Source: Octopus sinensis (taxonomy: Eukaryota). From it: a stretch of DNA of 64,000 bases. Shown in pieces: positions 1-64,000 of the stretch (position 1 is the first letter of the stretch; each line of letters starts with the position of its first letter). The translations under genes and the position numbers were made by a program. The stretch is from positions 90,830,001-90,894,000 of the forward strand of contig NC_042998.1 in the NCBI RefSeq assembly GCF_006345805.1. The letters run 5' to 3'. Under the pieces are notes generated by a model. The model had not been told where the DNA came from. It was given only the letters and a program-made list of their open reading frames with translations, and did not search any database.

Positions 1-782
1 AGACATACTGCTTGGAGTTTATGACGAGTTTACTGATAGTGTAACTTGTGGCTGGCACAACATAACTGGACACACTGTGCTATATTCATGGCAGCAGAGA
101 TTCCTGTTGTCTATCTCCCATCTGTTTTAACCATCTTCCTGGGTCATCAGGGTGTGGCAAGAATGGAGACTGTCTCAACATTCTGTAATTATCACTAAAA
201 GCAGCTTTTTATAAAGCAAAAAGAGAAGATTCTAGAAGATTGACTCACACAATGGCTTGATGCTAATTGGTTGCTTAACAGATTGATCATGTGAAACTAC
301 TGTTGTTCAGTAATGGTGTGTGATTGGTTACCTAGTGATTCAGTTTCAAATCTCCGCTGCAATAGTGTTAACCCAGGTTATGGATTAAGGCTCCCAACAA
401 CTAAGTAGGCTATGGCAGGATTCAAACTCAGAATGTATGGAGTCAAAACAAATACCACAAGGCACCCAGTCCAACATTCCCATAATGATAATCCTATAAT
501 CCACCTCCACCCACTGGATTGGTACTTTTCTATTGACCCCAAAAATGATGAAAGGTAAAGATGATCTCAATAGGATTTGAACATAAGAGCACAGAGCCAC
601 AAGACATTCTATCCAATACTCCAATGACTGCCAATTCACTACCTGTAAGCAGTTCAGCTTATATTAGGTGGGGGTTTATAGAAATAGCAGCAATCCAAAC
701 TGTTTATTTTCTGACTCACTCACATATAAATTTACTCTCACTCACACAGGCATACAAATAATTCAATAAACAAGTTCTTTAC

Positions 783-915
783 CAATTGATTCTTGATCCT
801 GAGGAAATGAAAACCTAGTTCGTTTTTCATGTGTTTCTGCATTGTTGTCTTCATAGGTAGGAGAAGACTGGTAAGTTACTTTACGTCGGCAACGCTCCTG
901 CTCAGCAGATAAAAC
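783..915 (-). CDS. GAPVD1: GAPVD1 coding exon 5 in window (VLSAEQERCRRKVTYQSSPTYEDNNAETHEKRTRFSFPQDQESIG); gene continues beyond the left edge
   Basis: Acceptor gtaatctag|GTT, donor ATTG|gtaaag; 133 bp; the phase 0 start matches the preceding exon. EKRTRFS resembles vertebrate DKTLRFS as recalled. Confidence 0.75.
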
Positions 916-1185
916 CTAGATTACAAAAACACACTTATTAGAACTGCAATTTCTATAATAATCAACTGTCAAAAGTTTACAGTACTCAAAGAAATACTAA
1001 GGAGTGAGATAATCTGTGAGATTATCTCACCCTCATAATTAATTTTAGTAGACTTTTAATTTGGAAAATAATTTTTTTGTTTTACATATTTATCTCCAAT
1101 TTGTGTATCAACAGTTATACAGCAGAAGATAATGAAATAATGATATGAATACAGATTTAAAAGATAATTAGGAATAGTGAATTTA

Positions 1186-2727
1186 GATTGATTGATTGAT
1201 TGATTGATTGATTCCAGTTTCAGCTCATGAGCTGTGGCCATGCTGGGGCACCGCCATTTGGTGTTGCTACTTGGTTTCACTTCATGGAGGCTTTCTAGCA
1301 ACTGCTATTTGGTGCATGAGAGAGTTCGATGCAGCTGCCCTCATCTGCCCCTCCTGCCGTGAAGTTGGTTCATCTGGGACACCTGACAGGAAGAGATCCA
1401 GCTCCATTTTAAAGACATCTGTATCCACCCCATGCAGGTCTCTCAGGTTCATCGGGAGGATATTGAAGAGCTGTGGGCCTCGGAAGCCCAGGCTATCACA
1501 GAATCTTGTCCTACATCTTGATGGCAAGTTTGGAGTCCTAGGCACCACGCAGTGGCGCCCAGTTCTGGCGTTTGCGTAACTCTCGATGCCAAAGTTCAGG
1601 ACACTTCCCTCCAGGATCTTCCAGATGTATATTATGGCATATCTTTCCCGCCTACGCTCCAGGGAATATAATTTTAATCTCTTGAGTCTTTCCCAGTAGC
1701 TTACATTCTGCATAGAGGCTATCTTCTTCGTGTAGCTTCGTTGGATCGCCTCAAGTTCTGTGATCAACTTGACACTGGATGGTGACCATAGCTGAGAGCA
1801 ATAGTCAAAGTGACTTAGGACAAGTGTCTTCCAGAGGACCATCATGGTTTCTTGTTCTCTTGTTCTAAAGGTTCTAAGAATCCATCCAGCCAGGCGTCTG
1901 CATTTCACTGTCAGTTTAGCAACATGTACATGAAAGGTCGCGTCATCACTCATGTGAATACCCAGGTCACGCACTGATTGTGCCTCTGGGATTGCAATCC
2001 CTCCGGGTCCAGTGTATTCCTTGGGTATTGCATTCAGTTTTGCATGCTGATAGTATAAAGCTTGAAACTTTTCAGCATTGAACTGCATGCTATTCTTTTC
2101 AGCCCACTTGTAAATTTCGTCCAGCTCATATTGCAGGTGCCTAGTGTCTTCAGGGTTCTGTATTGCCTGTGAAACTTTTGTATCATCTGCATAACTTGTG
2201 ATCGTGGCTCTCTGCGTGGCTGAGGGCATGTCTGAGAGGGCCATTATGAACAGTAGTGGTCCCAAAACAGTGCCCTGTGGAACACCGCTCACTGTTTGCG
2301 TGCTAATGGAAGTGGCCCCATTGGCTACTACCACCTGACTTCTATTCTTCAGAAAGTCGTGAAGCCATTCTCCTAGTTTTCCAACTATGCCAAGATCACG
2401 CAGTTTGTGACATATTATTCTATGATCGACTTTATCGAAGGCCTTTGCGAAGTCGAGATATATGACTTCCACATTTGAGTGGTTGAGCAGTTGTTTCAGC
2501 ACCCAGTCATAGTGCTGCAGGAGCTGATTTAAGCAGCTTCTTCCTGGTCGGAAACCATGTTGGGTGTCAGGCAGCAAGTCATTTTCTTCAAGGAAGGTGA
2601 TTAGTTTCCTTCTGACTATTCGTTCCATGACCTTGCTGATGTGTGAGGTCAGAGAGATAGGTCTGTAGTTCTTGGCCTCCGCTCTGCTACCTCCTTTATG
2701 AATAGGGCATATTTTACCTTCCTTCAT
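1186..2727 (-). mobile_element. 5'-truncated CR1/L2-group non-LTR retrotransposon with an uninterrupted RT-to-C-terminus ORF (1282-2727, 481 aa) and (ATCA)n tail
   Basis: RT motifs YRPISLTS, QHGFR, YLDFAKAFD, GVPQGTVLGP, YADD, DLGI; short 3' UTR ending GAGCTGAAACTGGAATCAATCAATC. Confidence 0.95.
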
Positions 2728-3349
2728 GATTAAGATGATTAAAAATGTAATCGAATTTAGTCTAAATTATCAACCTGAGTTTTATATTGTAAAGCAAGGA
2801 TATATAATGAGTATTAAACAACAAAGAGAGCAACATATAGTAATTAGCTAAAAATTAACTCATTTAATCAATGCAAACAGAAAGGAAAACCCCACTGCCA
2901 TTAATGCTAACACTGATGGTTATCATTAGCATAACCGTAAGTTGATGTTTATTTTGGTACAGACTAAAAAAATTAACAGTATCAAATCTTTCCATTTGGG
3001 TTTCTCATCATCCAACACTTCACTCATATCTTTCTTGATAAATAAAGATCGGCAACTAGTTCATATCAATATTTTTCATTTATTATAATGAACCATCAAT
3101 ACCTGTCGCATCAACTCAAATTCTATTCTTCTGTGCTTCTGATATGAAATTTCTGTTTCTATTTAGAATTTTGACAAATTACCTCACTAAAGTTGGACCT
3201 TTTTTTTTTTATCTACTAGAATCTTTCATCTTTGATATTGAAATTTTAACATTTAGATTTAAAGGTAGATCCTTTTATTCGTAATCAATAATATTATAAG
3301 TCTATTTATAGCTTCCATTACCTATATCACAGTAAGTCACATATCACAG

Positions 3350-4353
3350 TAGATGCTCTGAGAGTGTAGCTGCTAGAATAAGAATAGCTTGGGCAAAGTT
3401 CAGAGAGCTTCCACCTCTGCTGGTGACAAAGGGCCTCTCACTCAGAGTAAAAGGTAGACCGTATGATGCTTATGTGCAAACAGCCATGCTACATGGCAGT
3501 GAAACATGGGCCATGACTGCTGAGGACATGCATAAGCTTCCAAGAAATGAAGCTAATGATTCGCTAGATGTGTAATGTCAGTGTGCATACACAACAGAGT
3601 GTAAGCGCCCTGAGAGAAAGGTTGGACATAAGAAGCATCAGATGTGGTGTGCAAGAGAGAGGACTACGCTGGTATGGTCGTGTATTGCGTATGGATGAGG
3701 ACAGCTGTGTGAAAAAGTGTCACACCCTAGTAGTAGAGAGAACCTGTGGAAGAGGTAGACACAGGAAGACTTGGGAGGAGGTGGTGAAGCACGACCTTTG
3801 AAAGCTGGGCCTCATGGGGGCGATGAAAAGTGACTGAGACCTTTGGAGATATGCTGGGCTTGAGAAGACCCGGCAAGCCAAGTGAGACCATAACCATGGC
3901 CTATGCCAGTGCAGCATAACCAGCCCATTTAATAGTACCCTTAATCACTGGGCAACAAACTGTGCTTGGGAAGATCTGTTGAGTCAAGTGAAGTCATTGC
4001 CGTGGCCGATGCCAGTACTGCCTAACTGGCACTTGTACCAGTGGCACATAAAAAGCACCATTCAAGCATGGTTGATGTCAATGTTGCCTGACTGGCTCCC
4101 ATGCCGGTGGCATGTAAAAAGCACCATTCAAGCGTGGTCAATGCCAGTACTACCTGACTGGCCTTCATGCCGGTGGCACGTAAAAAGCACCCACTACACT
4201 CTCGGAGAGGTTGGCGTTAAGAAGGGCATCCAGCTGCAGAAACTTTGCCAGATCAGACTGGAGCCTGGTGCTGCCTTCTGGCTTGCCAGCCCTCAAACTG
4301 TCCAACCCATGCTAGCATGGACAGTGGACGTTAAACGATGATGATGATGATGA
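3350..4353 (+). mobile_element. RTE-clade LINE 3' fragment (degenerate RT C-terminus, repeat-containing 3' UTR, (GAT)n tail)
   Basis: Translates to ARIRIAWAKFRE...LHGSETW and RGRHRKTWEEVVKHDL; ends GGACGTTAAAC(GAT)n; near-identical to copies at 35020 and 38815. Confidence 0.9.
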
Positions 4354-4391
4354 TACAAAGCAATAAATAAAATATATAAAAATAAACTTAC

Positions 4392-4555
4392 TTTACATTC
4401 TGGCAGCATTCCAGGACACTCACTGGTTACTCCCAAAGAAAAGACCAAGACATCTTCAAGTAAATCAGCACTGCCATCAATATGGCTTTGCTCTACATTA
4501 GCACTGCTTACAGTCACATCCTCAGTGTTGGTGAGAGACATTTTTTTCTTATGAG
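4392..4555 (-). CDS. GAPVD1: GAPVD1 coding exon 4 (AHKKKMSL...LLEDVLVFSLGVTSECPGMLPECK)
   Basis: Acceptor ttttggcag|CT, donor AAA|gtaagt; 164 bp, phase 1 to 0. EDVLVFSLG..PGMLPE matches vertebrate EEVLVISLG..PGMMSE as recalled. Confidence 0.88.
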
Positions 4556-5097
4556 CTGCCAAAAGAAAGTTTCTTGGTGATACACAACGAAGATAAATAG
4601 CAAGAGTGATAAATGATTAAATTCTGAGAAAAGTTCAATAAATGTAATATAGTGTCTTTAAAAAAAATATTTGCTTTCGCTTTATTTAGATTCAACAGAA
4701 ATGAAATTCTGAAATACATAAATAATAAGCACAATAATAATATTCAGTATAACTGCAAATAAAATAAAAACAAAAGACAAAACAAAGATCATTATAAATA
4801 TATCAGTTAAAACCAACAGATTTGTTACCATTATTGTCTCTTAAACTTACACACCATACTAACATGATTGCTTCTTTTTCTGTCAGTTCACACATGAGAT
4901 TAACAGTTTCCTTTCCTCTCACTATTACTGTGTGTTAAACTTACATATCATACTAACACTGTTGCTTAATACTTCCTGTCCAAAACATTTTCTGTTTTGA
5001 ACCATTCTGCCATCTTTATTTCCCCCTTCACTTTTTAACCTTCATATGGTCAAAATGATCATTAACCATGATAACCAAGTTACTTGTTTTCTTAAAA

Positions 5098-5134
<37 letters not shown>

Positions 5135-5185
5135 GACTTCACAACTGCATGAAAGTGTAACTTTGTTTGCAAAATTGAGACTTAC

Positions 5186-5375
5186 CTCGGTTGGTTTTCC
5201 GTTGACTGCTAGGTGTACCAGGAGGTGTATGAGAAGGTGTGATTGAGGTAGGAGTTGATGGCTGGATAGTCAAAGTTGGTGTTTGGATGGCTGGGAGTAT
5301 GGACAAAAGTTCTTCTAATTGATTTATTTCATTGCTTTTATTCATGTGTGGCAACGTAGAACGTAAAAAGTTAAC
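5186..5375 (-). CDS. GAPVD1: GAPVD1 coding exon 3 (VNFLRSTLPH...LEELLSILPA...TPPGTPSSQRKTNR)
   Basis: Acceptor tattatag|GTT, donor GAG|gtaagt; 190 bp, phase 0 to 1. Matches vertebrate VNFMKSV...LDNLLANLP...TP. Confidence 0.9.
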
Positions 5376-5906
5376 CTATAATATAATTAATACATTCAGA
5401 TGAAAACAGCTGTTAAAGACTAAAGACAATCTATTTTATTGTCAAAAGAGAAATGCTGAGCTCATTACTCAAATCAAAGGAAAGCTTTAGCAGTAATTGA
5501 CATGTTATTTAAATTATGCATTTATAAATTCAGATAGTTGTGGCTCAGCCACCTCATTCATTTCTAGTCCTCCATACTGTGCCAACCCCTACTACTATGT
5601 TTAATCATATACTTCTCAGAATGTCACTTTTCTGTGCTCCCACCCCAGTAATGTCCTTTTTTTTTTACCTTATAGTTATTTAATAAGTACATCAATCCAT
5701 CTCACCAGTCACAAAGTGTCTCTGAAGGCTATAGGACCAGCCCTTTCCAACACAATAAATCATTTGCAATAATTGTAAACAGTGAATGATTACAAACAAA
5801 AGAGAGTAAAATGAAACTTATAAATCTATATAAATTATATTTATTAATGATTATTTTGCTTGAAATTGTTCATCACAGTCGAAGCGGTAAAAACGCATTT
5901 CAGTTT

Positions 5907-5911
5907 TATAT

Positions 5912-5999
<88 letters not shown>
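5907..5999. repeat. (TA)n/(TG)n compound microsatellite
   Basis: Read directly. Confidence 0.95.
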
Positions 6000-6338
6000 C
6001 ATCATCATCATCATCGTTTAACGTCCGTTCTCCATGCTAGCATGGGTTGGACGGTTCGACCGGGGATCTGGGAAGCCAGAAGGCTGCACCAGGCTCCGGT
6101 CTTATCTGGCAACGTTTCTACAGCTGGATGCCCTTCCTAATGCCAACCACTTCGTGAGTATAGTGGGTGCTTTTTATGTGCCACTTACACTGGTGCCAGG
6201 CGAGGCTGGCATTGGCCACAATCGGATTGGTGCATTTTATGGAAGCCAGTCGAGGCGGCACTGACTTCGGCTACAATTCGGATGGTGCTTTTTACGTGCC
6301 ACCGACACGGAAGCCAGTCGAGGCGGCGCTGGCATCGG
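6000..6338 (-). mobile_element. RTE-family 3' tail fragment or RTE-tailed SINE with (CAT)n
   Basis: Reverse complement of the terminus of the 3350-4353 element; three GTGGCACGTAAAAAGCACC-type units. Confidence 0.85.
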
Positions 6339-6402
6339 TATACATATATACATATGTATACATATGTATATATATATATACATGTATATATATATATACA
6401 TG

Positions 6403-6450
<48 letters not shown>

Positions 6451-6570
6451 CATATGTATATATATATACATACATATGTATATATATATATACATACATA
6501 TGTATATATATATATACATACATATATATGTATATATATATATACATATATATGTATATATATATATATA
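6339..6570. repeat. TA-rich compound microsatellite (TA, TATG, TACA)
   Basis: Read directly; source of many spurious YI-repeat ORFs. Confidence 0.95.
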
Positions 6571-7171
6571 CGAGGGGCGTTCAATAAGTAATGCCCCTGA
6601 CCCACTTCCCATACCAGTAGAGCAATGGAACTTGGCACAGTTATTGGTCTTTTTCTACATAGGAACCACTCAGAGTTACGCATTTCTCCCATCACTTGAT
6701 CCAGCTCTGGAGACCGTTTTTGTAAAAGACCCCAGCTTGGTCCTCCATCCATGACGTGACTTTAGAAATCAAGGCTGCATCATCTGGGAAATGCTTTCCT
6801 TTCAAAAACAACTTCATGGCTGGGAAGAGGTGAAAATCAGAGGGTGCAAGGTCAGGAGAGTAGGGGGATGGAGGAGTAGTTCATAGCCGCACGCCTGTGC
6901 GTCTGATCTGGCGACGCGCGAGTTGTGGACCGGAGCGTTGTCCTGCAGGAGGAGGATGCCTTCGCTGATCTTGCCCCGCCTCTTGATTTTGATAGCTTCT
7001 CTTAATTTCCTCAAAAGTGAAGCATAATAGGCTCCTGTAATTGTGGTACCCTTTGCCAGGAAATCTGTCATCACTACTCCGTCCTGGTCCCAGAAGACTG
7101 TGAGCATGACCTTGCCAGCAGAGGGCTGCACCCTTGCCTTCTTTGGAGGAGGTGAGTCACGGTGCTTCCAC
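6571..7171 (-). mobile_element. Mariner (DD34D) transposon, 3' half, inactivated; the rest is hidden by the gap
   Basis: SAGKVMLTVFWD, QDNAPVH and HPP-YSPDLAPSDF motifs; 1-nt frameshift near 6865 and TGA in WIK*WEKC; terminus TA|CGAGGGGCGTTCAATAAGT. Confidence 0.92.
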
Positions 7172-7271
7172 NNNNNNNNNNNNNNNNNNNNNNNNNNNNN
7201 NNNNNNNNNNNNNNNNNNNNNNNNNNNNNNNNNNNNNNNNNNNNNNNNNNNNNNNNNNNNNNNNNNNNNNN
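7172..7271. other. Assembly gap (100 N, probably of unknown true size)
   Basis: Run of N. Confidence 1.
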
Positions 7272-7310
7272 CAGCTCGTGAGCTGAAACTAGAATCAATC
7301 AATCAATCAA
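7272..7310 (+). mobile_element. 3' terminus of a second CR1-group copy
   Basis: CAGCTCGTGAGCTGAAACTAGAATCAATCAATCAATC matches the 3' end of the 1186-2727 element. Confidence 0.8.
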
Positions 7311-7430
7311 TATATATACATATATACGTATATATATATATGTATGTATATATATATATGTATGTATATATATATATATAATATATATATATATATATTA
7401 TATATATATATATATACATACATATATATA
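7311..7430. repeat. (TA)n-rich microsatellite
   Basis: Read directly. Confidence 0.95.
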
Positions 7431-8129
7431 TTAGAAGAAATGAGGTACTCAGAAAATCGGATGGTTTATATTTATAGATATTTATTTGTATATTACATTT
7501 TTTATACATCATATAACTTAGATCATGTATTAGCGCTTTCTCCTATTCTAGTGGGGTTTTCAAATCAAACTAAGTTCCTGTGTGAAAAGTTTTGACCATT
7601 TTATAGTGGTATTGACTTCGTAGTGGTGGGGAGGAATATAAGACAGTACAAGAGGGTGATGGATGAGGAGAAAGTGAGAGAGAGAGAGAGTGTGTGTGTG
7701 TGTGCTTTTGTATTTGGAATGAGTGCTAAAGAAAAAGAGGGGAAGGTAGAGGGAAGAAGAAGAAAAGAATTTTATTTGCTCTGCTGGACAGCATGCTTAC
7801 TCCAAGTGGGGTCTAAGATCTTGTGTATATATAAATACATACACACAAAACTTAGCATCTTCCATTACACCAAAACTCGCCTCTTTTACACATAAAGTAT
7901 GTAGATACTGATGTCACTATAGACAAAAGTTAAGAGAATTGTTACACTGTATACAAACAACAGAAACAAATCTACAATATCTGCTTCACATTTAGGAATC
8001 ATAAACAGATTGGTATGTTAATTTAATTTAAAATAATAAAAAAATAAGTGTCAAATTTTAACCATAACAATTTGAGGAAGAGGGAGAGGAGGAATCATTA
8101 GTCAACTCAACTCAACTCGTGTACCTATC

Positions 8130-8350
8130 ATCATCATTGGAAGTATTATTCTCTATAAACTCTCACCACCACTACCCACCATCTTTCCTCCTCCCATTTC
8201 TTACATTCTATCTCAAACCCCAAACCTTGCATTAAATACTTCACCCAGTCCTTTCTCCTCAGTGCAGTAACACTCCTGAAATTCCCTCCCTGCCCACATT
8301 TTCCTGAAGCAAATATTCAAGCTAAACATCAACCACATCAAAGGTCACTG
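8130..8350 (+). mobile_element. Decayed 3' end of a CR1/L2/Jockey-group LINE
   Basis: Broken translation KYFTQSFL...NSLPAHIFPE resembles the (Y/F)xxSFF..LWNSLP C-terminal motif. Confidence 0.45.
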
Positions 8351-8537
8351 GCCTTCTTCCTCTGACTAACTTGCTCTGACTAACTTGCTACCCCCCCCCC
8401 AAAAAAAAAACAAATGCATGTCATGCAATGATACGAAAATAATACTAGGACATAAATCTATCTACAAAATATAAGATTTATATTAATTTTGATAATATTT
8501 TAAAAGTATTTTCGAATATAAAATGCACAGGAATGGA

Positions 8538-8800
8538 TATGTGGTTAAGAAGATTGCTTTGCAACCATGTGGTTTCAGGTTCAATCCCACTACATGGCAT
8601 CTTAGGCAAATAACTTCTGCTTTAGTATCAGGTTGACCAATGTGTTATGAGCGAATTTGGTAAATGGAAACTGTGCAGAAACCAGTTGATGTCATATGTA
8701 TGCAAGTGTACATAAACACACACACACACACATGATGGGCTTCTTTTAGTTTCCATCTAGCAAATCCATGCAGAAGATTTTGGCTGGCTTGAGGCCACAG
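8538..8800. mobile_element. Two CORE-type SINE heads in opposite orientation joined by (CA)n
   Basis: GTGGTTAAGAAG..GGTTCAATCCCA..GCATCTTAGGCAA on + and the GGGCTTCTTTTAGTTTCCATCT segment on -. Confidence 0.6.
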
Positions 8801-9114
8801 TAAAAGACAATATATAAGTGTAGAAAATAGCTATCAAATTTCTAAACAAGGATTTATACATATTCCTACAGATCTTCTGCATATTGTTCTTGCCTGTTGC
8901 ACAAGGAAATTTATGCGAGTAAACTGACCTCTTAGCCTTTCACAAATCATACATGCATCAAAACTCATACTGAGGAAAATACTCATACTAGCCTGACCTA
9001 GTTTGGTTAGGAAGGCTATAAATAAGCAAACTCAAATCAGCTCTATATCTCTTTGGTCCTTGGCCTCTAGTCTGAGAACAACCCTCTTCTTTCTTCCAGC
9101 ACCTTTATGCAAGG

Positions 9115-9296
9115 GACATATATATATATATATATATACACACAAACACATATATATATATATACATATACACACACACATATATACGTACATATATATA
9201 CATATATATCTACATATACATATATACATACATACATATACGTACATATATATACGTACATATATATATTACATATATATACGTACATATATATAC

Positions 9297-9327
<31 letters not shown>

Positions 9328-9337
9328 ATACATACAT
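9115..9337. repeat. TA/CA compound microsatellite
   Basis: Read directly. Confidence 0.95.
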
Positions 9338-10445
9338 AGGGGGAGAATTCACAAAAAAACAAAAGACAACAAACAGATGTATTAGTTTAATGCTCAGGAA
9401 GTGAAGAAGTCTTTAACATTTTGAGCCTATGCTCTTCCACAGAAAGGAACACAGAAAGAAACAAGGAGAGAAATAAAGAAAGTGTAGTGGCTAGTGATCT
9501 ATCATGGCAAATGCCAGACAGAGAGGTCACACAGGAAAGCTAGGAATAAGGGGAGATAATAAAATAGTGGTGAACCCATAAAGAAAGTGTGCATGCGTGT
9601 GTATTAGAGAGCATATATGTACGTGAGGAAGAGGGCTGGTGACCTTGACATGTCCGTGTGTGTATGTGTAGGTGTGTGGATGTGGGGCTCGGAAGTGGTC
9701 AGTGCAAGTGTGTGCGTGGTGGTGTAATGTGATGTGGTGTTGTGTGGTGTGGTGTTGTGTGGTGTGGTGTGATGGTGTTGGGATGTGGGGGAGGCGAGAA
9801 CTGGGAAAGCAGGAGAGGGGTGTGGGTAGACTGGGGTGGGGGTAGAGGTGGGGTATGTGGGAGTGGGTGTAAGGGATGGGATGGGAAAAATAGGGAAGGT
9901 GGGGTTGGATTGAATAAGGGTGGGGTTACGAGGGAGGGGTGCCGATGGAGGGAGAGGGGAAGGGAGTAGGTGGGTAGGAGTGAAGAGAAGAGAGAGAGTA
10001 GGAGTGAAGAGAAGTAGGAGTCAGAGCAAGAGAGGAGAGATGGGTGGGAGGAAGTAGATGTGAGGGAGAGAGGAGAGGGGAGGAGGTTAGATAAAGAGAG
10101 AGGAGAGATGAGACCATGTGGCGCAAAGGAGCAAAGAGAGAAGATTAATCCCTATTCATGGTGCAAACAGGAGTCCGGATGGCCCCTGTGCAAGGACAAT
10201 CCAAACACAGACAGTTGTTGCAAAGAGTGACCAGTAAAGTGTAAATGGCAAGAGACCGGGGTGTCATTGCCGAGTTGGATGTCTCAGAGGTGTTTCGCAA
10301 ACTGGTCAGCCAAGTAGCGTCCAGTTTGCCCAATGTATAGAGAAGGGCAGAGAGAGCAGGAGATGACATTGGTAGAAGTGCAGGCGAAGGAGTCGGTGAT
10401 ATGATAGAGTCGATGATGGGTGCCGGTGAGGAGGGTGACATGCAG
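9338..10445 (-). mobile_element. Penelope-like element 3' portion: decayed GIY-YIG endonuclease (Neptune-type Cys pattern), pyrimidine-rich UTR, terminal segment with hammerhead-like motif
   Basis: ITDSFACTSTNVI-SCSLCPSLYIGQTGRYLADQFAKHL, then PVSCH..GHSL..LSVFGL; terminal segment homologous to 29491-29641; flanked by TA arrays. Confidence 0.8.
9409..9450 (-). ncRNA. Degenerate minimal hammerhead-like motif (CUGUGGA-A-GAGC/GCUC-AAAA-UGU)
   Basis: Reverse complement gttcctttCTGTGGAAGAGCATAGGCTCAAAATGTTAAAGAC; aligns with the 29577-29618 copy; GAAA and ACGU lost by CpG-type transitions. Confidence 0.5.
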
Positions 10446-10590
10446 ATATACACATATATATATACATACATATATAAATATATATGTGTGTGTGTGTGTG
10501 TATACACACACATACATATATACACACATACATACACACACACACATATATAATATATATATACATACATACATATATCTCATATATGAT
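10446..10590. repeat. TA/CA/TG compound microsatellite
   Basis: Read directly. Confidence 0.9.
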
Positions 10591-11274
10591 TGTATCTCAT
10601 AGCTCAACAACTGGTGTTGATTTGTGTATGTCTCTATAACTTAGCAAGTTGCCAAAAAGTGATGAATAGAATAAGTACGAGACTTTAAAAGATAAGTAAA
10701 TTAGTAGACTAAACCTTTCAAGGTAGTGTCAAAGAATTGAAAAAGGCATGAAAGTTACACTATTCTATTACCTACTTATAAAATTTTAAAAAATTTAAAG
10801 ATATGTCAATTAACATGAATATATTTTTCCCTCATGAGCCAGTCTAATTTCTCTATTGCCGCACTTTGTAATTGCTCACGTCATTTAATTGTTGAAATGA
10901 CATTCTCTAAAATTTGATTTACTTCCAATTTACTATACCAGTAATATTGTAAATATAACAATTAGCTCATATACATCATCATCGTTTTACATCTGTTTTA
11001 CTATGTCAGTATGGGTTAGACATAACTTGCTGAGGTAGATTTTTCTTGACTGGATGCTCTTGCCAATGCTAACCAACCTTTACCTGTTTTCCAGATAACT
11101 TCCTAACTAAATTTACCATACAGACATATTAAACAAACTTAAATTAAGTATTAAGTTTACTTTTTTTTTCAATCTCTTTCAATTCAAACATTTTCAAGAT
11201 GTTTTGTTCTTAATTTGTAGTTGAAACATTTTTAAGGTGTTGAGAAAAGATAAAGAAGTAAAGAAAATTCTTAC

Positions 11275-11406
11275 CAAGGTGTTCAGCTGAGTCAATGTAA
11301 TTAAGGCTGATGAACGTTCTATATTCTGTGGGTGGTTGCTAGGTACAGAGGGAGCATCAGGTCCTACACCTTCCAACATAATATCAATAAGTCCAGATAA
11401 ACAGCC
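11275..11406 (-). CDS. GAPVD1: GAPVD1 coding exon 2 (GCLSGLIDIMLEG...IERSSALITLTQLNTL)
   Basis: Acceptor aatttttag|GGC, donor TTG|gtaaga; 132 bp, phase 0 to 0. Matches vertebrate SCVAAFLDVVIGG...LSRTVVYITYSQLITL. Confidence 0.92.
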
Positions 11407-12149
11407 CTAAAAAATTGTAATAAGATAATTTCAACAATCATTCATTAAAAGTATTCTGCTTAATAAATATCAAATAATTTATGTGTAGAAAAATAAAAAA
11501 AAAACAAGAAAATATCAATCTTTTTTTTATGTAAACAAATTTCTATAAATTTAGAATAATCAACATAAAGGAAAAATTTGTTTTGTTTTAATATTCAAAT
11601 TGTATAGTAATGTTCTTAGTGTTTATTTTTCATTAAAAATGCAGGAAAAAATATATCACCTTAGGTAAGCTTTAAAACAATACAAATATTTCTTAGAAAA
11701 GATCATTTAAAAAAAGCACGTATAACAGCTAACTAAATACTAAATGTCCAAGATGGGTTTACAGTCAATAAGATAACTAAGACTTAACTTCCCCTTTACA
11801 GTTTTTATAATATTTATATCTACACTATATTTCAAATGCTTTGAACCTCCATTATATTCAGATAACTGACTATTGGATGTAAACATAACCTCAGAATAGA
11901 TTCAAACTAAAAATCTTTATTTGTAAACTAACAGTAACAGTGTCATCTCCAAGCAATCAAACAACCTCATGTTAAACCTGCATGATTCCATAAATGAACC
12001 TCAAATGCATCCAGTGTAATACCTATCATATCTCTTTCAACAACTCAAAAATGAAAAGTATTGTTCATATCAATTAAAAATGATTACACCTTACCCCACT
12101 AAAAGATGAGTGACACGCATTTAGAGCTTACATGATCATTCTAAATGCT

Positions 12150-12710
12150 AGTCACCACTATTACTGGAGATCCTTTATAGTCAATACACATCTTTAAATG
12201 GCCCAGACACCAAACTAGCCCTTTTCTTCAGAGTAGAAAAAACTTTAGCCTCCAACAAATCTTAAGCATGATTCACAATATAGTAATGCTTCCACTTATA
12301 GAAAAGTACTCTTGTTACTGCAGCTTGAGATATCCTAGGCTGTGTCTAGAGAAAGCCATTCAGCTGAATGACATAGAGGTACAACAGATACATGACAACC
12401 TCTGGTCAATAGAGATGCCATCTACTCTCTTTTTCTACTGATACTACAATGGCTTCTGTTCCTCAGAGCAGGCTTGTCTCATGTCACTTCCATTCAGATT
12501 CTCTTGATTCACTAATCCCTCTTTCTCCAATCCTGCATTTTATGTTCAATTTTGCAGACCCAATATTATGAGCCCAGAATGATGGTATTCTACCATTGCA
12601 AATCTCTTGACTGCAGTTAATGACTTGCAACACTTCAAGCAGAATATAAATGTCACTGATCTCAGAGGGCCTGCAAAGGCCATATGCACAGCTACTTCCT
12701 CCAGACATAG
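12150..12710 (-). mobile_element. Highly decayed non-LTR RT C-terminal relic (L1/Tx1-like)
   Basis: GC-richer island with a broken translation QEICNG..SFW...KCRIGERGI resembling the post-RT GGLG region. Confidence 0.3.
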
Positions 12711-12711
12711 C

Positions 12712-12746
<35 letters not shown>

Positions 12747-14081
12747 ATCATCACCATCAGGGTAGCAAATTGGCAGAGTCATTAGTGGGTTGCATAAAAT
12801 GTCTCTAAATGTTTATCCCAAACCCTGCTCAAACACAGTGGATAAAAGAAGGTATCAGTAATTTTATATTGTGCATCCACATAATTGATAGTAAACTAAT
12901 TTTTAAGATTTTGAAAAGAGAGGAGAGAAAGGAAAAAAGAAAAAGAATGAAAGTAATTTGTAATTGTAAGTTCAAAAACCATAAAATGTCATTTGAAGTT
13001 GAAACTTGATTAGTTGGATTAGTTGCTATTGAAAAGTGTGAAAAGCTATTAAAGAAGTGGGTTAGCAAACTAGAATGTGTGTGTGTGTGTGTGTGTACTT
13101 CTCTCTCCTCCACACTACTCATCATCACACTATTTCTCATCTAACTACAGTTTTATTTTATCATTGCTCTCCCTTACCACCACCCTTTATGAATTACCAC
13201 CTCCTCTCCCCTGACCCACTCTTACTTTCTGCTGCTTTCCCCAAATTGAGATCCACCACTGACCACATCTCCGTCCATGTTTACCATTCACCTTTATTGC
13301 CATTTTTATCCATTTACTCTCCTTTCACCTTTTTGCAAACATTACCTTCCTAGTCATCCTCAATTCTCTGTCCCTATTCACCCTTTATCCATCTTCTTGT
13401 ACCTTTGGGCTATGCACTGACACCTCATTTCCAACATCCTTTCTCCTTTTCTTGTTCGAGTAGCCATACATCTCCTACACTGCAAGGCACCTGTTCCTTT
13501 CCTTCTATTATATTTTAGTCTCTCAACACTTAGCACAAATTCACCTCCCTCAATATTGTAACACCATTCTGTCAAGAGATCTTGTTTTTCAAGTTATTTA
13601 GTGACTGTACAGGAGCTGGTACCATAAAAAAAGCATCCAGTACTCACTACTCAAGCTTTAGTCAACCCAGGGCTATAGTAGAAGACACTTGACCAAGATG
13701 CCCAACCTCAAATAGGTATAAGATGGCAGTAACTGAGTAAAGACTGACTCAGACCATTGACAAATCTAAGATGGGAGATAGATATTTAAATGGTAACTAT
13801 GATGATGAAGATGATAAACATAAATACATATGTGTGTGTGTGTGTACGCGTGCGTGTGGATTAACTGTTAGAAAAATAGAAATGTGTTCAATACACTATT
13901 GTATTAGAGAATCTGATAGTCTTAATGTGTGTATAAGTCAAATTTACAAGCAAAGCTAAGTAAGTCTTACAAATTAATTCTCTCTTTAAATATCCAAATC
14001 TAATTTTTTGTGTAATTCTGCAAATGAGCCTTAAACTGAAGTTTTGAGCTATTTTAAACACACATGCATATTAATGACACA

Positions 14082-14765
14082 GGCATCAGTCATGACAACC
14101 ATTTCATTTCGCTTGATGGGTCTTTTCAAGCAGAGTATATTGCCAAAGGTTTCCGTCACTTGTCATTGCCCCCATGAGGCCCAACATTCAAAGATCATGC
14201 TTCACTACCTTGTCCCATGTATTCATCCCAAGAAGACATGGGACAAGGTGGTGAAGCATGATCTTTTCGAATGTTGGGCCTCATGGGGGCAATAACAAGT
14301 GACCAAGACCTTTGGCAATATACCGTGCTTGAGAAAACCCATCAAACCAAGGGAAATCATAGTTATGGCTGATGCCAGGGTCACATAACTGGCACCTGTG
14401 CTGGTGGCACATAAAAAACACCGTTTGAATGTTGGGCCGCATGGAGGCAGTGACAAGTGATGGAGACGTTTGGCAATATATTGTGCTTGAGAAGACCTGT
14501 CAAACCAAGTGAGATTGTAGTCGTGGCTGATGCCAGTGTAGTGAAACTGGCACCCATACAGTGGCATGTAGAAAGCACCCATACCAGTGGCACGTAGAAA
14601 GCACCCACTACACTTTTGGAGCGGTTGGAATTATGAAGGGCATCCAGCTGTAGAAACCATACCACATCACACTGGAACCTGGTGCAGTTCCCCAGCTTAC
14701 CAGTTTTCAATCAAACCATCCAACTCATGCCAGCATGGAAAACGGATGTTAAATGATGATGATGA
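14082..14765 (+). mobile_element. Rearranged RTE 3' element: one inverted plus two direct ~150-bp units, ending in (GAT)n
   Basis: 14082-14220 is the reverse complement of 14236-14376; the unit repeats at about 14420-14560; terminus GGATGTTAAAT(GAT)n. Confidence 0.85.
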
Positions 14766-15277
14766 TATTACCATTTGGTTTTCTTTTCCATTTTATCTGT
14801 AAGACATATTGTCCCAAAGCCTGACCTCATCACCTCTTCCACCTCAAGAGGTATGCTATACAAACAGTGAGTGGTACTTTTTTACACAGTACTTAGATTT
14901 ATATCACATGTCCACAGTACTACAGCTGCCACTCCTGCATCTATCACAGTAACTCTCTCTTTCACTTCTCCTTTACTTTTTATAGAGGCTAACATAACAT
15001 ATCAAATGAATCATGCTAACTTTTATTTCTATCAATCTCACAAGTCTTCTGCAGTAAATGTTTCGCCACCAAAGTTTTCAAAATCATGAGAGTTTTTTAA
15101 TAGTTAAAAAATTGAAAAAAAATAACTTAAATTAGCATGCTTGCTTTTGATTTTAAATAGAACTGTGTATCATTAAATACTATTACAAAAAAATTATCAG
15201 ATTAAAAAACGTATCATTTAGTTAATTACTTTTATATATTATTTATGATTTTATTACACTATCAGGCAATTATTTTC

Positions 15278-15750
15278 ATTATTTACATGTGACAGATATT
15301 TGTCCTCATCTTGTTTGTTGTTAACAAAACGCTTCGGCTGATATACCCTCCAGTCTTCTTCAGGTGTCTTGGGGGAAATTTTGAACCTGGGTTCTCATTC
15401 CTAAGGTACTTTTTAATGTTGTTATTATCATTATTATTCAGGTCACTGCCTGGAATCGAACTTGGAATTAGTAGCCCGCACTCTTAACCACTATACCACA
15501 TGCCCATAGGCAATTATGCTGTGAATTTTAGGGCTTATAAATCTAATATCTCCCCCATCCTTCCTTGATAGTGGTTCCCATATGCTACTCATATCTGCAC
15601 TCGGTCTGCTTAGGAGGTTGTTGTGTCCTAATATATGTGCTGCTTCTTTTAGTTTTCGTATCTTCCTCTCCGAAAAGATATAAAAGATATGCGGCCCATA
15701 TGACATCAGGACAGTATTCAAGAGTAATACAACACTTCGCAAATATCTCC
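15278..15750 (-). mobile_element. Penelope-like (Poseidon-type) 3' fragment: GIY-YIG C-terminus, tRNA-derived head, (AAT)n, hammerhead-like motif
   Basis: RKLKEAAHILGHNNLLSRPSADMSSIWEPL; A box TGGTATAGTGG and B box GTTCGATTCC at 15441-15505; CTGAAGA...CAGCCGAAGCGTT at 15321-15370. Confidence 0.7.
15321..15370 (-). ncRNA. Decayed minimal type I hammerhead-like motif with a canonical CUGAAGA strand
   Basis: Reverse complement gacacCTGAAGAAGACTGgagggtatatCAGCCGAAGCGTTttgtt; three substitutions relative to a perfect fold (stem II, A15.1, stem I). Confidence 0.55.
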
Positions 15751-17254
15751 TCCTCCTCCTCCACTGCCGCCGACATACAACATTCAAACAAATTTGAAGA
15801 CTATGCAGTAAGCATTACTTTTTACTATCAAAAAATTTTTTATTAACAAAAACAAATGAATATTATAATGACTATCAAAAGAAAAAGGAAAATAAACATT
15901 CAAGAAACAGATTTAAGTTTACCAAATTATTTCTTTCCTCAACATACACTAGTGTAAGAACATTTATTCTCTTGTCAAAATCTATAACAACCTACTGAGT
16001 TTGAAACAAAGAGGCTCAGTAAAATTAAAATGATTTTTGTTTGTTTCTTTAAGGGGTGGTGTGGGGGACTGTTGATAACTAATCGAGGAAACTGAGTGGG
16101 CACTGCATATTTCTCTTGAGATTTTACAGCTGTGTATATATCACATTTTACAGAAAGTTAATTTTTAAAGTATCACCTAATAAACAAGAGTTCCTAAAAC
16201 TTCAAGACACTTCACAGAGAAATCTGCTGCCACAAAAGACTATAAAAAACAATAAAATATATTGTATTTATTCATGTATAATTTACACTTGAGTATAAAT
16301 CCCCACAAATTACCAGCAATGAAGTCTAGTGAAAATATCCCTCACACAGACATTTCTCCAGTACTATGATGTATAGAAAATAATGTCTAGTCAGATTTAT
16401 TATAATAGTTGTCTGAAAAATACAATGAGAAAGTTCACACATGCTAAACAATACAAAAAGAAAATTTGAAAGTGATAAACTTCACTGAATTATGCTGGAA
16501 AAGTGCATCTACAATGAAGTATACACAACAATTAATTTGATTGTGATAGTAATGATATCTTAAGTGTATACTTAATTTACTATTCAGTACAGTGATGTAC
16601 ACATGGTCATGAATTTTTTTCTCTTTATTATGCATATTTTTTTTAAATCTTACATTTTGAACATTAGACATTTATGGTCTGGAAAACTTTTTCAATTTTA
16701 AATAATTTTATTTTAATAAGGATCTTAAAGAATTGAAACACAACATTAAAAATTTACAAAATGTAAAAGTATTTTACAGAAACACATTCAATGATTCATA
16801 TGTAATTTTGTAAGACATAAATCATGTTGATAGCGTCTGTAAATAGTACTTATTTATAGTATGAATTCCTGTCTAGATGAAAACACAAACTCGCTGTTTT
16901 ATTGTTGCCAATGTCAATTTTATTTTCTGATTACTTCACATCAACAATTATGAACAAATTTTGTTGTATTTAGTTGGACAATGATTGGAGTGGTTTCCTA
17001 CTTTACTTACACATTGAAACAATTGAGAAGTAAAATGTAAAACAAAACAGTATTTAGTTTCTGTTTATGTACTGCTAAATACATAGTTTATGTATATATG
17101 TTTCTACATGAACATATACTTGTTCCAATAACTTGCTACAAGAAAAACAAAGCATGCCAGGCATAAGCAGACAGCCAATATATTAAGATATATGCAATTT
17201 GTATTATTTAACAAATGAAACTATTTTTCATATAAATTGTATCTTTAATCTTTA

Positions 17255-17620
17255 TTTGTTTCAGTCATTGGACAGTAGCTATGCAGGGGCACTATTTTGA
17301 AGGGTTTATTGAAACAAATCACCCCCAGTATTTACTTCTTTAAACCTGTTACTTATTCTGTCAGTCTTGTTTTGCAAAACTGCTAAGTGACACAGAAGTA
17401 AACAAACCAATACCGACTGCCAAGTCAGGGCAGGTAAGGAGCACAAACATGCACACACAATAAGTTTCCACTCAGTTTCCATCTACCAAATTTACTCACA
17501 AAGCATTGGTTGGCTTGGTGCTATAACAGAAGAGATTTGCTAAAGGTGCTGTGCAGTGGGACTGAACCTGAAACCTCATGGTTGCAAAGCAAAGTAAGCT
17601 TCTTAACCACATAGCCATGA
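17255..17620 (-). mobile_element. Near full-length CORE-type SINE
   Basis: Head GTCATGGCTATGTGGTTAAGAAGC..CAGGTTCAGTCCCACTGCACAGCACC plus a 3' half ending CTGAAACAAATAAAGA; homologous to 29281 and 28850. Confidence 0.65.
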
Positions 17621-17779
17621 CTGCATTTATGCATATAAAAGAATTTTAACATTTGTTAGAAATGAATTTTGTTCATCTCTAACAAAAGTAAAAATTCACT
17701 TATCATCACCCAGCCAAAATAATAACAAATTATACTGATGATAATATTCTATTAGTAGACATCATCTCAAAAACTACCA

Positions 17780-18400
17780 CTGTTCTTTATGATCTTGAAA
17801 AACTAGCAAACATTTACCTTTATGACTCAAAGACTGAATACATCTGCTGCAATCAAGAGATGCTCAATTAGTACAATTAAATCATATTAATTTTATAGGT
17901 TCCTTTGTATCCTAAGAAAGTTATATCACGTTCACAAAAATATTGATGTAAAATTTGTTCTTGATGGAATTATTGTCATCTGGAAGTTATTAACAGCCCA
18001 TAAAATAAGCTTCTTCTGAGCCACTGGAATCCGTGTCCACTGCTTTGATAATCACCAAACAATTAGTAGCAAGGTTTGATGGTGCTTATACCTATATGCT
18101 ACAGGTGATTCTGAATATTTCCTGGAAAAACATAGTACCAAAGTATGCATGGCAATCTTCTTGCAATCAATGATGTTATTGGAGAGAGAGAGAGAGAGAG
18201 AGATGAGACTGGTTGGAGAGCTAAGTAACAATTCATTGGTAATACACTCCTATGGATACTCCAACATGGTTATACATAGGTTGGCTGGCCAGCAAAACAA
18301 ACCAGCTCTGCATGTACATTAGGTGTTGTTCTACTGATGTCCCAAAATACTGAAACAATGATGGATGACATGGTCAAATTGAACAACTCAAGCCTTTTTT
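17780..18400 (+). mobile_element. Decayed RTE-type LINE fragment from a different family than the (GAT)n-tailed one
   Basis: RFDGAYTYMLQVILNISWKKH and VG(W/R)PAK...QLC motifs typical of RTE C-termini; interrupted by (GA)n. Confidence 0.6.
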
Positions 18401-19591
18401 TTATGAGATAATTAACATTATATTAAACAATATCTACTGCATAGCATTAATTTGCTCATTCATTTTATGTCTACTTTTTCATGCTAGCATAGATTAGACA
18501 AATATATTATCAGGTTATAAACAGAATTTAGGCTATTTGAAATATGTTTGTCACATATTTCAACTGCTAAAGGGCAAATACACTGCAGTTACCATGGAGA
18601 AAAAAATCTCTTATGGTAAAAAGACGTGAAAACACCTGGTTTGTTCAGTGTCGCCATCTATTAGGAATCGCAGACATCAAGGTTTTGAGTTCTTAGACTC
18701 TTGTCAAAGAGAGGCAACCTAAGAGAGGCAACTCTAAACAAACTTAAAATCATAGCTTTATATCTAATCCAGTCAACATATTTCAACTAGCCTAAATTCT
18801 GCTCATACCTAAACATGGCTTCACACTAACGCTTCGTTATGAGGCTATTGTTTTACAGCAGGATGCCTTACCTGTTTATCAAATAAGGGATCTCTTGTTT
18901 CACATGTCTTTGAATGTGCACAGCAAGCTGCAAACTTCTTAACCACACAGTTATGAACTGAATGAAACACCCTTGTGTTTTCTTGGTTATAGCAATACAT
19001 ATAAAATTTTTAAAAGTATAGGCTCTTGTGGCCAAGTATGTACATGAAATAAGGTACATAGTAGCAAATAAACAGAAACTAAATATATTTAGCCATTTTG
19101 CCAGTTTCATTTTGGCTTTACATATTACTTAGGTGTAACTTCAAAAGTGTTAGTAAACACAATAGGAAACAACTTCAATTGATGCAACCTGACATGAGCA
19201 TATTTATGAGATGTCATGAACATTTAGTATATGATCATAGAAAACTGTAACATTATTATAATGATTTAAACTCTGTTATGAATTGGTTTAAATTATTTCT
19301 GGCCACACTATCCAAATATGGCTACTTACTTGGGATTAGGAAAAATTAGGTAACATTTTGTTCTTATGTGTATTGTGCACCCCTAATTTTAAGTTTAAAT
19401 ATTTGAGGAAAAAGTGTGAAGTATACATAAATAAGTGATTAACATGAAAGATTATCACAACACCAAAAGTCATATTTGGGCATTCATGTACATAAAACAT
19501 GAATTATGAAGAACAATTTTAAGAAGATATACTAAAGTTGATAGAATTATAACATAAACAAAGGAAAAAAAATATATAAACAGAATCTTAC

Positions 19592-20710
19592 CTTGTCAAA
19601 TTTGTCATAAAGATCACTGAATTTTGGAGGAATATCATCTGTTTGTGAAAAGGCAAGCACTTGGATGATCTGTGCAATCTGCATGAGGTTATGACGGGCA
19701 ATATGACTTATTGGGACATCAGACATGATGCCGTAAGGTGCTGGATCCCAGATAGCAGGACATATAAATAAAGCAAAGACTAAATCTGCACAAACTGCTC
19801 GAACTTCAGCAGCTGAATGTTTGCCAGATTTTGATAAAAGTTGATAAATCTGTGAGACTAGCCATGAGAGACTTATTGGAAAACAATACATATTGTTCTT
19901 GATTGCAGAAATGAACCGATTCGATAAGGTCACTAGCTTATCGACAATGAAATTACGATAGTTTTGTAAATTAGCTTTCCATTCTGTTGACCCTTGTTCC
20001 CCAAAGCGTCGCATCCTTTCAGAGGGAGTAAAACGTACAAGTGCTTTATCGGGATCAATATCATAAAACCATTCATCTTCCATCAGAAGCTTCATGACAG
20101 GATCATGTAAAGCTGCTGTCAGGAACAGTTTGGAAGAAAATAAAGAATCAAAAAAGTTCTTGAAAAGTTTGCTAAAAGCACAAGACCCTTTACGAATCAG
20201 TCGGCGTGGATTATCATCATAAGTTAGCTGATTTTCAGCAAGAGTATACAACAGTTGCAAGGCCAAATATTCATCTTCCAGCATCACACAATTACCATAG
20301 AGAGATGGCAAGACAATACCAACAACCTTCTGTGATCCTTCAATGCCCCTTTTCTCTCCACAGCTGATCAGCTGAGCAACTAATTTTGGGTTATCTCGTA
20401 AATATTTCAAAAGGTCTGCAAATTTGATGTCATGGTAACCAAGCTGCTTGTAGCTATCAATGAAATTGATAGATTCGAGCTGCTTGGCTTTTGCACAAAA
20501 CCCTGACTGTACTATTCCATGTATAGTGGTAACTAGCATCTCTAAGTTAGTACGTTGTTGTCTCATGATCCAGGAAACATGATACAAAGCTTCTGCAACT
20601 TTTTTAACATCTTCATATATTTTTTGCATCTGTTCTCTTTCTGAATTGATAAAGAGTCTTTCTTTCTTCAACTGCCATGCCAACTCTTCAAGCTGCACTG
20701 CTAATGACAT
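19592..20710 (-). CDS. GAPVD1: GAPVD1 (GAPex-5/RME-6) first coding exon: N-terminus plus RasGAP-like domain, 373 codons; exon spans 20791-19592
   Basis: MSLAVQLEELAWQLKKERLFINSER, SLYGNCVMLEDE, DNPRRLIRKGSCAFS, SKLFLTAALHDP, ARHNLMQIA and KFDK are colinear with vertebrate GAPVD1. accATG context; acceptor tttatttcacag|G at 20792/20791; donor AAG|gtaaga. Confidence 0.96.
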
Positions 20711-22084
20711 GGTTGGTTCTTCACAAGTGCTCCAACCAAAATTGTTCTTGTTGACCAAGTCAAAGATATGCAGTAAAACAGACTGTCAAGCCTGTGAAAT
20801 AAAGAAAAAAAAAAAGAAATACATAATAGATAAAATTAAAAATTAGACTTTACAATATTACAAAAATTATACTTAAGCAGTGACTATGTTTTAAATTAGT
20901 AAAAGTATAAAACTGGTAATTGTTATGAAAAATATCTTACATTAAAAATAGTCCAATGCTATTTTATAATAATTATTTCTAAAATAAACACAAAACCTGA
21001 AATTTAGAGAGAGAAAGTTACTTGATTAAGTCAACCCCGGTACTTTATTTAATCAACACTGGAGGGATGAACGGCAAAGATGACATTGGCAGGATTTGAA
21101 CTCAGAATATAAAGAACTAAAACAAATGTCAAAGGTATTTTCTTTGATGCTCAAATGACTCTGCCAAATCATCACCCAATTAATAACAGATTCTAATTTA
21201 GATAGAAGGCTAAAAATATTTGTGTTTTTTTTGTTTTTGTTTTTTTTTGTTTTTTGGGGTTTTGGTTTTTTTGGTGGGGGAGTAGTAGTCAATACCATTG
21301 ATTCCAGTACTTAACTGATACTATATTTCCTTGGCCTAAGAGGGATGACAAGCAAAGCAGAACTTACTCGAATTTGAAATCAGAACATAAAATGCCAGAA
21401 CAAATGCTGCAATTCATTTTGTTCACAGCTCTAACAAGTCTCTCAGTCCACCATTAAGGAAATTATTTTAAATATTGTGTTCCAGTTGTACTCTCTAATT
21501 TGAGAGTTTAGTTTAATAAAATTAAATAAACTGAAGTGAATAGAAAATGTGATCAATTTGTTCCTGATCAAATATAAAAAATCTAGTAGCTTACACTGGT
21601 ATATGAAAAGGAAAGACAATTTTCAAAAAGTTATCTTGCAGAGCAGAAATTATTCCAAGATGTACCTTAGGACAATAACACAACACCAGCCATGAATTAG
21701 ACCACTGGAAATACAAGGTTAGCTTCATTTAGAAAATAATGATGTAAATACATTATTAACTCTTCTCTAAAAATATACTGTTTCTAATGCAATGCAGTCA
21801 GTCAAATTTGTATGATTTAGGGAGAGAAGAAGGTGCTGTCATTTAAAAACTGACTCTGCATATTGGGTCCTAAAATATTAGCACCCTTTTCTCACCATAG
21901 TATATAAACTTGACCAAATTACAGCCATCACAGCATAATTTCTATCAATGTAGACCATGACTAGTTTCCTCACACTTATTGGGAGGAAAGGACACTACTT
22001 ACATAATGACAATATTTCTTTAAAACTATCATGTGATGTCAAGGGAAAGAAACAGTGACATACACCTGCACATATATACATATG

Positions 22085-22230
22085 AGTTTCTTTCAGTTTC
22101 CATTTACTAAATCCACTCACAAGTCTTTGGTTGGCCTGGGACTATAGCAGAAGACATTTATCCAAGGTGCCACACAGTGGGACAGAGCTCAAAACTAAGT
22201 GGCTGAGAGGCAAATTTCTCATCACACATA
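22085..22230 (-). mobile_element. CORE-type SINE head
   Basis: Reverse complement contains GCACCTTGGATAAATGTCTTCTGCTATAG, the CORE-like ACCTTGGGCAAGT block. Confidence 0.6.
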
Positions 22231-22679
22231 CCAGTCTCTATCACAATCAAATATTTTATTAACTGAATAAAGTACACCATACTGGAGCTGATCTGGACCT
22301 TCTAAATAAGAAGTAAATGTTAAATCAACTTCCTCTAAACAACTTTAGACATGTTTAAAATACAGGCTTACAAGGTGTCACTTCTTTCAGTAAGGTCAAC
22401 AACTCTGGCAACTGGCCAAATAGATTAAAGTAATATAGTTAATGTTAGAAGCAAACTGATGTATCAACATAAAACATCACTTGCTTGTTTGTTCATACAC
22501 ACTGGTGCTGAATTAGTAACAAGAGGTATGTCAAAGTAATTCTTCAATTAATCATACATCCACTGTAACACTATTTGAACTAGTTGAATGTTTAGCTTTA
22601 ATATTACTAAAATCTAGTAGGAGTTTCTATATGGTCATTTGACTTATTAATATGGCAGTCAAATTTCTCTGAATATCAT

Positions 22680-22680
<1 letters not shown>

Positions 22681-22735
<55 letters not shown>

Positions 22736-22740
22736 ATAAT
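22681..22740. repeat. (TA)n microsatellite
   Basis: Read directly. Confidence 0.95.
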
Positions 22741-23588
22741 ACTAATAATGTTAAATGTGATGATATGAAGCTACACTTAATAAATTTATACCTATTTCTC
22801 AGAGGAAGTGTACATTTTCACTTTATATTTGCAGACAAACTACTCAAAGCTAATTACTTTCTTAAACAAAAGGCTGATTTCTGTAAGAGAAGGGGGCACA
22901 AGTGATTGGCTTCAATCCAGTATATTATATATATTGGCAAACCTTGAGTTTTTCTTGTTTTCTGAGCTTTTAATTTAGAAACTGAAAGCGAATCTGATCC
23001 AGAAATAGCAAATATTATTTGGCCTGCAAGTTTTTACAAATATCTACTTATAAAACAGAACAAACATGTAACATTTCAATAGTCCTGAAATGTTATTTTG
23101 AGAGAAGAGAGAGAATTACTAAATCTTTTTAAAGCAACAAGAGTGTTACTAATACAGAAAGAGCATGACTAATGCAAACCTTCTTTACTATAGTCAAGTA
23201 GAAGATCAATGTTTTCCCCTTTCCAAGGAAGCAAGGTCAGATTCTATAAACATTAAGTGACTGACTCAAGTATAAACATTAAACATAACAATTTAATGCA
23301 ATACTATATCTCAATCCAGACATTGCTTATGCAAATAAAAATCCCATACTACCATGAGCTACTTATCTACTCAACAAAATTTCAGACAATGGATGAAGTA
23401 ATTCATGGTATTTATGAATGTCCCTTAATATTCTGAGGTCAAACACTGCTAAGATAGACTTTGCCTTTTTGCCCTTGAGGGCCAATTAAAATAAGTACCA
23501 GAGTGAACATGATAAATGTCTTCTGCCATAGCCCCAGGTCAACTAATACCTTGTTAGTGGATTTAGTAGATGGAAAGTCAAAGAGGTT

Positions 23589-23632
<44 letters not shown>

Positions 23633-23635
<3 letters not shown>

Positions 23636-26600
23636 TTGTTGAGATGCTTGAACGGAGGCATGTTGATGTATGTTGCATCCAAGGGGTAAGGTGGAGAGGA
23701 GTTTCTGCCAGGTTCCTCACAGGCAAGACACATGAGTATAAAATCTTCTGGGAAGGTAACAGTGACGGGGTAGGTGGTATGGGCATACTTCTTGCAGAGA
23801 AATGGGTGAATAAGGTCATAGAGCTAATCAGAATGTGCAATAGAGTAAGTCCAGGCTAGTCTTGCAGAATAGTATAGCGACAATTATCTCTGCCTTTGCC
23901 CTACAAGTGGCCTAACAAAAGAACAGAAGGACCACTTTTATGATATTCTTCTGCAGGCTACCTCAAAGACGACTGACAATGATATCATCTTTGTGTCTGG
24001 GGATTTCAATGGGCATGTTGGATGGCAGCCTAATATCTTCCATGTTGTACATGGGGGCCATGGAATTGGTTCCTGAAACAAAGAGGGAACAAGGCTACTG
24101 GAGTTCTGTGGTACAAATAACCTATTGATCTGCAACACCAACTTCAAGAAGCCAACCAACCACCTGATAACCTACCAATCAGGTGACTGTGCTAGCCAGA
24201 TTGGTTACATTCTCACCAGATAGCAGGATGCATAGCTGCTCTGAAATACAAAGACCCTCCCTGGTGAAGAATGTACCCACCAACATAGACTAATCATTAG
24301 TGACTTTAGACTCCAGGCCAGAAGGATGCCAAGAAACAGACCAATCTGGAGAAGAAGGATTTGGAAGCTTACGGATCCTTCATATGGTCAGAGATTTAAG
24401 GGCACCCTAATTGAGAAATTTGATGAGAGGAAGGAGATCCAAACATGTAACATAGAGGGCAACTTGGAATTCCTGTGGGACAGCTTGCTGAGTGCCACAT
24501 ACCAAATCTGTGTCTGGTGCAAAGTCCCATCCAGACCTAGGGTGACATGGCAGTGGAACAATGCTGTAGACAGGGTCATTAGAGCAATGAAACAGGCCTG
24601 TAAAAGTTGCAGTAGCAGGAAATTGTATCAGATAGCCTGACAGGAAGCTAGGATATCTAGCCAAGGGAGAAACAGAATAGAAGAACTTTGCCTATGTTCA
24701 GCGACATGAGGATCAAAGACCTGAAGTGTTTTGGATTGCAAGACAGTGTGTGAGAGAAAATTGTGATGTCATAGGAGAAAAATGTGTCCACATGGATGAT
24801 GATGCATTTGCATTTACTGATTCTGCAAAGAAAGAGGCTTGGAAATGCCATTATGTGAGACTGCTGAACGCAAGGAATGAATGAGAGGAGGTGAGTCTGC
24901 CATATGTTGATCAGCAATCCAAATCAACAGTAGCTTGGTAGATAAAGCAAGTAAGGATATGAAGACAGGGAAAGCACCAGGTCCATCAGAAATTCCTACT
25001 GAGATGCTTAAAATATCTGGTGGTGTGGGTTATGGTATAGTTACCTGTATTGTAAATCAGTAGGTTCATGAAGGAGTGATACCCAATGACTGGTGTAGCA
25101 GAACCATAGTCAACTGATACAAAAGTAAAGGTGATGCCTTAGATAGAAATAATTACAAAGGTATCAAATTGTTGGATCAGGTGATGAAAGTTAGGGAGTG
25201 GGTCATAGCCCAACTAATTAGGGAGATAGTCAGTCTAGATGAGATGTAGTTTGGTTTTGTGCCAAGGAGAAGCACCACTGATGATATATTTCTGGTAATG
25301 CAGCTACAGGAGAAATACATAGCCAAAGATAAACCTCTGTACTAGGCATTTGTTGACTTGGAGAAAGCTTTGACAGGATTCCCTGATCCCTTACCTGGTA
25401 GTCAGTGTGGAAACTAGGGATAGACATGCAGTCAGTGAGAGCTGTACAAGCCATGTACAGGGAGATTACCAGTAAGGTGTAGGTTGGCAACAAGTACAGC
25501 GAAGAATTCAGAGTATAAATAGGGGTTCACCAAGGATCAGTCCTCAGCCCCCTTTTTGTTCATCATAACCCTCCAAACAATAACAGAGGAATTTAAGACA
25601 GGTTACCCCTAGGAGCTCCTCTATGCTGATGACCTTGTTCTTAGAGCTGAGCCACTACCAGAACTAGAGAAGACGTTTCTGGTAGGGAAGCAATGTCTAG
25701 AATGTCTTAGTTATTAGGAAGGCAGACAAATCACAAATCGCTTCAGGTAGATGGCCCTGCTTGATCTGTAGAGAAGACAGAGGTAGAAACTCCACACCCA
25801 GTGTAAGCTATGGACACATAAGAGGTGCAGCAATATCAGAGTTAAGTTAACAAGGAAAATAGCTTTTGTGCGTGGAAGATGCACAGGTACAATAAACACC
25901 AAAAATATACAGAAAATAGATTCTATCAACTGCCAGTGGAGTAAGCTAGAGGTAGTAGATAGTTTCCATTATCTAGGTGACCAAGTTAATAGCAGAAGTG
26001 GATACTCCAAAAGTGTAGCTGTGAAAATAAGATTAGGCTGGGCAAAGTTCAGAGAGCTGCTGGCTCTGCTGGCAACAAAGGCCTTTCTCTCAGAGTGAAA
26101 GGCAGATTGCATGATGCCTGTGTGCAAACAGCTATACTACACAGCAGTGAGACATGAGTTCTGACAGCTGAGGACATGTGTAGGTTTGAAAGAAATGAAG
26201 CCAGTATGCTTCCCTGGATGTGCAATGTCAGTGTGCATGTCTGACAGAATGTACCCAGGAAGACATAGAACGAGGAGGTGAAGCATGATCTTCGAGCTTT
26301 GGGCCATACAAAGGCAATGACTAGTGACCAAGACCTTTGGTGATATGCTGTGCTTGAAAAGACCAATCAAGCCAAGTGAAATCGTAGTCATGGCTGATGC
26401 TGTTATCATGTAACTGGCACATAAAATGCACTTTTTGAGTGTTGGGCCTAACGGCATCAAGGTTGCTGATGCCAGTGGCATGTGAAAGGCTCCTTTCGAG
26501 CATTAGGCCTCACAAAGGCAATGATAGAGACTTGGCATTATGTCGTGTTTCAGAAGAAGACCCATCAAACCAAGTAAAATCGCAGTCACAGCAGATACCA

Positions 26601-26925
26601 GTGTCGTGCAAATGAGATCCATGCCAGTAGCATGTAAAAGCACCTATTATACTCTTGGAATGGTTGGCATTAGGAAGGACCCTTACCCATGTGTACATAT
26701 TCTGTTTTACTATCATTTAACAGTTGTAAATGAGCAACACTCTGTCATACAAGCAATGCTGTTCGCTTCCAAAGTTCCTTGAAAATATGTCCAGCTGTGG
26801 GGAAATATTGCCGTTGTTTAGAAACAGGAGTGTTGGTGGCAGACAAGGCAACTGGCTGTAAAAAATCTGCCTCAACAAATTCCACCTAACCCATACAAAC
26901 ATGGAAAAGTGAATGTTAAACGACA
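23633..26925 (+). mobile_element. Nearly full-length but degenerate RTE-clade LINE (APE endonuclease, RT, tandemly repeated 3' region)
   Basis: EMLERRHVDVCCIQ.VRWRG, GDFNGHVG, NYKGIKLLDQVMKV, FVDLEKA, GVHQGSVLSP, LYADDLV, WAKFRELL; many stops and frameshifts; begins at a (TA)n array. Confidence 0.93.
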
Positions 26926-27328
26926 ATGATGCATCTTATTCCTAAGAATAACATCAGATTTAATAATCTCAACTGTTGATATTTGAAATAGTTGCAACTC
27001 GATACAAAAGTTTTGTTTATTTCTTTCAATCTTTTATTTTTCATCAATGACAGCAAAAAACATTATTCCTTTACAACAAAATCCTATGCACTTACACTTA
27101 GTTCTATCCAAACAAGTAGTAGTTTAAAAATGCCAAAATTAATCAGGGATGTAAGAGCCAATTTATTTGAGAACATCTTCTGAACTGCACACAGCTGGTA
27201 ACTTTAAGATATGGTCTTCACCTATTTACATCTACTTTCAACTAAACTTTTAAATATCTCTCTCTCAGTCATCATTATTTCACATTATCTCAGAAAACTA
27301 AATCCCTGAAATTTCAACATGAAGGCAT

Positions 27329-27333
<5 letters not shown>

Positions 27334-27371
<38 letters not shown>

Positions 27372-27390
27372 ACACACACACACACACACA
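27334..27390. repeat. (CA)n microsatellite
   Basis: Read directly. Confidence 0.95.
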
Positions 27391-27926
27391 TGGTGTGCAT
27401 CAGTCTCACAAGTCAGGGAGTGCCAACAAAGGTCATGAGCATTTATCATCCTCATCTGACTAAAATGATAAATAGAAAAAAAAAGTCTCCAGACAACACA
27501 CACGCTTGTAGTTGCTAGATTTTTTTATAATTACACAATTAAAAAGACTTCTCAACTAGCACAGCTCAATTTAACTAACACAGAACAGATTAAGTTAATT
27601 TCTTCAGAGTTTTTGTTAGAGGGTAACTAGAACATCTTATTTTTCAGCTATATTATATTGTTTATTCAAACAACAATTCAGTAACTGTATTACAAACATA
27701 AATGTAAATATAGGTTATGTGTACAATTGCATGTAAAGAATAAAGAAAAAGTTTTCAAAATCATTTGAGTTGAAAATTAACAAAATATATGTACTGGATC
27801 TGCAAGAAAACTAACAACTACAAACACTAAGAAATTGTGAAAAGATTATTTTTCTTCTTTTTAAACTTTTTACCCTCTACCCTAGTTATCAGCAAACCTG
27901 TTTAAACTTGTAACAACATATATAAT

Positions 27927-28532
27927 ACTAGCTGAATAGCCCGTCGTTGCTGGGCAATTTTTACAATAGAATGTCTTATATAAATTATTGTTTATTCCTT
28001 GTCAGACCATGCCTTCTCTGATCAGGACAGATTTGTGCAATTTTTCACAAAAAAAATTTTGAGGATTTTTCCCTTTTTAATTATTTAAATGTCTGTTTGA
28101 CCATTTCACATGACTTTATTCATTAAAACTTCAGAAGTTCTTACAACTTTGGTCATCATAATGCTTTATTTTTGTGTTCAATAAAAATTCCTCCTCGTAA
28201 TGATTTTGCTTTTATTTTGTGATAGACAACTACTATGCAGAAAATGCCAGCTTCTGAATTCTGTTTTCTAATTAAGTAAATCTGATTAAACTTTAAACCT
28301 TAGTAACATTTTTCTGCAATTTTTCTGGAACAACTAAATAACAAAATCAGATTTAACATGGAAAATTATTTCAATATACCAAATTTGAAAATTTTGACAT
28401 AATTTTAAAATTTCACAATATGTGACAGTAACAGGAAAGACACTACAATAGTAGAGAGACCGGCAGTTATAGGATGTCACACTTACAAACATACACACAG
28501 GTAATCACAAGTTTAAAATGGTGTATAGTAGA
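27927..28532 (+). mobile_element. Helitron/Helentron-like non-autonomous element
   Basis: Starts ACTAGCTG..GCCCgtcgttgctGGGC (5' hairpin); ends with an ACAAACATACACAC tract and TATAGTAGA; same architecture as 44749-45888. Confidence 0.4.
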
Positions 28533-28849
28533 CATATGTATGTATGTGTGAGTGTTTCTTTGCGATGGACATCAGAAAAGCCATCAATCGCCTCTCTCCT
28601 CAAAACTATGTATTCCTCACACCCACTTTTCTTTCCCTTCCTCAGCATTTTAAAAGTTACTTATGTGCGTGTGCAAGTGTGTGTGTGTGTGTATCTATGT
28701 ATTTACGAAAGAATGTATGCAGTCGCGTGTGTATAGTAGAAACTATAAAATAAAGTTTAAAAAACTGATTTAGAAATCTGCAAGATATGTATGTATATAT
28801 ATATGTGTGTTGTACGTGCGTATGTGTGTGTATTTATGTGCATGTATGT

Positions 28850-29040
28850 ATGTGTATATTTGTGTCTGTGTTTGTCCCTCACCACTGCTTGACAACTGGT
28901 GCTGGTGTTTATGTCCCTGTAACTTAGCAGTGTGGCAAACATAGAACAAGTACCAGGCTTAACAAAACATAAGTGCTGTGATTGATTCATTCAACTAAAA
29001 ATTTGTTAAGGCAGTACCCCAGCATGGCCACAGTCTGACA
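28850..29040 (+). mobile_element. 3' half of a CORE-type SINE
   Basis: TGTGTCTGTGTTTGTCCC..GCTTGACAACTGG..GTAACTTAGC..CCAGCATGGCCACAGTC, shared with 34070-34290 (reverse complement). Confidence 0.65.
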
Positions 29041-29280
29041 AAGGTGTGTGTGTGTGTGTGGTGTGTGTGTATGTGTGTGTGTGTATTATTGGGCTGGTGC
29101 ATAATTATTGTGGCTTTTTTTCAACAAAGACAATAACAATATTTAACAAAAACATCTATAAATGACAGTCTGACCATCTGCCAAGTAAATGGTGAATATG
29201 CACCAGAATAATTATTTAAAGATGTTTTTGTTGAAAAAAGCTGCAATAATTATGCACCAACCCAATACATAAGCGTACAA

Positions 29281-29431
29281 GTGGCTGTGGTAAGAAACTT
29301 GCTTCCCAACCACATGGTTCCAGGTTTCAGTCCCACGGCATGGCACCTTGGGCAAGTGTCTTCTACTATAGCTTTGGATCAACCAAAGCCTTGCGAGTGG
29401 ATTTGGTAGATGGAAACTGAAAGAAGTCCGT

Positions 29432-29433
<2 letters not shown>
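29281..29433 (+). mobile_element. tRNA-derived CORE-SINE head, well preserved
   Basis: GTGGCTGTGGTAAG (A box-like), GGTTTCAGTCCC (B box-like), GCACCTTGGGCAAGT CORE block; runs into (TA)n. Confidence 0.75.
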
Positions 29434-29490
<57 letters not shown>

Positions 29491-29494
<4 letters not shown>

Positions 29495-29641
29495 AGAGTT
29501 TACGAAAAAAACAAAAGACGAAGACAGGTGGTGTACAAAAACAGATGTATTAGTATAACGCTCAGGAATAGAAAAAGTCTTTTACGTTTCGAGCCTACGC
29601 TCTTCTACAGAAAGGGACACAGAAAAAACAAGGAGAGAAAC
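29491..29641 (-). mobile_element. Solo terminal (pLTR-like) segment of the Penelope-like family seen at 9338-10445
   Basis: Strong similarity to 9338-9480; flanked on both sides by (TA)n. Confidence 0.75.
29577..29618 (-). ncRNA. Minimal type I hammerhead-like motif, U6 variant
   Basis: gtccctttCUGUAGA-A-GAGC(GUAG)GCUC-GAA-ACGU-A-aaagac: stem I CUUU/AAAG, stem II 4 bp, palindromic ACGU stem III, GUA cleavage triplet. Confidence 0.7.
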
Positions 29642-29642
29642 A

Positions 29643-29685
<43 letters not shown>

Positions 29686-30019
29686 AATACATACATACAT
29701 ACATATGCATATATTTATAAAACTATCTTATATTTCCCTAACAACAACATCAAAATAGTCTCATAACATTCATCATCACTTTAATGACCACTTTTCCACA
29801 CTTGCACAGGTCAGTCAGTGTTTATCGTGGTATATTTTCTATTGCTGGACAACCTTCCTACTGCCAGCCCTCATCAGTTTTTAAGCAAGGTAATATTTTC
29901 CTATGGCCAGACATACTTTCACTGAAGACTGGAAATGAAGGACACCATTTAAATGATGGTGAAACTTGTTTTACAACTACCATGTGATGTAAAGACAAAA
30001 AGACATACACATACTCATG

Positions 30020-30170
30020 ATGGACCTCTCTCAGTTTCCATCAACCAAATCTCTACACAAGGCTTTGGTTGGCCTAAGGCTATAGAAGACACTTACCCAA
30101 GGTGCAACACAGTGAAACTGAACCCAAAACCATGTGGTTGCAAAGCAAACATCTTAACCACACAGCCACA
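30020..30170 (-). mobile_element. CORE-type SINE head
   Basis: Reverse complement GCACCTTGGGTAAGTGTCTTCTATAG; A/B box remnants. Confidence 0.6.
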
Positions 30171-31409
30171 CCTTATTTGTTATTTAAACATATTAGTATG
30201 TTGCTATATAATAGCAGTTGAGAAACTTGGGAAATGGCTCAATTTGTTCCTGCTTTCTATTTACCATTAATTACCTATTTAATTTCTGTCTGTACTTAAT
30301 TGTGTCTCTAGTCATTGGAATGTGTTTGTAATTGTAAGATATGTCAATCCTGGGGGATTCTTCAGTTGATTTTTAAACATTTTAGAACTGTATGCATGTG
30401 TTTTGTAGCACATGTGTATGTATATGTATGTGCTTTGTAATATATGCACAAAGGTCTCAACATAAATATGAAATCTGCACAGAATATGCTTAGTGAAGAC
30501 CGTGGAGAGTGTGAAAAAATAAGTTTGCCATGACCTTGCTACTGCACTTTTGACCTGAAAAGAAGAAAACAAGACAAAAACAAACAAGAAGACTGAAGAA
30601 AGAAGACAAAATGGAAGAAGACAGTGACAAAGGCAACAAAGATAGGAGGAAAGGTAGAAGAAAAAGAAATGTTATTTGTTGGCAAAAAAATGAAACAAAA
30701 GAAAACAGTTTCTTATCAACTTATATCTAAGAACCACAATACAGTCTCAAAAATGAGAAAAATTGCTAAGTATGCAACAGTTTCAAGAATGCAATGAAGA
30801 ACATGACATTAACAATAATTGGAGCATGAGGTTAGGTTCCTAAAAAATGATTAAATTCTTTAAATATCAGCATAATTAAAAACTGTAAAATGTTTGAAAC
30901 TGGCCATATGCTAAAGAACAATACTATCTATCCAAAATCTTCAGCTCTAATGGAAGGATATTTATTCCTATGTAATCAACACCAACCTCGTGTACAAAAA
31001 AGCAGTAGATATATTTTTAAATCATGTACAGTAACCAGAAAGACAGGTCAATACAATAGTAAATATAAAGAGAAACTTTATAGTTACTACTTTGCTGCTG
31101 GTCAAAATGCAGTGATAGTAAACTTATAATCACTGTAGAACTACTTGAAGCATAGAAAATGTAGATTGTCAGGAAGTATTTAGATCAAAACAAGATACGT
31201 GATACATAGAATGAACATTAACAAAAAAACTGTTACTGTTAAAGACCAAGTCACAAAACTGATAGAGAAATCAAAAACTACACATATAATATTATTCACA
31301 ATTTAGAAAGAATATCTGCTCAATAGGATGTCAAGTCAAAATACAATAACCTATAGATAGAATCATAAGTTAAAATAGACACAGAAATGAAATAACAATA
31401 CAAGTATCA

Positions 31410-31452
<43 letters not shown>

Positions 31453-31689
31453 AGAGAGAGAGAGAATAGGTAGGTAGATAGATGAAGTTTGCTTGACAAC
31501 CATATGTTTTCAAGTTCATTCCTACAAAGTGGCACCTTGGACAAATGAAGTAAATTACATCGTCCCCAGTGTTCTGCTAGTACTTATTTTATCACCCACT
31601 TAAGGATGAATGGCAACGTCGACCTCAGCAGAATTTGAACTCAAAAATAATACTAACAATTCTGCCAGCTCATCTTAAAAAAGAAAATT

Positions 31690-33253
31690 TGAAGAGAAAA
31701 TTTACTACGCCAAGGCAGGAATGATAAAGATGAAGGTTAAAGAAGACATCGCTGGATTTATAAGGATTAGAAATATCAGAGAAATTGATACTAGAGTAAT
31801 TTGAAGAAATAAGAAAGATATACCAAGAAAGATTTATCATCAGTAAGATGAGTTAAGTAATGCAGGTTATTTTTGGCAGTGAAAAAGTTAAAATACTGAA
31901 AAGTCTACAAGTATATACCATCTCTGGTATTAATGACCTAATATGTTACGTAGCTATACTTACCACAGAAATAAATTTTCCAATATAAAACTAAATCAAA
32001 AGGAACAAAGAAATTTTCAGATTGGTCTCCACTACTCTTCATACTACCTTGATTCTCTTAAAGTCTATACAAAAACATCATCAATCCAAAAGTAATGAAG
32101 GAATTAACTAGCTAACGTTAATGACAACAAAAATGAACATATTAGTTTATTTCATACGTTCTATTAGAATTGTTACAGTTCAGTGTTAATAAACATGCTG
32201 TGCTTGTTTAAAGAGAGAAGAAAAGGTAGTTAAAATCTGACCAAGATCACCTAAAGAGTTTATAACAAAATGATGAACTGAAAGGAAATGAAAGATAGAG
32301 AGGATCAACAATATTCTAAAATCAAAATTAAAAGCATCAATACTGAGCTACTCTGAAGCTTTTTAGTGAATAGAAACGGCAAAGGTTGTTAAGAGGCTAC
32401 ATATACCCTCTTAATAGTATTAGTTAACAGTATATAGTGAGAAATGAAGGAAGTAGACCACAATATAACAGATACTGTATACACTTGGGGAGAGTTGTAT
32501 ATCAGGAAAAGGAAGAGAAGCTGATATTTGCAGTCAGTGAGAATAACAGTGAATGAAGATAGGTAGAAAAAATTTACAAACAAAAGGGAAAATGTTCATG
32601 GGCAATTTGTCTGGCAACTGTAAGATATACAAGAAGAATAATGGGCTTGGCTGATATGTGGAGGACTAATGAGGAAAACAGAACTTTTATCCTAGCTGTA
32701 TATGAACACATGATTAGAAGTCTTTTCAAAACAAAAATAGCTAGCAATGTAATGTTTTGTCTTTATAACAAGTAAATGCACATTTCCATCATTTTATACA
32801 TGAAAACAACAAAATGACAAAAACATAAAATGAAGGAGATATGGTAAGGTAGAGAAAAAGATACTCAGAAGGAAAGTATGAAATATAGATTTAGCTGTTT
32901 TTGGAAATGAATATTGCAGTATTCTAAGATCATGTGGAAGTTTTCTCCATAAAGTGGGAAATATGCAGGTTGTGGGCAATGAAGAAGAGTGGACATGATA
33001 CCAGTGGTAATTGGTTGCTTGAAAGTATCAGTGCCCAACTACCAGCATGGCTCAAAGAGATTGGTACAAATGTAAAGACAGAACATCTACAAAAATCATC
33101 ATTGCTTGGAACTGCAAGAGTTCTCTGCAGAGTTTTTGAAGCATGATCAATAAGCAAGAGTCATCTTAGTTTGCTGTCTGTGAACAACTAACACTTTCCA
33201 TCATACCCAGCAAAATAAGCTGAGAGTTTTAATCAAATAATAATAATAATAAT
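31690..33253 (+). mobile_element. Old, fragmented R4/Dong-type (restriction-like endonuclease) non-LTR retrotransposon with (TAA)n tail
   Basis: HGQFV.., IDLAV.., EICRLW..MIPVVIG..LKEIG..LQKSSLLGTARVL; (TAA)n at 33237-33253. Homology may extend left to about 30700. Confidence 0.55.
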
Positions 33254-34069
33254 CCTTTCAGCTATAAGTAAAAGCCTGAATTTTGGGGGTGTGCAGGGGT
33301 AAGTTGATTACATCAACCCCAGTACTCAACTGGTACTTATTTTCTTGAGCCCAAAAGAATGAAAGGCAAAATCGACTTTGGCAGTATTTGAACTCAGAAA
33401 ATATAAAAATTTGCTCATTGAAATAAAAAACATGTGACACTTCAAGGAGCTCTAGGAATGACCAAAGCAGGAACTGAAAATTATTTGAGAATAATTCCTG
33501 ACTTACCATCCCTGCGAGAAGTGCAAAAAATGTTTTAACTGGTATGTCACTTGTATTGAGGAGAGCATTATCACTGTGAGAACAATAACCATCCATGTAA
33601 TTTTTTTTTTTTATATTACTTTATTTGATTTTGCAAATGACAGATCTGGTGTGTTTATTTTAGTGGCCTTTCAGTGTATACAGTAAGTTTCTTTGCTCTA
33701 GGTGTCAGGAAGATACTCAACAAAAAAATGGAAACAAGATTGAAGTAAGATGATAATGATGTCTAACATTTATATAAAGGTACAGATTTTATGACGAAAG
33801 TAGAGTCAAATCAAATCCTAATTCTTAAGTGATAATTATTTTATCAAACAGAATGAAGACAAAGTCAACTCTGACAGGACTGAAACAGAACATAGTGAAT
33901 CAATTCTAAATACTGCAAAACATGTAGTTCAATGTCCTCTAATATTATTGTGAATTATTATTATTATTATTATTATTTTTGTTGATATCATTATTATTAT
34001 TATTATTATATTAAGGTGGTAAGCTGGCAGAATCATGAGCATGCAAGGCAAAACACTCTTTTACTCTTA

Positions 34070-34285
34070 TTTATTTCAGTTATTTGACTGTGACCATGCT
34101 GAAGCACAACCTTTAGTCAAACTAATCAACCCCAAGATGTATTCTTTGTAAGCCTAGTACTTATTCTATCAGTCTCTTTTGCTAAACTGCTAAGTTACGG
34201 GGAAGGCAAATACACCAGCATCGGTTGTCAAGAGATGGTGGGGGGACAAACACAGACACACAAACATATACACACACACATATAT

Positions 34286-34322
<37 letters not shown>

Positions 34323-34868
34323 GGGAGTATAACTCCAAACTTACAGGGAAAAATTCAATTTAGTATTAAATCAAATTTCACAATATAAATATATAATATA
34401 TAAATTAGAGAAAAAAAACAACACTATTATGCAATTCAAACAATGATAGACATAAGCCAAATCATAAATAAAAAAAAATATTTTTATAAAACATATAACT
34501 AGATCACAAAAAGTATAAAAATTAATAATCAATATATAAGTAATATTATATATTATTATATATTGATTATTCATTTTTATACTTTTTGTGATCTAGTTAT
34601 ATGTTTTATAAAAATATATTTTTTTATTTATGATTTGGCTTATGTCTATCATTGTTTGAATTGCATAACAGTAGTTTTTTTCTCTAATTTATATTATATA
34701 TACATACACACACACAACGGGCTTCTTTTCATTTTCCATCTACAAAATCCACTAACAAGGCTTTGGTTGGCCTGAGGCTATAGCAGAAGACACTTGCCCA
34801 TGGTGCCATGCAGTGAGACTGAACCCAGAACCATGTGGTTGGTAAACAAACTACTTACCACACAGCCA
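34070..34868 (-). mobile_element. CORE-type SINE split by an insertion in its central microsatellite
   Basis: 5' half at 34715-34868 and 3' half at 34070-34290, same orientation. Confidence 0.7.
34390..34700. repeat. Long near-perfect inverted repeat (about 150-bp arms, centre near 34548)
   Basis: ATGCAATTCAAACAATGATAGACATAAGCCAAATC..AACTAGATCACAAAAAGTATAAAAAT mirrored exactly; ORFs 34371(-) and 34563(+) share the same peptide. Confidence 0.95.
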
Positions 34869-35019
34869 TTCCTGCACCTAACAGCATTTCATCTATCTCT
34901 ATGTTCTGAGTTCAAATTCTGTCAAGATCGACTTTACTTTTCATTCTTTTGGGGTCAATAAATTAAGTACCAGTGAAACACTGGGGTCAACTAGTTCCTT
35001 CCCCCAAATTTCAGAGAGC

Positions 35020-36105
35020 TTTTATACTAGAATAAGAATAGCTTGGGCAAAGTTCAAAGAGCTCTTACCTCTGCTGGTAACAAAGGACTTCTCGCTCAGA
35101 GTAAAAGGCAGACTGTATGATGCATGTGTATGAACAGCCATGCTACATGGCAGTGAAACATGGGCTGTGACTGCTGAGGACATGCGTAAGCTCATAAGGA
35201 ATGAAGCCAGTATGTTCTGATGGATGTGTAATGTCAGTGTGCATAATCGACAGAGTGTAAGTACCTTGAGAGAAAAGTTGGACCTAAGAAGCATCAGATG
35301 TGGTGTGCAAGAGAGACGACTGCGCTTTTATGGTCATGTGGCGAGAATGGATGAGGATAACTGTGTGAAAAAGTGCCACACCCTAGCGGTTGAGGGAACC
35401 TGAGGAAGAGGTAGACCCAGGAAGACCTGGGATGAAGTGGTGAAGCACAACCTTCGAACATTAGGCTTCACCAAGGCAATGACTAGTGACCGAGACTTGA
35501 AAATATGCTGTGCTTGAGAAGACCCGGCAATCCAAGTGAGACCAGAACCTCGTGGCCTATGCCAGGGGTGTAACCAGCCCACTTATGCATACTTTCCTTC
35601 ATTGGACACTAAAATCTGTTTGCGAAGACCTGTTCAGGCAAATGAAATCGAAGTCAAATTCGATGACTGGCATCCGTGCTAGTGGAGTGCTAAGAGCACC
35701 ATCCGAGCATGATCATTGCCAAAGCAGCTAACTGGTTTCCTTGCCAGTGGCACATAAAAAGCACCATTTGAGCATGATCGTTACCAGTGTTGCCTTACTG
35801 GCACATGAAAAAACATTCAAGCGAGGTCATTGCCAGTGCCGCTGGACTGGCTCCTATGCAGGTGGCACGTAAAAAACACCATTTGAGCATGGCCGTTGCC
35901 AGTACCACCCGATTGGCCCTTGTGCTGGTGGCACGTAAAAGCACCCACTACATTCTCGGAGTAGTTGGCGTTATGAAGGCATCCAGCTGTAGAAACTCAG
36001 CCAGATCAAGATTGGAGCCTGGTGCAGCCATCTGGTTCGCCAGTCCTCAGTCAAATCATCCAACCCATGCTAGCATGGAAAGTGGATGTTAAACGATGAT
36101 GATAA
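35020..36105 (+). mobile_element. RTE-clade LINE 3' fragment, relatively young
   Basis: RIRIAWAKFKELLPLL..LHGSETWAV..RGRPRKTWDEVVKH; four UTR repeat units; GGATGTTAAAC(GAT)n tail. Confidence 0.92.
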
Positions 36106-38814
36106 TGATTATTATTATTATTATTAAGGGGGTTGTGGGTATTAGCATTGATAGAGTGGTAAATGAAATAAATGCCTTGTAGCATCTAGTTACATCCCTT
36201 TATATGTATATTCTCAGTTCAAATCTTATTGAGACACATCTGTCATTAATCCCTTTTAGGGTCAATTAAAACAAGTAGCAGTTGTAAGTACCCTATTTGG
36301 CATAACTTACAGTTTCCTGCTCCAAAATATGTGGCCTTGTACTTCTATTAGAAATAATAGCAGCATTTCTTCTGGCTCTTTACGCTCTGACTGATTGACT
36401 GACCTTACACCTTAATTAGAAACCATTAATCATAATTATCATTAATACTATAATTAATTCTAAAAATAACAAAATTTTAAGTGAGAATCAAACAATACAC
36501 TTGCTGACTGAGCAATATTTAGTAGTGTGTGTATATGCATAAATATAAAAGAAAAACCTCATAAAATCTTCTTTAGGTGATTTAAATAAAATATTTCAGA
36601 GAAAATATTGATCAGAAAAATATGTTTAAAGAATAACAGAAAGAAATTGATTCAAAAGTTGTGCATTTTTTAAGGAGAGAACAATCCATTAAATTAACCC
36701 TGCTATCTATCTGGTATTTATTTTATCAACATCAGAAGGGTGAAATGCAAAACGGATTTCAATAGATTCTTATTTAACTCAAAATGTAACTAAATTCTAC
36801 AAAATACTTCGTCCACCACTCTAGCAATTCTGCCAATTGCTGCTCGTCTGTTAGGAATAATAACTGTTCTAACAATGGTACAAGGTCACAAATTTGGAGT
36901 TGGAAGTGAGTTAATTAAATTGAACCCAGTACTTGATTGGTACTTAACTTCATCAAATCCAGGGGAGTGAAAGGCATACTTGATCTCAAAGCATAACAAG
37001 CTATATCTAACTACTGTAAGACATTTCGTCCAACACTAACAGTTCTGCTAATTCTCCTCTATTAAAAATAACAACAACAATATTAAATATAAAAATTCTT
37101 AAGTATTAAATGATACTCTCCTTCCTGATTGAGTAAGATTTAGTAGTATGTGTTTGTATACATAAACTTAGATGCAGACTTAGAATAGAGCAGTAAAATA
37201 AATAGCCAACACAACCAGTATTACAGTAATAATAACTCCTAAGTCACTAAAACAATATTTACTATACCAACAGGGTCATGAATTCCACAAATATTGATCA
37301 ATACCTAACATTCTCATCACTTATATGAACTGAAACTATTTCAAGCCAATAAGAAAGCCTCTAGGCAGTCATTCATCTAGTATGAAGTAGCAGTCAAATC
37401 TTCCTCAAATCACTCCCTACCATTTACATCAAAGACAAAGACAGTATAATCATGGCTAAAATGTCATTAATCATCAGTTTGTTCAGTGAAGGTGACCTGA
37501 CACTTATCAACAATCAAAACCATTTCTTAAGTTATGTTGATACATTAAATAGGAATTAATATGTTCTTGTTTAACTTGTGTGGGTGCTCAATTGGGTTGA
37601 GCAAGCCATTAATTCAAATCTATTTTACTTCTATTATTCTGAACACATTTTTTTCTCAACAACACCTTGTCTGAAATATTTCATTTAAATCACCAAAATG
37701 AGCAGATTTTATAGGTTTTTCTTTTGTCTTATGAAGTGATAAATGGAGAGTATTGCTAACAGCACCTGATTGGTGTTTCAGATAAAAAGAGGGCTATAGT
37801 AGTAAAGCAGAGCTTGATATATTGGAAAGTAGATTCCAGGGAAGCAAACAATAGTGGAATGTTCCACAGGATAGCAACTCGAAAAGCAAAGGTCTCCATG
37901 TATTTATACGTAACAATGATAAACTGAAGTACAAGTAGCTTGAATTTTAGGGAGAGAAAAACATATGAGTGCATGTGCAACTGGTGCCTGGAAACTTGGA
38001 CACTGCAGAATCAACAGCTTCTAAATCTCTGATGGTTTATTACCAAAATCAGAACTTGGAAATGGTGAATCAAAGCATGGAAAAGTGAAAGCAAGCCTTT
38101 AAGCTGCTAAAGAGCAAGGTTGCATTTCAGGGTGGTTAAACCTCATAAGGAGATATGCTAAAAAGCCTTTTAAGACTGAGTGAAATGAGAACAGTTACTG
38201 TTATTATTGCTTAGTTCCCACCACCCCCACCAAACAGCCTGACTAAAGACATTCTAGCCATGACCACCTTGTATTTTTGTATATCTAAGGGTACGTTGCC
38301 TGTGCTCTTACTTTTTAAGACAATAGTATATGACTGCAAGGAGACATGGATGCTATTTCTAGCAGATCAAGCAATTACATAGAAGCACCCTTCAACATTA
38401 TAAGGTGGCAAGCTGGCAGAATCATTAGCATGCCAGAAAAAATGCGTAGTGGCATTTTTTCCAACATAATGTTCTGAGTTCAAATGCCACCGAGGTCAAC
38501 TTTTACCTTGGGGTTGGTGTAATCGGTTTATTTGTTCCCTGAAATTGCTGGCCTTGTACCAAAATTTGAAATCAATATTACAATTGAACAAATATTTGAA
38601 GGAATACAATATTTTGTCATCTGCATTTTAGAGTGTGGGATTTAGTGATGATTGATAAAATCATTGATAAAGAAGTAAAAGAAAACTAACAACGAATTGT
38701 TAGTGTGTAAGAACTAGAATGGATATGGTAAAGTTAATGAAATTTACTCTAGTTCAGTATATTATTTCAGAACATATCAGTTATGAAGAGATTTTAGCAA
38801 AGCTAATTACAATG

Positions 38815-39650
38815 AACATCATCATCATCATCGTTTAACGTCCATTTTCCATGTTGGCATGGGTTGGACGGTTTGACTGGGGACTGGTGAGCCAGAAGGC
38901 TGCACCAGGCTCTATCTGATCTGGCAAAGTTTCTACAGCTGGATGCCCTTTCTAATGCCAACCACTCTGAGAGTGTAGTGGGCGCTTTTACGTGCCACCA
39001 GTACGAGGATCAGTCAGGCGGTTCTGGCAACGATCATGCTCAAAAGGGTATTTTTACATGCTACCTGCATGGGAGCCAGTCTGGTGGCACTGGCAACAAC
39101 CAGGCTTGAATGTTGTTTTTCACGTACCACCAGAACATGTGCTGGTAAGGCAATGCTGGCAACGATCACGTTTGAATGGTGCTTTTTATGTGCCACTGGC
39201 ACAGGAGCCAATCCATGGTCCTGGCAATGATCATGCTCAGATGTGCTTTTAACTCCCACTGGTATGAGTGCCAATCAGGCAGTACTGTCATTGGCCACTT
39301 CAGCAATTTTGACTTGATTTCACTTACCTCAATAGGTCTTCGCAAGCAAAGTTTATTGTCCAATGAATGAGGGGTACTCATGAGTGGGCTGGTTACACTC
39401 CACGCTCAGATATGCTTTTAACGTTCCACTGGCATGAGTGCCAATCAGGCAGTACTGTCATCGACCACGTCAGCAATTTTGATTTCACTTGCCTCAATAG
39501 GTCTTCGCAAGCAAAGTTTATTGTTTAAAGAATGAGGGGTATTCATAAGTGGGCTGGTTGCACCCACTGGCATAGGCCGTGAGCTATCATCTCACTTGAC
39601 GTGTCGGGTCTTCTCAAGCACAGCATATCTCCAAAGGTCTCGATCACTAA
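38815..39650 (-). mobile_element. RTE 3' UTR fragment with (CAT)n tail and an internal ~170-bp tandem duplication
   Basis: Reverse complement of the 35500-36100 region; 39231-39400 is duplicated at 39401-39565. Confidence 0.9.
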
Positions 39651-39932
39651 ATAATTTTTTTTAACAAGATATTTGTTCTGCATTTTTTTGAAGCTATGCT
39701 TCAAATTAGGAATCTTCTTAGAATGATGATTATACATCAACAGCTATATATGTATGCAGAAAGAAGAAAAAAACACTCCCTTTCCATCATCCTCTGTAAG
39801 TCAACCTACAGATTTTGGTTAGTAATAATTTCAAAAACAAAACAGAACCTTATCAATATGCTAAAAACAGGAAATGAATTAAGGATATTTAGAACTTCAG
39901 TCTAAAATATACAGAATGAAATACAACATTAA

Positions 39933-40147
39933 CCCTTTAGCATTCAGATTATTCTGTCAAATGTTCTGCTTATTTATTCACATTATTTAGAATTAATCAT
40001 GCATCATCTCATAGCTTCCAAATTTCAGTGTATGTTACTGTTTAGCATGAAAAATGTTGGGTAGGTGTGAGAGGTCAGATCTGGCCAGTTTGACCATAAA
40101 ACAGGTAGAATATTGAGCTAGATATGGCCAGATTAAATGCTCATGGG
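39933..40147. mobile_element. piggyBac-type MITE
   Basis: TTAA|CCCTTTAGCATT ... AATGCTCATGGG|TTAA; TIRs match at 10/12; TTAA target duplications. Confidence 0.7.
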
Positions 40148-40474
40148 TTAAATCATAGTCAGAAAAGAAAATTCATTTCAAATTAAGTTGCTTTTGTGAA
40201 ATTTAACACTTTTCTTTTACATGTTTCAGCTAATATAATCATTTTATATTTTGGTATAACATCAGCAATTTTTAGGTGGAGAGGGTTAGTCTATTCCATC
40301 AACACCGGCATTTGACTGACATATTTTATCAAACTTGAAAGGATGAAAAACAAAGCTGACCTCAGCAACATTTGAACTCAGAATGTAATGACCTGGAAAT
40401 GTTGCTAAGAATTTTTTGCCCAACATGCAAACAAGTCTGCCAACTCACTATCTTTAGCTTATAAGCATAATGAT

Positions 40475-40748
40475 TATATTTTGTTGTGTCCAGAGAGATT
40501 CATTTTGTCTTTATGCCTTATTAACTAACACATTCACCAGTTCAATTTCCACTCAATTTTTTTTTTCTAGAATGTTTGTTACTTCTTGCAATCTTCTTAA
40601 TAGTTGTTGACAACTACTGAGATGGTTACAAGAAACAATGAAAATTCTGGAAGAAAAAATTATATAAATAAATTGAGTGGAAATTGAACTGGTGAGTCTG
40701 TTAATAAGGTGTAAAGACAAAATGACTCTCCCCAGACAACAAAATATA
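40475..40748. mobile_element. Palindromic (fold-back) MITE
   Basis: TATATTTTGTTG...CAACAAAATATA ends; arms pair along the whole length (CACCAGTTCAATTTCCACTCAATTT / AAATTGAGTGGAAATTGAACTGGTG); centre TAGTTGT-TG-ACAACTA. Confidence 0.8.
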
Positions 40749-43589
40749 CTTCAACACATAAATTCACATAAAGAATCTTGAAAACCAGATAGAAAAATGA
40801 AGTATATAATTATAATATAGGTACAAAGGAAAGATAATTGGTAATATTCAGGTCTTTCCAATAAGCAATACAAGATAAACTAGTTAGGTTGTACATGAGA
40901 GCATTAAATGCCTAGAAATAGAAGGTGGGAGGAGTTCAAAATGAACAAACATGATATAGTAGATACAACCAAATCTATACCTGTATAGAAAAATAGTTAC
41001 TAAACAAATGACAATACATGTGGTGTTGACAGTTATGATGATGAGCAACCTTTGGTTTATAAAATAATAATGTAAATCAAATTTGAATATATACATATAT
41101 ATACATTTTAATATCTACAATTCTACTCACAAATACTTTTGAACAATAACTATTTCAGCAACAATATAAGAACAATATTACAAACATTCTTATGTATAAG
41201 CTTACAATAACACCAATAATTTTACATTATACAAAGAATTACTTTCAATTAAGAAACCTTAACAGATAAATGATCATAAAAATATGTATATTTTCTAAAT
41301 GCTAGCTGTAGGGTAAACATTAGTAATTTTTGTGAAATGGGACATGCTATATAAAGAAGTTTAAAAACAAAAAGAAGACATTTCTTTGGAAAAAGATATA
41401 TATATATATATATATTACTACCTGTTGAATATCTGGATGTAATGTAATGAAACCAAACTGCATTGATAGACAAAAGGCAATTATACAACTTAACAAAAGC
41501 TCCAGACTAGAAAGACTATCTTATAAGTTTAAATTAGAGACACCCTGTGCATGGTATCTTAAATTATTAGAACAAAGGCCAAGGCTTATCAGTAAACTTT
41601 TAGAGAGGACGAAATTATTTTATTCATTTACTAAAGCAGTACTTTGAACAACATGGCTTTCAGAGGACAACTCAAATCTAATTAAACAGCTTTTTATTGC
41701 TATATAATTGGAAAATAACTCCAAGTAATTATTTATGCCTGTTGATATAAAATAAACTAGAAATAATGAAATTAGAAAATCGTAGTTACCATTATTAAAT
41801 CCTTACAATAATAATTATCAAATTATTAGTTACAATTGTCTGTGCTTTCATGCGTTACACACCAACACATTATCTTAAACATAGCTATACTTATCAAAAG
41901 GTTCAAGTTCTTTCTAATCATATCATGCCATTTTTTAGCCTTTATTTCCTTTGATAAATCTAGCTGAATACATAGAGTCTGTTCCTCAGCTTCTTTGCCT
42001 TTACATTCTGGTTAGCATAAGCTATAAAACTTCTTAGGCAAGACAACCCCTAGCATCACCCACTAGTTTCTATTACACTTTAAAGTGATTTCATTTAATT
42101 AATATTGTTAATGCTTTTGATAAACTACAAATATCACAATATTTTATTTCTCTCTCTCTCTTTCACACACACACACACAAAGATGTCTCGAGCCTTATAC
42201 TGATGTAAGAAGCATGTCTTTGAATGAAATAACAAACGTGGAAAAATGAGTTTTGGTAAAAGTAGGGCAGAATAAGATATAATTTACATAGGATGATTTG
42301 TGAATTGACAGTAAGAACAGAGCAGTACAGATGCTATATTTCTGGTGAAACAACAACAAACCCTTGGCAAAACACAAACAACTCTCATAGTATTATAATC
42401 CGTCAACCTGAAAAGTGTTATACCAGTTGAAATTACACACTTGCTCACTGTATATACAATATGACTGGAGAGTAAGTTGGGTTTGAACTCCTAACACTTC
42501 AGTTATAAAGCCACCAAACCTTCTCTAGAAATTTTAGTTGCAAATTGATTTTACAGCAATAATTTTTTTATATAAAATTCTTCTTGAACACCATAGTTCT
42601 TGACATGTAATTGTTGCCAGACCAATTTATGATAAATACACATATATACACAAGGAAAGAAGGGGAGTGAGAGAAAGATAACCTACAATTTATTCAGAGA
42701 GCATGTAACATAAAGATGAAGAGACCCAACTATGATAAATAATGTGTATAAGGCACTTAGTTTCAGTAATTCACTGTTGCATACATTGATATTGACATAT
42801 TTATGTCTTATATTAATACCATCACCTTCAGCAACTACTATGGTCATTCAACATGCTAGAAACAGCAGTCAATATCCCTTGATTCACATTCAACAATATT
42901 GGAAAAGAAGGGACACACTGGATAATGTAGTCTTAGAAATGCAATGATAAGGACAGGACGGTGATGATAAGCACAGTTTCATAGGTCTGCTGGGCTCACA
43001 ACACTAATAACTGTCATAAGTAGCTAAAGAGGAGGTTTCTACATTGTTGCTCAATCTGATAAAGATAATAGGCAAGAGCTGGCAAGCCAGAGGGCTGTGC
43101 CAAGATCCAATGTCTGCTTGGCATGGTTTCTATGGTTGGATGCCCTTCCTAATGCCAACCACATTATGGAATATACTGGGTGCTTTTTATGTGGTATCAA
43201 CTGCAGTGAAGTCATCAAGTAACATGCAAGACAAGACCCCTCAACTGAGGGGACATAGCATCGAGGGAGGTGGATTTATGTCAGGTAATGAGAGGTTAAA
43301 GTATGATAGAAGGGCAGGAACAAGTGATTTGCAGTAGAGAAGATACATAGCTAGCCCAGGGCATATCCTCAAGTTACAGGAAGGTGAACACAAGAGAAAT
43401 GGTCCAGAGGATTGCATAGGGTGAATGAGCAGATCAACTGGATAGGATTACTGCTACTTTTAAGTTGAAGAACACATTCTACAAATTATGCTATTTTTTT
43501 AATTAAAGAAATGAAAACATAATTAAAAAACATATATAACATCTAAAACACATCTCATGAACACCATCATCTTTCTAGCTGTTTATATT

Positions 43590-44110
43590 TTGGGTTCAAA
43601 TCCTGCCTTTCATCCCTTCAAGGTTGACGAAATCAAGTACCAATTAAGTACTGGGATCAATATCATCAGCTTTTCTTCTCCCCCTCCTCCACATTTCAGG
43701 CGTTTATGTTGGAATCAGTTACTACCAATAACACTAAGTGCAGGTCTAGTCATGTGGTTAAGAAGATTGCTTCCCAATCATGTAGCTTCAGGTTCAGTCT
43801 CACTGTATTGTACTTTGGGCAAGTGTCTTCTACTAATAACCTTGGACAGAACAAAGCCTTGTGTATCTGATAAAGGTAAACTAAAAGAATACTGGCATGT
43901 GTGTGTGTCTTCTTGTCTCAACATCACCGCCATACAAATGGTGTCTCTCATTGCCAGTCTTCTGGAAAATCCTATCTGGCAATGGAGAAATAATCCCTTG
44001 CTTGGAAACAGGTGAGGTTTGGTGACTGGGATAGCATCCTGCCATATAAAATTTGACTCAGTGAATTCTGTTTATCCTGTGCAAGCATGCAAAGGGGACA
44101 TTAAAATGAT
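43590..44110 (+). mobile_element. Cluster of three abutting SINE fragments (family B, CORE head, RTE-tailed element)
   Basis: Each segment matches other copies in the window. Confidence 0.55.
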
Positions 44111-44748
44111 ATGATGATGTGAGTGAGTGTGAGTGCATGTGTATGTCAAAATCATCATCATTTTGATGTCTACTTTTCCATACTTGCATGGGTCAGATAA
44201 AGTTTATTGGGGTAGATTTTCTACAACCAGAGGCCCTTCTTGATACTAACCCTCACCTGTTTCCAAGTAAGGTAATACCTCAGTCTATCGAACACTGGAC
44301 AGTCCAGACATGCTTTTGTAGAAACTACAAGCAAACATACAAATTATAAGGTTTTTGTTTACAAACAACGCATACATGCCAAGACAAGGGGGAATATACA
44401 CCCATTCATACATGCACACACATATATATAAACATACACAACGAGCTTCTTCCAGTTTCTGTCAATCAATTTCACTTACAAGATAATAATCAACCCATTA
44501 CTATGTAGTGAGACAAAACTTGTGTGTGTGTGTGTGTATACACACATACATAACTTCTCACATTGATATAGCACTACAATTTCATAAAACACAGATATAG
44601 ATCAACCAATCTGAATAAAATGACTGGTAGACCACACAGAGAAAGGCTGACCTCAACTGGATTGAACTTGGAATGAAAGAGGTTCTCTTATTTTTACTAT
44701 TCCATGTCTCTAAGAAATACATTCTTTCTATTTCGCATATATATGTAT

Positions 44749-45888
44749 ACTAGCTGGTGTACCCTGTAATTCCAGAGAGTAAAGATGTTCTATTGAAATA
44801 CCTTATAACTACCACAAAAAGTGTATTTTCCATCACGAAAAAGTACAAAAAACTGTCAGCTGGAGGAGGGAGAGATTGTTGGAGGTTGGTGAGAAAGGTT
44901 TCTGGAAATGCAAAGAAAGATTGTTGGAGGCTGGTGAGAGAGGTTGTCAGAGGTTGGCAAGAGACAAAGACATTATTCTGCTTAGCAAAGGCATCTGGGA
45001 AATGTATAACTGCTGTCATTCACAGAAAAACTATTGTTTTACCGTGATAAAAGTGCTGTTGAAGTGTTAAGTGAATTTGGCAATTGAGGATCGAATCCAC
45101 ACTGTGCCTGCATGAAGCCATTACAAATATGTTGTGGAATAAAAAATTTATCTACTGTCATGGAAAAGTGTAACTGTAAAAATGCAGAATTATCGGAGTA
45201 ATGGGCATTCAAAAAAGTATGTATGTATAGAAATGTATGAATGAAGTCTTTAAGGTTTAAGATTCAAATTAAGGAAGTGCAATAATAATGTTTAGCAGTT
45301 CAAGGCTGTGAGTAGCGAAATGCAGAATTAGGTTGGCTGATTGTGAGAATCAATTATTGATCACATAGCTAAAATCTGCAGGTGGTATGGGTTATTTATT
45401 TGGGTTGTTTAAATAAAATATTAGTAACATGTAGTGGATAGAAGGATCTATTGAAAGGGCTCTATTATTAATTTTTTTCAACAATCTAAGTATGCCACAA
45501 GGTTTCCAGACATGAGTTCTACTCACGTGTCAAATAAAGTATAAAAGTGTCTGCAAGCTTAGAAATAGGACACACAAAAAATCAATATTCAAAGTAATCG
45601 AACATAAACAATGAAATGGGTTATTTCCCTTGAGTGTTTAAAAAAAATATTGTACATGTGCTATGGGTTATTTCCTTTAGGTGTTTTAAAAAAATAGTTG
45701 TATGAGGTAGATATAAAGGTCCTTTCCGGGGGCTGTATTATCGATTTTTTCAACAATTTATGTATGTCACGAGGTTTGCAGATATAAGTTCAACTCGTAT
45801 GCCATCAAAATCAATAAAACAATGGAGGAGGAGTTAACTAACAATGCCACAAACAAACACACACCGATTTTCCACACATGTAGTAGAT
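44749..45888 (+). mobile_element. Helitron/Helentron-like non-autonomous element with internal short tandem repeats
   Basis: Starts ACTAGCTG..ACCC; ends ACAAACAAACACACACC..TAGTAGAT; internal GATTGTTGGAGG(T/C)TGGTGAGA repeats and a ~47-bp duplication at 45616-45700. Confidence 0.4.
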
Positions 45889-45899
45889 ATGATATGATG

Positions 45900-46780
45900 A
45901 TCGTCATATCATCATCATTTAGTATCTGCTTTCCATGTTGGAATGGATTGACAGTTTGACTGGAACTGGTAAGCCAGAGAGCTGCACTAGGTTCAAATCT
46001 GACGTTGGCTTGGTTTCCACGGTTGAATGCCCTTCCTAATGCCAACCACTCAGAGTGTAGTGGGTGCCTTTTATGTGTCACCAGCACTACGTCTACCTCT
46101 TCCACAAGTTCCCTCCACAGTTAGGGATGAGCACTTCATTATACAGCTGTCCTTGTCAATACAAAGCATATGGCCATACCAGTACAGTCACCTCTCCTGC
46201 ACACCACATCTGATGCCTCTTATGCCTAGGTTTTTTCTCAAGACACATACACTCTGTCACACATGCACACTGACACTACACATCCAGCAGAGTATACTAT
46301 TCAAGCCTTCAATGCCCTGTAGCATGGTTGTTCATACACAGGCATCATACAATCTGCCTTTCACTCCGAGGAAGAGGTTCTTTGTTACCAATGAAGGTAG
46401 AAGCACTCTGAACTTTGCCAATCTTTGCTTATTCTAGCAGATATACTCTCAGAGTATCCACCTCCACTGATGACTTGGTCACCTAAATAACGAATGCTAT
46501 CAACCACTTCTATGTATCCCCACTTAACATTTGATGGAGTCTATTTTCTATATCTTTCTAGTGTTTACTGTACCTGTGCATATGCCATACACAAAGACTA
46601 TTTTCCATATTAACCTTCTTCTGATATTGCTGCACCTTGTATGTGTCCATAGCTTGCACCTGGTACACCATATGGAGTTTCTACCTATGCCTTTTCTACA
46701 TATTTAGCAGGGCCATCTGCCTGAAAGGATTTTTGATTTGTCTGCTTTTCTACTTACTATTACTTTGATTACTGCAATTC
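45900..46780 (-). mobile_element. Decayed RTE LINE 3' fragment with internal deletions
   Basis: Reverse complement encodes IDSIRYLGDQV, RISKDWQSSE-like and CMNNHATGH remnants of the RTE C-terminus; (CAT)n tail near 45900. Confidence 0.75.
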
Positions 46781-47725
46781 ATTGTTGGTTTTGCTCTCTT
46801 TCAGTGATATTAATCATTAAAGATGTTGTCAAGTTAGCTCTTATTACAAAAGGAAAATAATATCAAAAATACACAACACCAAATGTTTAAAGGCCATTTT
46901 CTTTGCTAAAGTACGGATTGGCCCAGCAAACCCATATTTGACATGATACCATTTCTGAGGGTAACTTTAGAGAAAGGACTATCAATATAAACAAAACAAA
47001 ACTAGTAAAAGTGGGAACTGAAATTGAATCAGAGCCAACATCTGTATCTAGAGCATTTTACAACAAGATGTTCTTCCTACTGCTGAGCTTTTTAGATGTG
47101 TCTTACAAAACACAAGGATATGGCATACCCATACTAAAACCAGAATATCATGCAAATGTATTAAAATATTCCATAATACCAAATTTTACAAGACACTGTA
47201 TAATTAACAGATAGATACCAAAGTATGTATTAATATTAACTTTTATCTTAAGTATCAAGATAGATCATCATCATCATTTAACATCCGTTGTCCATGCTGG
47301 CATGGGTTGGCCGGTTGACTGGGCTGGCACACTGGAAGGGTACACCAAACTCCAGTCTGATTTGACATGGTTTTCTATGGTTGGATGCCCTTCTTAACAC
47401 CAGAAATTATGCAAATTATTTCATGGTTAAGGACTTGCTTAAAAGTAATTTGGCTTGAACCCACACACATAATGTAGTACAAGAAAACTACCAGTACAAC
47501 AAGCAATTGAGATAATCCCAATATAAGTTTTTTTTGGACAACACAAGAGTGGATCTTGTCTTTAGAGCCAACTGGCGAAAGTAACAAGCATGTGTGAGTT
47601 TTATTAAATCTCCTCAGGGAAATATATTCTACTCAAATGACAAGGCAAAGGATATATATGGGAGAAGGAAGAAATGTAGTGATGTGGATTATGAATATCA
47701 ACAATATGGTTAAGGGAAAGTTACC

Positions 47726-47761
47726 TTATTTAGTATGCAGAGCGCTCTGCATACTAAATAA
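47726..47761. repeat. Perfect 36-bp palindrome without a loop
   Basis: TTATTTAGTATGCAGAGC|GCTCTGCATACTAAATAA. Confidence 0.97.
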
Positions 47762-48524
47762 AAATACAGCAGTTTCACATGTTTTATAGTGAATTAAAAA
47801 ATATGCAGCAAACATCTGAGATTACCCAAACAATTAAGGGTCAAAAACTCTTTCAAGAGGCCTTTAGAATCTAAAGACAACAAACAAGAGTGATAACTCA
47901 GACAAGATCAGTTGACTGAAATTTTTGGACAATACAGATTGAAGTGCATCTGGTTTTTAAAGTGATGTGCCAAAAGTAATGGGCATAAAGTATTAGCATT
48001 AATATTTTCCAAATATAGCAAAATATCTGCTGAAAATAAAGTATAGATCAATAGCTGTCAATAAGCATCGACCTCCTTTCATGTTACAGATGCTAAAATA
48101 ACTCTCATTATACCAATTATACAACAATGTAACCTCTGAACAGATTTACTTATCAAGGCACTTTGTACCCCATGTGACTACACAGATCATTAGCTCATAA
48201 CACTGAGGAAAAATAAATATATAAAAAATATTCGATAATGATGATGATAACAGATCAGAAAACAAACTTCAAAGGAACAACATACTTATCAATAACCTCA
48301 CACACTTTATTCTATTTATGAAACACATTATGTGAATATTCATACAATATCTCTAATCTCAATATTTCCCCAATGAGAATTATTTTACAATATCTTTTCA
48401 TCAAGGTGATCAGATATTCAATCTATACAGTTGTTATTGTTTTAAAATTCTTTTACTGGCCCTGAAGATAGCACTCCCTTGCTAAAGCACTACCTTCATG
48501 GATTTTAAAATGGATCATATCAAT

Positions 48525-48690
48525 CAGGCACACACAGAATGGACTTCTACAGTGTTTCTATCTATCAAATTCCACAGACAAGGCATTGGTCGGTCTGGGG
48601 CCACAAAAAAAGACATTTGCCCAAGGTGCTGCATAGTGGGATTGACCACAGAACCACATAGCTATGAAGTGAAATTATTCACCACACAGC
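48525..48690 (-). mobile_element. CORE-type SINE head
   Basis: Reverse complement GCAGCACCTTGGGCAAATGTC; A/B box remnants. Confidence 0.6.
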
Positions 48691-48899
48691 TATTCTTGTC
48701 TCCTTGTTATTAGAATTACATTTCTCTTATTATTTGTAAGTTGAGAGACAATGAAGTAATGAGTTTGGCAGAAATAAGAGCCTCTAATTAAAAGCTTTAC
48801 ACTATCTATTTTTGTCACTCTAATGTTCTGAATTCATTTCTCCGAAGATAATAAATTAAATACCAGTAATATACAAAGATCTATTCAAGTAACTATCAT

Positions 48900-49150
48900 C
48901 ATTATTTAATATTCATTTCTCATACTGGCATGGATTGGACGGTCTGAAAGGAGCTGACAAGGCCAGAGGCCACACCAGGTTCCATAGTCTGTTTTGTTTG
49001 ATTTCTACAGTTGAATGCCCTTCCTAATGCCAACCACATTAAAGTACACTGGGTGCTTTTTACATGGTACTATCGCCAGTGCTCTTTATGTGGGTCCAGC
49101 ACCAGTGCTTTTTATGTAGCTCCATCACTAGTACTTTTTACATGGCACCA
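48900..49150 (-). mobile_element. RTE-tail element with a ~27-bp tandem amplification of the GCACATAAAAAGCAC motif
   Basis: Repeated CAGTGCTTTTTATGT/ACAT units at 49052-49150. Confidence 0.6.
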
Positions 49151-51898
49151 GCATGTCTAATGAAAATTAAAGGCAAACACCATTTGACAAGTTCAAAGAT
49201 GAAGAACACCACTAAAACCCTCTTTTATCAAAGAGAAAGAGATCTAAGTGAAGTTAGCACAATGTTTCCTTTCAAACTTCAGTAAATAATTTTCCATAAA
49301 AGCGTGAACTGAACATTTTAATTTCACTTTTCCCCATTGTTAAAGAAATTACTTTTACAGCTTGATGTTTAAACTGTACTGGAATTTGTTGCTAATAGAG
49401 AAAAACGTACTAATTAAAGCAGATGAGGTTTGAACTTGTGATCATGTGTACAGTAATCCAACATCTTAAACTCTATATACATGCTTACATTCATTATTCA
49501 AAGAAACATTGAATTCAAGGAGCTTAAAAGGAAGGCTTCTTAAGCAATGTCACCATTATTATGGGTCATGATAATCTTTGCAGGATACTAAAAACATGAA
49601 AACTGTATTATGTGACAGATGTTATCCTTTATTTCTCTTAGGAATAGCAATATTATTCAATAATATTGTTATCTAATACTAGTTTATTATAGATAGAATA
49701 CAAATATTAGTTGATCAATATCAAAACAGTAATCATGAGAAAGCATTGCAAAAAAACCAAAAAAAAAAACCTTTTGTACCTATTTTAGAAGCCTAGATCT
49801 TAAGGAAATTGATTAGTCTTAAACTTCTTTCAATGCCATGCTTCACAGGCTCAGATTTGAAGTCCAACAATATTCTGACTTATCTCCATTTCATTTATAA
49901 AAAGAGATTTCTGCTAGCAACTTAGTTAAAGCTAATCTCTAAACGAGCTGGCTCTGATCCAATTTCAGTTCCCAGTTACACCAGTTTCAATTTAGTTTAC
50001 ATTATTTAAACTGATAATTTTTTTCTCTAAAGAACCCCACTTTCAGTTGATAAGACTACTCTCCCATAGAAGTTATTTTTATTAATTTTGTATGCTGATT
50101 ATGAAAAGCCATAGACTTAGCTATGATATTTCGCAAGTGATAAATAAAATACTGTTTGAGTTTTAGTAGCAACCCATGATGTAAGGGCTAAGTTCTCAAT
50201 GAAAGAAGCATAAGTTTTGTTTCAATTTCCAGCTAGACTGATTTCTTGATGAAATAACATTTGTTAATTCATCTCTATTTAGGCCTCACAGAGTAAAAAA
50301 TGCCTTTTTAAATAATGAGTGTCAACTATTTAAATTCTCGATAGCTAGATAGATAGATAGATAACCAGCCAGACATAATAGGACTGATCCTCACAGGCTG
50401 TTATTGTTTTTGTCTTTTTTCTTTGTGTGGATTTCAAAGTGAAGACAAGAGACCTATATCCCAAGTTTTCTTTGATGAACGGCAGGTGAACTAGAAATAA
50501 ATAAAACACTGATAAACTAAAAGAAAAGAAGAATATACATAATAAAGATCCTTAATGATGTAATTCTTAAAAAATAGGAGTACTTTTGCCCAAGAGCTCA
50601 GACTGACCAGAATTTATGAATAAAACAAAACAGACAGAAATTATGTGGCAGCCTAGTGAATGGACTAATTAAAAAAGACAGCCTTATCAGTATCATGCTA
50701 TTTCAACCTGGAAATTACAGTAAGATATGTCTGTGGAATACTTGACCATTTACATGCTGATTCAATATGTTCTGATGACTGAACAGCTGGAATCTTATTG
50801 TGAAGACTAACAGAATTGGTCTCAATTCTAGAATAGACAAGAAACAATCTTGCAATGACCTTTGAATTACACTTTCAAATCAATTCTTTTTAAAAGAAAA
50901 TATACTTGTTGGAAAATAGTGCAATGTGTAAGAGTACAGAGAACATTTTCTAAAAGAACTGTTCAAATCAATTTTTTTACATATATAACACAAAGAAAAA
51001 TTAATTTTGAAGTCACAGAAAAAGTATCAGCATTAGACATAAAAGAAAAAAATAAACATAACAATTGAAAATCTTTTTTATAATTTACTGTGTGTGCCTG
51101 ATTATTAATGTGGTTGCAAAGTGTGGCTATTACTTCTGAACAAATATCAACCACAAATAGTTTTAAAATACATTTACAAACAGAAACATTCTGTGTTTGT
51201 GGGAAAACAATTGCAAAGAATTCCATTCTTCTTTTCATTTTTGATGGTCAGCATCTGAAAATGTGCTTAGTTAGAAGGAACAATGAAAAATTTATAGCTT
51301 CTAAAAATGTGAAGCCCATATTTCAAACATACCACTTTTGACATATTATAGTGTGAAAACAACTATGTATGTTAGTTGTGGTTATATTTTAGACATAATA
51401 CTGCAAATGCTAAAATTAAGTGCTTTATGTTTTTGTCTTTTTTTTACTCCATATATGATAAACAAATAATCTAGTTCTTTTACATTACTTTTGGCTTAAC
51501 CAGCAATTACTTCTATAAAAATTGTTGCTTTTATTTCTATATGAAGAATGCTTTATCTCCTTTGATCATCATAGATTAATTTTTTAAAAGAGAGAGGCGT
51601 AACTAAATGTCATTCAGTGCTGCCACATCTTCACCCAAAACTTAGATGTATTTCTTACCTTACATTATTTTAACTTCAATGTACAAGTGATGTTTCTCAA
51701 CATGGATACTGAAGTCATCAATTGCAATTAGGATCTCCATGTCACCTAACTTGTAAGTAGCTTTTACTAACATTATAGAATTTTCTGTTCACTATGTTTG
51801 GTTGCATATGCTGATATTGTGTTGCCTGTCACATTCTGTAGCAATACAAGTGCACATACCACTTAGTAACTACAATTTTTTGCTAATATACACACACA

Positions 51899-52110
51899 AA
51901 GGTGGCGAGTTGGCAGACACATTAGCACCCCTTGCGAAATGCTTAGCGGTATTTCGTCTGTCTTTACATTCTCAGTTCAAATTTCACCGAGGTTGACTTT
52001 GCCTTTCATCCTTTCAGGGTCGATAAATTAAGTACCAGATGCGTACTAGGGTCAATCTAATCAACTGGACCCCTCCCCCAAAATTTCAGGCCTTGTGCCT
52101 AGAGTAGAAA
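51899..52110 (+). mobile_element. tRNA-derived SINE, second family; best-preserved copy of about 12 in the window
   Basis: GGTGGCGAGTTGGCAG (A box-like), AGTTCAAATTTC (B box-like), GACTTTGCCTTTCATCCTTTCAGGGTCGATAAATTAAGTACCAG. Fragments also near 480-640, 21010-21420, 31555-31680, 33255-33420, 34870-35015, 36125-37040, 38400-38570 and 40270-40450. Confidence 0.75.
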
Positions 52111-52317
52111 ACAATACACACACACACATACTTCACTAGCACTAACATCATTGTCAAGTGAAAATAATGTTATATTGACAAGCCAATGTGATAGCTTAAT
52201 CTCTAGAAATAGAAGCCACATCTTCCTCAAATCTTACTGTCTTCAATGTTGCCTCACTTTACTTTTCTTGAAAAAGAACAGGATGCTGATGGTTTGAATG
52301 CATTTGCTGAACTAAGA

Positions 52318-52535
52318 TTAAACAATTAACGGTTCTAAGTTCGGAGATGTACTTGCATAGCAAGTGACCTGAGCTGAGATCGTGTGCTGAAATGAAAACA
52401 ATTGCAGCGTGGAAGGCGTTTATAAGCCATTTAAGAAACACACAAAATCCGTTAGATTCACCTCAACATTTAAATTTAATTTGTCAAAATATTTTCGTCA
52501 CTTAGAGACCGCGACCTGTTCACTGACAAAATTCT
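52318..52535 (-). mobile_element. CpG-rich short repeat-like segment carrying a hammerhead-like motif (possible Penelope pLTR)
   Basis: Compositionally distinct island with an ACTTGC-ATA-GCAAGT hairpin and the hammerhead fold. The PLE link is inferred from ribozyme architecture only. Confidence 0.45.
52480..52530 (-). ncRNA. Minimal type I hammerhead-like ribozyme with a G3-C8 covariant core
   Basis: UUUGUCA-GUGAACA-G-GUCGC(ggucucuaa)GUGAC-GAA-AAUAUU-U-UGACAAA: 7-bp stem I, 5-bp stem II (one G-U pair), palindromic AAUAUU stem III. Confidence 0.72.
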
Positions 52536-55500
52536 GTGCTTCCTTCCTTGGCTGATGTATCCTCCACTTCATTTCTTCAAAAGCAACAAGTACATCAAAT
52601 CAGCTCATTACTGTGCATCTTATTCGCTAGTTTTACACTTCAAGTACCCACAGTAACTAGTCTTAGGTATTTCAATTCTCTTATGAAATATATCACATAA
52701 AACAAGATGAATAAGTACAGTTTATTAATTTTAAGTTCTTAAGTATAAATACTATTTACCTATTTACATTTTTATAAATTGCTTTACATCAACAACATTC
52801 TGCATATTTTTTCAATTTGGAGATTGTCTATTTAACTGAAAATAAGTCATGAGATACACACACACATATATATACATAAAATGAAATATGGCACAAACTG
52901 TAAAAACACCTAATTAGATGATTAGAACTTGGTACAGTCTTCTAATTTGCCAGTTCCTCTCAAACCATCCAACCCATACCAGCACAGAAAACGGATGTTA
53001 AATGATGATGAAGAGTAGGAGTGTAGTTTCATCGTAGATTTCTGTTACAAAATCATATTAGGGTTCTTATTTCATTTTTTAAAAATCTTTTAATGAGAAG
53101 GGAAGAGTAGTCTTCATGACACTTTATATAGTCTCCAAGAATAGTGGGTGGGACGAAAGACGGAAGGAATCCTCAAACTGAAGATTCGGTCAGAAAGCTT
53201 GCAACAAAGTGAACTCTACAGAAGGAACCAAATGACCAAGATCAAATAGTGGTGTTAAACTGGGTAACGGGTTAAGTCTACCATTTCTTAAATTCTTTGG
53301 AATGGATAAATAAATTTTACTTAAACAATTGAAATCACAGCTATCCATAAATATTCTTCTTACTATATATATTATCAACAGACATATTAAAATTAATTTT
53401 ATTCTCAAAATTATATAAATATTTTTTTTTTCTAAATTACTGTTTGTTTACATTAAGTACATAAGACAGGGCATACGCTGTATTTCATTTTGTCATGGCT
53501 GAATTTATTTATCATAAATGTATATTAACACGAGCCCAAGTTAAATGATTTACAGGATTTTAGTCATACACACATATTCAATAAAAGCTTAAGGTACACT
53601 GCCAACTTCATAAAGTGATTCTGGAAGAATGTCGCAAATCTAAAAACACACAAATACAACTTGAGGTTGCTATCAAGACTGCGAATTTATAGTGAGCGTG
53701 TTCCTCAACACCTCTAACCTTATATCAAACTTGTCATCTGTTTACAATTATATTAAGTTCTAATTGTAACATTATATCTTTTCTTCATAATTTATTCTGC
53801 CTTTCAACGGACACACTTTTCAATTCGAACTATCATCAACTGAATAACTTCACAGAACAACTTTTCATCAAGTTGAATTATTATAAACTAACGAGCCAAC
53901 GAAGGAACCACGCTCTGCTAGAAATAGCAATCAACTCACAAGTTACATTCTCGTGTAAAAGAGATCAACAGAAGAGTACATTAGATAATGTAGTCCTGAA
54001 TATACAAAAAACAGATGAGATGGACAGAGTGGGAACATCTTTTTGGATCATAAGTTGGCTAGATTGCAACTAACTTGGAGCTAAAGAATATTACTCACTA
54101 ATTATGTTTGTCAAAGTCAGCTGATGTCACACTTCCTCTTTTAGAATAATCCAAAGAAAAATATTTCACCAATGACTGGATCTACCTTGACTCAATAGCA
54201 TGTAAACAGATTTAAAATATGAAATATGGGGCAGTATTTTGTATTTTCGAAAGATATTTAGATGTCAAAAAATTAGTGGAGTTTCTTTCAGAAATTTACG
54301 AAGTGCATACATAAGATTTATTAAAGATAGTAAATAAACAATATTTTGTTAAGATATCAACTTTAATAAAGAGTTTGACAAGGAGTTGAAAATTTAGCTA
54401 CGATATATTCATTACATAAAAGTTTTTATTTTTATAACTTAGATTATTCTCCCAGATGAATTTATCGAAGTGTATATTGAATTCCGAACGCGATAAACTA
54501 TTACAGCCTCTTTTGTTATGATTAAATATAATCTTTTACAAATTTACAAGGTCTAATGGAAAGTTTTGCAATCAAGTCGTATGATTTATTTTATAAATAT
54601 AGACATATACATTTTGTGAAATTTCAAACGCAAACATCTCAAAATACAATATAAACAGAATTTATAAGTGGACGCAAAACAAACAGTATAATAATAACAG
54701 GAACTTAAGGTAATAAATACTATCAGAATTGTTATTATAGCCTATTAGTGAAAATGGAAGAGGGCAATTGTCCTATAAATTAAAGGACATAAGTTACGCT
54801 CTGTATAATTGACATATGATAAAATATGATCATTGAAAACACATCGGTGTTGACATTTGAAAATTGATTTTGAACAACCTAAAACTTAGAGGAAAGAGAG
54901 AAGAAAATGACAAAAGGAAAAAAAATAAAGTAAAACATCTACACAGTACTAAGAGTAACCGTCAGAAAATTTAAGGAATTATTTATATAAGTTAGTTGGG
55001 TTTTTTTAAGAACAGCGTGCATTACAATATGAACTTGTATCTTTTATATAGTTCTACTACGTCAATCTTGGCTTTGCAATCACGATCGATGTGAGAGAAC
55101 ATTTTTTTTTTCTTAATGTCTACAAACACTGTTGGCTTCTTCATATAGGTCAGTTCTCCCAGATGCTAACTTGTGGCGTAAATCTTACTTCCTCTACTAC
55201 CAGAAACTAATACTTTAATCGTTGCACCATCCAAACTCTCTGATTGTAGCAGATCATTTAGTCCAAACATTTAAAGATTAATCAAAACTGTCAACGAATT
55301 AAAGTAAATAAAACAAGTGGGAAACAAACAAACAAAAACAAACAAAAACAAAACTGGTATATTAAGAGCAGGAGAGATGTGTAGCACTCGAGAATTGTAA
55401 TTTAAAATTGTTTATAAATTATTAATTAAAACTATCGACAAGAAAACAATGAGTCCAAGTTTGTTTCGTGTTTGAAGACAACACCCCCCCTTTTTTTCCA

Positions 55501-55681
55501 CATATTTTAATAACAACAATAATGATAGTAATACGAAACTTGAACAGCAAACCATTAAGTTTAAGATAAATGAAAACTACCACATAAATGTTCATCATAA
55601 TCATTACAATGCGTTATCCCTTTAGAAACAGCAAAAAGTTAAAAAGGTAATAAATAGGGCGTAATATAATTGATGACCCAC

Positions 55682-55740
55682 CTTTAAAGTTGCTCGTCAC
55701 TAAAGACATTACAGCACAGTCCGTCCATGTAATTCATTGA
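55682..55740 (-). other. GAPVD1: Candidate non-coding first exon of GAPVD1
   Basis: Donor AAG|gtgggt at 55681, directly downstream of the NRF1-like site. No transcript evidence. Confidence 0.4.
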
Positions 55741-56000
55741 TGCGCATGCGTATATCTACTGGTAGGGATCATACATTTTCAATGGTTGTTCTTGACAACT
55801 TCCGTTATAAATTTTGTCTAATTTTCGTTTGAAATTAAATACAGTCTATTTCTTACTCAAATAAAATACTAAAATTATTTCCAAAATTTAAAATATACCT
55901 AAATTAAATAATTACCCAAAATACTGAACTTTTACGAGATGTTGTATATGAGTTAACAACTTGCCCCCAACGAAAAGTTTTTCTCTGACGGAAGTCAATA
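55741..56000. promoter_or_regulatory. Putative bidirectional promoter shared by GAPVD1 and PCM1
   Basis: TGCGCATGCG at 55741-55750; ACTTCCG at 55798-55804 and CGGAAGT at 55989-55995 in opposite orientations; CpG-enriched surroundings; divergent genes. Confidence 0.6.
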
Positions 56001-56048
56001 GTATAGTATACTGTTCTTTGAAAATTCGAAACATAGTGACTAAATTTG

Positions 56049-56145
56049 GTAAGCTAATCTTTCTTTCACTATGACTGCTTTATATGTATAAAGACAAAGT
56101 AAGATATTCTTCTTATTCGTTTACTTTTTAAGTCACTAATTTTAG
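56049..56145 (+). other. PCM1: 97-bp 5'-UTR intron of PCM1 (alternative donor at 56099)
   Basis: TTG|gtaagc ... pyrimidine tract ... ttttag|TGG, 23 nt before the ATG. Confidence 0.65.
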
Positions 56146-56168
56146 TGGTTGTTGCTTGTTTTGAAGTC

Positions 56169-59100
56169 ATGGCAACAGGAGGATCACCATCAAAGGGATC
56201 TTCGTCAGATTCGCATGCCCGCTCTGGATGGCAAAGTACGTCAGATGATGCCGTTAGTATGAATAGCATTCAGAATGAACTGCGTCCAAATAATTTAGAG
56301 GTTAGTGAATGGAAAGAGTCAACCCTTGAATCAAATAAGCGACGTAAAAAAGGAAACCGCGAGAGGGAACGCGAAAGAGGTCAGTCCTTGTTACAAGATC
56401 TCCCTTCTCCTACAGAACGACGCCAACATACTCCGTCATCATATTCTCGTACGAAATTACCTCCAAATGCTGAGTTAAGTGAAAGAATGGAATTAGAAAA
56501 TTTAAAACAGCACTTCAGTTTTGATGATTATGAAGTGAGTAGTGATGATGAAAAAAATAATGAAAAGACTGTGTCATTTAATCGACGTGATATGCCTCCG
56601 AATTATACTCGTCAAGATACTTCTAGCACGATTAGTGAACATCATCGCCATTCTGACGGCGAATCAAGAAAAAATCAAAAAACAAACAAGAAAAATAGAA
56701 ATCGTACTGGTGATGCACGTTATCCGAGCGAAGAAATTGAAGAAAAAGAAAAGAATGATGAGAAAAGAGGCGCTCAAAATAACATTTCGCAGGACAGGGC
56801 CCAAGAAGCTATTACTGACAGTAATCAAATTGTTGCTAGAATGATGCAAATTAAAGATTATAGAAAGCAAATAAAATTAATGATGGATACATTACAGGAA
56901 TCAGATGATCCCACGGATCATCGCAAAATCAGCAAGCTAGCACAAGTTCTAAATTCATTGGAAGAACAAGAAAGCAGCTACATGGAAATCTTACAGAAAT
57001 TATGGATTATTCGTAAAAGAGCCCTGTTAAATAGTAAATCTAATCCTAATGAAACTGCAAAAGGAGACTCACCTGATGATACAGATTCAGTTGATTCACA
57101 AACTTCTGACCCAGCTTTACACACATTTACATCTGGTCTTCCTGAAAAAAGTGAAGATTTAACATCTATAGAACAGCAGCAAATTTTACTGAAACAAATA
57201 ATGGAACAAAAAGAACAATTAAAAAAATTGCAAGAACGCCAATCTGCTTTATTGGCCATAGAAAAAGATGCTGTTCAGAAATTGGCTGAAGCAAAAGAAA
57301 GACAGAGACTCCTACAAGACCCGACAGTGGATAATATGGCAGCACCTGAGTTTGCCTTTTACCAAAGAGATAACCAACCAGCAGAAAATACCATAGAAGA
57401 TGTCATTGAAGAACATAGGAAAATGCAAAATAACCTTCCATTGTCAAACCCTCAGTCAGAAGACAATTTAATGACTGTCGATTTAGAGAATCTTGGTTTT
57501 GATCCGGCTGATTTCCAAGAAAGAATTTGCCAAGGACGTCTTTCTTTGCAAAATAAATTAAAACATCTTCAAGAGAAACGGAGATGTGTTAATGAACTGC
57601 TGCGTTATGTTAAATCTTTGCGATCTCAAAGCACTGATGACATGTCACAGATGAATAACAACCCAGAAAACACTGAGAATAGTGTGCAAAATTCTGAAAA
57701 TGTTACAGAAAAAACTGATTCTCCAGAAGATGATCTAAATTTACCTGAACCTAATGAAAAATGGGAAGAATTACTTGGAGTAAGGGAACGACTTAATCAC
57801 CTAAGATCACTATTTAAAGAATATCAGGTTTGTGCTAATGATGAAGCTACTGAAGCAAAAGATGTAACTTCTACTGAAGAAGGGGAAAAAACACAAAACC
57901 ACCAGCAAATTAAAAGTTCTTCCTGTGAAGCATCTGACAAATATTCTGACTCAAACCATATTCAAAACCTTTCAGATTTTGAGGAAGATTTTAATACTGA
58001 ACTTGGTTCATTAATAAGCCAGCCAGGAGTGCGTGACAAACTCAATGAACTCCAAGAGGCAAAGGATCGTTTAAGACATCTTCAAAAATTAATTAATAAA
58101 CTTAATGATTCTCCTGATGGTCCCCCTGAACAAACTGCTGAAGAGTTGGCAGAAGTCCTTGCTCAGAGTGATAATCAAGCTATTAGCAAACAACTTTCCA
58201 GGTCAGCTGGTTTGCCAGAGGCTAGTGCCTTACCCAATGGAGCTGACTTCACACAAGTAAGTCATGATCAATTAATTCCTTTACAAAATAAATCTGCTAA
58301 GCTTAAATTGAAAATGCAAGAACAACAACTTGAAGTAGATCGTCTGAAGGATCAACGTGAAAGACTTCTCTCTTTTCATCAGCAGCTTTTAAACTTCCAT
58401 GATAGTTTACCAAGTTGGAATGATGAGATGGATAAATCTGATCGAGATAAGACTAATGAAGTGACTTTTGCTCCAGAACCAGAAATACAAGATCTTAACC
58501 AAATGACATATTCTTCAAATGATGAACTCTACAATAAAATGAGGAAAGAAAGAATTCAAAGAGAAGAACTTAGGCAAAGAAAGAAAGAAATGGAAGATTT
58601 AATGCACAAGGATAAACCTAAGCGTAATTATTCTCGTAATCAAGATAATCAAAGTGATTCAGTGTCTTATTCTACTGACTTCCTTGGAGCTAATACAAGT
58701 GCAGATGTAACTATGGCGACTTGGGGTGGTTCTACAGCTGATAATTTTGAGAATATAAATGAAGGTTGTGATAGGGATGATGATGAAGAGGAGGAGGAAG
58801 GTGATGATGATGAAGAAAGGGATGATATTAATGAAGAATTTAATGAGGATGATGATTATTTAAGTGATGTGATAAGAGATGCAGAAGAAGGAGGAGAATC
58901 TTCTAGTAAAGAAACTTATACTATTGAAAAAGATGCAAGAAGGCATGTTAAACAGTCTCAACCAGGTTTACTGGGTTGTATGCCATTAGACTCTAGAGGG
59001 AACTTCCCTCCTGGAAAGAGAAATAAATATTGTTGCCAACGTTCTGATTCTAAGGGAAACTCACCAAATCAAAAGCAATTTGGTCGAACTAACAGTGGCT

Positions 59101-61838
59101 TTGCTCGAAAGCAAGAAAACATTCGTGCTGCAGAATATATAATTCAAGAAGATGAACATGATGAAAGTTTGCAGTCTGAAAGCAGCCCTCTGAATATAAT
59201 TGAAAGACAGATGGATAAAATGGCTAACACTTATCAAGAACTGCTAATTGAACAGCAACAGCTTCGTCAACAGTTACATATGATGAGATATCAAAATACC
59301 AATGCATTTGCCTTTGATGCCAACCAACCAACTAATATGTACTGGCAATCTAATCCATTTTTAACACCCCCTGCTGAAGTTCAAAACTCAGCTTCACAGC
59401 AGCAGATTTTATTAGCATTGAGTCAGTGTTTTCAACAACTTTCAGTTCAGCAGTCTGAAATGAATAATTTACAACGCCAACTCCACACATTGGTTTTACA
59501 ATCTTCAAGAACCGATTCTACTTCTACAAATTCATATATGCAGAATTCATTTCCTACTGGTGTCAATCAATGGAAGAAACCCAGACATTTCTGTTGGGAA
59601 CCTTACCCTCAAAATCCATACCTCTGCAGTAATAGATTTTCTAGTCCCCTGCTAAAACCTGATGCCATACAGAAAACAAAAGCAAGAAGTAATAATATGC
59701 TTTCTTCCACAGTTCCCACCACTAAATCAAGAAAACGAACAAATTCTTCAGACAAAAATTTCAGACGTCGACATCTAAATAAACAACATTGTGATAAAGA
59801 TAATGCTGAAAAATGTCCTAAAGGCTGTAGTCAGACTTGTTCATATTTTTGGAACTTTTCTAACACAAATAAGGACGATGTGGTTGATGTCCCAGCAAGA
59901 TCTAAAAAATTATCTGCATCATCTCGGCAAAAACACACTGCTAATTCATCATCAAAAAATATGACATCTGAAGATGGCAAAAAGAAATTAAAATCATCTC
60001 AGAATACATTAGAATTCAAGCAAGAAGCACCTAATGCTTCTGCTAAATTTTATCCCAAGTCTACTAGTAACAATTCAAGCAGTAAGAAAACCAAAAATGG
60101 AGGTGTGTGGTCAAATAAAACTACAGCTGATCTTGTGAATCAGTGTGACTCAGGAGCTACAAAGAAAGAAAATATTTCAGATCAACTAGATTCTAATAGT
60201 TTTGATTCTCTCAAGTCAGATATCTATGCTGAAGTTGCAAAGTTAATATCTCAGAATGAAAAACACCCCAAATATATGATCTCTTTATTTCAGAAACTCC
60301 AATGTTTTGATTCTTATAGCAAGCGTGATCATATAATGGGTATCATAGATGCTTTGATAGAACAAGCACGATATAACCAGACATTATTTTCTTCTAAATT
60401 CGATGAATTCCCACGTCCTAATCTGACATCTAACAGAATCTCACTTATTTCTGATAATGCCAAAATAGAAAACACATTAAGAACGAAAACTCAGGATTCA
60501 TCTAGCGATGATTCTGGTAGTGAAATAATACAGGTTGTGGCTCCAGTTTCTGATATGCACTTACAGTTTGCTGAAGACTCATTGAAGAAAGCTTTGCATC
60601 AGATGACAAAGCAACATCAAGCTGGAAGTCGAGACAAAATATTAAATAGGGAGCTCCATCATTCAAGTCACACTGCTGTGGACCAAGGAAGTGAGAGCTC
60701 TGTTTCAGATATGGTAGTTGTAAAAAGTGATAACCAAAATGTCTCAGAAATAATTAAGGAAATCTCTAAACAACTAATCCCAATCATTAACCTTCACAAA
60801 AATGAAACGTTTTCTGAAGTAATTATTAGTGATGTTCAACAAAAAATAGTAATTTTATATCGTCAGTTCTTTTCTGAACAAGATATCAATTTCAAGCATT
60901 TGAACTCTAATCTTTATAATAATCTAATAGAATTCAAAAACCAGAGAGTTGCAGATTGCTACCATGCAGTGCTCAAGAAAATATCTGATGTCCTGCACAA
61001 TGAACTGTCATATTTCAGATTAATGGAAGATCTTGGTGAAAATACTTTATCTAAAAGTTTTCTTGATAGACTAACACTTTTTAGTCAAAACACTAATGAC
61101 ACTTCAATAGTAGACCAGTTAAGAAATGATTCAGATACCACTTTGGTGGCATCAGGAACCCAGTTGCTAGCAGATGGAGACTTAACCACGAGAGATTCTT
61201 TATTATCTTGCCGCAAGAAATTGTCTGATAATATACAGGTTGATGTAAAGGAAAAGAATAGATATGAGAATGCAGAAGAAATGCCAAATGGCTTTTTATC
61301 TTGTTCAAGCAAAGATAGTCAAAATCCAGGTGTACCAATGGAAATTGAACTTGCTGTCAGTGAGACAAAGCCATTTTCAAAAATTGGCAGTGATGAAGAT
61401 GATGAAGATGATGATGAATCTCATAATGCTGAAGACCCTTCGGTAACTGCTGTTTCTTTGGCAACTGAGAAAGAAAACCATTGTTTTCCTGAAAGAGGAG
61501 ATGGAGATATTCCTTCAAAAATAAAGAATTCTGACTCTGGAATTTCTGGGAAGCCAAATGGTTTGCTCCCTAAATCTTCAAATGATACAAATCACACCAC
61601 TCCATCAAACGAACATGATCAACTTATTCCATCGGCCGATGATCAGCTTCAAGTTGAGGATATACCAAATGTTTTACAGTCATTGTCAAATGACCAGCTT
61701 GAAGAGGCCATAAATGATCAGTTTACCCCTGGAGCTGCTTTCTTTGAAAACATTGAAAAGAATGAATTAGCTGGAGACAGTGAAGCCTTACCTTGCAACA
61801 AGTTAAACTCACAGTTTGATGCTGCTAGTGATCCTTAA
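56169..61838 (+). CDS. PCM1: Pericentriolar material 1 protein, single coding exon, 1889 aa
   Basis: MATGG start (gtcATGG); ELENLKQHFSFDD, DSNQIVARMMQIKDY, EEQESSYMEIL, TMATWGGST, SDIYAEVAKLISQNE, ELAVSETKP..GSDED, VEDIP and ELAGDSE are colinear with vertebrate PCM1 from N- to C-terminus. Confidence 0.93.
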   Translation: MATGGSPSKGSSSDSHARSGWQSTSDDAVSMNSIQNELRPNNLEVSEWKESTLESNKRRKKGNRERERERGQSLLQDLPSPTERRQHTPSSYSRTKLPPNAELSERMELENLKQHFSFDDYEVSSDDEKNNEKTVSFNRRDMPPNYTRQDTSSTISEHHRHSDGESRKNQKTNKKNRNRTGDARYPSEEIEEKEKNDEKRGAQNNISQDRAQEAITDSNQIVARMMQIKDYRKQIKLMMDTLQESDDPTDHRKISKLAQVLNSLEEQESSYMEILQKLWIIRKRALLNSKSNPNETAKGDSPDDTDSVDSQTSDPALHTFTSGLPEKSEDLTSIEQQQILLKQIMEQKEQLKKLQERQSALLAIEKDAVQKLAEAKERQRLLQDPTVDNMAAPEFAFYQRDNQPAENTIEDVIEEHRKMQNNLPLSNPQSEDNLMTVDLENLGFDPADFQERICQGRLSLQNKLKHLQEKRRCVNELLRYVKSLRSQSTDDMSQMNNNPENTENSVQNSENVTEKTDSPEDDLNLPEPNEKWEELLGVRERLNHLRSLFKEYQVCANDEATEAKDVTSTEEGEKTQNHQQIKSSSCEASDKYSDSNHIQNLSDFEEDFNTELGSLISQPGVRDKLNELQEAKDRLRHLQKLINKLNDSPDGPPEQTAEELAEVLAQSDNQAISKQLSRSAGLPEASALPNGADFTQVSHDQLIPLQNKSAKLKLKMQEQQLEVDRLKDQRERLLSFHQQLLNFHDSLPSWNDEMDKSDRDKTNEVTFAPEPEIQDLNQMTYSSNDELYNKMRKERIQREELRQRKKEMEDLMHKDKPKRNYSRNQDNQSDSVSYSTDFLGANTSADVTMATWGGSTADNFENINEGCDRDDDEEEEEGDDDEERDDINEEFNEDDDYLSDVIRDAEEGGESSSKETYTIEKDARRHVKQSQPGLLGCMPLDSRGNFPPGKRNKYCCQRSDSKGNSPNQKQFGRTNSGFARKQENIRAAEYIIQEDEHDESLQSESSPLNIIERQMDKMANTYQELLIEQQQLRQQLHMMRYQNTNAFAFDANQPTNMYWQSNPFLTPPAEVQNSASQQQILLALSQCFQQLSVQQSEMNNLQRQLHTLVLQSSRTDSTSTNSYMQNSFPTGVNQWKKPRHFCWEPYPQNPYLCSNRFSSPLLKPDAIQKTKARSNNMLSSTVPTTKSRKRTNSSDKNFRRRHLNKQHCDKDNAEKCPKGCSQTCSYFWNFSNTNKDDVVDVPARSKKLSASSRQKHTANSSSKNMTSEDGKKKLKSSQNTLEFKQEAPNASAKFYPKSTSNNSSSKKTKNGGVWSNKTTADLVNQCDSGATKKENISDQLDSNSFDSLKSDIYAEVAKLISQNEKHPKYMISLFQKLQCFDSYSKRDHIMGIIDALIEQARYNQTLFSSKFDEFPRPNLTSNRISLISDNAKIENTLRTKTQDSSSDDSGSEIIQVVAPVSDMHLQFAEDSLKKALHQMTKQHQAGSRDKILNRELHHSSHTAVDQGSESSVSDMVVVKSDNQNVSEIIKEISKQLIPIINLHKNETFSEVIISDVQQKIVILYRQFFSEQDINFKHLNSNLYNNLIEFKNQRVADCYHAVLKKISDVLHNELSYFRLMEDLGENTLSKSFLDRLTLFSQNTNDTSIVDQLRNDSDTTLVASGTQLLADGDLTTRDSLLSCRKKLSDNIQVDVKEKNRYENAEEMPNGFLSCSSKDSQNPGVPMEIELAVSETKPFSKIGSDEDDEDDDESHNAEDPSVTAVSLATEKENHCFPERGDGDIPSKIKNSDSGISGKPNGLLPKSSNDTNHTTPSNEHDQLIPSADDQLQVEDIPNVLQSLSNDQLEEAINDQFTPGAAFFENIEKNELAGDSEALPCNKLNSQFDAASDP

Positions 61839-63307
61839 ATAATTTATAATGCTAACAAGTTTGGATTAATTTTGGTATCTGATTGTTGATCTTAGACACT
61901 CAGAAAAAAAAAAGACATTTTTAGACTTGGTATTTCTTCCAATATAAACTGTTGCTGTTGAGTGTGTATATTTTAAAGGAAGAATTTTTTTTTGCTTGTT
62001 TCCCCCTATCCCTTTGACTTTTGTGTGAAGTAGTAACTTAAGCAATTTATTTCTCTCTTGTATACATTGAGTTTTATTGATGCCATTACAATTTTTCTAC
62101 AACTTTCCAGAAGAGATCCATGGAATTCAGTACAAACTTATTTTTCAGCAGTTCTTTCACATCTTAGTATCAGCTGTATCTTCCCTTAAGCTGTTAATTG
62201 TAGCTGTTTGAACAAATTGGACTAACCTGCTATACAGTTCACACCTTCGTATTTTAAAAGATTTCGTTTTTGATACTTGATATTTATTGTTGATTTCAGT
62301 TATTTTTAATCTTATATAATATTTAAAGCTTAATTATTATATTTCTGTTTTTTATGTATATATAGTACCTTTTACATTACCAAAGATGAATTTTCATTTT
62401 CCTTGCATATGCTTTCTTTAGCAGTTATAGGTGGACACGTTTTTTTAATAATCCGTCCAGATGTTTTAAATAAGTAGATTTACTAGAGAAATTTTATACA
62501 TCTGTATGCTTGGAATTAATCCATAGGGCCATTTTCTTGAAGTGTTTCAGTTGTTTCCCCACTTTACCCTAGATGACTTGTAAATTACTCTCATGCTAAA
62601 ACCTATTTGTAAGTGTAACTGTGAACTCTAAGTATGTGTTGGCTAGTAGCAGGTAGAAAAAAGTTCACTGAGAGGGATAAATAACTTTAGCCTTGAGGAA
62701 GAGGTCTAACGTTTCCAGTTCCGTCATCTGGGTCAAATGATGAAATTGTAATTGTGATCGATTATTAAGGACCAAAGTTCATATTCTTTTAATGGAATAG
62801 AGAGTATTTTACATTGACATATTAATTTGCTTTGGGGTTGCTGTTTTTCTTACCAAATTAACTACTGCAGTTTTTCAACCAATTGTATCAAAATTCTTAT
62901 TGAGACTAAATTGTTTTAAAATACAACTTATCACTGGTCTTAATTTTTAACTCTCCAAAACTAGTTTTGTTACAAAATAAGTATTTAGTTACTTTAATAT
63001 TAGATTAATTCCAAATATATTTCAAACATCAAAACATCTGACTCAGTGAGTAAATATCAAGAATTCCATAATCTCCTTATGAAGTAGAAAATTTTTATGC
63101 TTGAATTTTGTTTTGTATTTAATTGCTGTTATTTTGAATGTAAAGTAAATGTACTTCAAAATTTGTTTGACAATTTTAGTTTTTCTAATACTTATTAGAA
63201 ATTTATATTTCAATTCTTTTTTGGTTCCCATTGATATATCAATTCCTACTTATACTTAATAACCTTTCAAAATTGTTAGCGGTTTCCTTTCTTTGAAAGT
63301 CAAATTC

Positions 63308-63313
63308 AATAAA
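63308..63313 (+). promoter_or_regulatory. Candidate PCM1 polyadenylation signal AATAAA (another at 63766-63771)
   Basis: Hexamer match only, in AT-rich sequence. Confidence 0.25.
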
Positions 63314-64000
63314 ATCTAAATAGAAAATATTTCTCTGTTACTGTTGACATATTATAAACAATAATGAAGACATAGCTATAAGTATATGTATTTTAGCATT
63401 ACATTTGGAACTAATATATGCACACTATCTGGATCTCTGATTTTAATCTTGCAGTTTTGAATTACTAGCTTTAAGTACTGCAAATTGTAATCATTTATTT
63501 CACATTGATAGAATAGATTTTTAAAAAAAAGGTGCAGCTGTCCTTTGTGCAGAAAGTCTTCTTAATGGTCCAGAACACATAAATGCTTTTTGCGTTTTCA
63601 AAATGTTCTGCAGTATAATATATTTGAATTTTTCTATTATGAAAAATCAATTTATTTCTTAGCTTCATGTAAATTTTTTTTGAAAAATGAATATTTTCAA
63701 TGCACAATTTTCTCTCCAGACTTATTTTTCAGTATCATTTGTTTCTTTTGGTTATTTATAGTGTCAATAAACTTCTTCCAAACATTTGTATTTAATTTCT
63801 TGCATTTATATCACTTTTATTACAAATTCCTAATAGGTGTATTATATCAATGGAAGGATTTAGCCTTTCCCTTTCATCTATTAATAATTCATCTTTTTTA
63901 ACTTGGACTTCATCAAATATTGAAAAAACTCTGCACAGCAGCCTATGTTTACCAATATTTTGAATGGAATTCAGTAAATGGACACTTTATATCATATCTT

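What the first reader, a model, noticed from the sequence alone, without database searches (positions are those of the whole stretch)
56049..61838. PCM1 encoded by a single 5.67-kb exon with only a 5'-UTR intron
Seen: an uninterrupted ORF colinear with PCM1 from start to stop, plus one small upstream intron, while neighbouring GAPVD1 has kb-scale TE-filled introns. Established: vertebrate PCM1 has several dozen exons. Inference: either a retrocopy that recruited the GAPVD1 promoter and replaced or duplicated the parent, or wholesale RT-mediated intron loss in place.
Basis: partly seen in the sequence, partly recalled or inferred. Interest (0 to 1): 0.7.

Follow-up and report, generated by a model that had tools for sequence, protein, structure and literature searches.

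The report
Intronless PCM1 gene shared by coleoid cephalopods
Octopus PCM1, a centrosome-satellite scaffold gene with 33 coding exons in a pearl oyster, is encoded by one uninterrupted 5.7-kb exon, but this is an ancient, functional state shared with argonauts and cuttlefish relatives, most likely an old retrogene that replaced its parent.

Summary
The core observation holds. Window 56169-61838 (+) is one 1,889-codon ORF, 100% identical to Octopus vulgaris PCM1. It carries a PCM1_C domain and is colinear with bivalve, starfish and turtle PCM1 from residue 1.

The state is not octopus-specific. The same single-ORF gene occurs in a second Octopus species, in Argonauta hians and on a 230-kb decapodiform genomic contig. 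A poly(A)+ Sepia esculenta mRNA is colinear with that contig (largest gap 15 nt). Bivalve PCM1 is intron-rich: Pinctada has 33 coding exons over 40 kb, and Potamilus spans 116 kb. So all coding introns were lost before the octopus-cuttlefish split.

The gene is under purifying selection (dN/dS 0.16-0.23). No second PCM1 appears among annotated octopod proteins.

GAPVD1 lies head-to-head with PCM1 in both octopus and decapodiform. The two share a conserved promoter that looks bidirectional (NRF1-like site plus an inverted ETS pair). Pinctada PCM1 has different neighbours.

Best reading: an ancient retrogene replacement that used the GAPVD1 promoter (about 0.55). Intron loss in place through a cDNA remains possible (about 0.3).

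The 97-nt 5'-UTR intron (56049-56145) is only a prediction, and cuttlefish mRNAs read through the homologous stretch. This is a new example of a known phenomenon, of moderate interest.

The parts
56169..61838 (+). PCM1 coding sequence: 1,889 codons plus TAA, with no intron
56049..56145 (+). Predicted 97-nt 5'-UTR intron (TTG|GTAAGC ... TTTTAG|TGG); unverified
   Evidence: Read from the sequence. The donor block is conserved in all coleoids and the acceptor only in octopods. Sepia mRNA reads through the homologous stretch.
56002..56048 (+). Inferred non-coding exon 1 or start of the leader. The transcription start site is placed by homology to the 5' ends of the Sepia mRNA contigs.
   Evidence: L004, L006 and L007 start 6-9 nt after the ETS-like motif
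56146..56168 (+). 5'-UTR part of the coding exon
56035..56053 (+). Block AGTGACTAAATTTGGTAAG, conserved from octopods to decapodiforms. It contains the putative splice donor.
55989..55995 (+). Forward ETS-like motif CGGAAGT, at -180 from the ATG (-176 to -196 in the other species)
55798..55804 (-). Reverse ETS-like motif (ACTTCCG on the + strand), at -371 (-370 to -392 in the other species)
55742..55750 (.). NRF1-like palindrome GCGCATGCG, at -427 (-443 in the decapodiform)
55682..55790 (-). Inferred non-coding first exon of the divergent transcript, probably GAPVD1. It ends in the conserved donor AAG|GTGGGT. The 5' limit is approximate.
20792..55681 (-). Inferred GAPVD1 intron 1 (34.9 kb), carrying interspersed repeats
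19556..20791 (-). GAPVD1 first coding exon (ATG at 20710, RasGAP domain), preceded by a conserved polypyrimidine tract and AG acceptor
61839..63330 (+). Candidate PCM1 3' UTR, with AATAAA at 63308 inside a block conserved with Argonauta. The end is approximate.

Best explanation
This is the only, functional PCM1 orthologue of coleoid cephalopods. All of the roughly 32 coding-region introns present in other molluscs were removed in a single reverse-transcriptase-mediated event before octopods and decapodiforms diverged. The most likely route is this: a full-length PCM1 mRNA was reverse-transcribed and inserted next to the 5' end of GAPVD1; it was expressed from that gene's ETS/NRF1-type bidirectional promoter; and it then took over from the multi-exon parent, which was lost (retrogene replacement, also called an 'orphan retrogene'). 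Shown here: the intronless structure in four cephalopod genomes, its multi-exon state in bivalves, purifying selection, transcription and polyadenylation in cuttlefish, GAPVD1-PCM1 head-to-head linkage in both coleoid lineages, and conserved promoter motifs. Inferred: that the route was retroposition, that the divergent transcript is GAPVD1, and that the parent is absent from the genome rather than merely unannotated. The general claim (an ancient, functional PCM1 that lost its introns through reverse transcription) deserves about 0.9 confidence. The figure given below is for the retroposition route specifically.
For: Single ORF in O. vulgaris, a sister Octopus species (genomic contig L009, 93% nt, colinear over 9.2 kb), Argonauta hians and a decapodiform 230-kb genomic contig. 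L004 and L006 are Sepia esculenta RNA-seq contigs. L006 ends in AATAAA plus poly(A). They are colinear with the decapodiform genome, with no gap above 15 nt. Pinctada has 33 coding exons and 32 introns over 40 kb, all absent from the octopus ORF. Potamilus spans 115.8 kb. dN/dS is 0.16-0.23 for all pairs and along the whole gene. No second Octopus or Argonauta PCM1 appears among 98 hits. GAPVD1's ATG exon lies head-to-head with PCM1 in octopus (35.5 kb between ATGs) and on the same decapodiform contig (15.3 kb). The NRF1-like site, reverse ETS, forward ETS and leader block sit at nearly identical offsets in four genomes, while the ETS heptamers occur only 2 and 1 times in the whole 64 kb. A conserved minus-strand donor lies next to the reverse ETS, and a conserved acceptor lies 81 nt before GAPVD1's ATG. 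Both immediate neighbours differ from those in Pinctada: GAPVD1 and DDX39 in octopods against Sedlin_N and APD1-4 genes in Pinctada. The neighbours GAPVD1 and DDX39 keep their introns. A documented precedent with the same anatomy is AmphiSYCP1 (PMC5803294).
Against: No poly(A) remnant or target-site duplication is visible, although none would be expected after more than about 250 Myr. Loss of microsynteny with one bivalve is weak evidence, because coleoid genomes are extensively rearranged (own knowledge, not tested here). No genome-wide search for relics of a parental copy was possible. A full-length retrocopy of an mRNA of about 8.5 kb is unusually long. If the leader intron is real, a single remaining 5'-most intron is also what cDNA-mediated conversion in place would predict. 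That the divergent transcript is GAPVD1 rests on motifs, not RNA data.
Confidence: 0.55

Rival explanations
1. Intron loss in place. A full-length or near-full-length PCM1 cDNA recombined with the resident multi-exon gene in the coleoid stem lineage and erased every intron between the crossover points. The adjacency to GAPVD1 and DDX39 arose separately through the genome rearrangements of coleoids.
For: The outcome is the same precise, in-frame removal of 32 introns. There is only one PCM1 gene, so no parental loss needs to be assumed. If the predicted 5'-UTR intron (56049-56145) is real, a single surviving 5'-most intron is the classic signature of recombination with a cDNA (Fink's model; own knowledge). 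Its donor block is conserved across coleoids. Retroposition hallmarks are absent.
Against: Both immediate neighbours differ from those in Pinctada. The promoter looks shared with an unrelated gene and has no detectable similarity to the Pinctada PCM1 upstream region. The leader intron is not supported by cuttlefish mRNA. Erasing all 32 introns over 5.7 kb in one conversion event is rare, since such losses are usually partial and biased towards the 3' end (own knowledge).
Confidence: 0.32
2. PCM1 was ancestrally intronless, and bivalves and vertebrates gained their introns independently.
For: None directly. Only one non-cephalopod mollusc could be mapped exon by exon.
Against: Two distant bivalves are intron-rich, and exon-sized PCM1 ORFs occur on genomic contigs of another bivalve-like cluster. 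Vertebrate PCM1 has several dozen exons (own knowledge). Gaining more than 30 introns independently is far less parsimonious than one loss.
Confidence: 0.03
3. Artefact: cDNA contamination or misassembly produced an apparently intronless gene.
For: None.
Against: The same structure appears in four independent assemblies or species, embedded in genomic flanks with conserved neighbours and promoter.
Confidence: 0.01

Closest known systems
Amphioxus SYCP1 retrogene replacement (Garstang & Ferrier 2018, PMC5803294)
   Same: In both cases a gene that is large and multi-exon in most animals exists as a single coding exon, the parental copy is gone, the state is shared across related species, and the gene sits head-to-head with an unrelated gene whose bidirectional promoter it appears to use, with a new 5' UTR (searches compared).
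   Different: The PCM1 exon is much longer (5.7 kb against about 3.2 kb). The event is older and spans an entire subclass, not one genus. AmphiSYCP1 has an experimentally shown multi-exon 5' UTR, whereas here the single leader intron is only predicted and is not seen in cuttlefish mRNA. There are no expression data for the octopus gene.
'Orphan retrogenes' / retrogene replacement in general (Krasnov et al. 2005 and Ciomborowska et al. 2013, as cited in PMC5803294)
   Same: An intronless functional copy under purifying selection, with no intron-bearing parent in the same genome.
   Different: Membership requires showing a change of locus and true absence of the parent. Here the first is only suggested by different neighbours in one bivalve, and the second rests on annotated proteomes alone.
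cDNA-mediated (RT-mediated) intron loss by homologous recombination (Fink 1987 model; own knowledge)
   Same: Precise removal of many adjacent introns, and possibly a surviving 5'-most intron.
   Different: That mechanism keeps the gene at its ancestral locus with its own promoter. Here the flanking genes and promoter partner differ from those in the bivalve.
Canonical PCM1 of vertebrates and bivalves
   Same: Orthologous protein: PCM1_C domain, about 1,900-2,100 aa, colinear from the N-terminus to near the C-terminus.
   Different: Gene structure: 33 coding exons over 40 kb in Pinctada against one coding exon in coleoids. The protein is only about 30% identical to bivalve PCM1 and 22-26% identical to vertebrate PCM1.

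Membership tests
PCM1 (pericentriolar material 1) orthologue | PCM1_C domain (PF15717) above Pfam's gathering score | tested here: met
   82.7 bits against a cut-off of 27.4, E = 3.3e-23, residues 1352-1792
PCM1 (pericentriolar material 1) orthologue | Full-length colinearity with PCM1 of other phyla | tested here: met
   Ordered HSPs from residue 1 to about 1874 against Pinctada, Potamilus, Asterias and Chelonia PCM1. All 98 database hits are PCM1.
PCM1 (pericentriolar material 1) orthologue | Scaffold of centriolar satellites (localisation and function) | not testable with these tools
   Needs cell biology. Purifying selection (dN/dS about 0.2) only shows that the protein is in use.
Retrogene replacement (orphan retrogene) | Coding region without introns where orthologues are multi-exon | tested here: met
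   (32 Pinctada introns absent)
Retrogene replacement (orphan retrogene) | No intron-containing parental copy left in the genome | tested here: inconclusive
   No second Octopus or Argonauta PCM1 among annotated proteins. A genome-wide TBLASTN was not possible.
Retrogene replacement (orphan retrogene) | Located at a locus different from the ancestral one | tested here: inconclusive
   Neighbours are GAPVD1 and DDX39 in coleoids against Sedlin_N and APD1-4 genes in Pinctada, with no cross-matches. The ancestral locus is unknown and coleoid genomes are rearranged.
Retrogene replacement (orphan retrogene) | Poly(A) tract and target-site duplications at the insertion | tested here: not met
   No A-run follows the cuttlefish poly(A) site in the read-through contig L007, and none is evident in the octopus 3' region. 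Erosion is expected at this age, so this hardly counts against membership.
Retrogene replacement (orphan retrogene) | Functional: expressed and under purifying selection | tested here: met
   Poly(A)+ mRNA in Sepia esculenta RNA-seq. dN/dS is 0.16-0.23, and the ORFs are intact in six sequences.
Retrogene replacement (orphan retrogene) | Recruited a pre-existing promoter | tested here: inconclusive
   A conserved inverted ETS pair with an NRF1-like site, a minus-strand donor, and an acceptor in front of GAPVD1's ATG exon fit a promoter shared with GAPVD1. There are no RNA or CAGE data.
In-place cDNA-mediated intron loss | Gene remains at the ancestral locus with ancestral neighbours | tested here: inconclusive
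   Not met against Pinctada, but one outgroup and a rearranged genome do not decide the matter.
In-place cDNA-mediated intron loss | Surviving 5'-most intron(s) | tested here: inconclusive
   A GT-AG candidate lies at 56049-56145, and splicing it removes 2 upstream ATGs. It is not spliced in the cuttlefish mRNA contigs, and the acceptor is not conserved in decapodiforms.

The most novel reading that the evidence does not exclude
The PCM1 retrogene replacement is a rare genomic change that marks the coleoid (or whole cephalopod) stem lineage. It may be one visible case of a wider burst of reverse-transcriptase-mediated gene replacement or intron erasure that accompanied the retroelement expansion and genome reorganisation at the origin of coleoids. 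On this reading, long housekeeping genes were re-seeded beside the bidirectional promoters of other genes.
Probability: 0.12. Interest if true: 0.6.

Novelty: new member of a known kind. Interest (0 to 1): 0.35.

Why it matters
PCM1 is the scaffold of centriolar satellites and is a long, intron-rich gene in the non-cephalopod animals checked here. A 5.7-kb single-exon version that has served as the only copy across octopods and cuttlefish relatives is one of the longest plausible cases of retrogene replacement. It is a natural experiment in running a large housekeeping gene with no splicing in its coding region, from a promoter apparently shared with another gene. As a discrete, effectively irreversible character, it could also serve as a phylogenetic marker for cephalopod relationships (the Nautilus state is unknown) and prompt a systematic count of such events in coleoid genomes. 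It does not reveal a new mechanism.

Tried and rejected
(1) Gene-structure look-ups for the chiton Liolophura (P0006) and the gastropod Pomacea (P0011) failed, because only the longest isoform of a gene is indexed. Non-cephalopod evidence therefore rests on two bivalves. (2) Potamilus gave a gene span but no DNA. (3) I first took the 9-kb Logan contig L009 for an Octopus transcript that could test the leader intron. It is colinear with 2 kb of intergenic DNA, so it is genomic and says nothing about splicing. (4) TBLASTX of Pinctada's PCM1 flanks against all cephalopod loci found nothing, as did TBLASTX of the octopus DDX39 region against the decapodiform 10-kb downstream flank. (6) The Pinctada PCM1 upstream region shows no similarity to the cephalopod promoter or leader. 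(7) I considered spending the last protein search on DDX39 to look for GAPVD1-DDX39 co-occurrence on outgroup contigs (an 'empty site' test). I rejected it because DDX39 exons are so conserved that clusters at 90% identity merge species, and only the longest contig is reported. (8) Literature searches found no report on cephalopod PCM1 gene structure. (9) I considered a tandem-duplication origin for the leader intron, suggested by 13/16-matching direct repeats at its two ends. I set it aside because the octopod and decapodiform leaders have nearly the same length.
Full report
**What is in the window**

Positions 56145-61838 (+) hold the only long ORF in the last 10 kb of the window. The first ATG is at 56169 and the stop (TAA) at 61836-61838, giving 1,889 codons. 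From the window's base composition, a stop-free run of this length has a chance probability of about 10^-63.

The protein has a PCM1_C domain well above Pfam's threshold (82.7 bits, E = 3.3e-23). It is 100% identical over its full length to the Octopus vulgaris protein CAI9718089.1. The window matches chromosome OX597815.1 at about 123.17-123.19 Mb.

The ORF aligns in order from residue 1 to about residue 1874 with PCM1 of Pinctada, Potamilus, Asterias and a turtle.

**No hidden introns**

- The O. vulgaris and Argonauta annotations give gene ranges exactly equal to the CDS length.
- The RefSeq O. bimaculoides PCM1 model (XP_014784191.1, 1,889 aa) aligns to the ORF without a single gap.
- For decapodiforms there is direct RNA evidence. 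Contigs L004 and L006 come from runs SRR23936182 and SRR25114245, which are Sepia esculenta larval RNA-seq libraries.
- L006 ends in AATAAA followed by a poly(A) tail.
- Both contigs are colinear with a 230-kb decapodiform genomic contig (L002) over 6 kb. The largest genome-only gap is 15 nt. The two sequences are from different species (87% nt identity).

**How widespread the intronless state is**

The same uninterrupted ORF is present in four cephalopod genomes:

| Source | Evidence |
|---|---|
| O. vulgaris | the window itself |
| Sister Octopus species | genomic Logan contig L009, 93% nt identity, colinear with window 53088-62325 |
| Argonauta hians | 1,893 aa in 5,682 nt |
| Decapodiform genomic contig | 1,947 aa in 5,844 nt |

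The three non-octopod proteins (P0003 from Sepia esculenta, plus P0004 and P0005) are 66-82% identical to each other and 44-49% identical to the octopod proteins. That pattern fits decapodiforms.

Bivalves are different. Pinctada imbricata PCM1 spans 40.1 kb, and I mapped 33 coding exons and 32 introns. Potamilus PCM1 spans 115.8 kb. Exon-sized PCM1 ORFs also lie on genomic contigs of a further bivalve-like cluster.

Of the 32 Pinctada intron positions, 27 project onto aligned octopus residues spread from codon 36 to codon 1842, and the octopus ORF runs through all of them. Vertebrate PCM1 has several dozen exons (my own knowledge; not tested here).

The parsimonious reading is one complete loss of coding introns before the octopod-decapodiform split. 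From the literature as I recall it, that split is roughly 250-300 Myr old. dS between octopus and the decapodiform is saturated at 2.6, which fits a deep divergence.

**Function**

All six cephalopod ORFs are intact. Pairwise dN/dS is 0.16-0.23 at every depth, and 0.08-0.36 in 250-codon windows along the gene. No second PCM1-like protein from Octopus or Argonauta appears among the 98 significant hits. This is the working PCM1 of these animals, not a decaying or supernumerary retrocopy.

**Neighbourhood and promoter**

The ORF at 19547-20758 (-) has a RasGAP domain, and its named homologues are GAPVD1. Its ATG is at 20710.

The best hit for that exon (81% identity) lies on the same decapodiform contig as PCM1: record positions 97,149-98,345 (-) against PCM1 at 113,680-119,523 (+). 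GAPVD1 and PCM1 are therefore head-to-head in both coleoid lineages. The ATGs are 35.5 kb apart in octopus and 15.3 kb apart in the decapodiform.

Four short elements upstream of the PCM1 ATG sit at almost the same offsets in O. vulgaris, Octopus sp., Argonauta and the decapodiform:

| Element | O. vulgaris | Octopus sp. | Argonauta | Decapodiform |
|---|---|---|---|---|
| NRF1-like GCGCATGCG | -427 | -427 | -427 | -443 |
| Reverse ETS-like ACTTCCG | -371 | -371 | -370 | -392 |
| Forward ETS-like CGGAAGT | -180 | -180 | -176 | -196 |
| Block [G/C]ACTAAATTTGGTAA | -131 | -131 | -127 | -142 |

The two ETS heptamers occur only 2 and 1 times in the entire 64 kb. Cuttlefish mRNA contigs from three libraries start within 3 nt of each other, 6-9 nt downstream of the forward ETS motif.

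On the minus strand, an exon-like block ending in the donor AAG|GTGGGT (window 55682|55681) is conserved in all four genomes. GAPVD1's ATG exon is preceded in both lineages by a polypyrimidine tract and an AG acceptor 81 nt upstream of the ATG (window 20792-20793).

Together these features fit a bidirectional promoter in which a non-coding GAPVD1 exon 1 lies back-to-back with the PCM1 start site. This is an inference from sequence, not from RNA.

Downstream of PCM1, tail-to-tail, is a multi-exon DDX39/UAP56-type helicase in both O. vulgaris and Argonauta. In Pinctada the immediate neighbours are a Sedlin_N gene (head-to-head, about 6 kb away) and an APD1-4 gene. Nothing from those flanks matches the cephalopod loci, and the Pinctada upstream region shares no promoter architecture with them.

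**The 5'-UTR intron**

The sequence offers TTG|GTAAGC (GT at 56049-56050) and TTTTAG|TGG (AG at 56144-56145), which would be a 97-nt intron ending 23 nt before the ATG.

- For: the donor lies in the block conserved across all coleoids. The acceptor is conserved among the three octopods. The unspliced leader has two upstream ATGs and the spliced one has none.
- Against: the decapodiform sequences lack a good acceptor at the homologous place. The cuttlefish mRNA contigs contain the whole segment unspliced. The conserved block also extends well beyond what a splice donor needs, so it may be a promoter or leader element instead.

I could not obtain octopus RNA evidence, so this part of the finding remains a prediction.

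**Mechanism**

Removing 32 introns cleanly implies a processed-RNA intermediate. There are two routes.

- **Retroposition followed by loss of the parent.** This explains in one step the total intron loss, the new neighbours on both sides and the sharing of another gene's promoter. [quoted passage not shown] I give it about 0.55.
- **Conversion in place by a full-length cDNA.** This needs no parental loss and would naturally leave a 5'-most intron. However, it requires a separate rearrangement that placed PCM1 precisely back-to-back with GAPVD1. I give it about 0.32.

The usual hallmarks of retroposition (a poly(A) remnant and target-site duplications) are not visible, but they would not survive this long. 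The difference in microsynteny rests on a single bivalve, and coleoid genomes are known to be scrambled (own knowledge). The choice is therefore not settled.

Independent intron gain in other lineages (about 0.03) and artefact (about 0.01) are effectively excluded by the multi-species data.

**Comparison with what is known, and novelty**

The protein is an ordinary PCM1 orthologue. The gene structure belongs to the known class of retrogene replacement, or complete RT-mediated intron loss.

What is unusual is the size (a 5.7-kb CDS; the cuttlefish mRNA is about 8.4-8.6 kb), the age, and the breadth, which covers both major coleoid lineages. I found no paper describing it.

I rate it a new member of a known kind, of moderate interest. 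It is a good candidate phylogenetic marker and a lead for a genome-wide survey, but it is not a new mechanism.

The region between GAPVD1's ATG exon and the PCM1 promoter (20792-55681) is at least 21% interspersed repeat, judged only from copies within the window. The PCM1 CDS, promoter and 3' region contain none. A LINE-type reverse-transcriptase ORF lies at 1282-2727 (-). Only one GAPVD1 coding exon could be placed, so 'kb-scale TE-filled introns' is plausible but only partly checked.

Noticed in passing
window 55742-56053; L001 9574-9888; L002 9558-9873; L009 2502-2812: A compact promoter module (NRF1-like GCGCATGCG, an inverted pair of ETS-like CGGAAGT motifs about 190 bp apart, and a leader block) keeps nearly identical spacing from octopods to a decapodiform. 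It looks like a deeply conserved bidirectional promoter between PCM1 and, apparently, GAPVD1.
   Followed up: partly
window 56035-56050 and 56131-56146: The predicted leader intron is bounded by near-identical direct repeats, AGTGACTAAATTTGGT and AGTCACTAATTTTAGT (13 of 16 matching), in register with the GT donor and the AG acceptor. The second copy is octopod-specific. This may be chance or a trace of how the acceptor arose; it is unexplained.
   Followed up: partly
window 1282-2727 (-): An intact 481-aa ORF with a reverse-transcriptase domain (RVT_1, E = 1.9e-32), i.e. a LINE-like retroelement. It lies downstream of the GAPVD1 ATG exon, presumably in a GAPVD1 intron.
   Followed up: no
window 6814-7302 (-) and 7172-7271: A 100-N assembly gap interrupts an ORF whose translation reads like a mariner-type transposase fragment (judged by eye, not tested). 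Nearby, at 5.8-6.8 kb and 9.0-10.6 kb, are long TA/CA-rich microsatellite tracts.
   Followed up: no
window 3373-4354, 35027-36112, 38804-39401, 25708-26150, 46091-46759: Several copies, 65-80% identical, of at least two interspersed repeat families lie on both strands within the GAPVD1 region. None occurs in or next to PCM1.
   Followed up: no
L011 20234-25670 (-); L001 19091-25682 (-): The gene tail-to-tail with PCM1 is a DDX39/UAP56-type DEAD-box helicase (an mRNA-export and splicing factor). It is multi-exon and keeps its position in Octopus and Argonauta. It was not seen within 10 kb downstream in the decapodiform contig.
   Followed up: partly
window 19556-20710 (-); one search hit list: The first roughly 385 residues of GAPVD1, including the RasGAP domain, are one exon in octopus. 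They also appear as single ORFs of about 370-400 aa on genomic contigs from many other invertebrates (for example the 382-aa Lottia model), so this long exon looks ancestral and not a second case of intron loss.
   Followed up: no
L004 1-182, L005 1-404 (Sepia esculenta mRNA contigs): The cuttlefish PCM1 leader, as assembled, carries two very short upstream ORFs, and the octopus unspliced leader also has two upstream ATGs. This could mean uORF-based translational control if the leader is not spliced.
   Followed up: no
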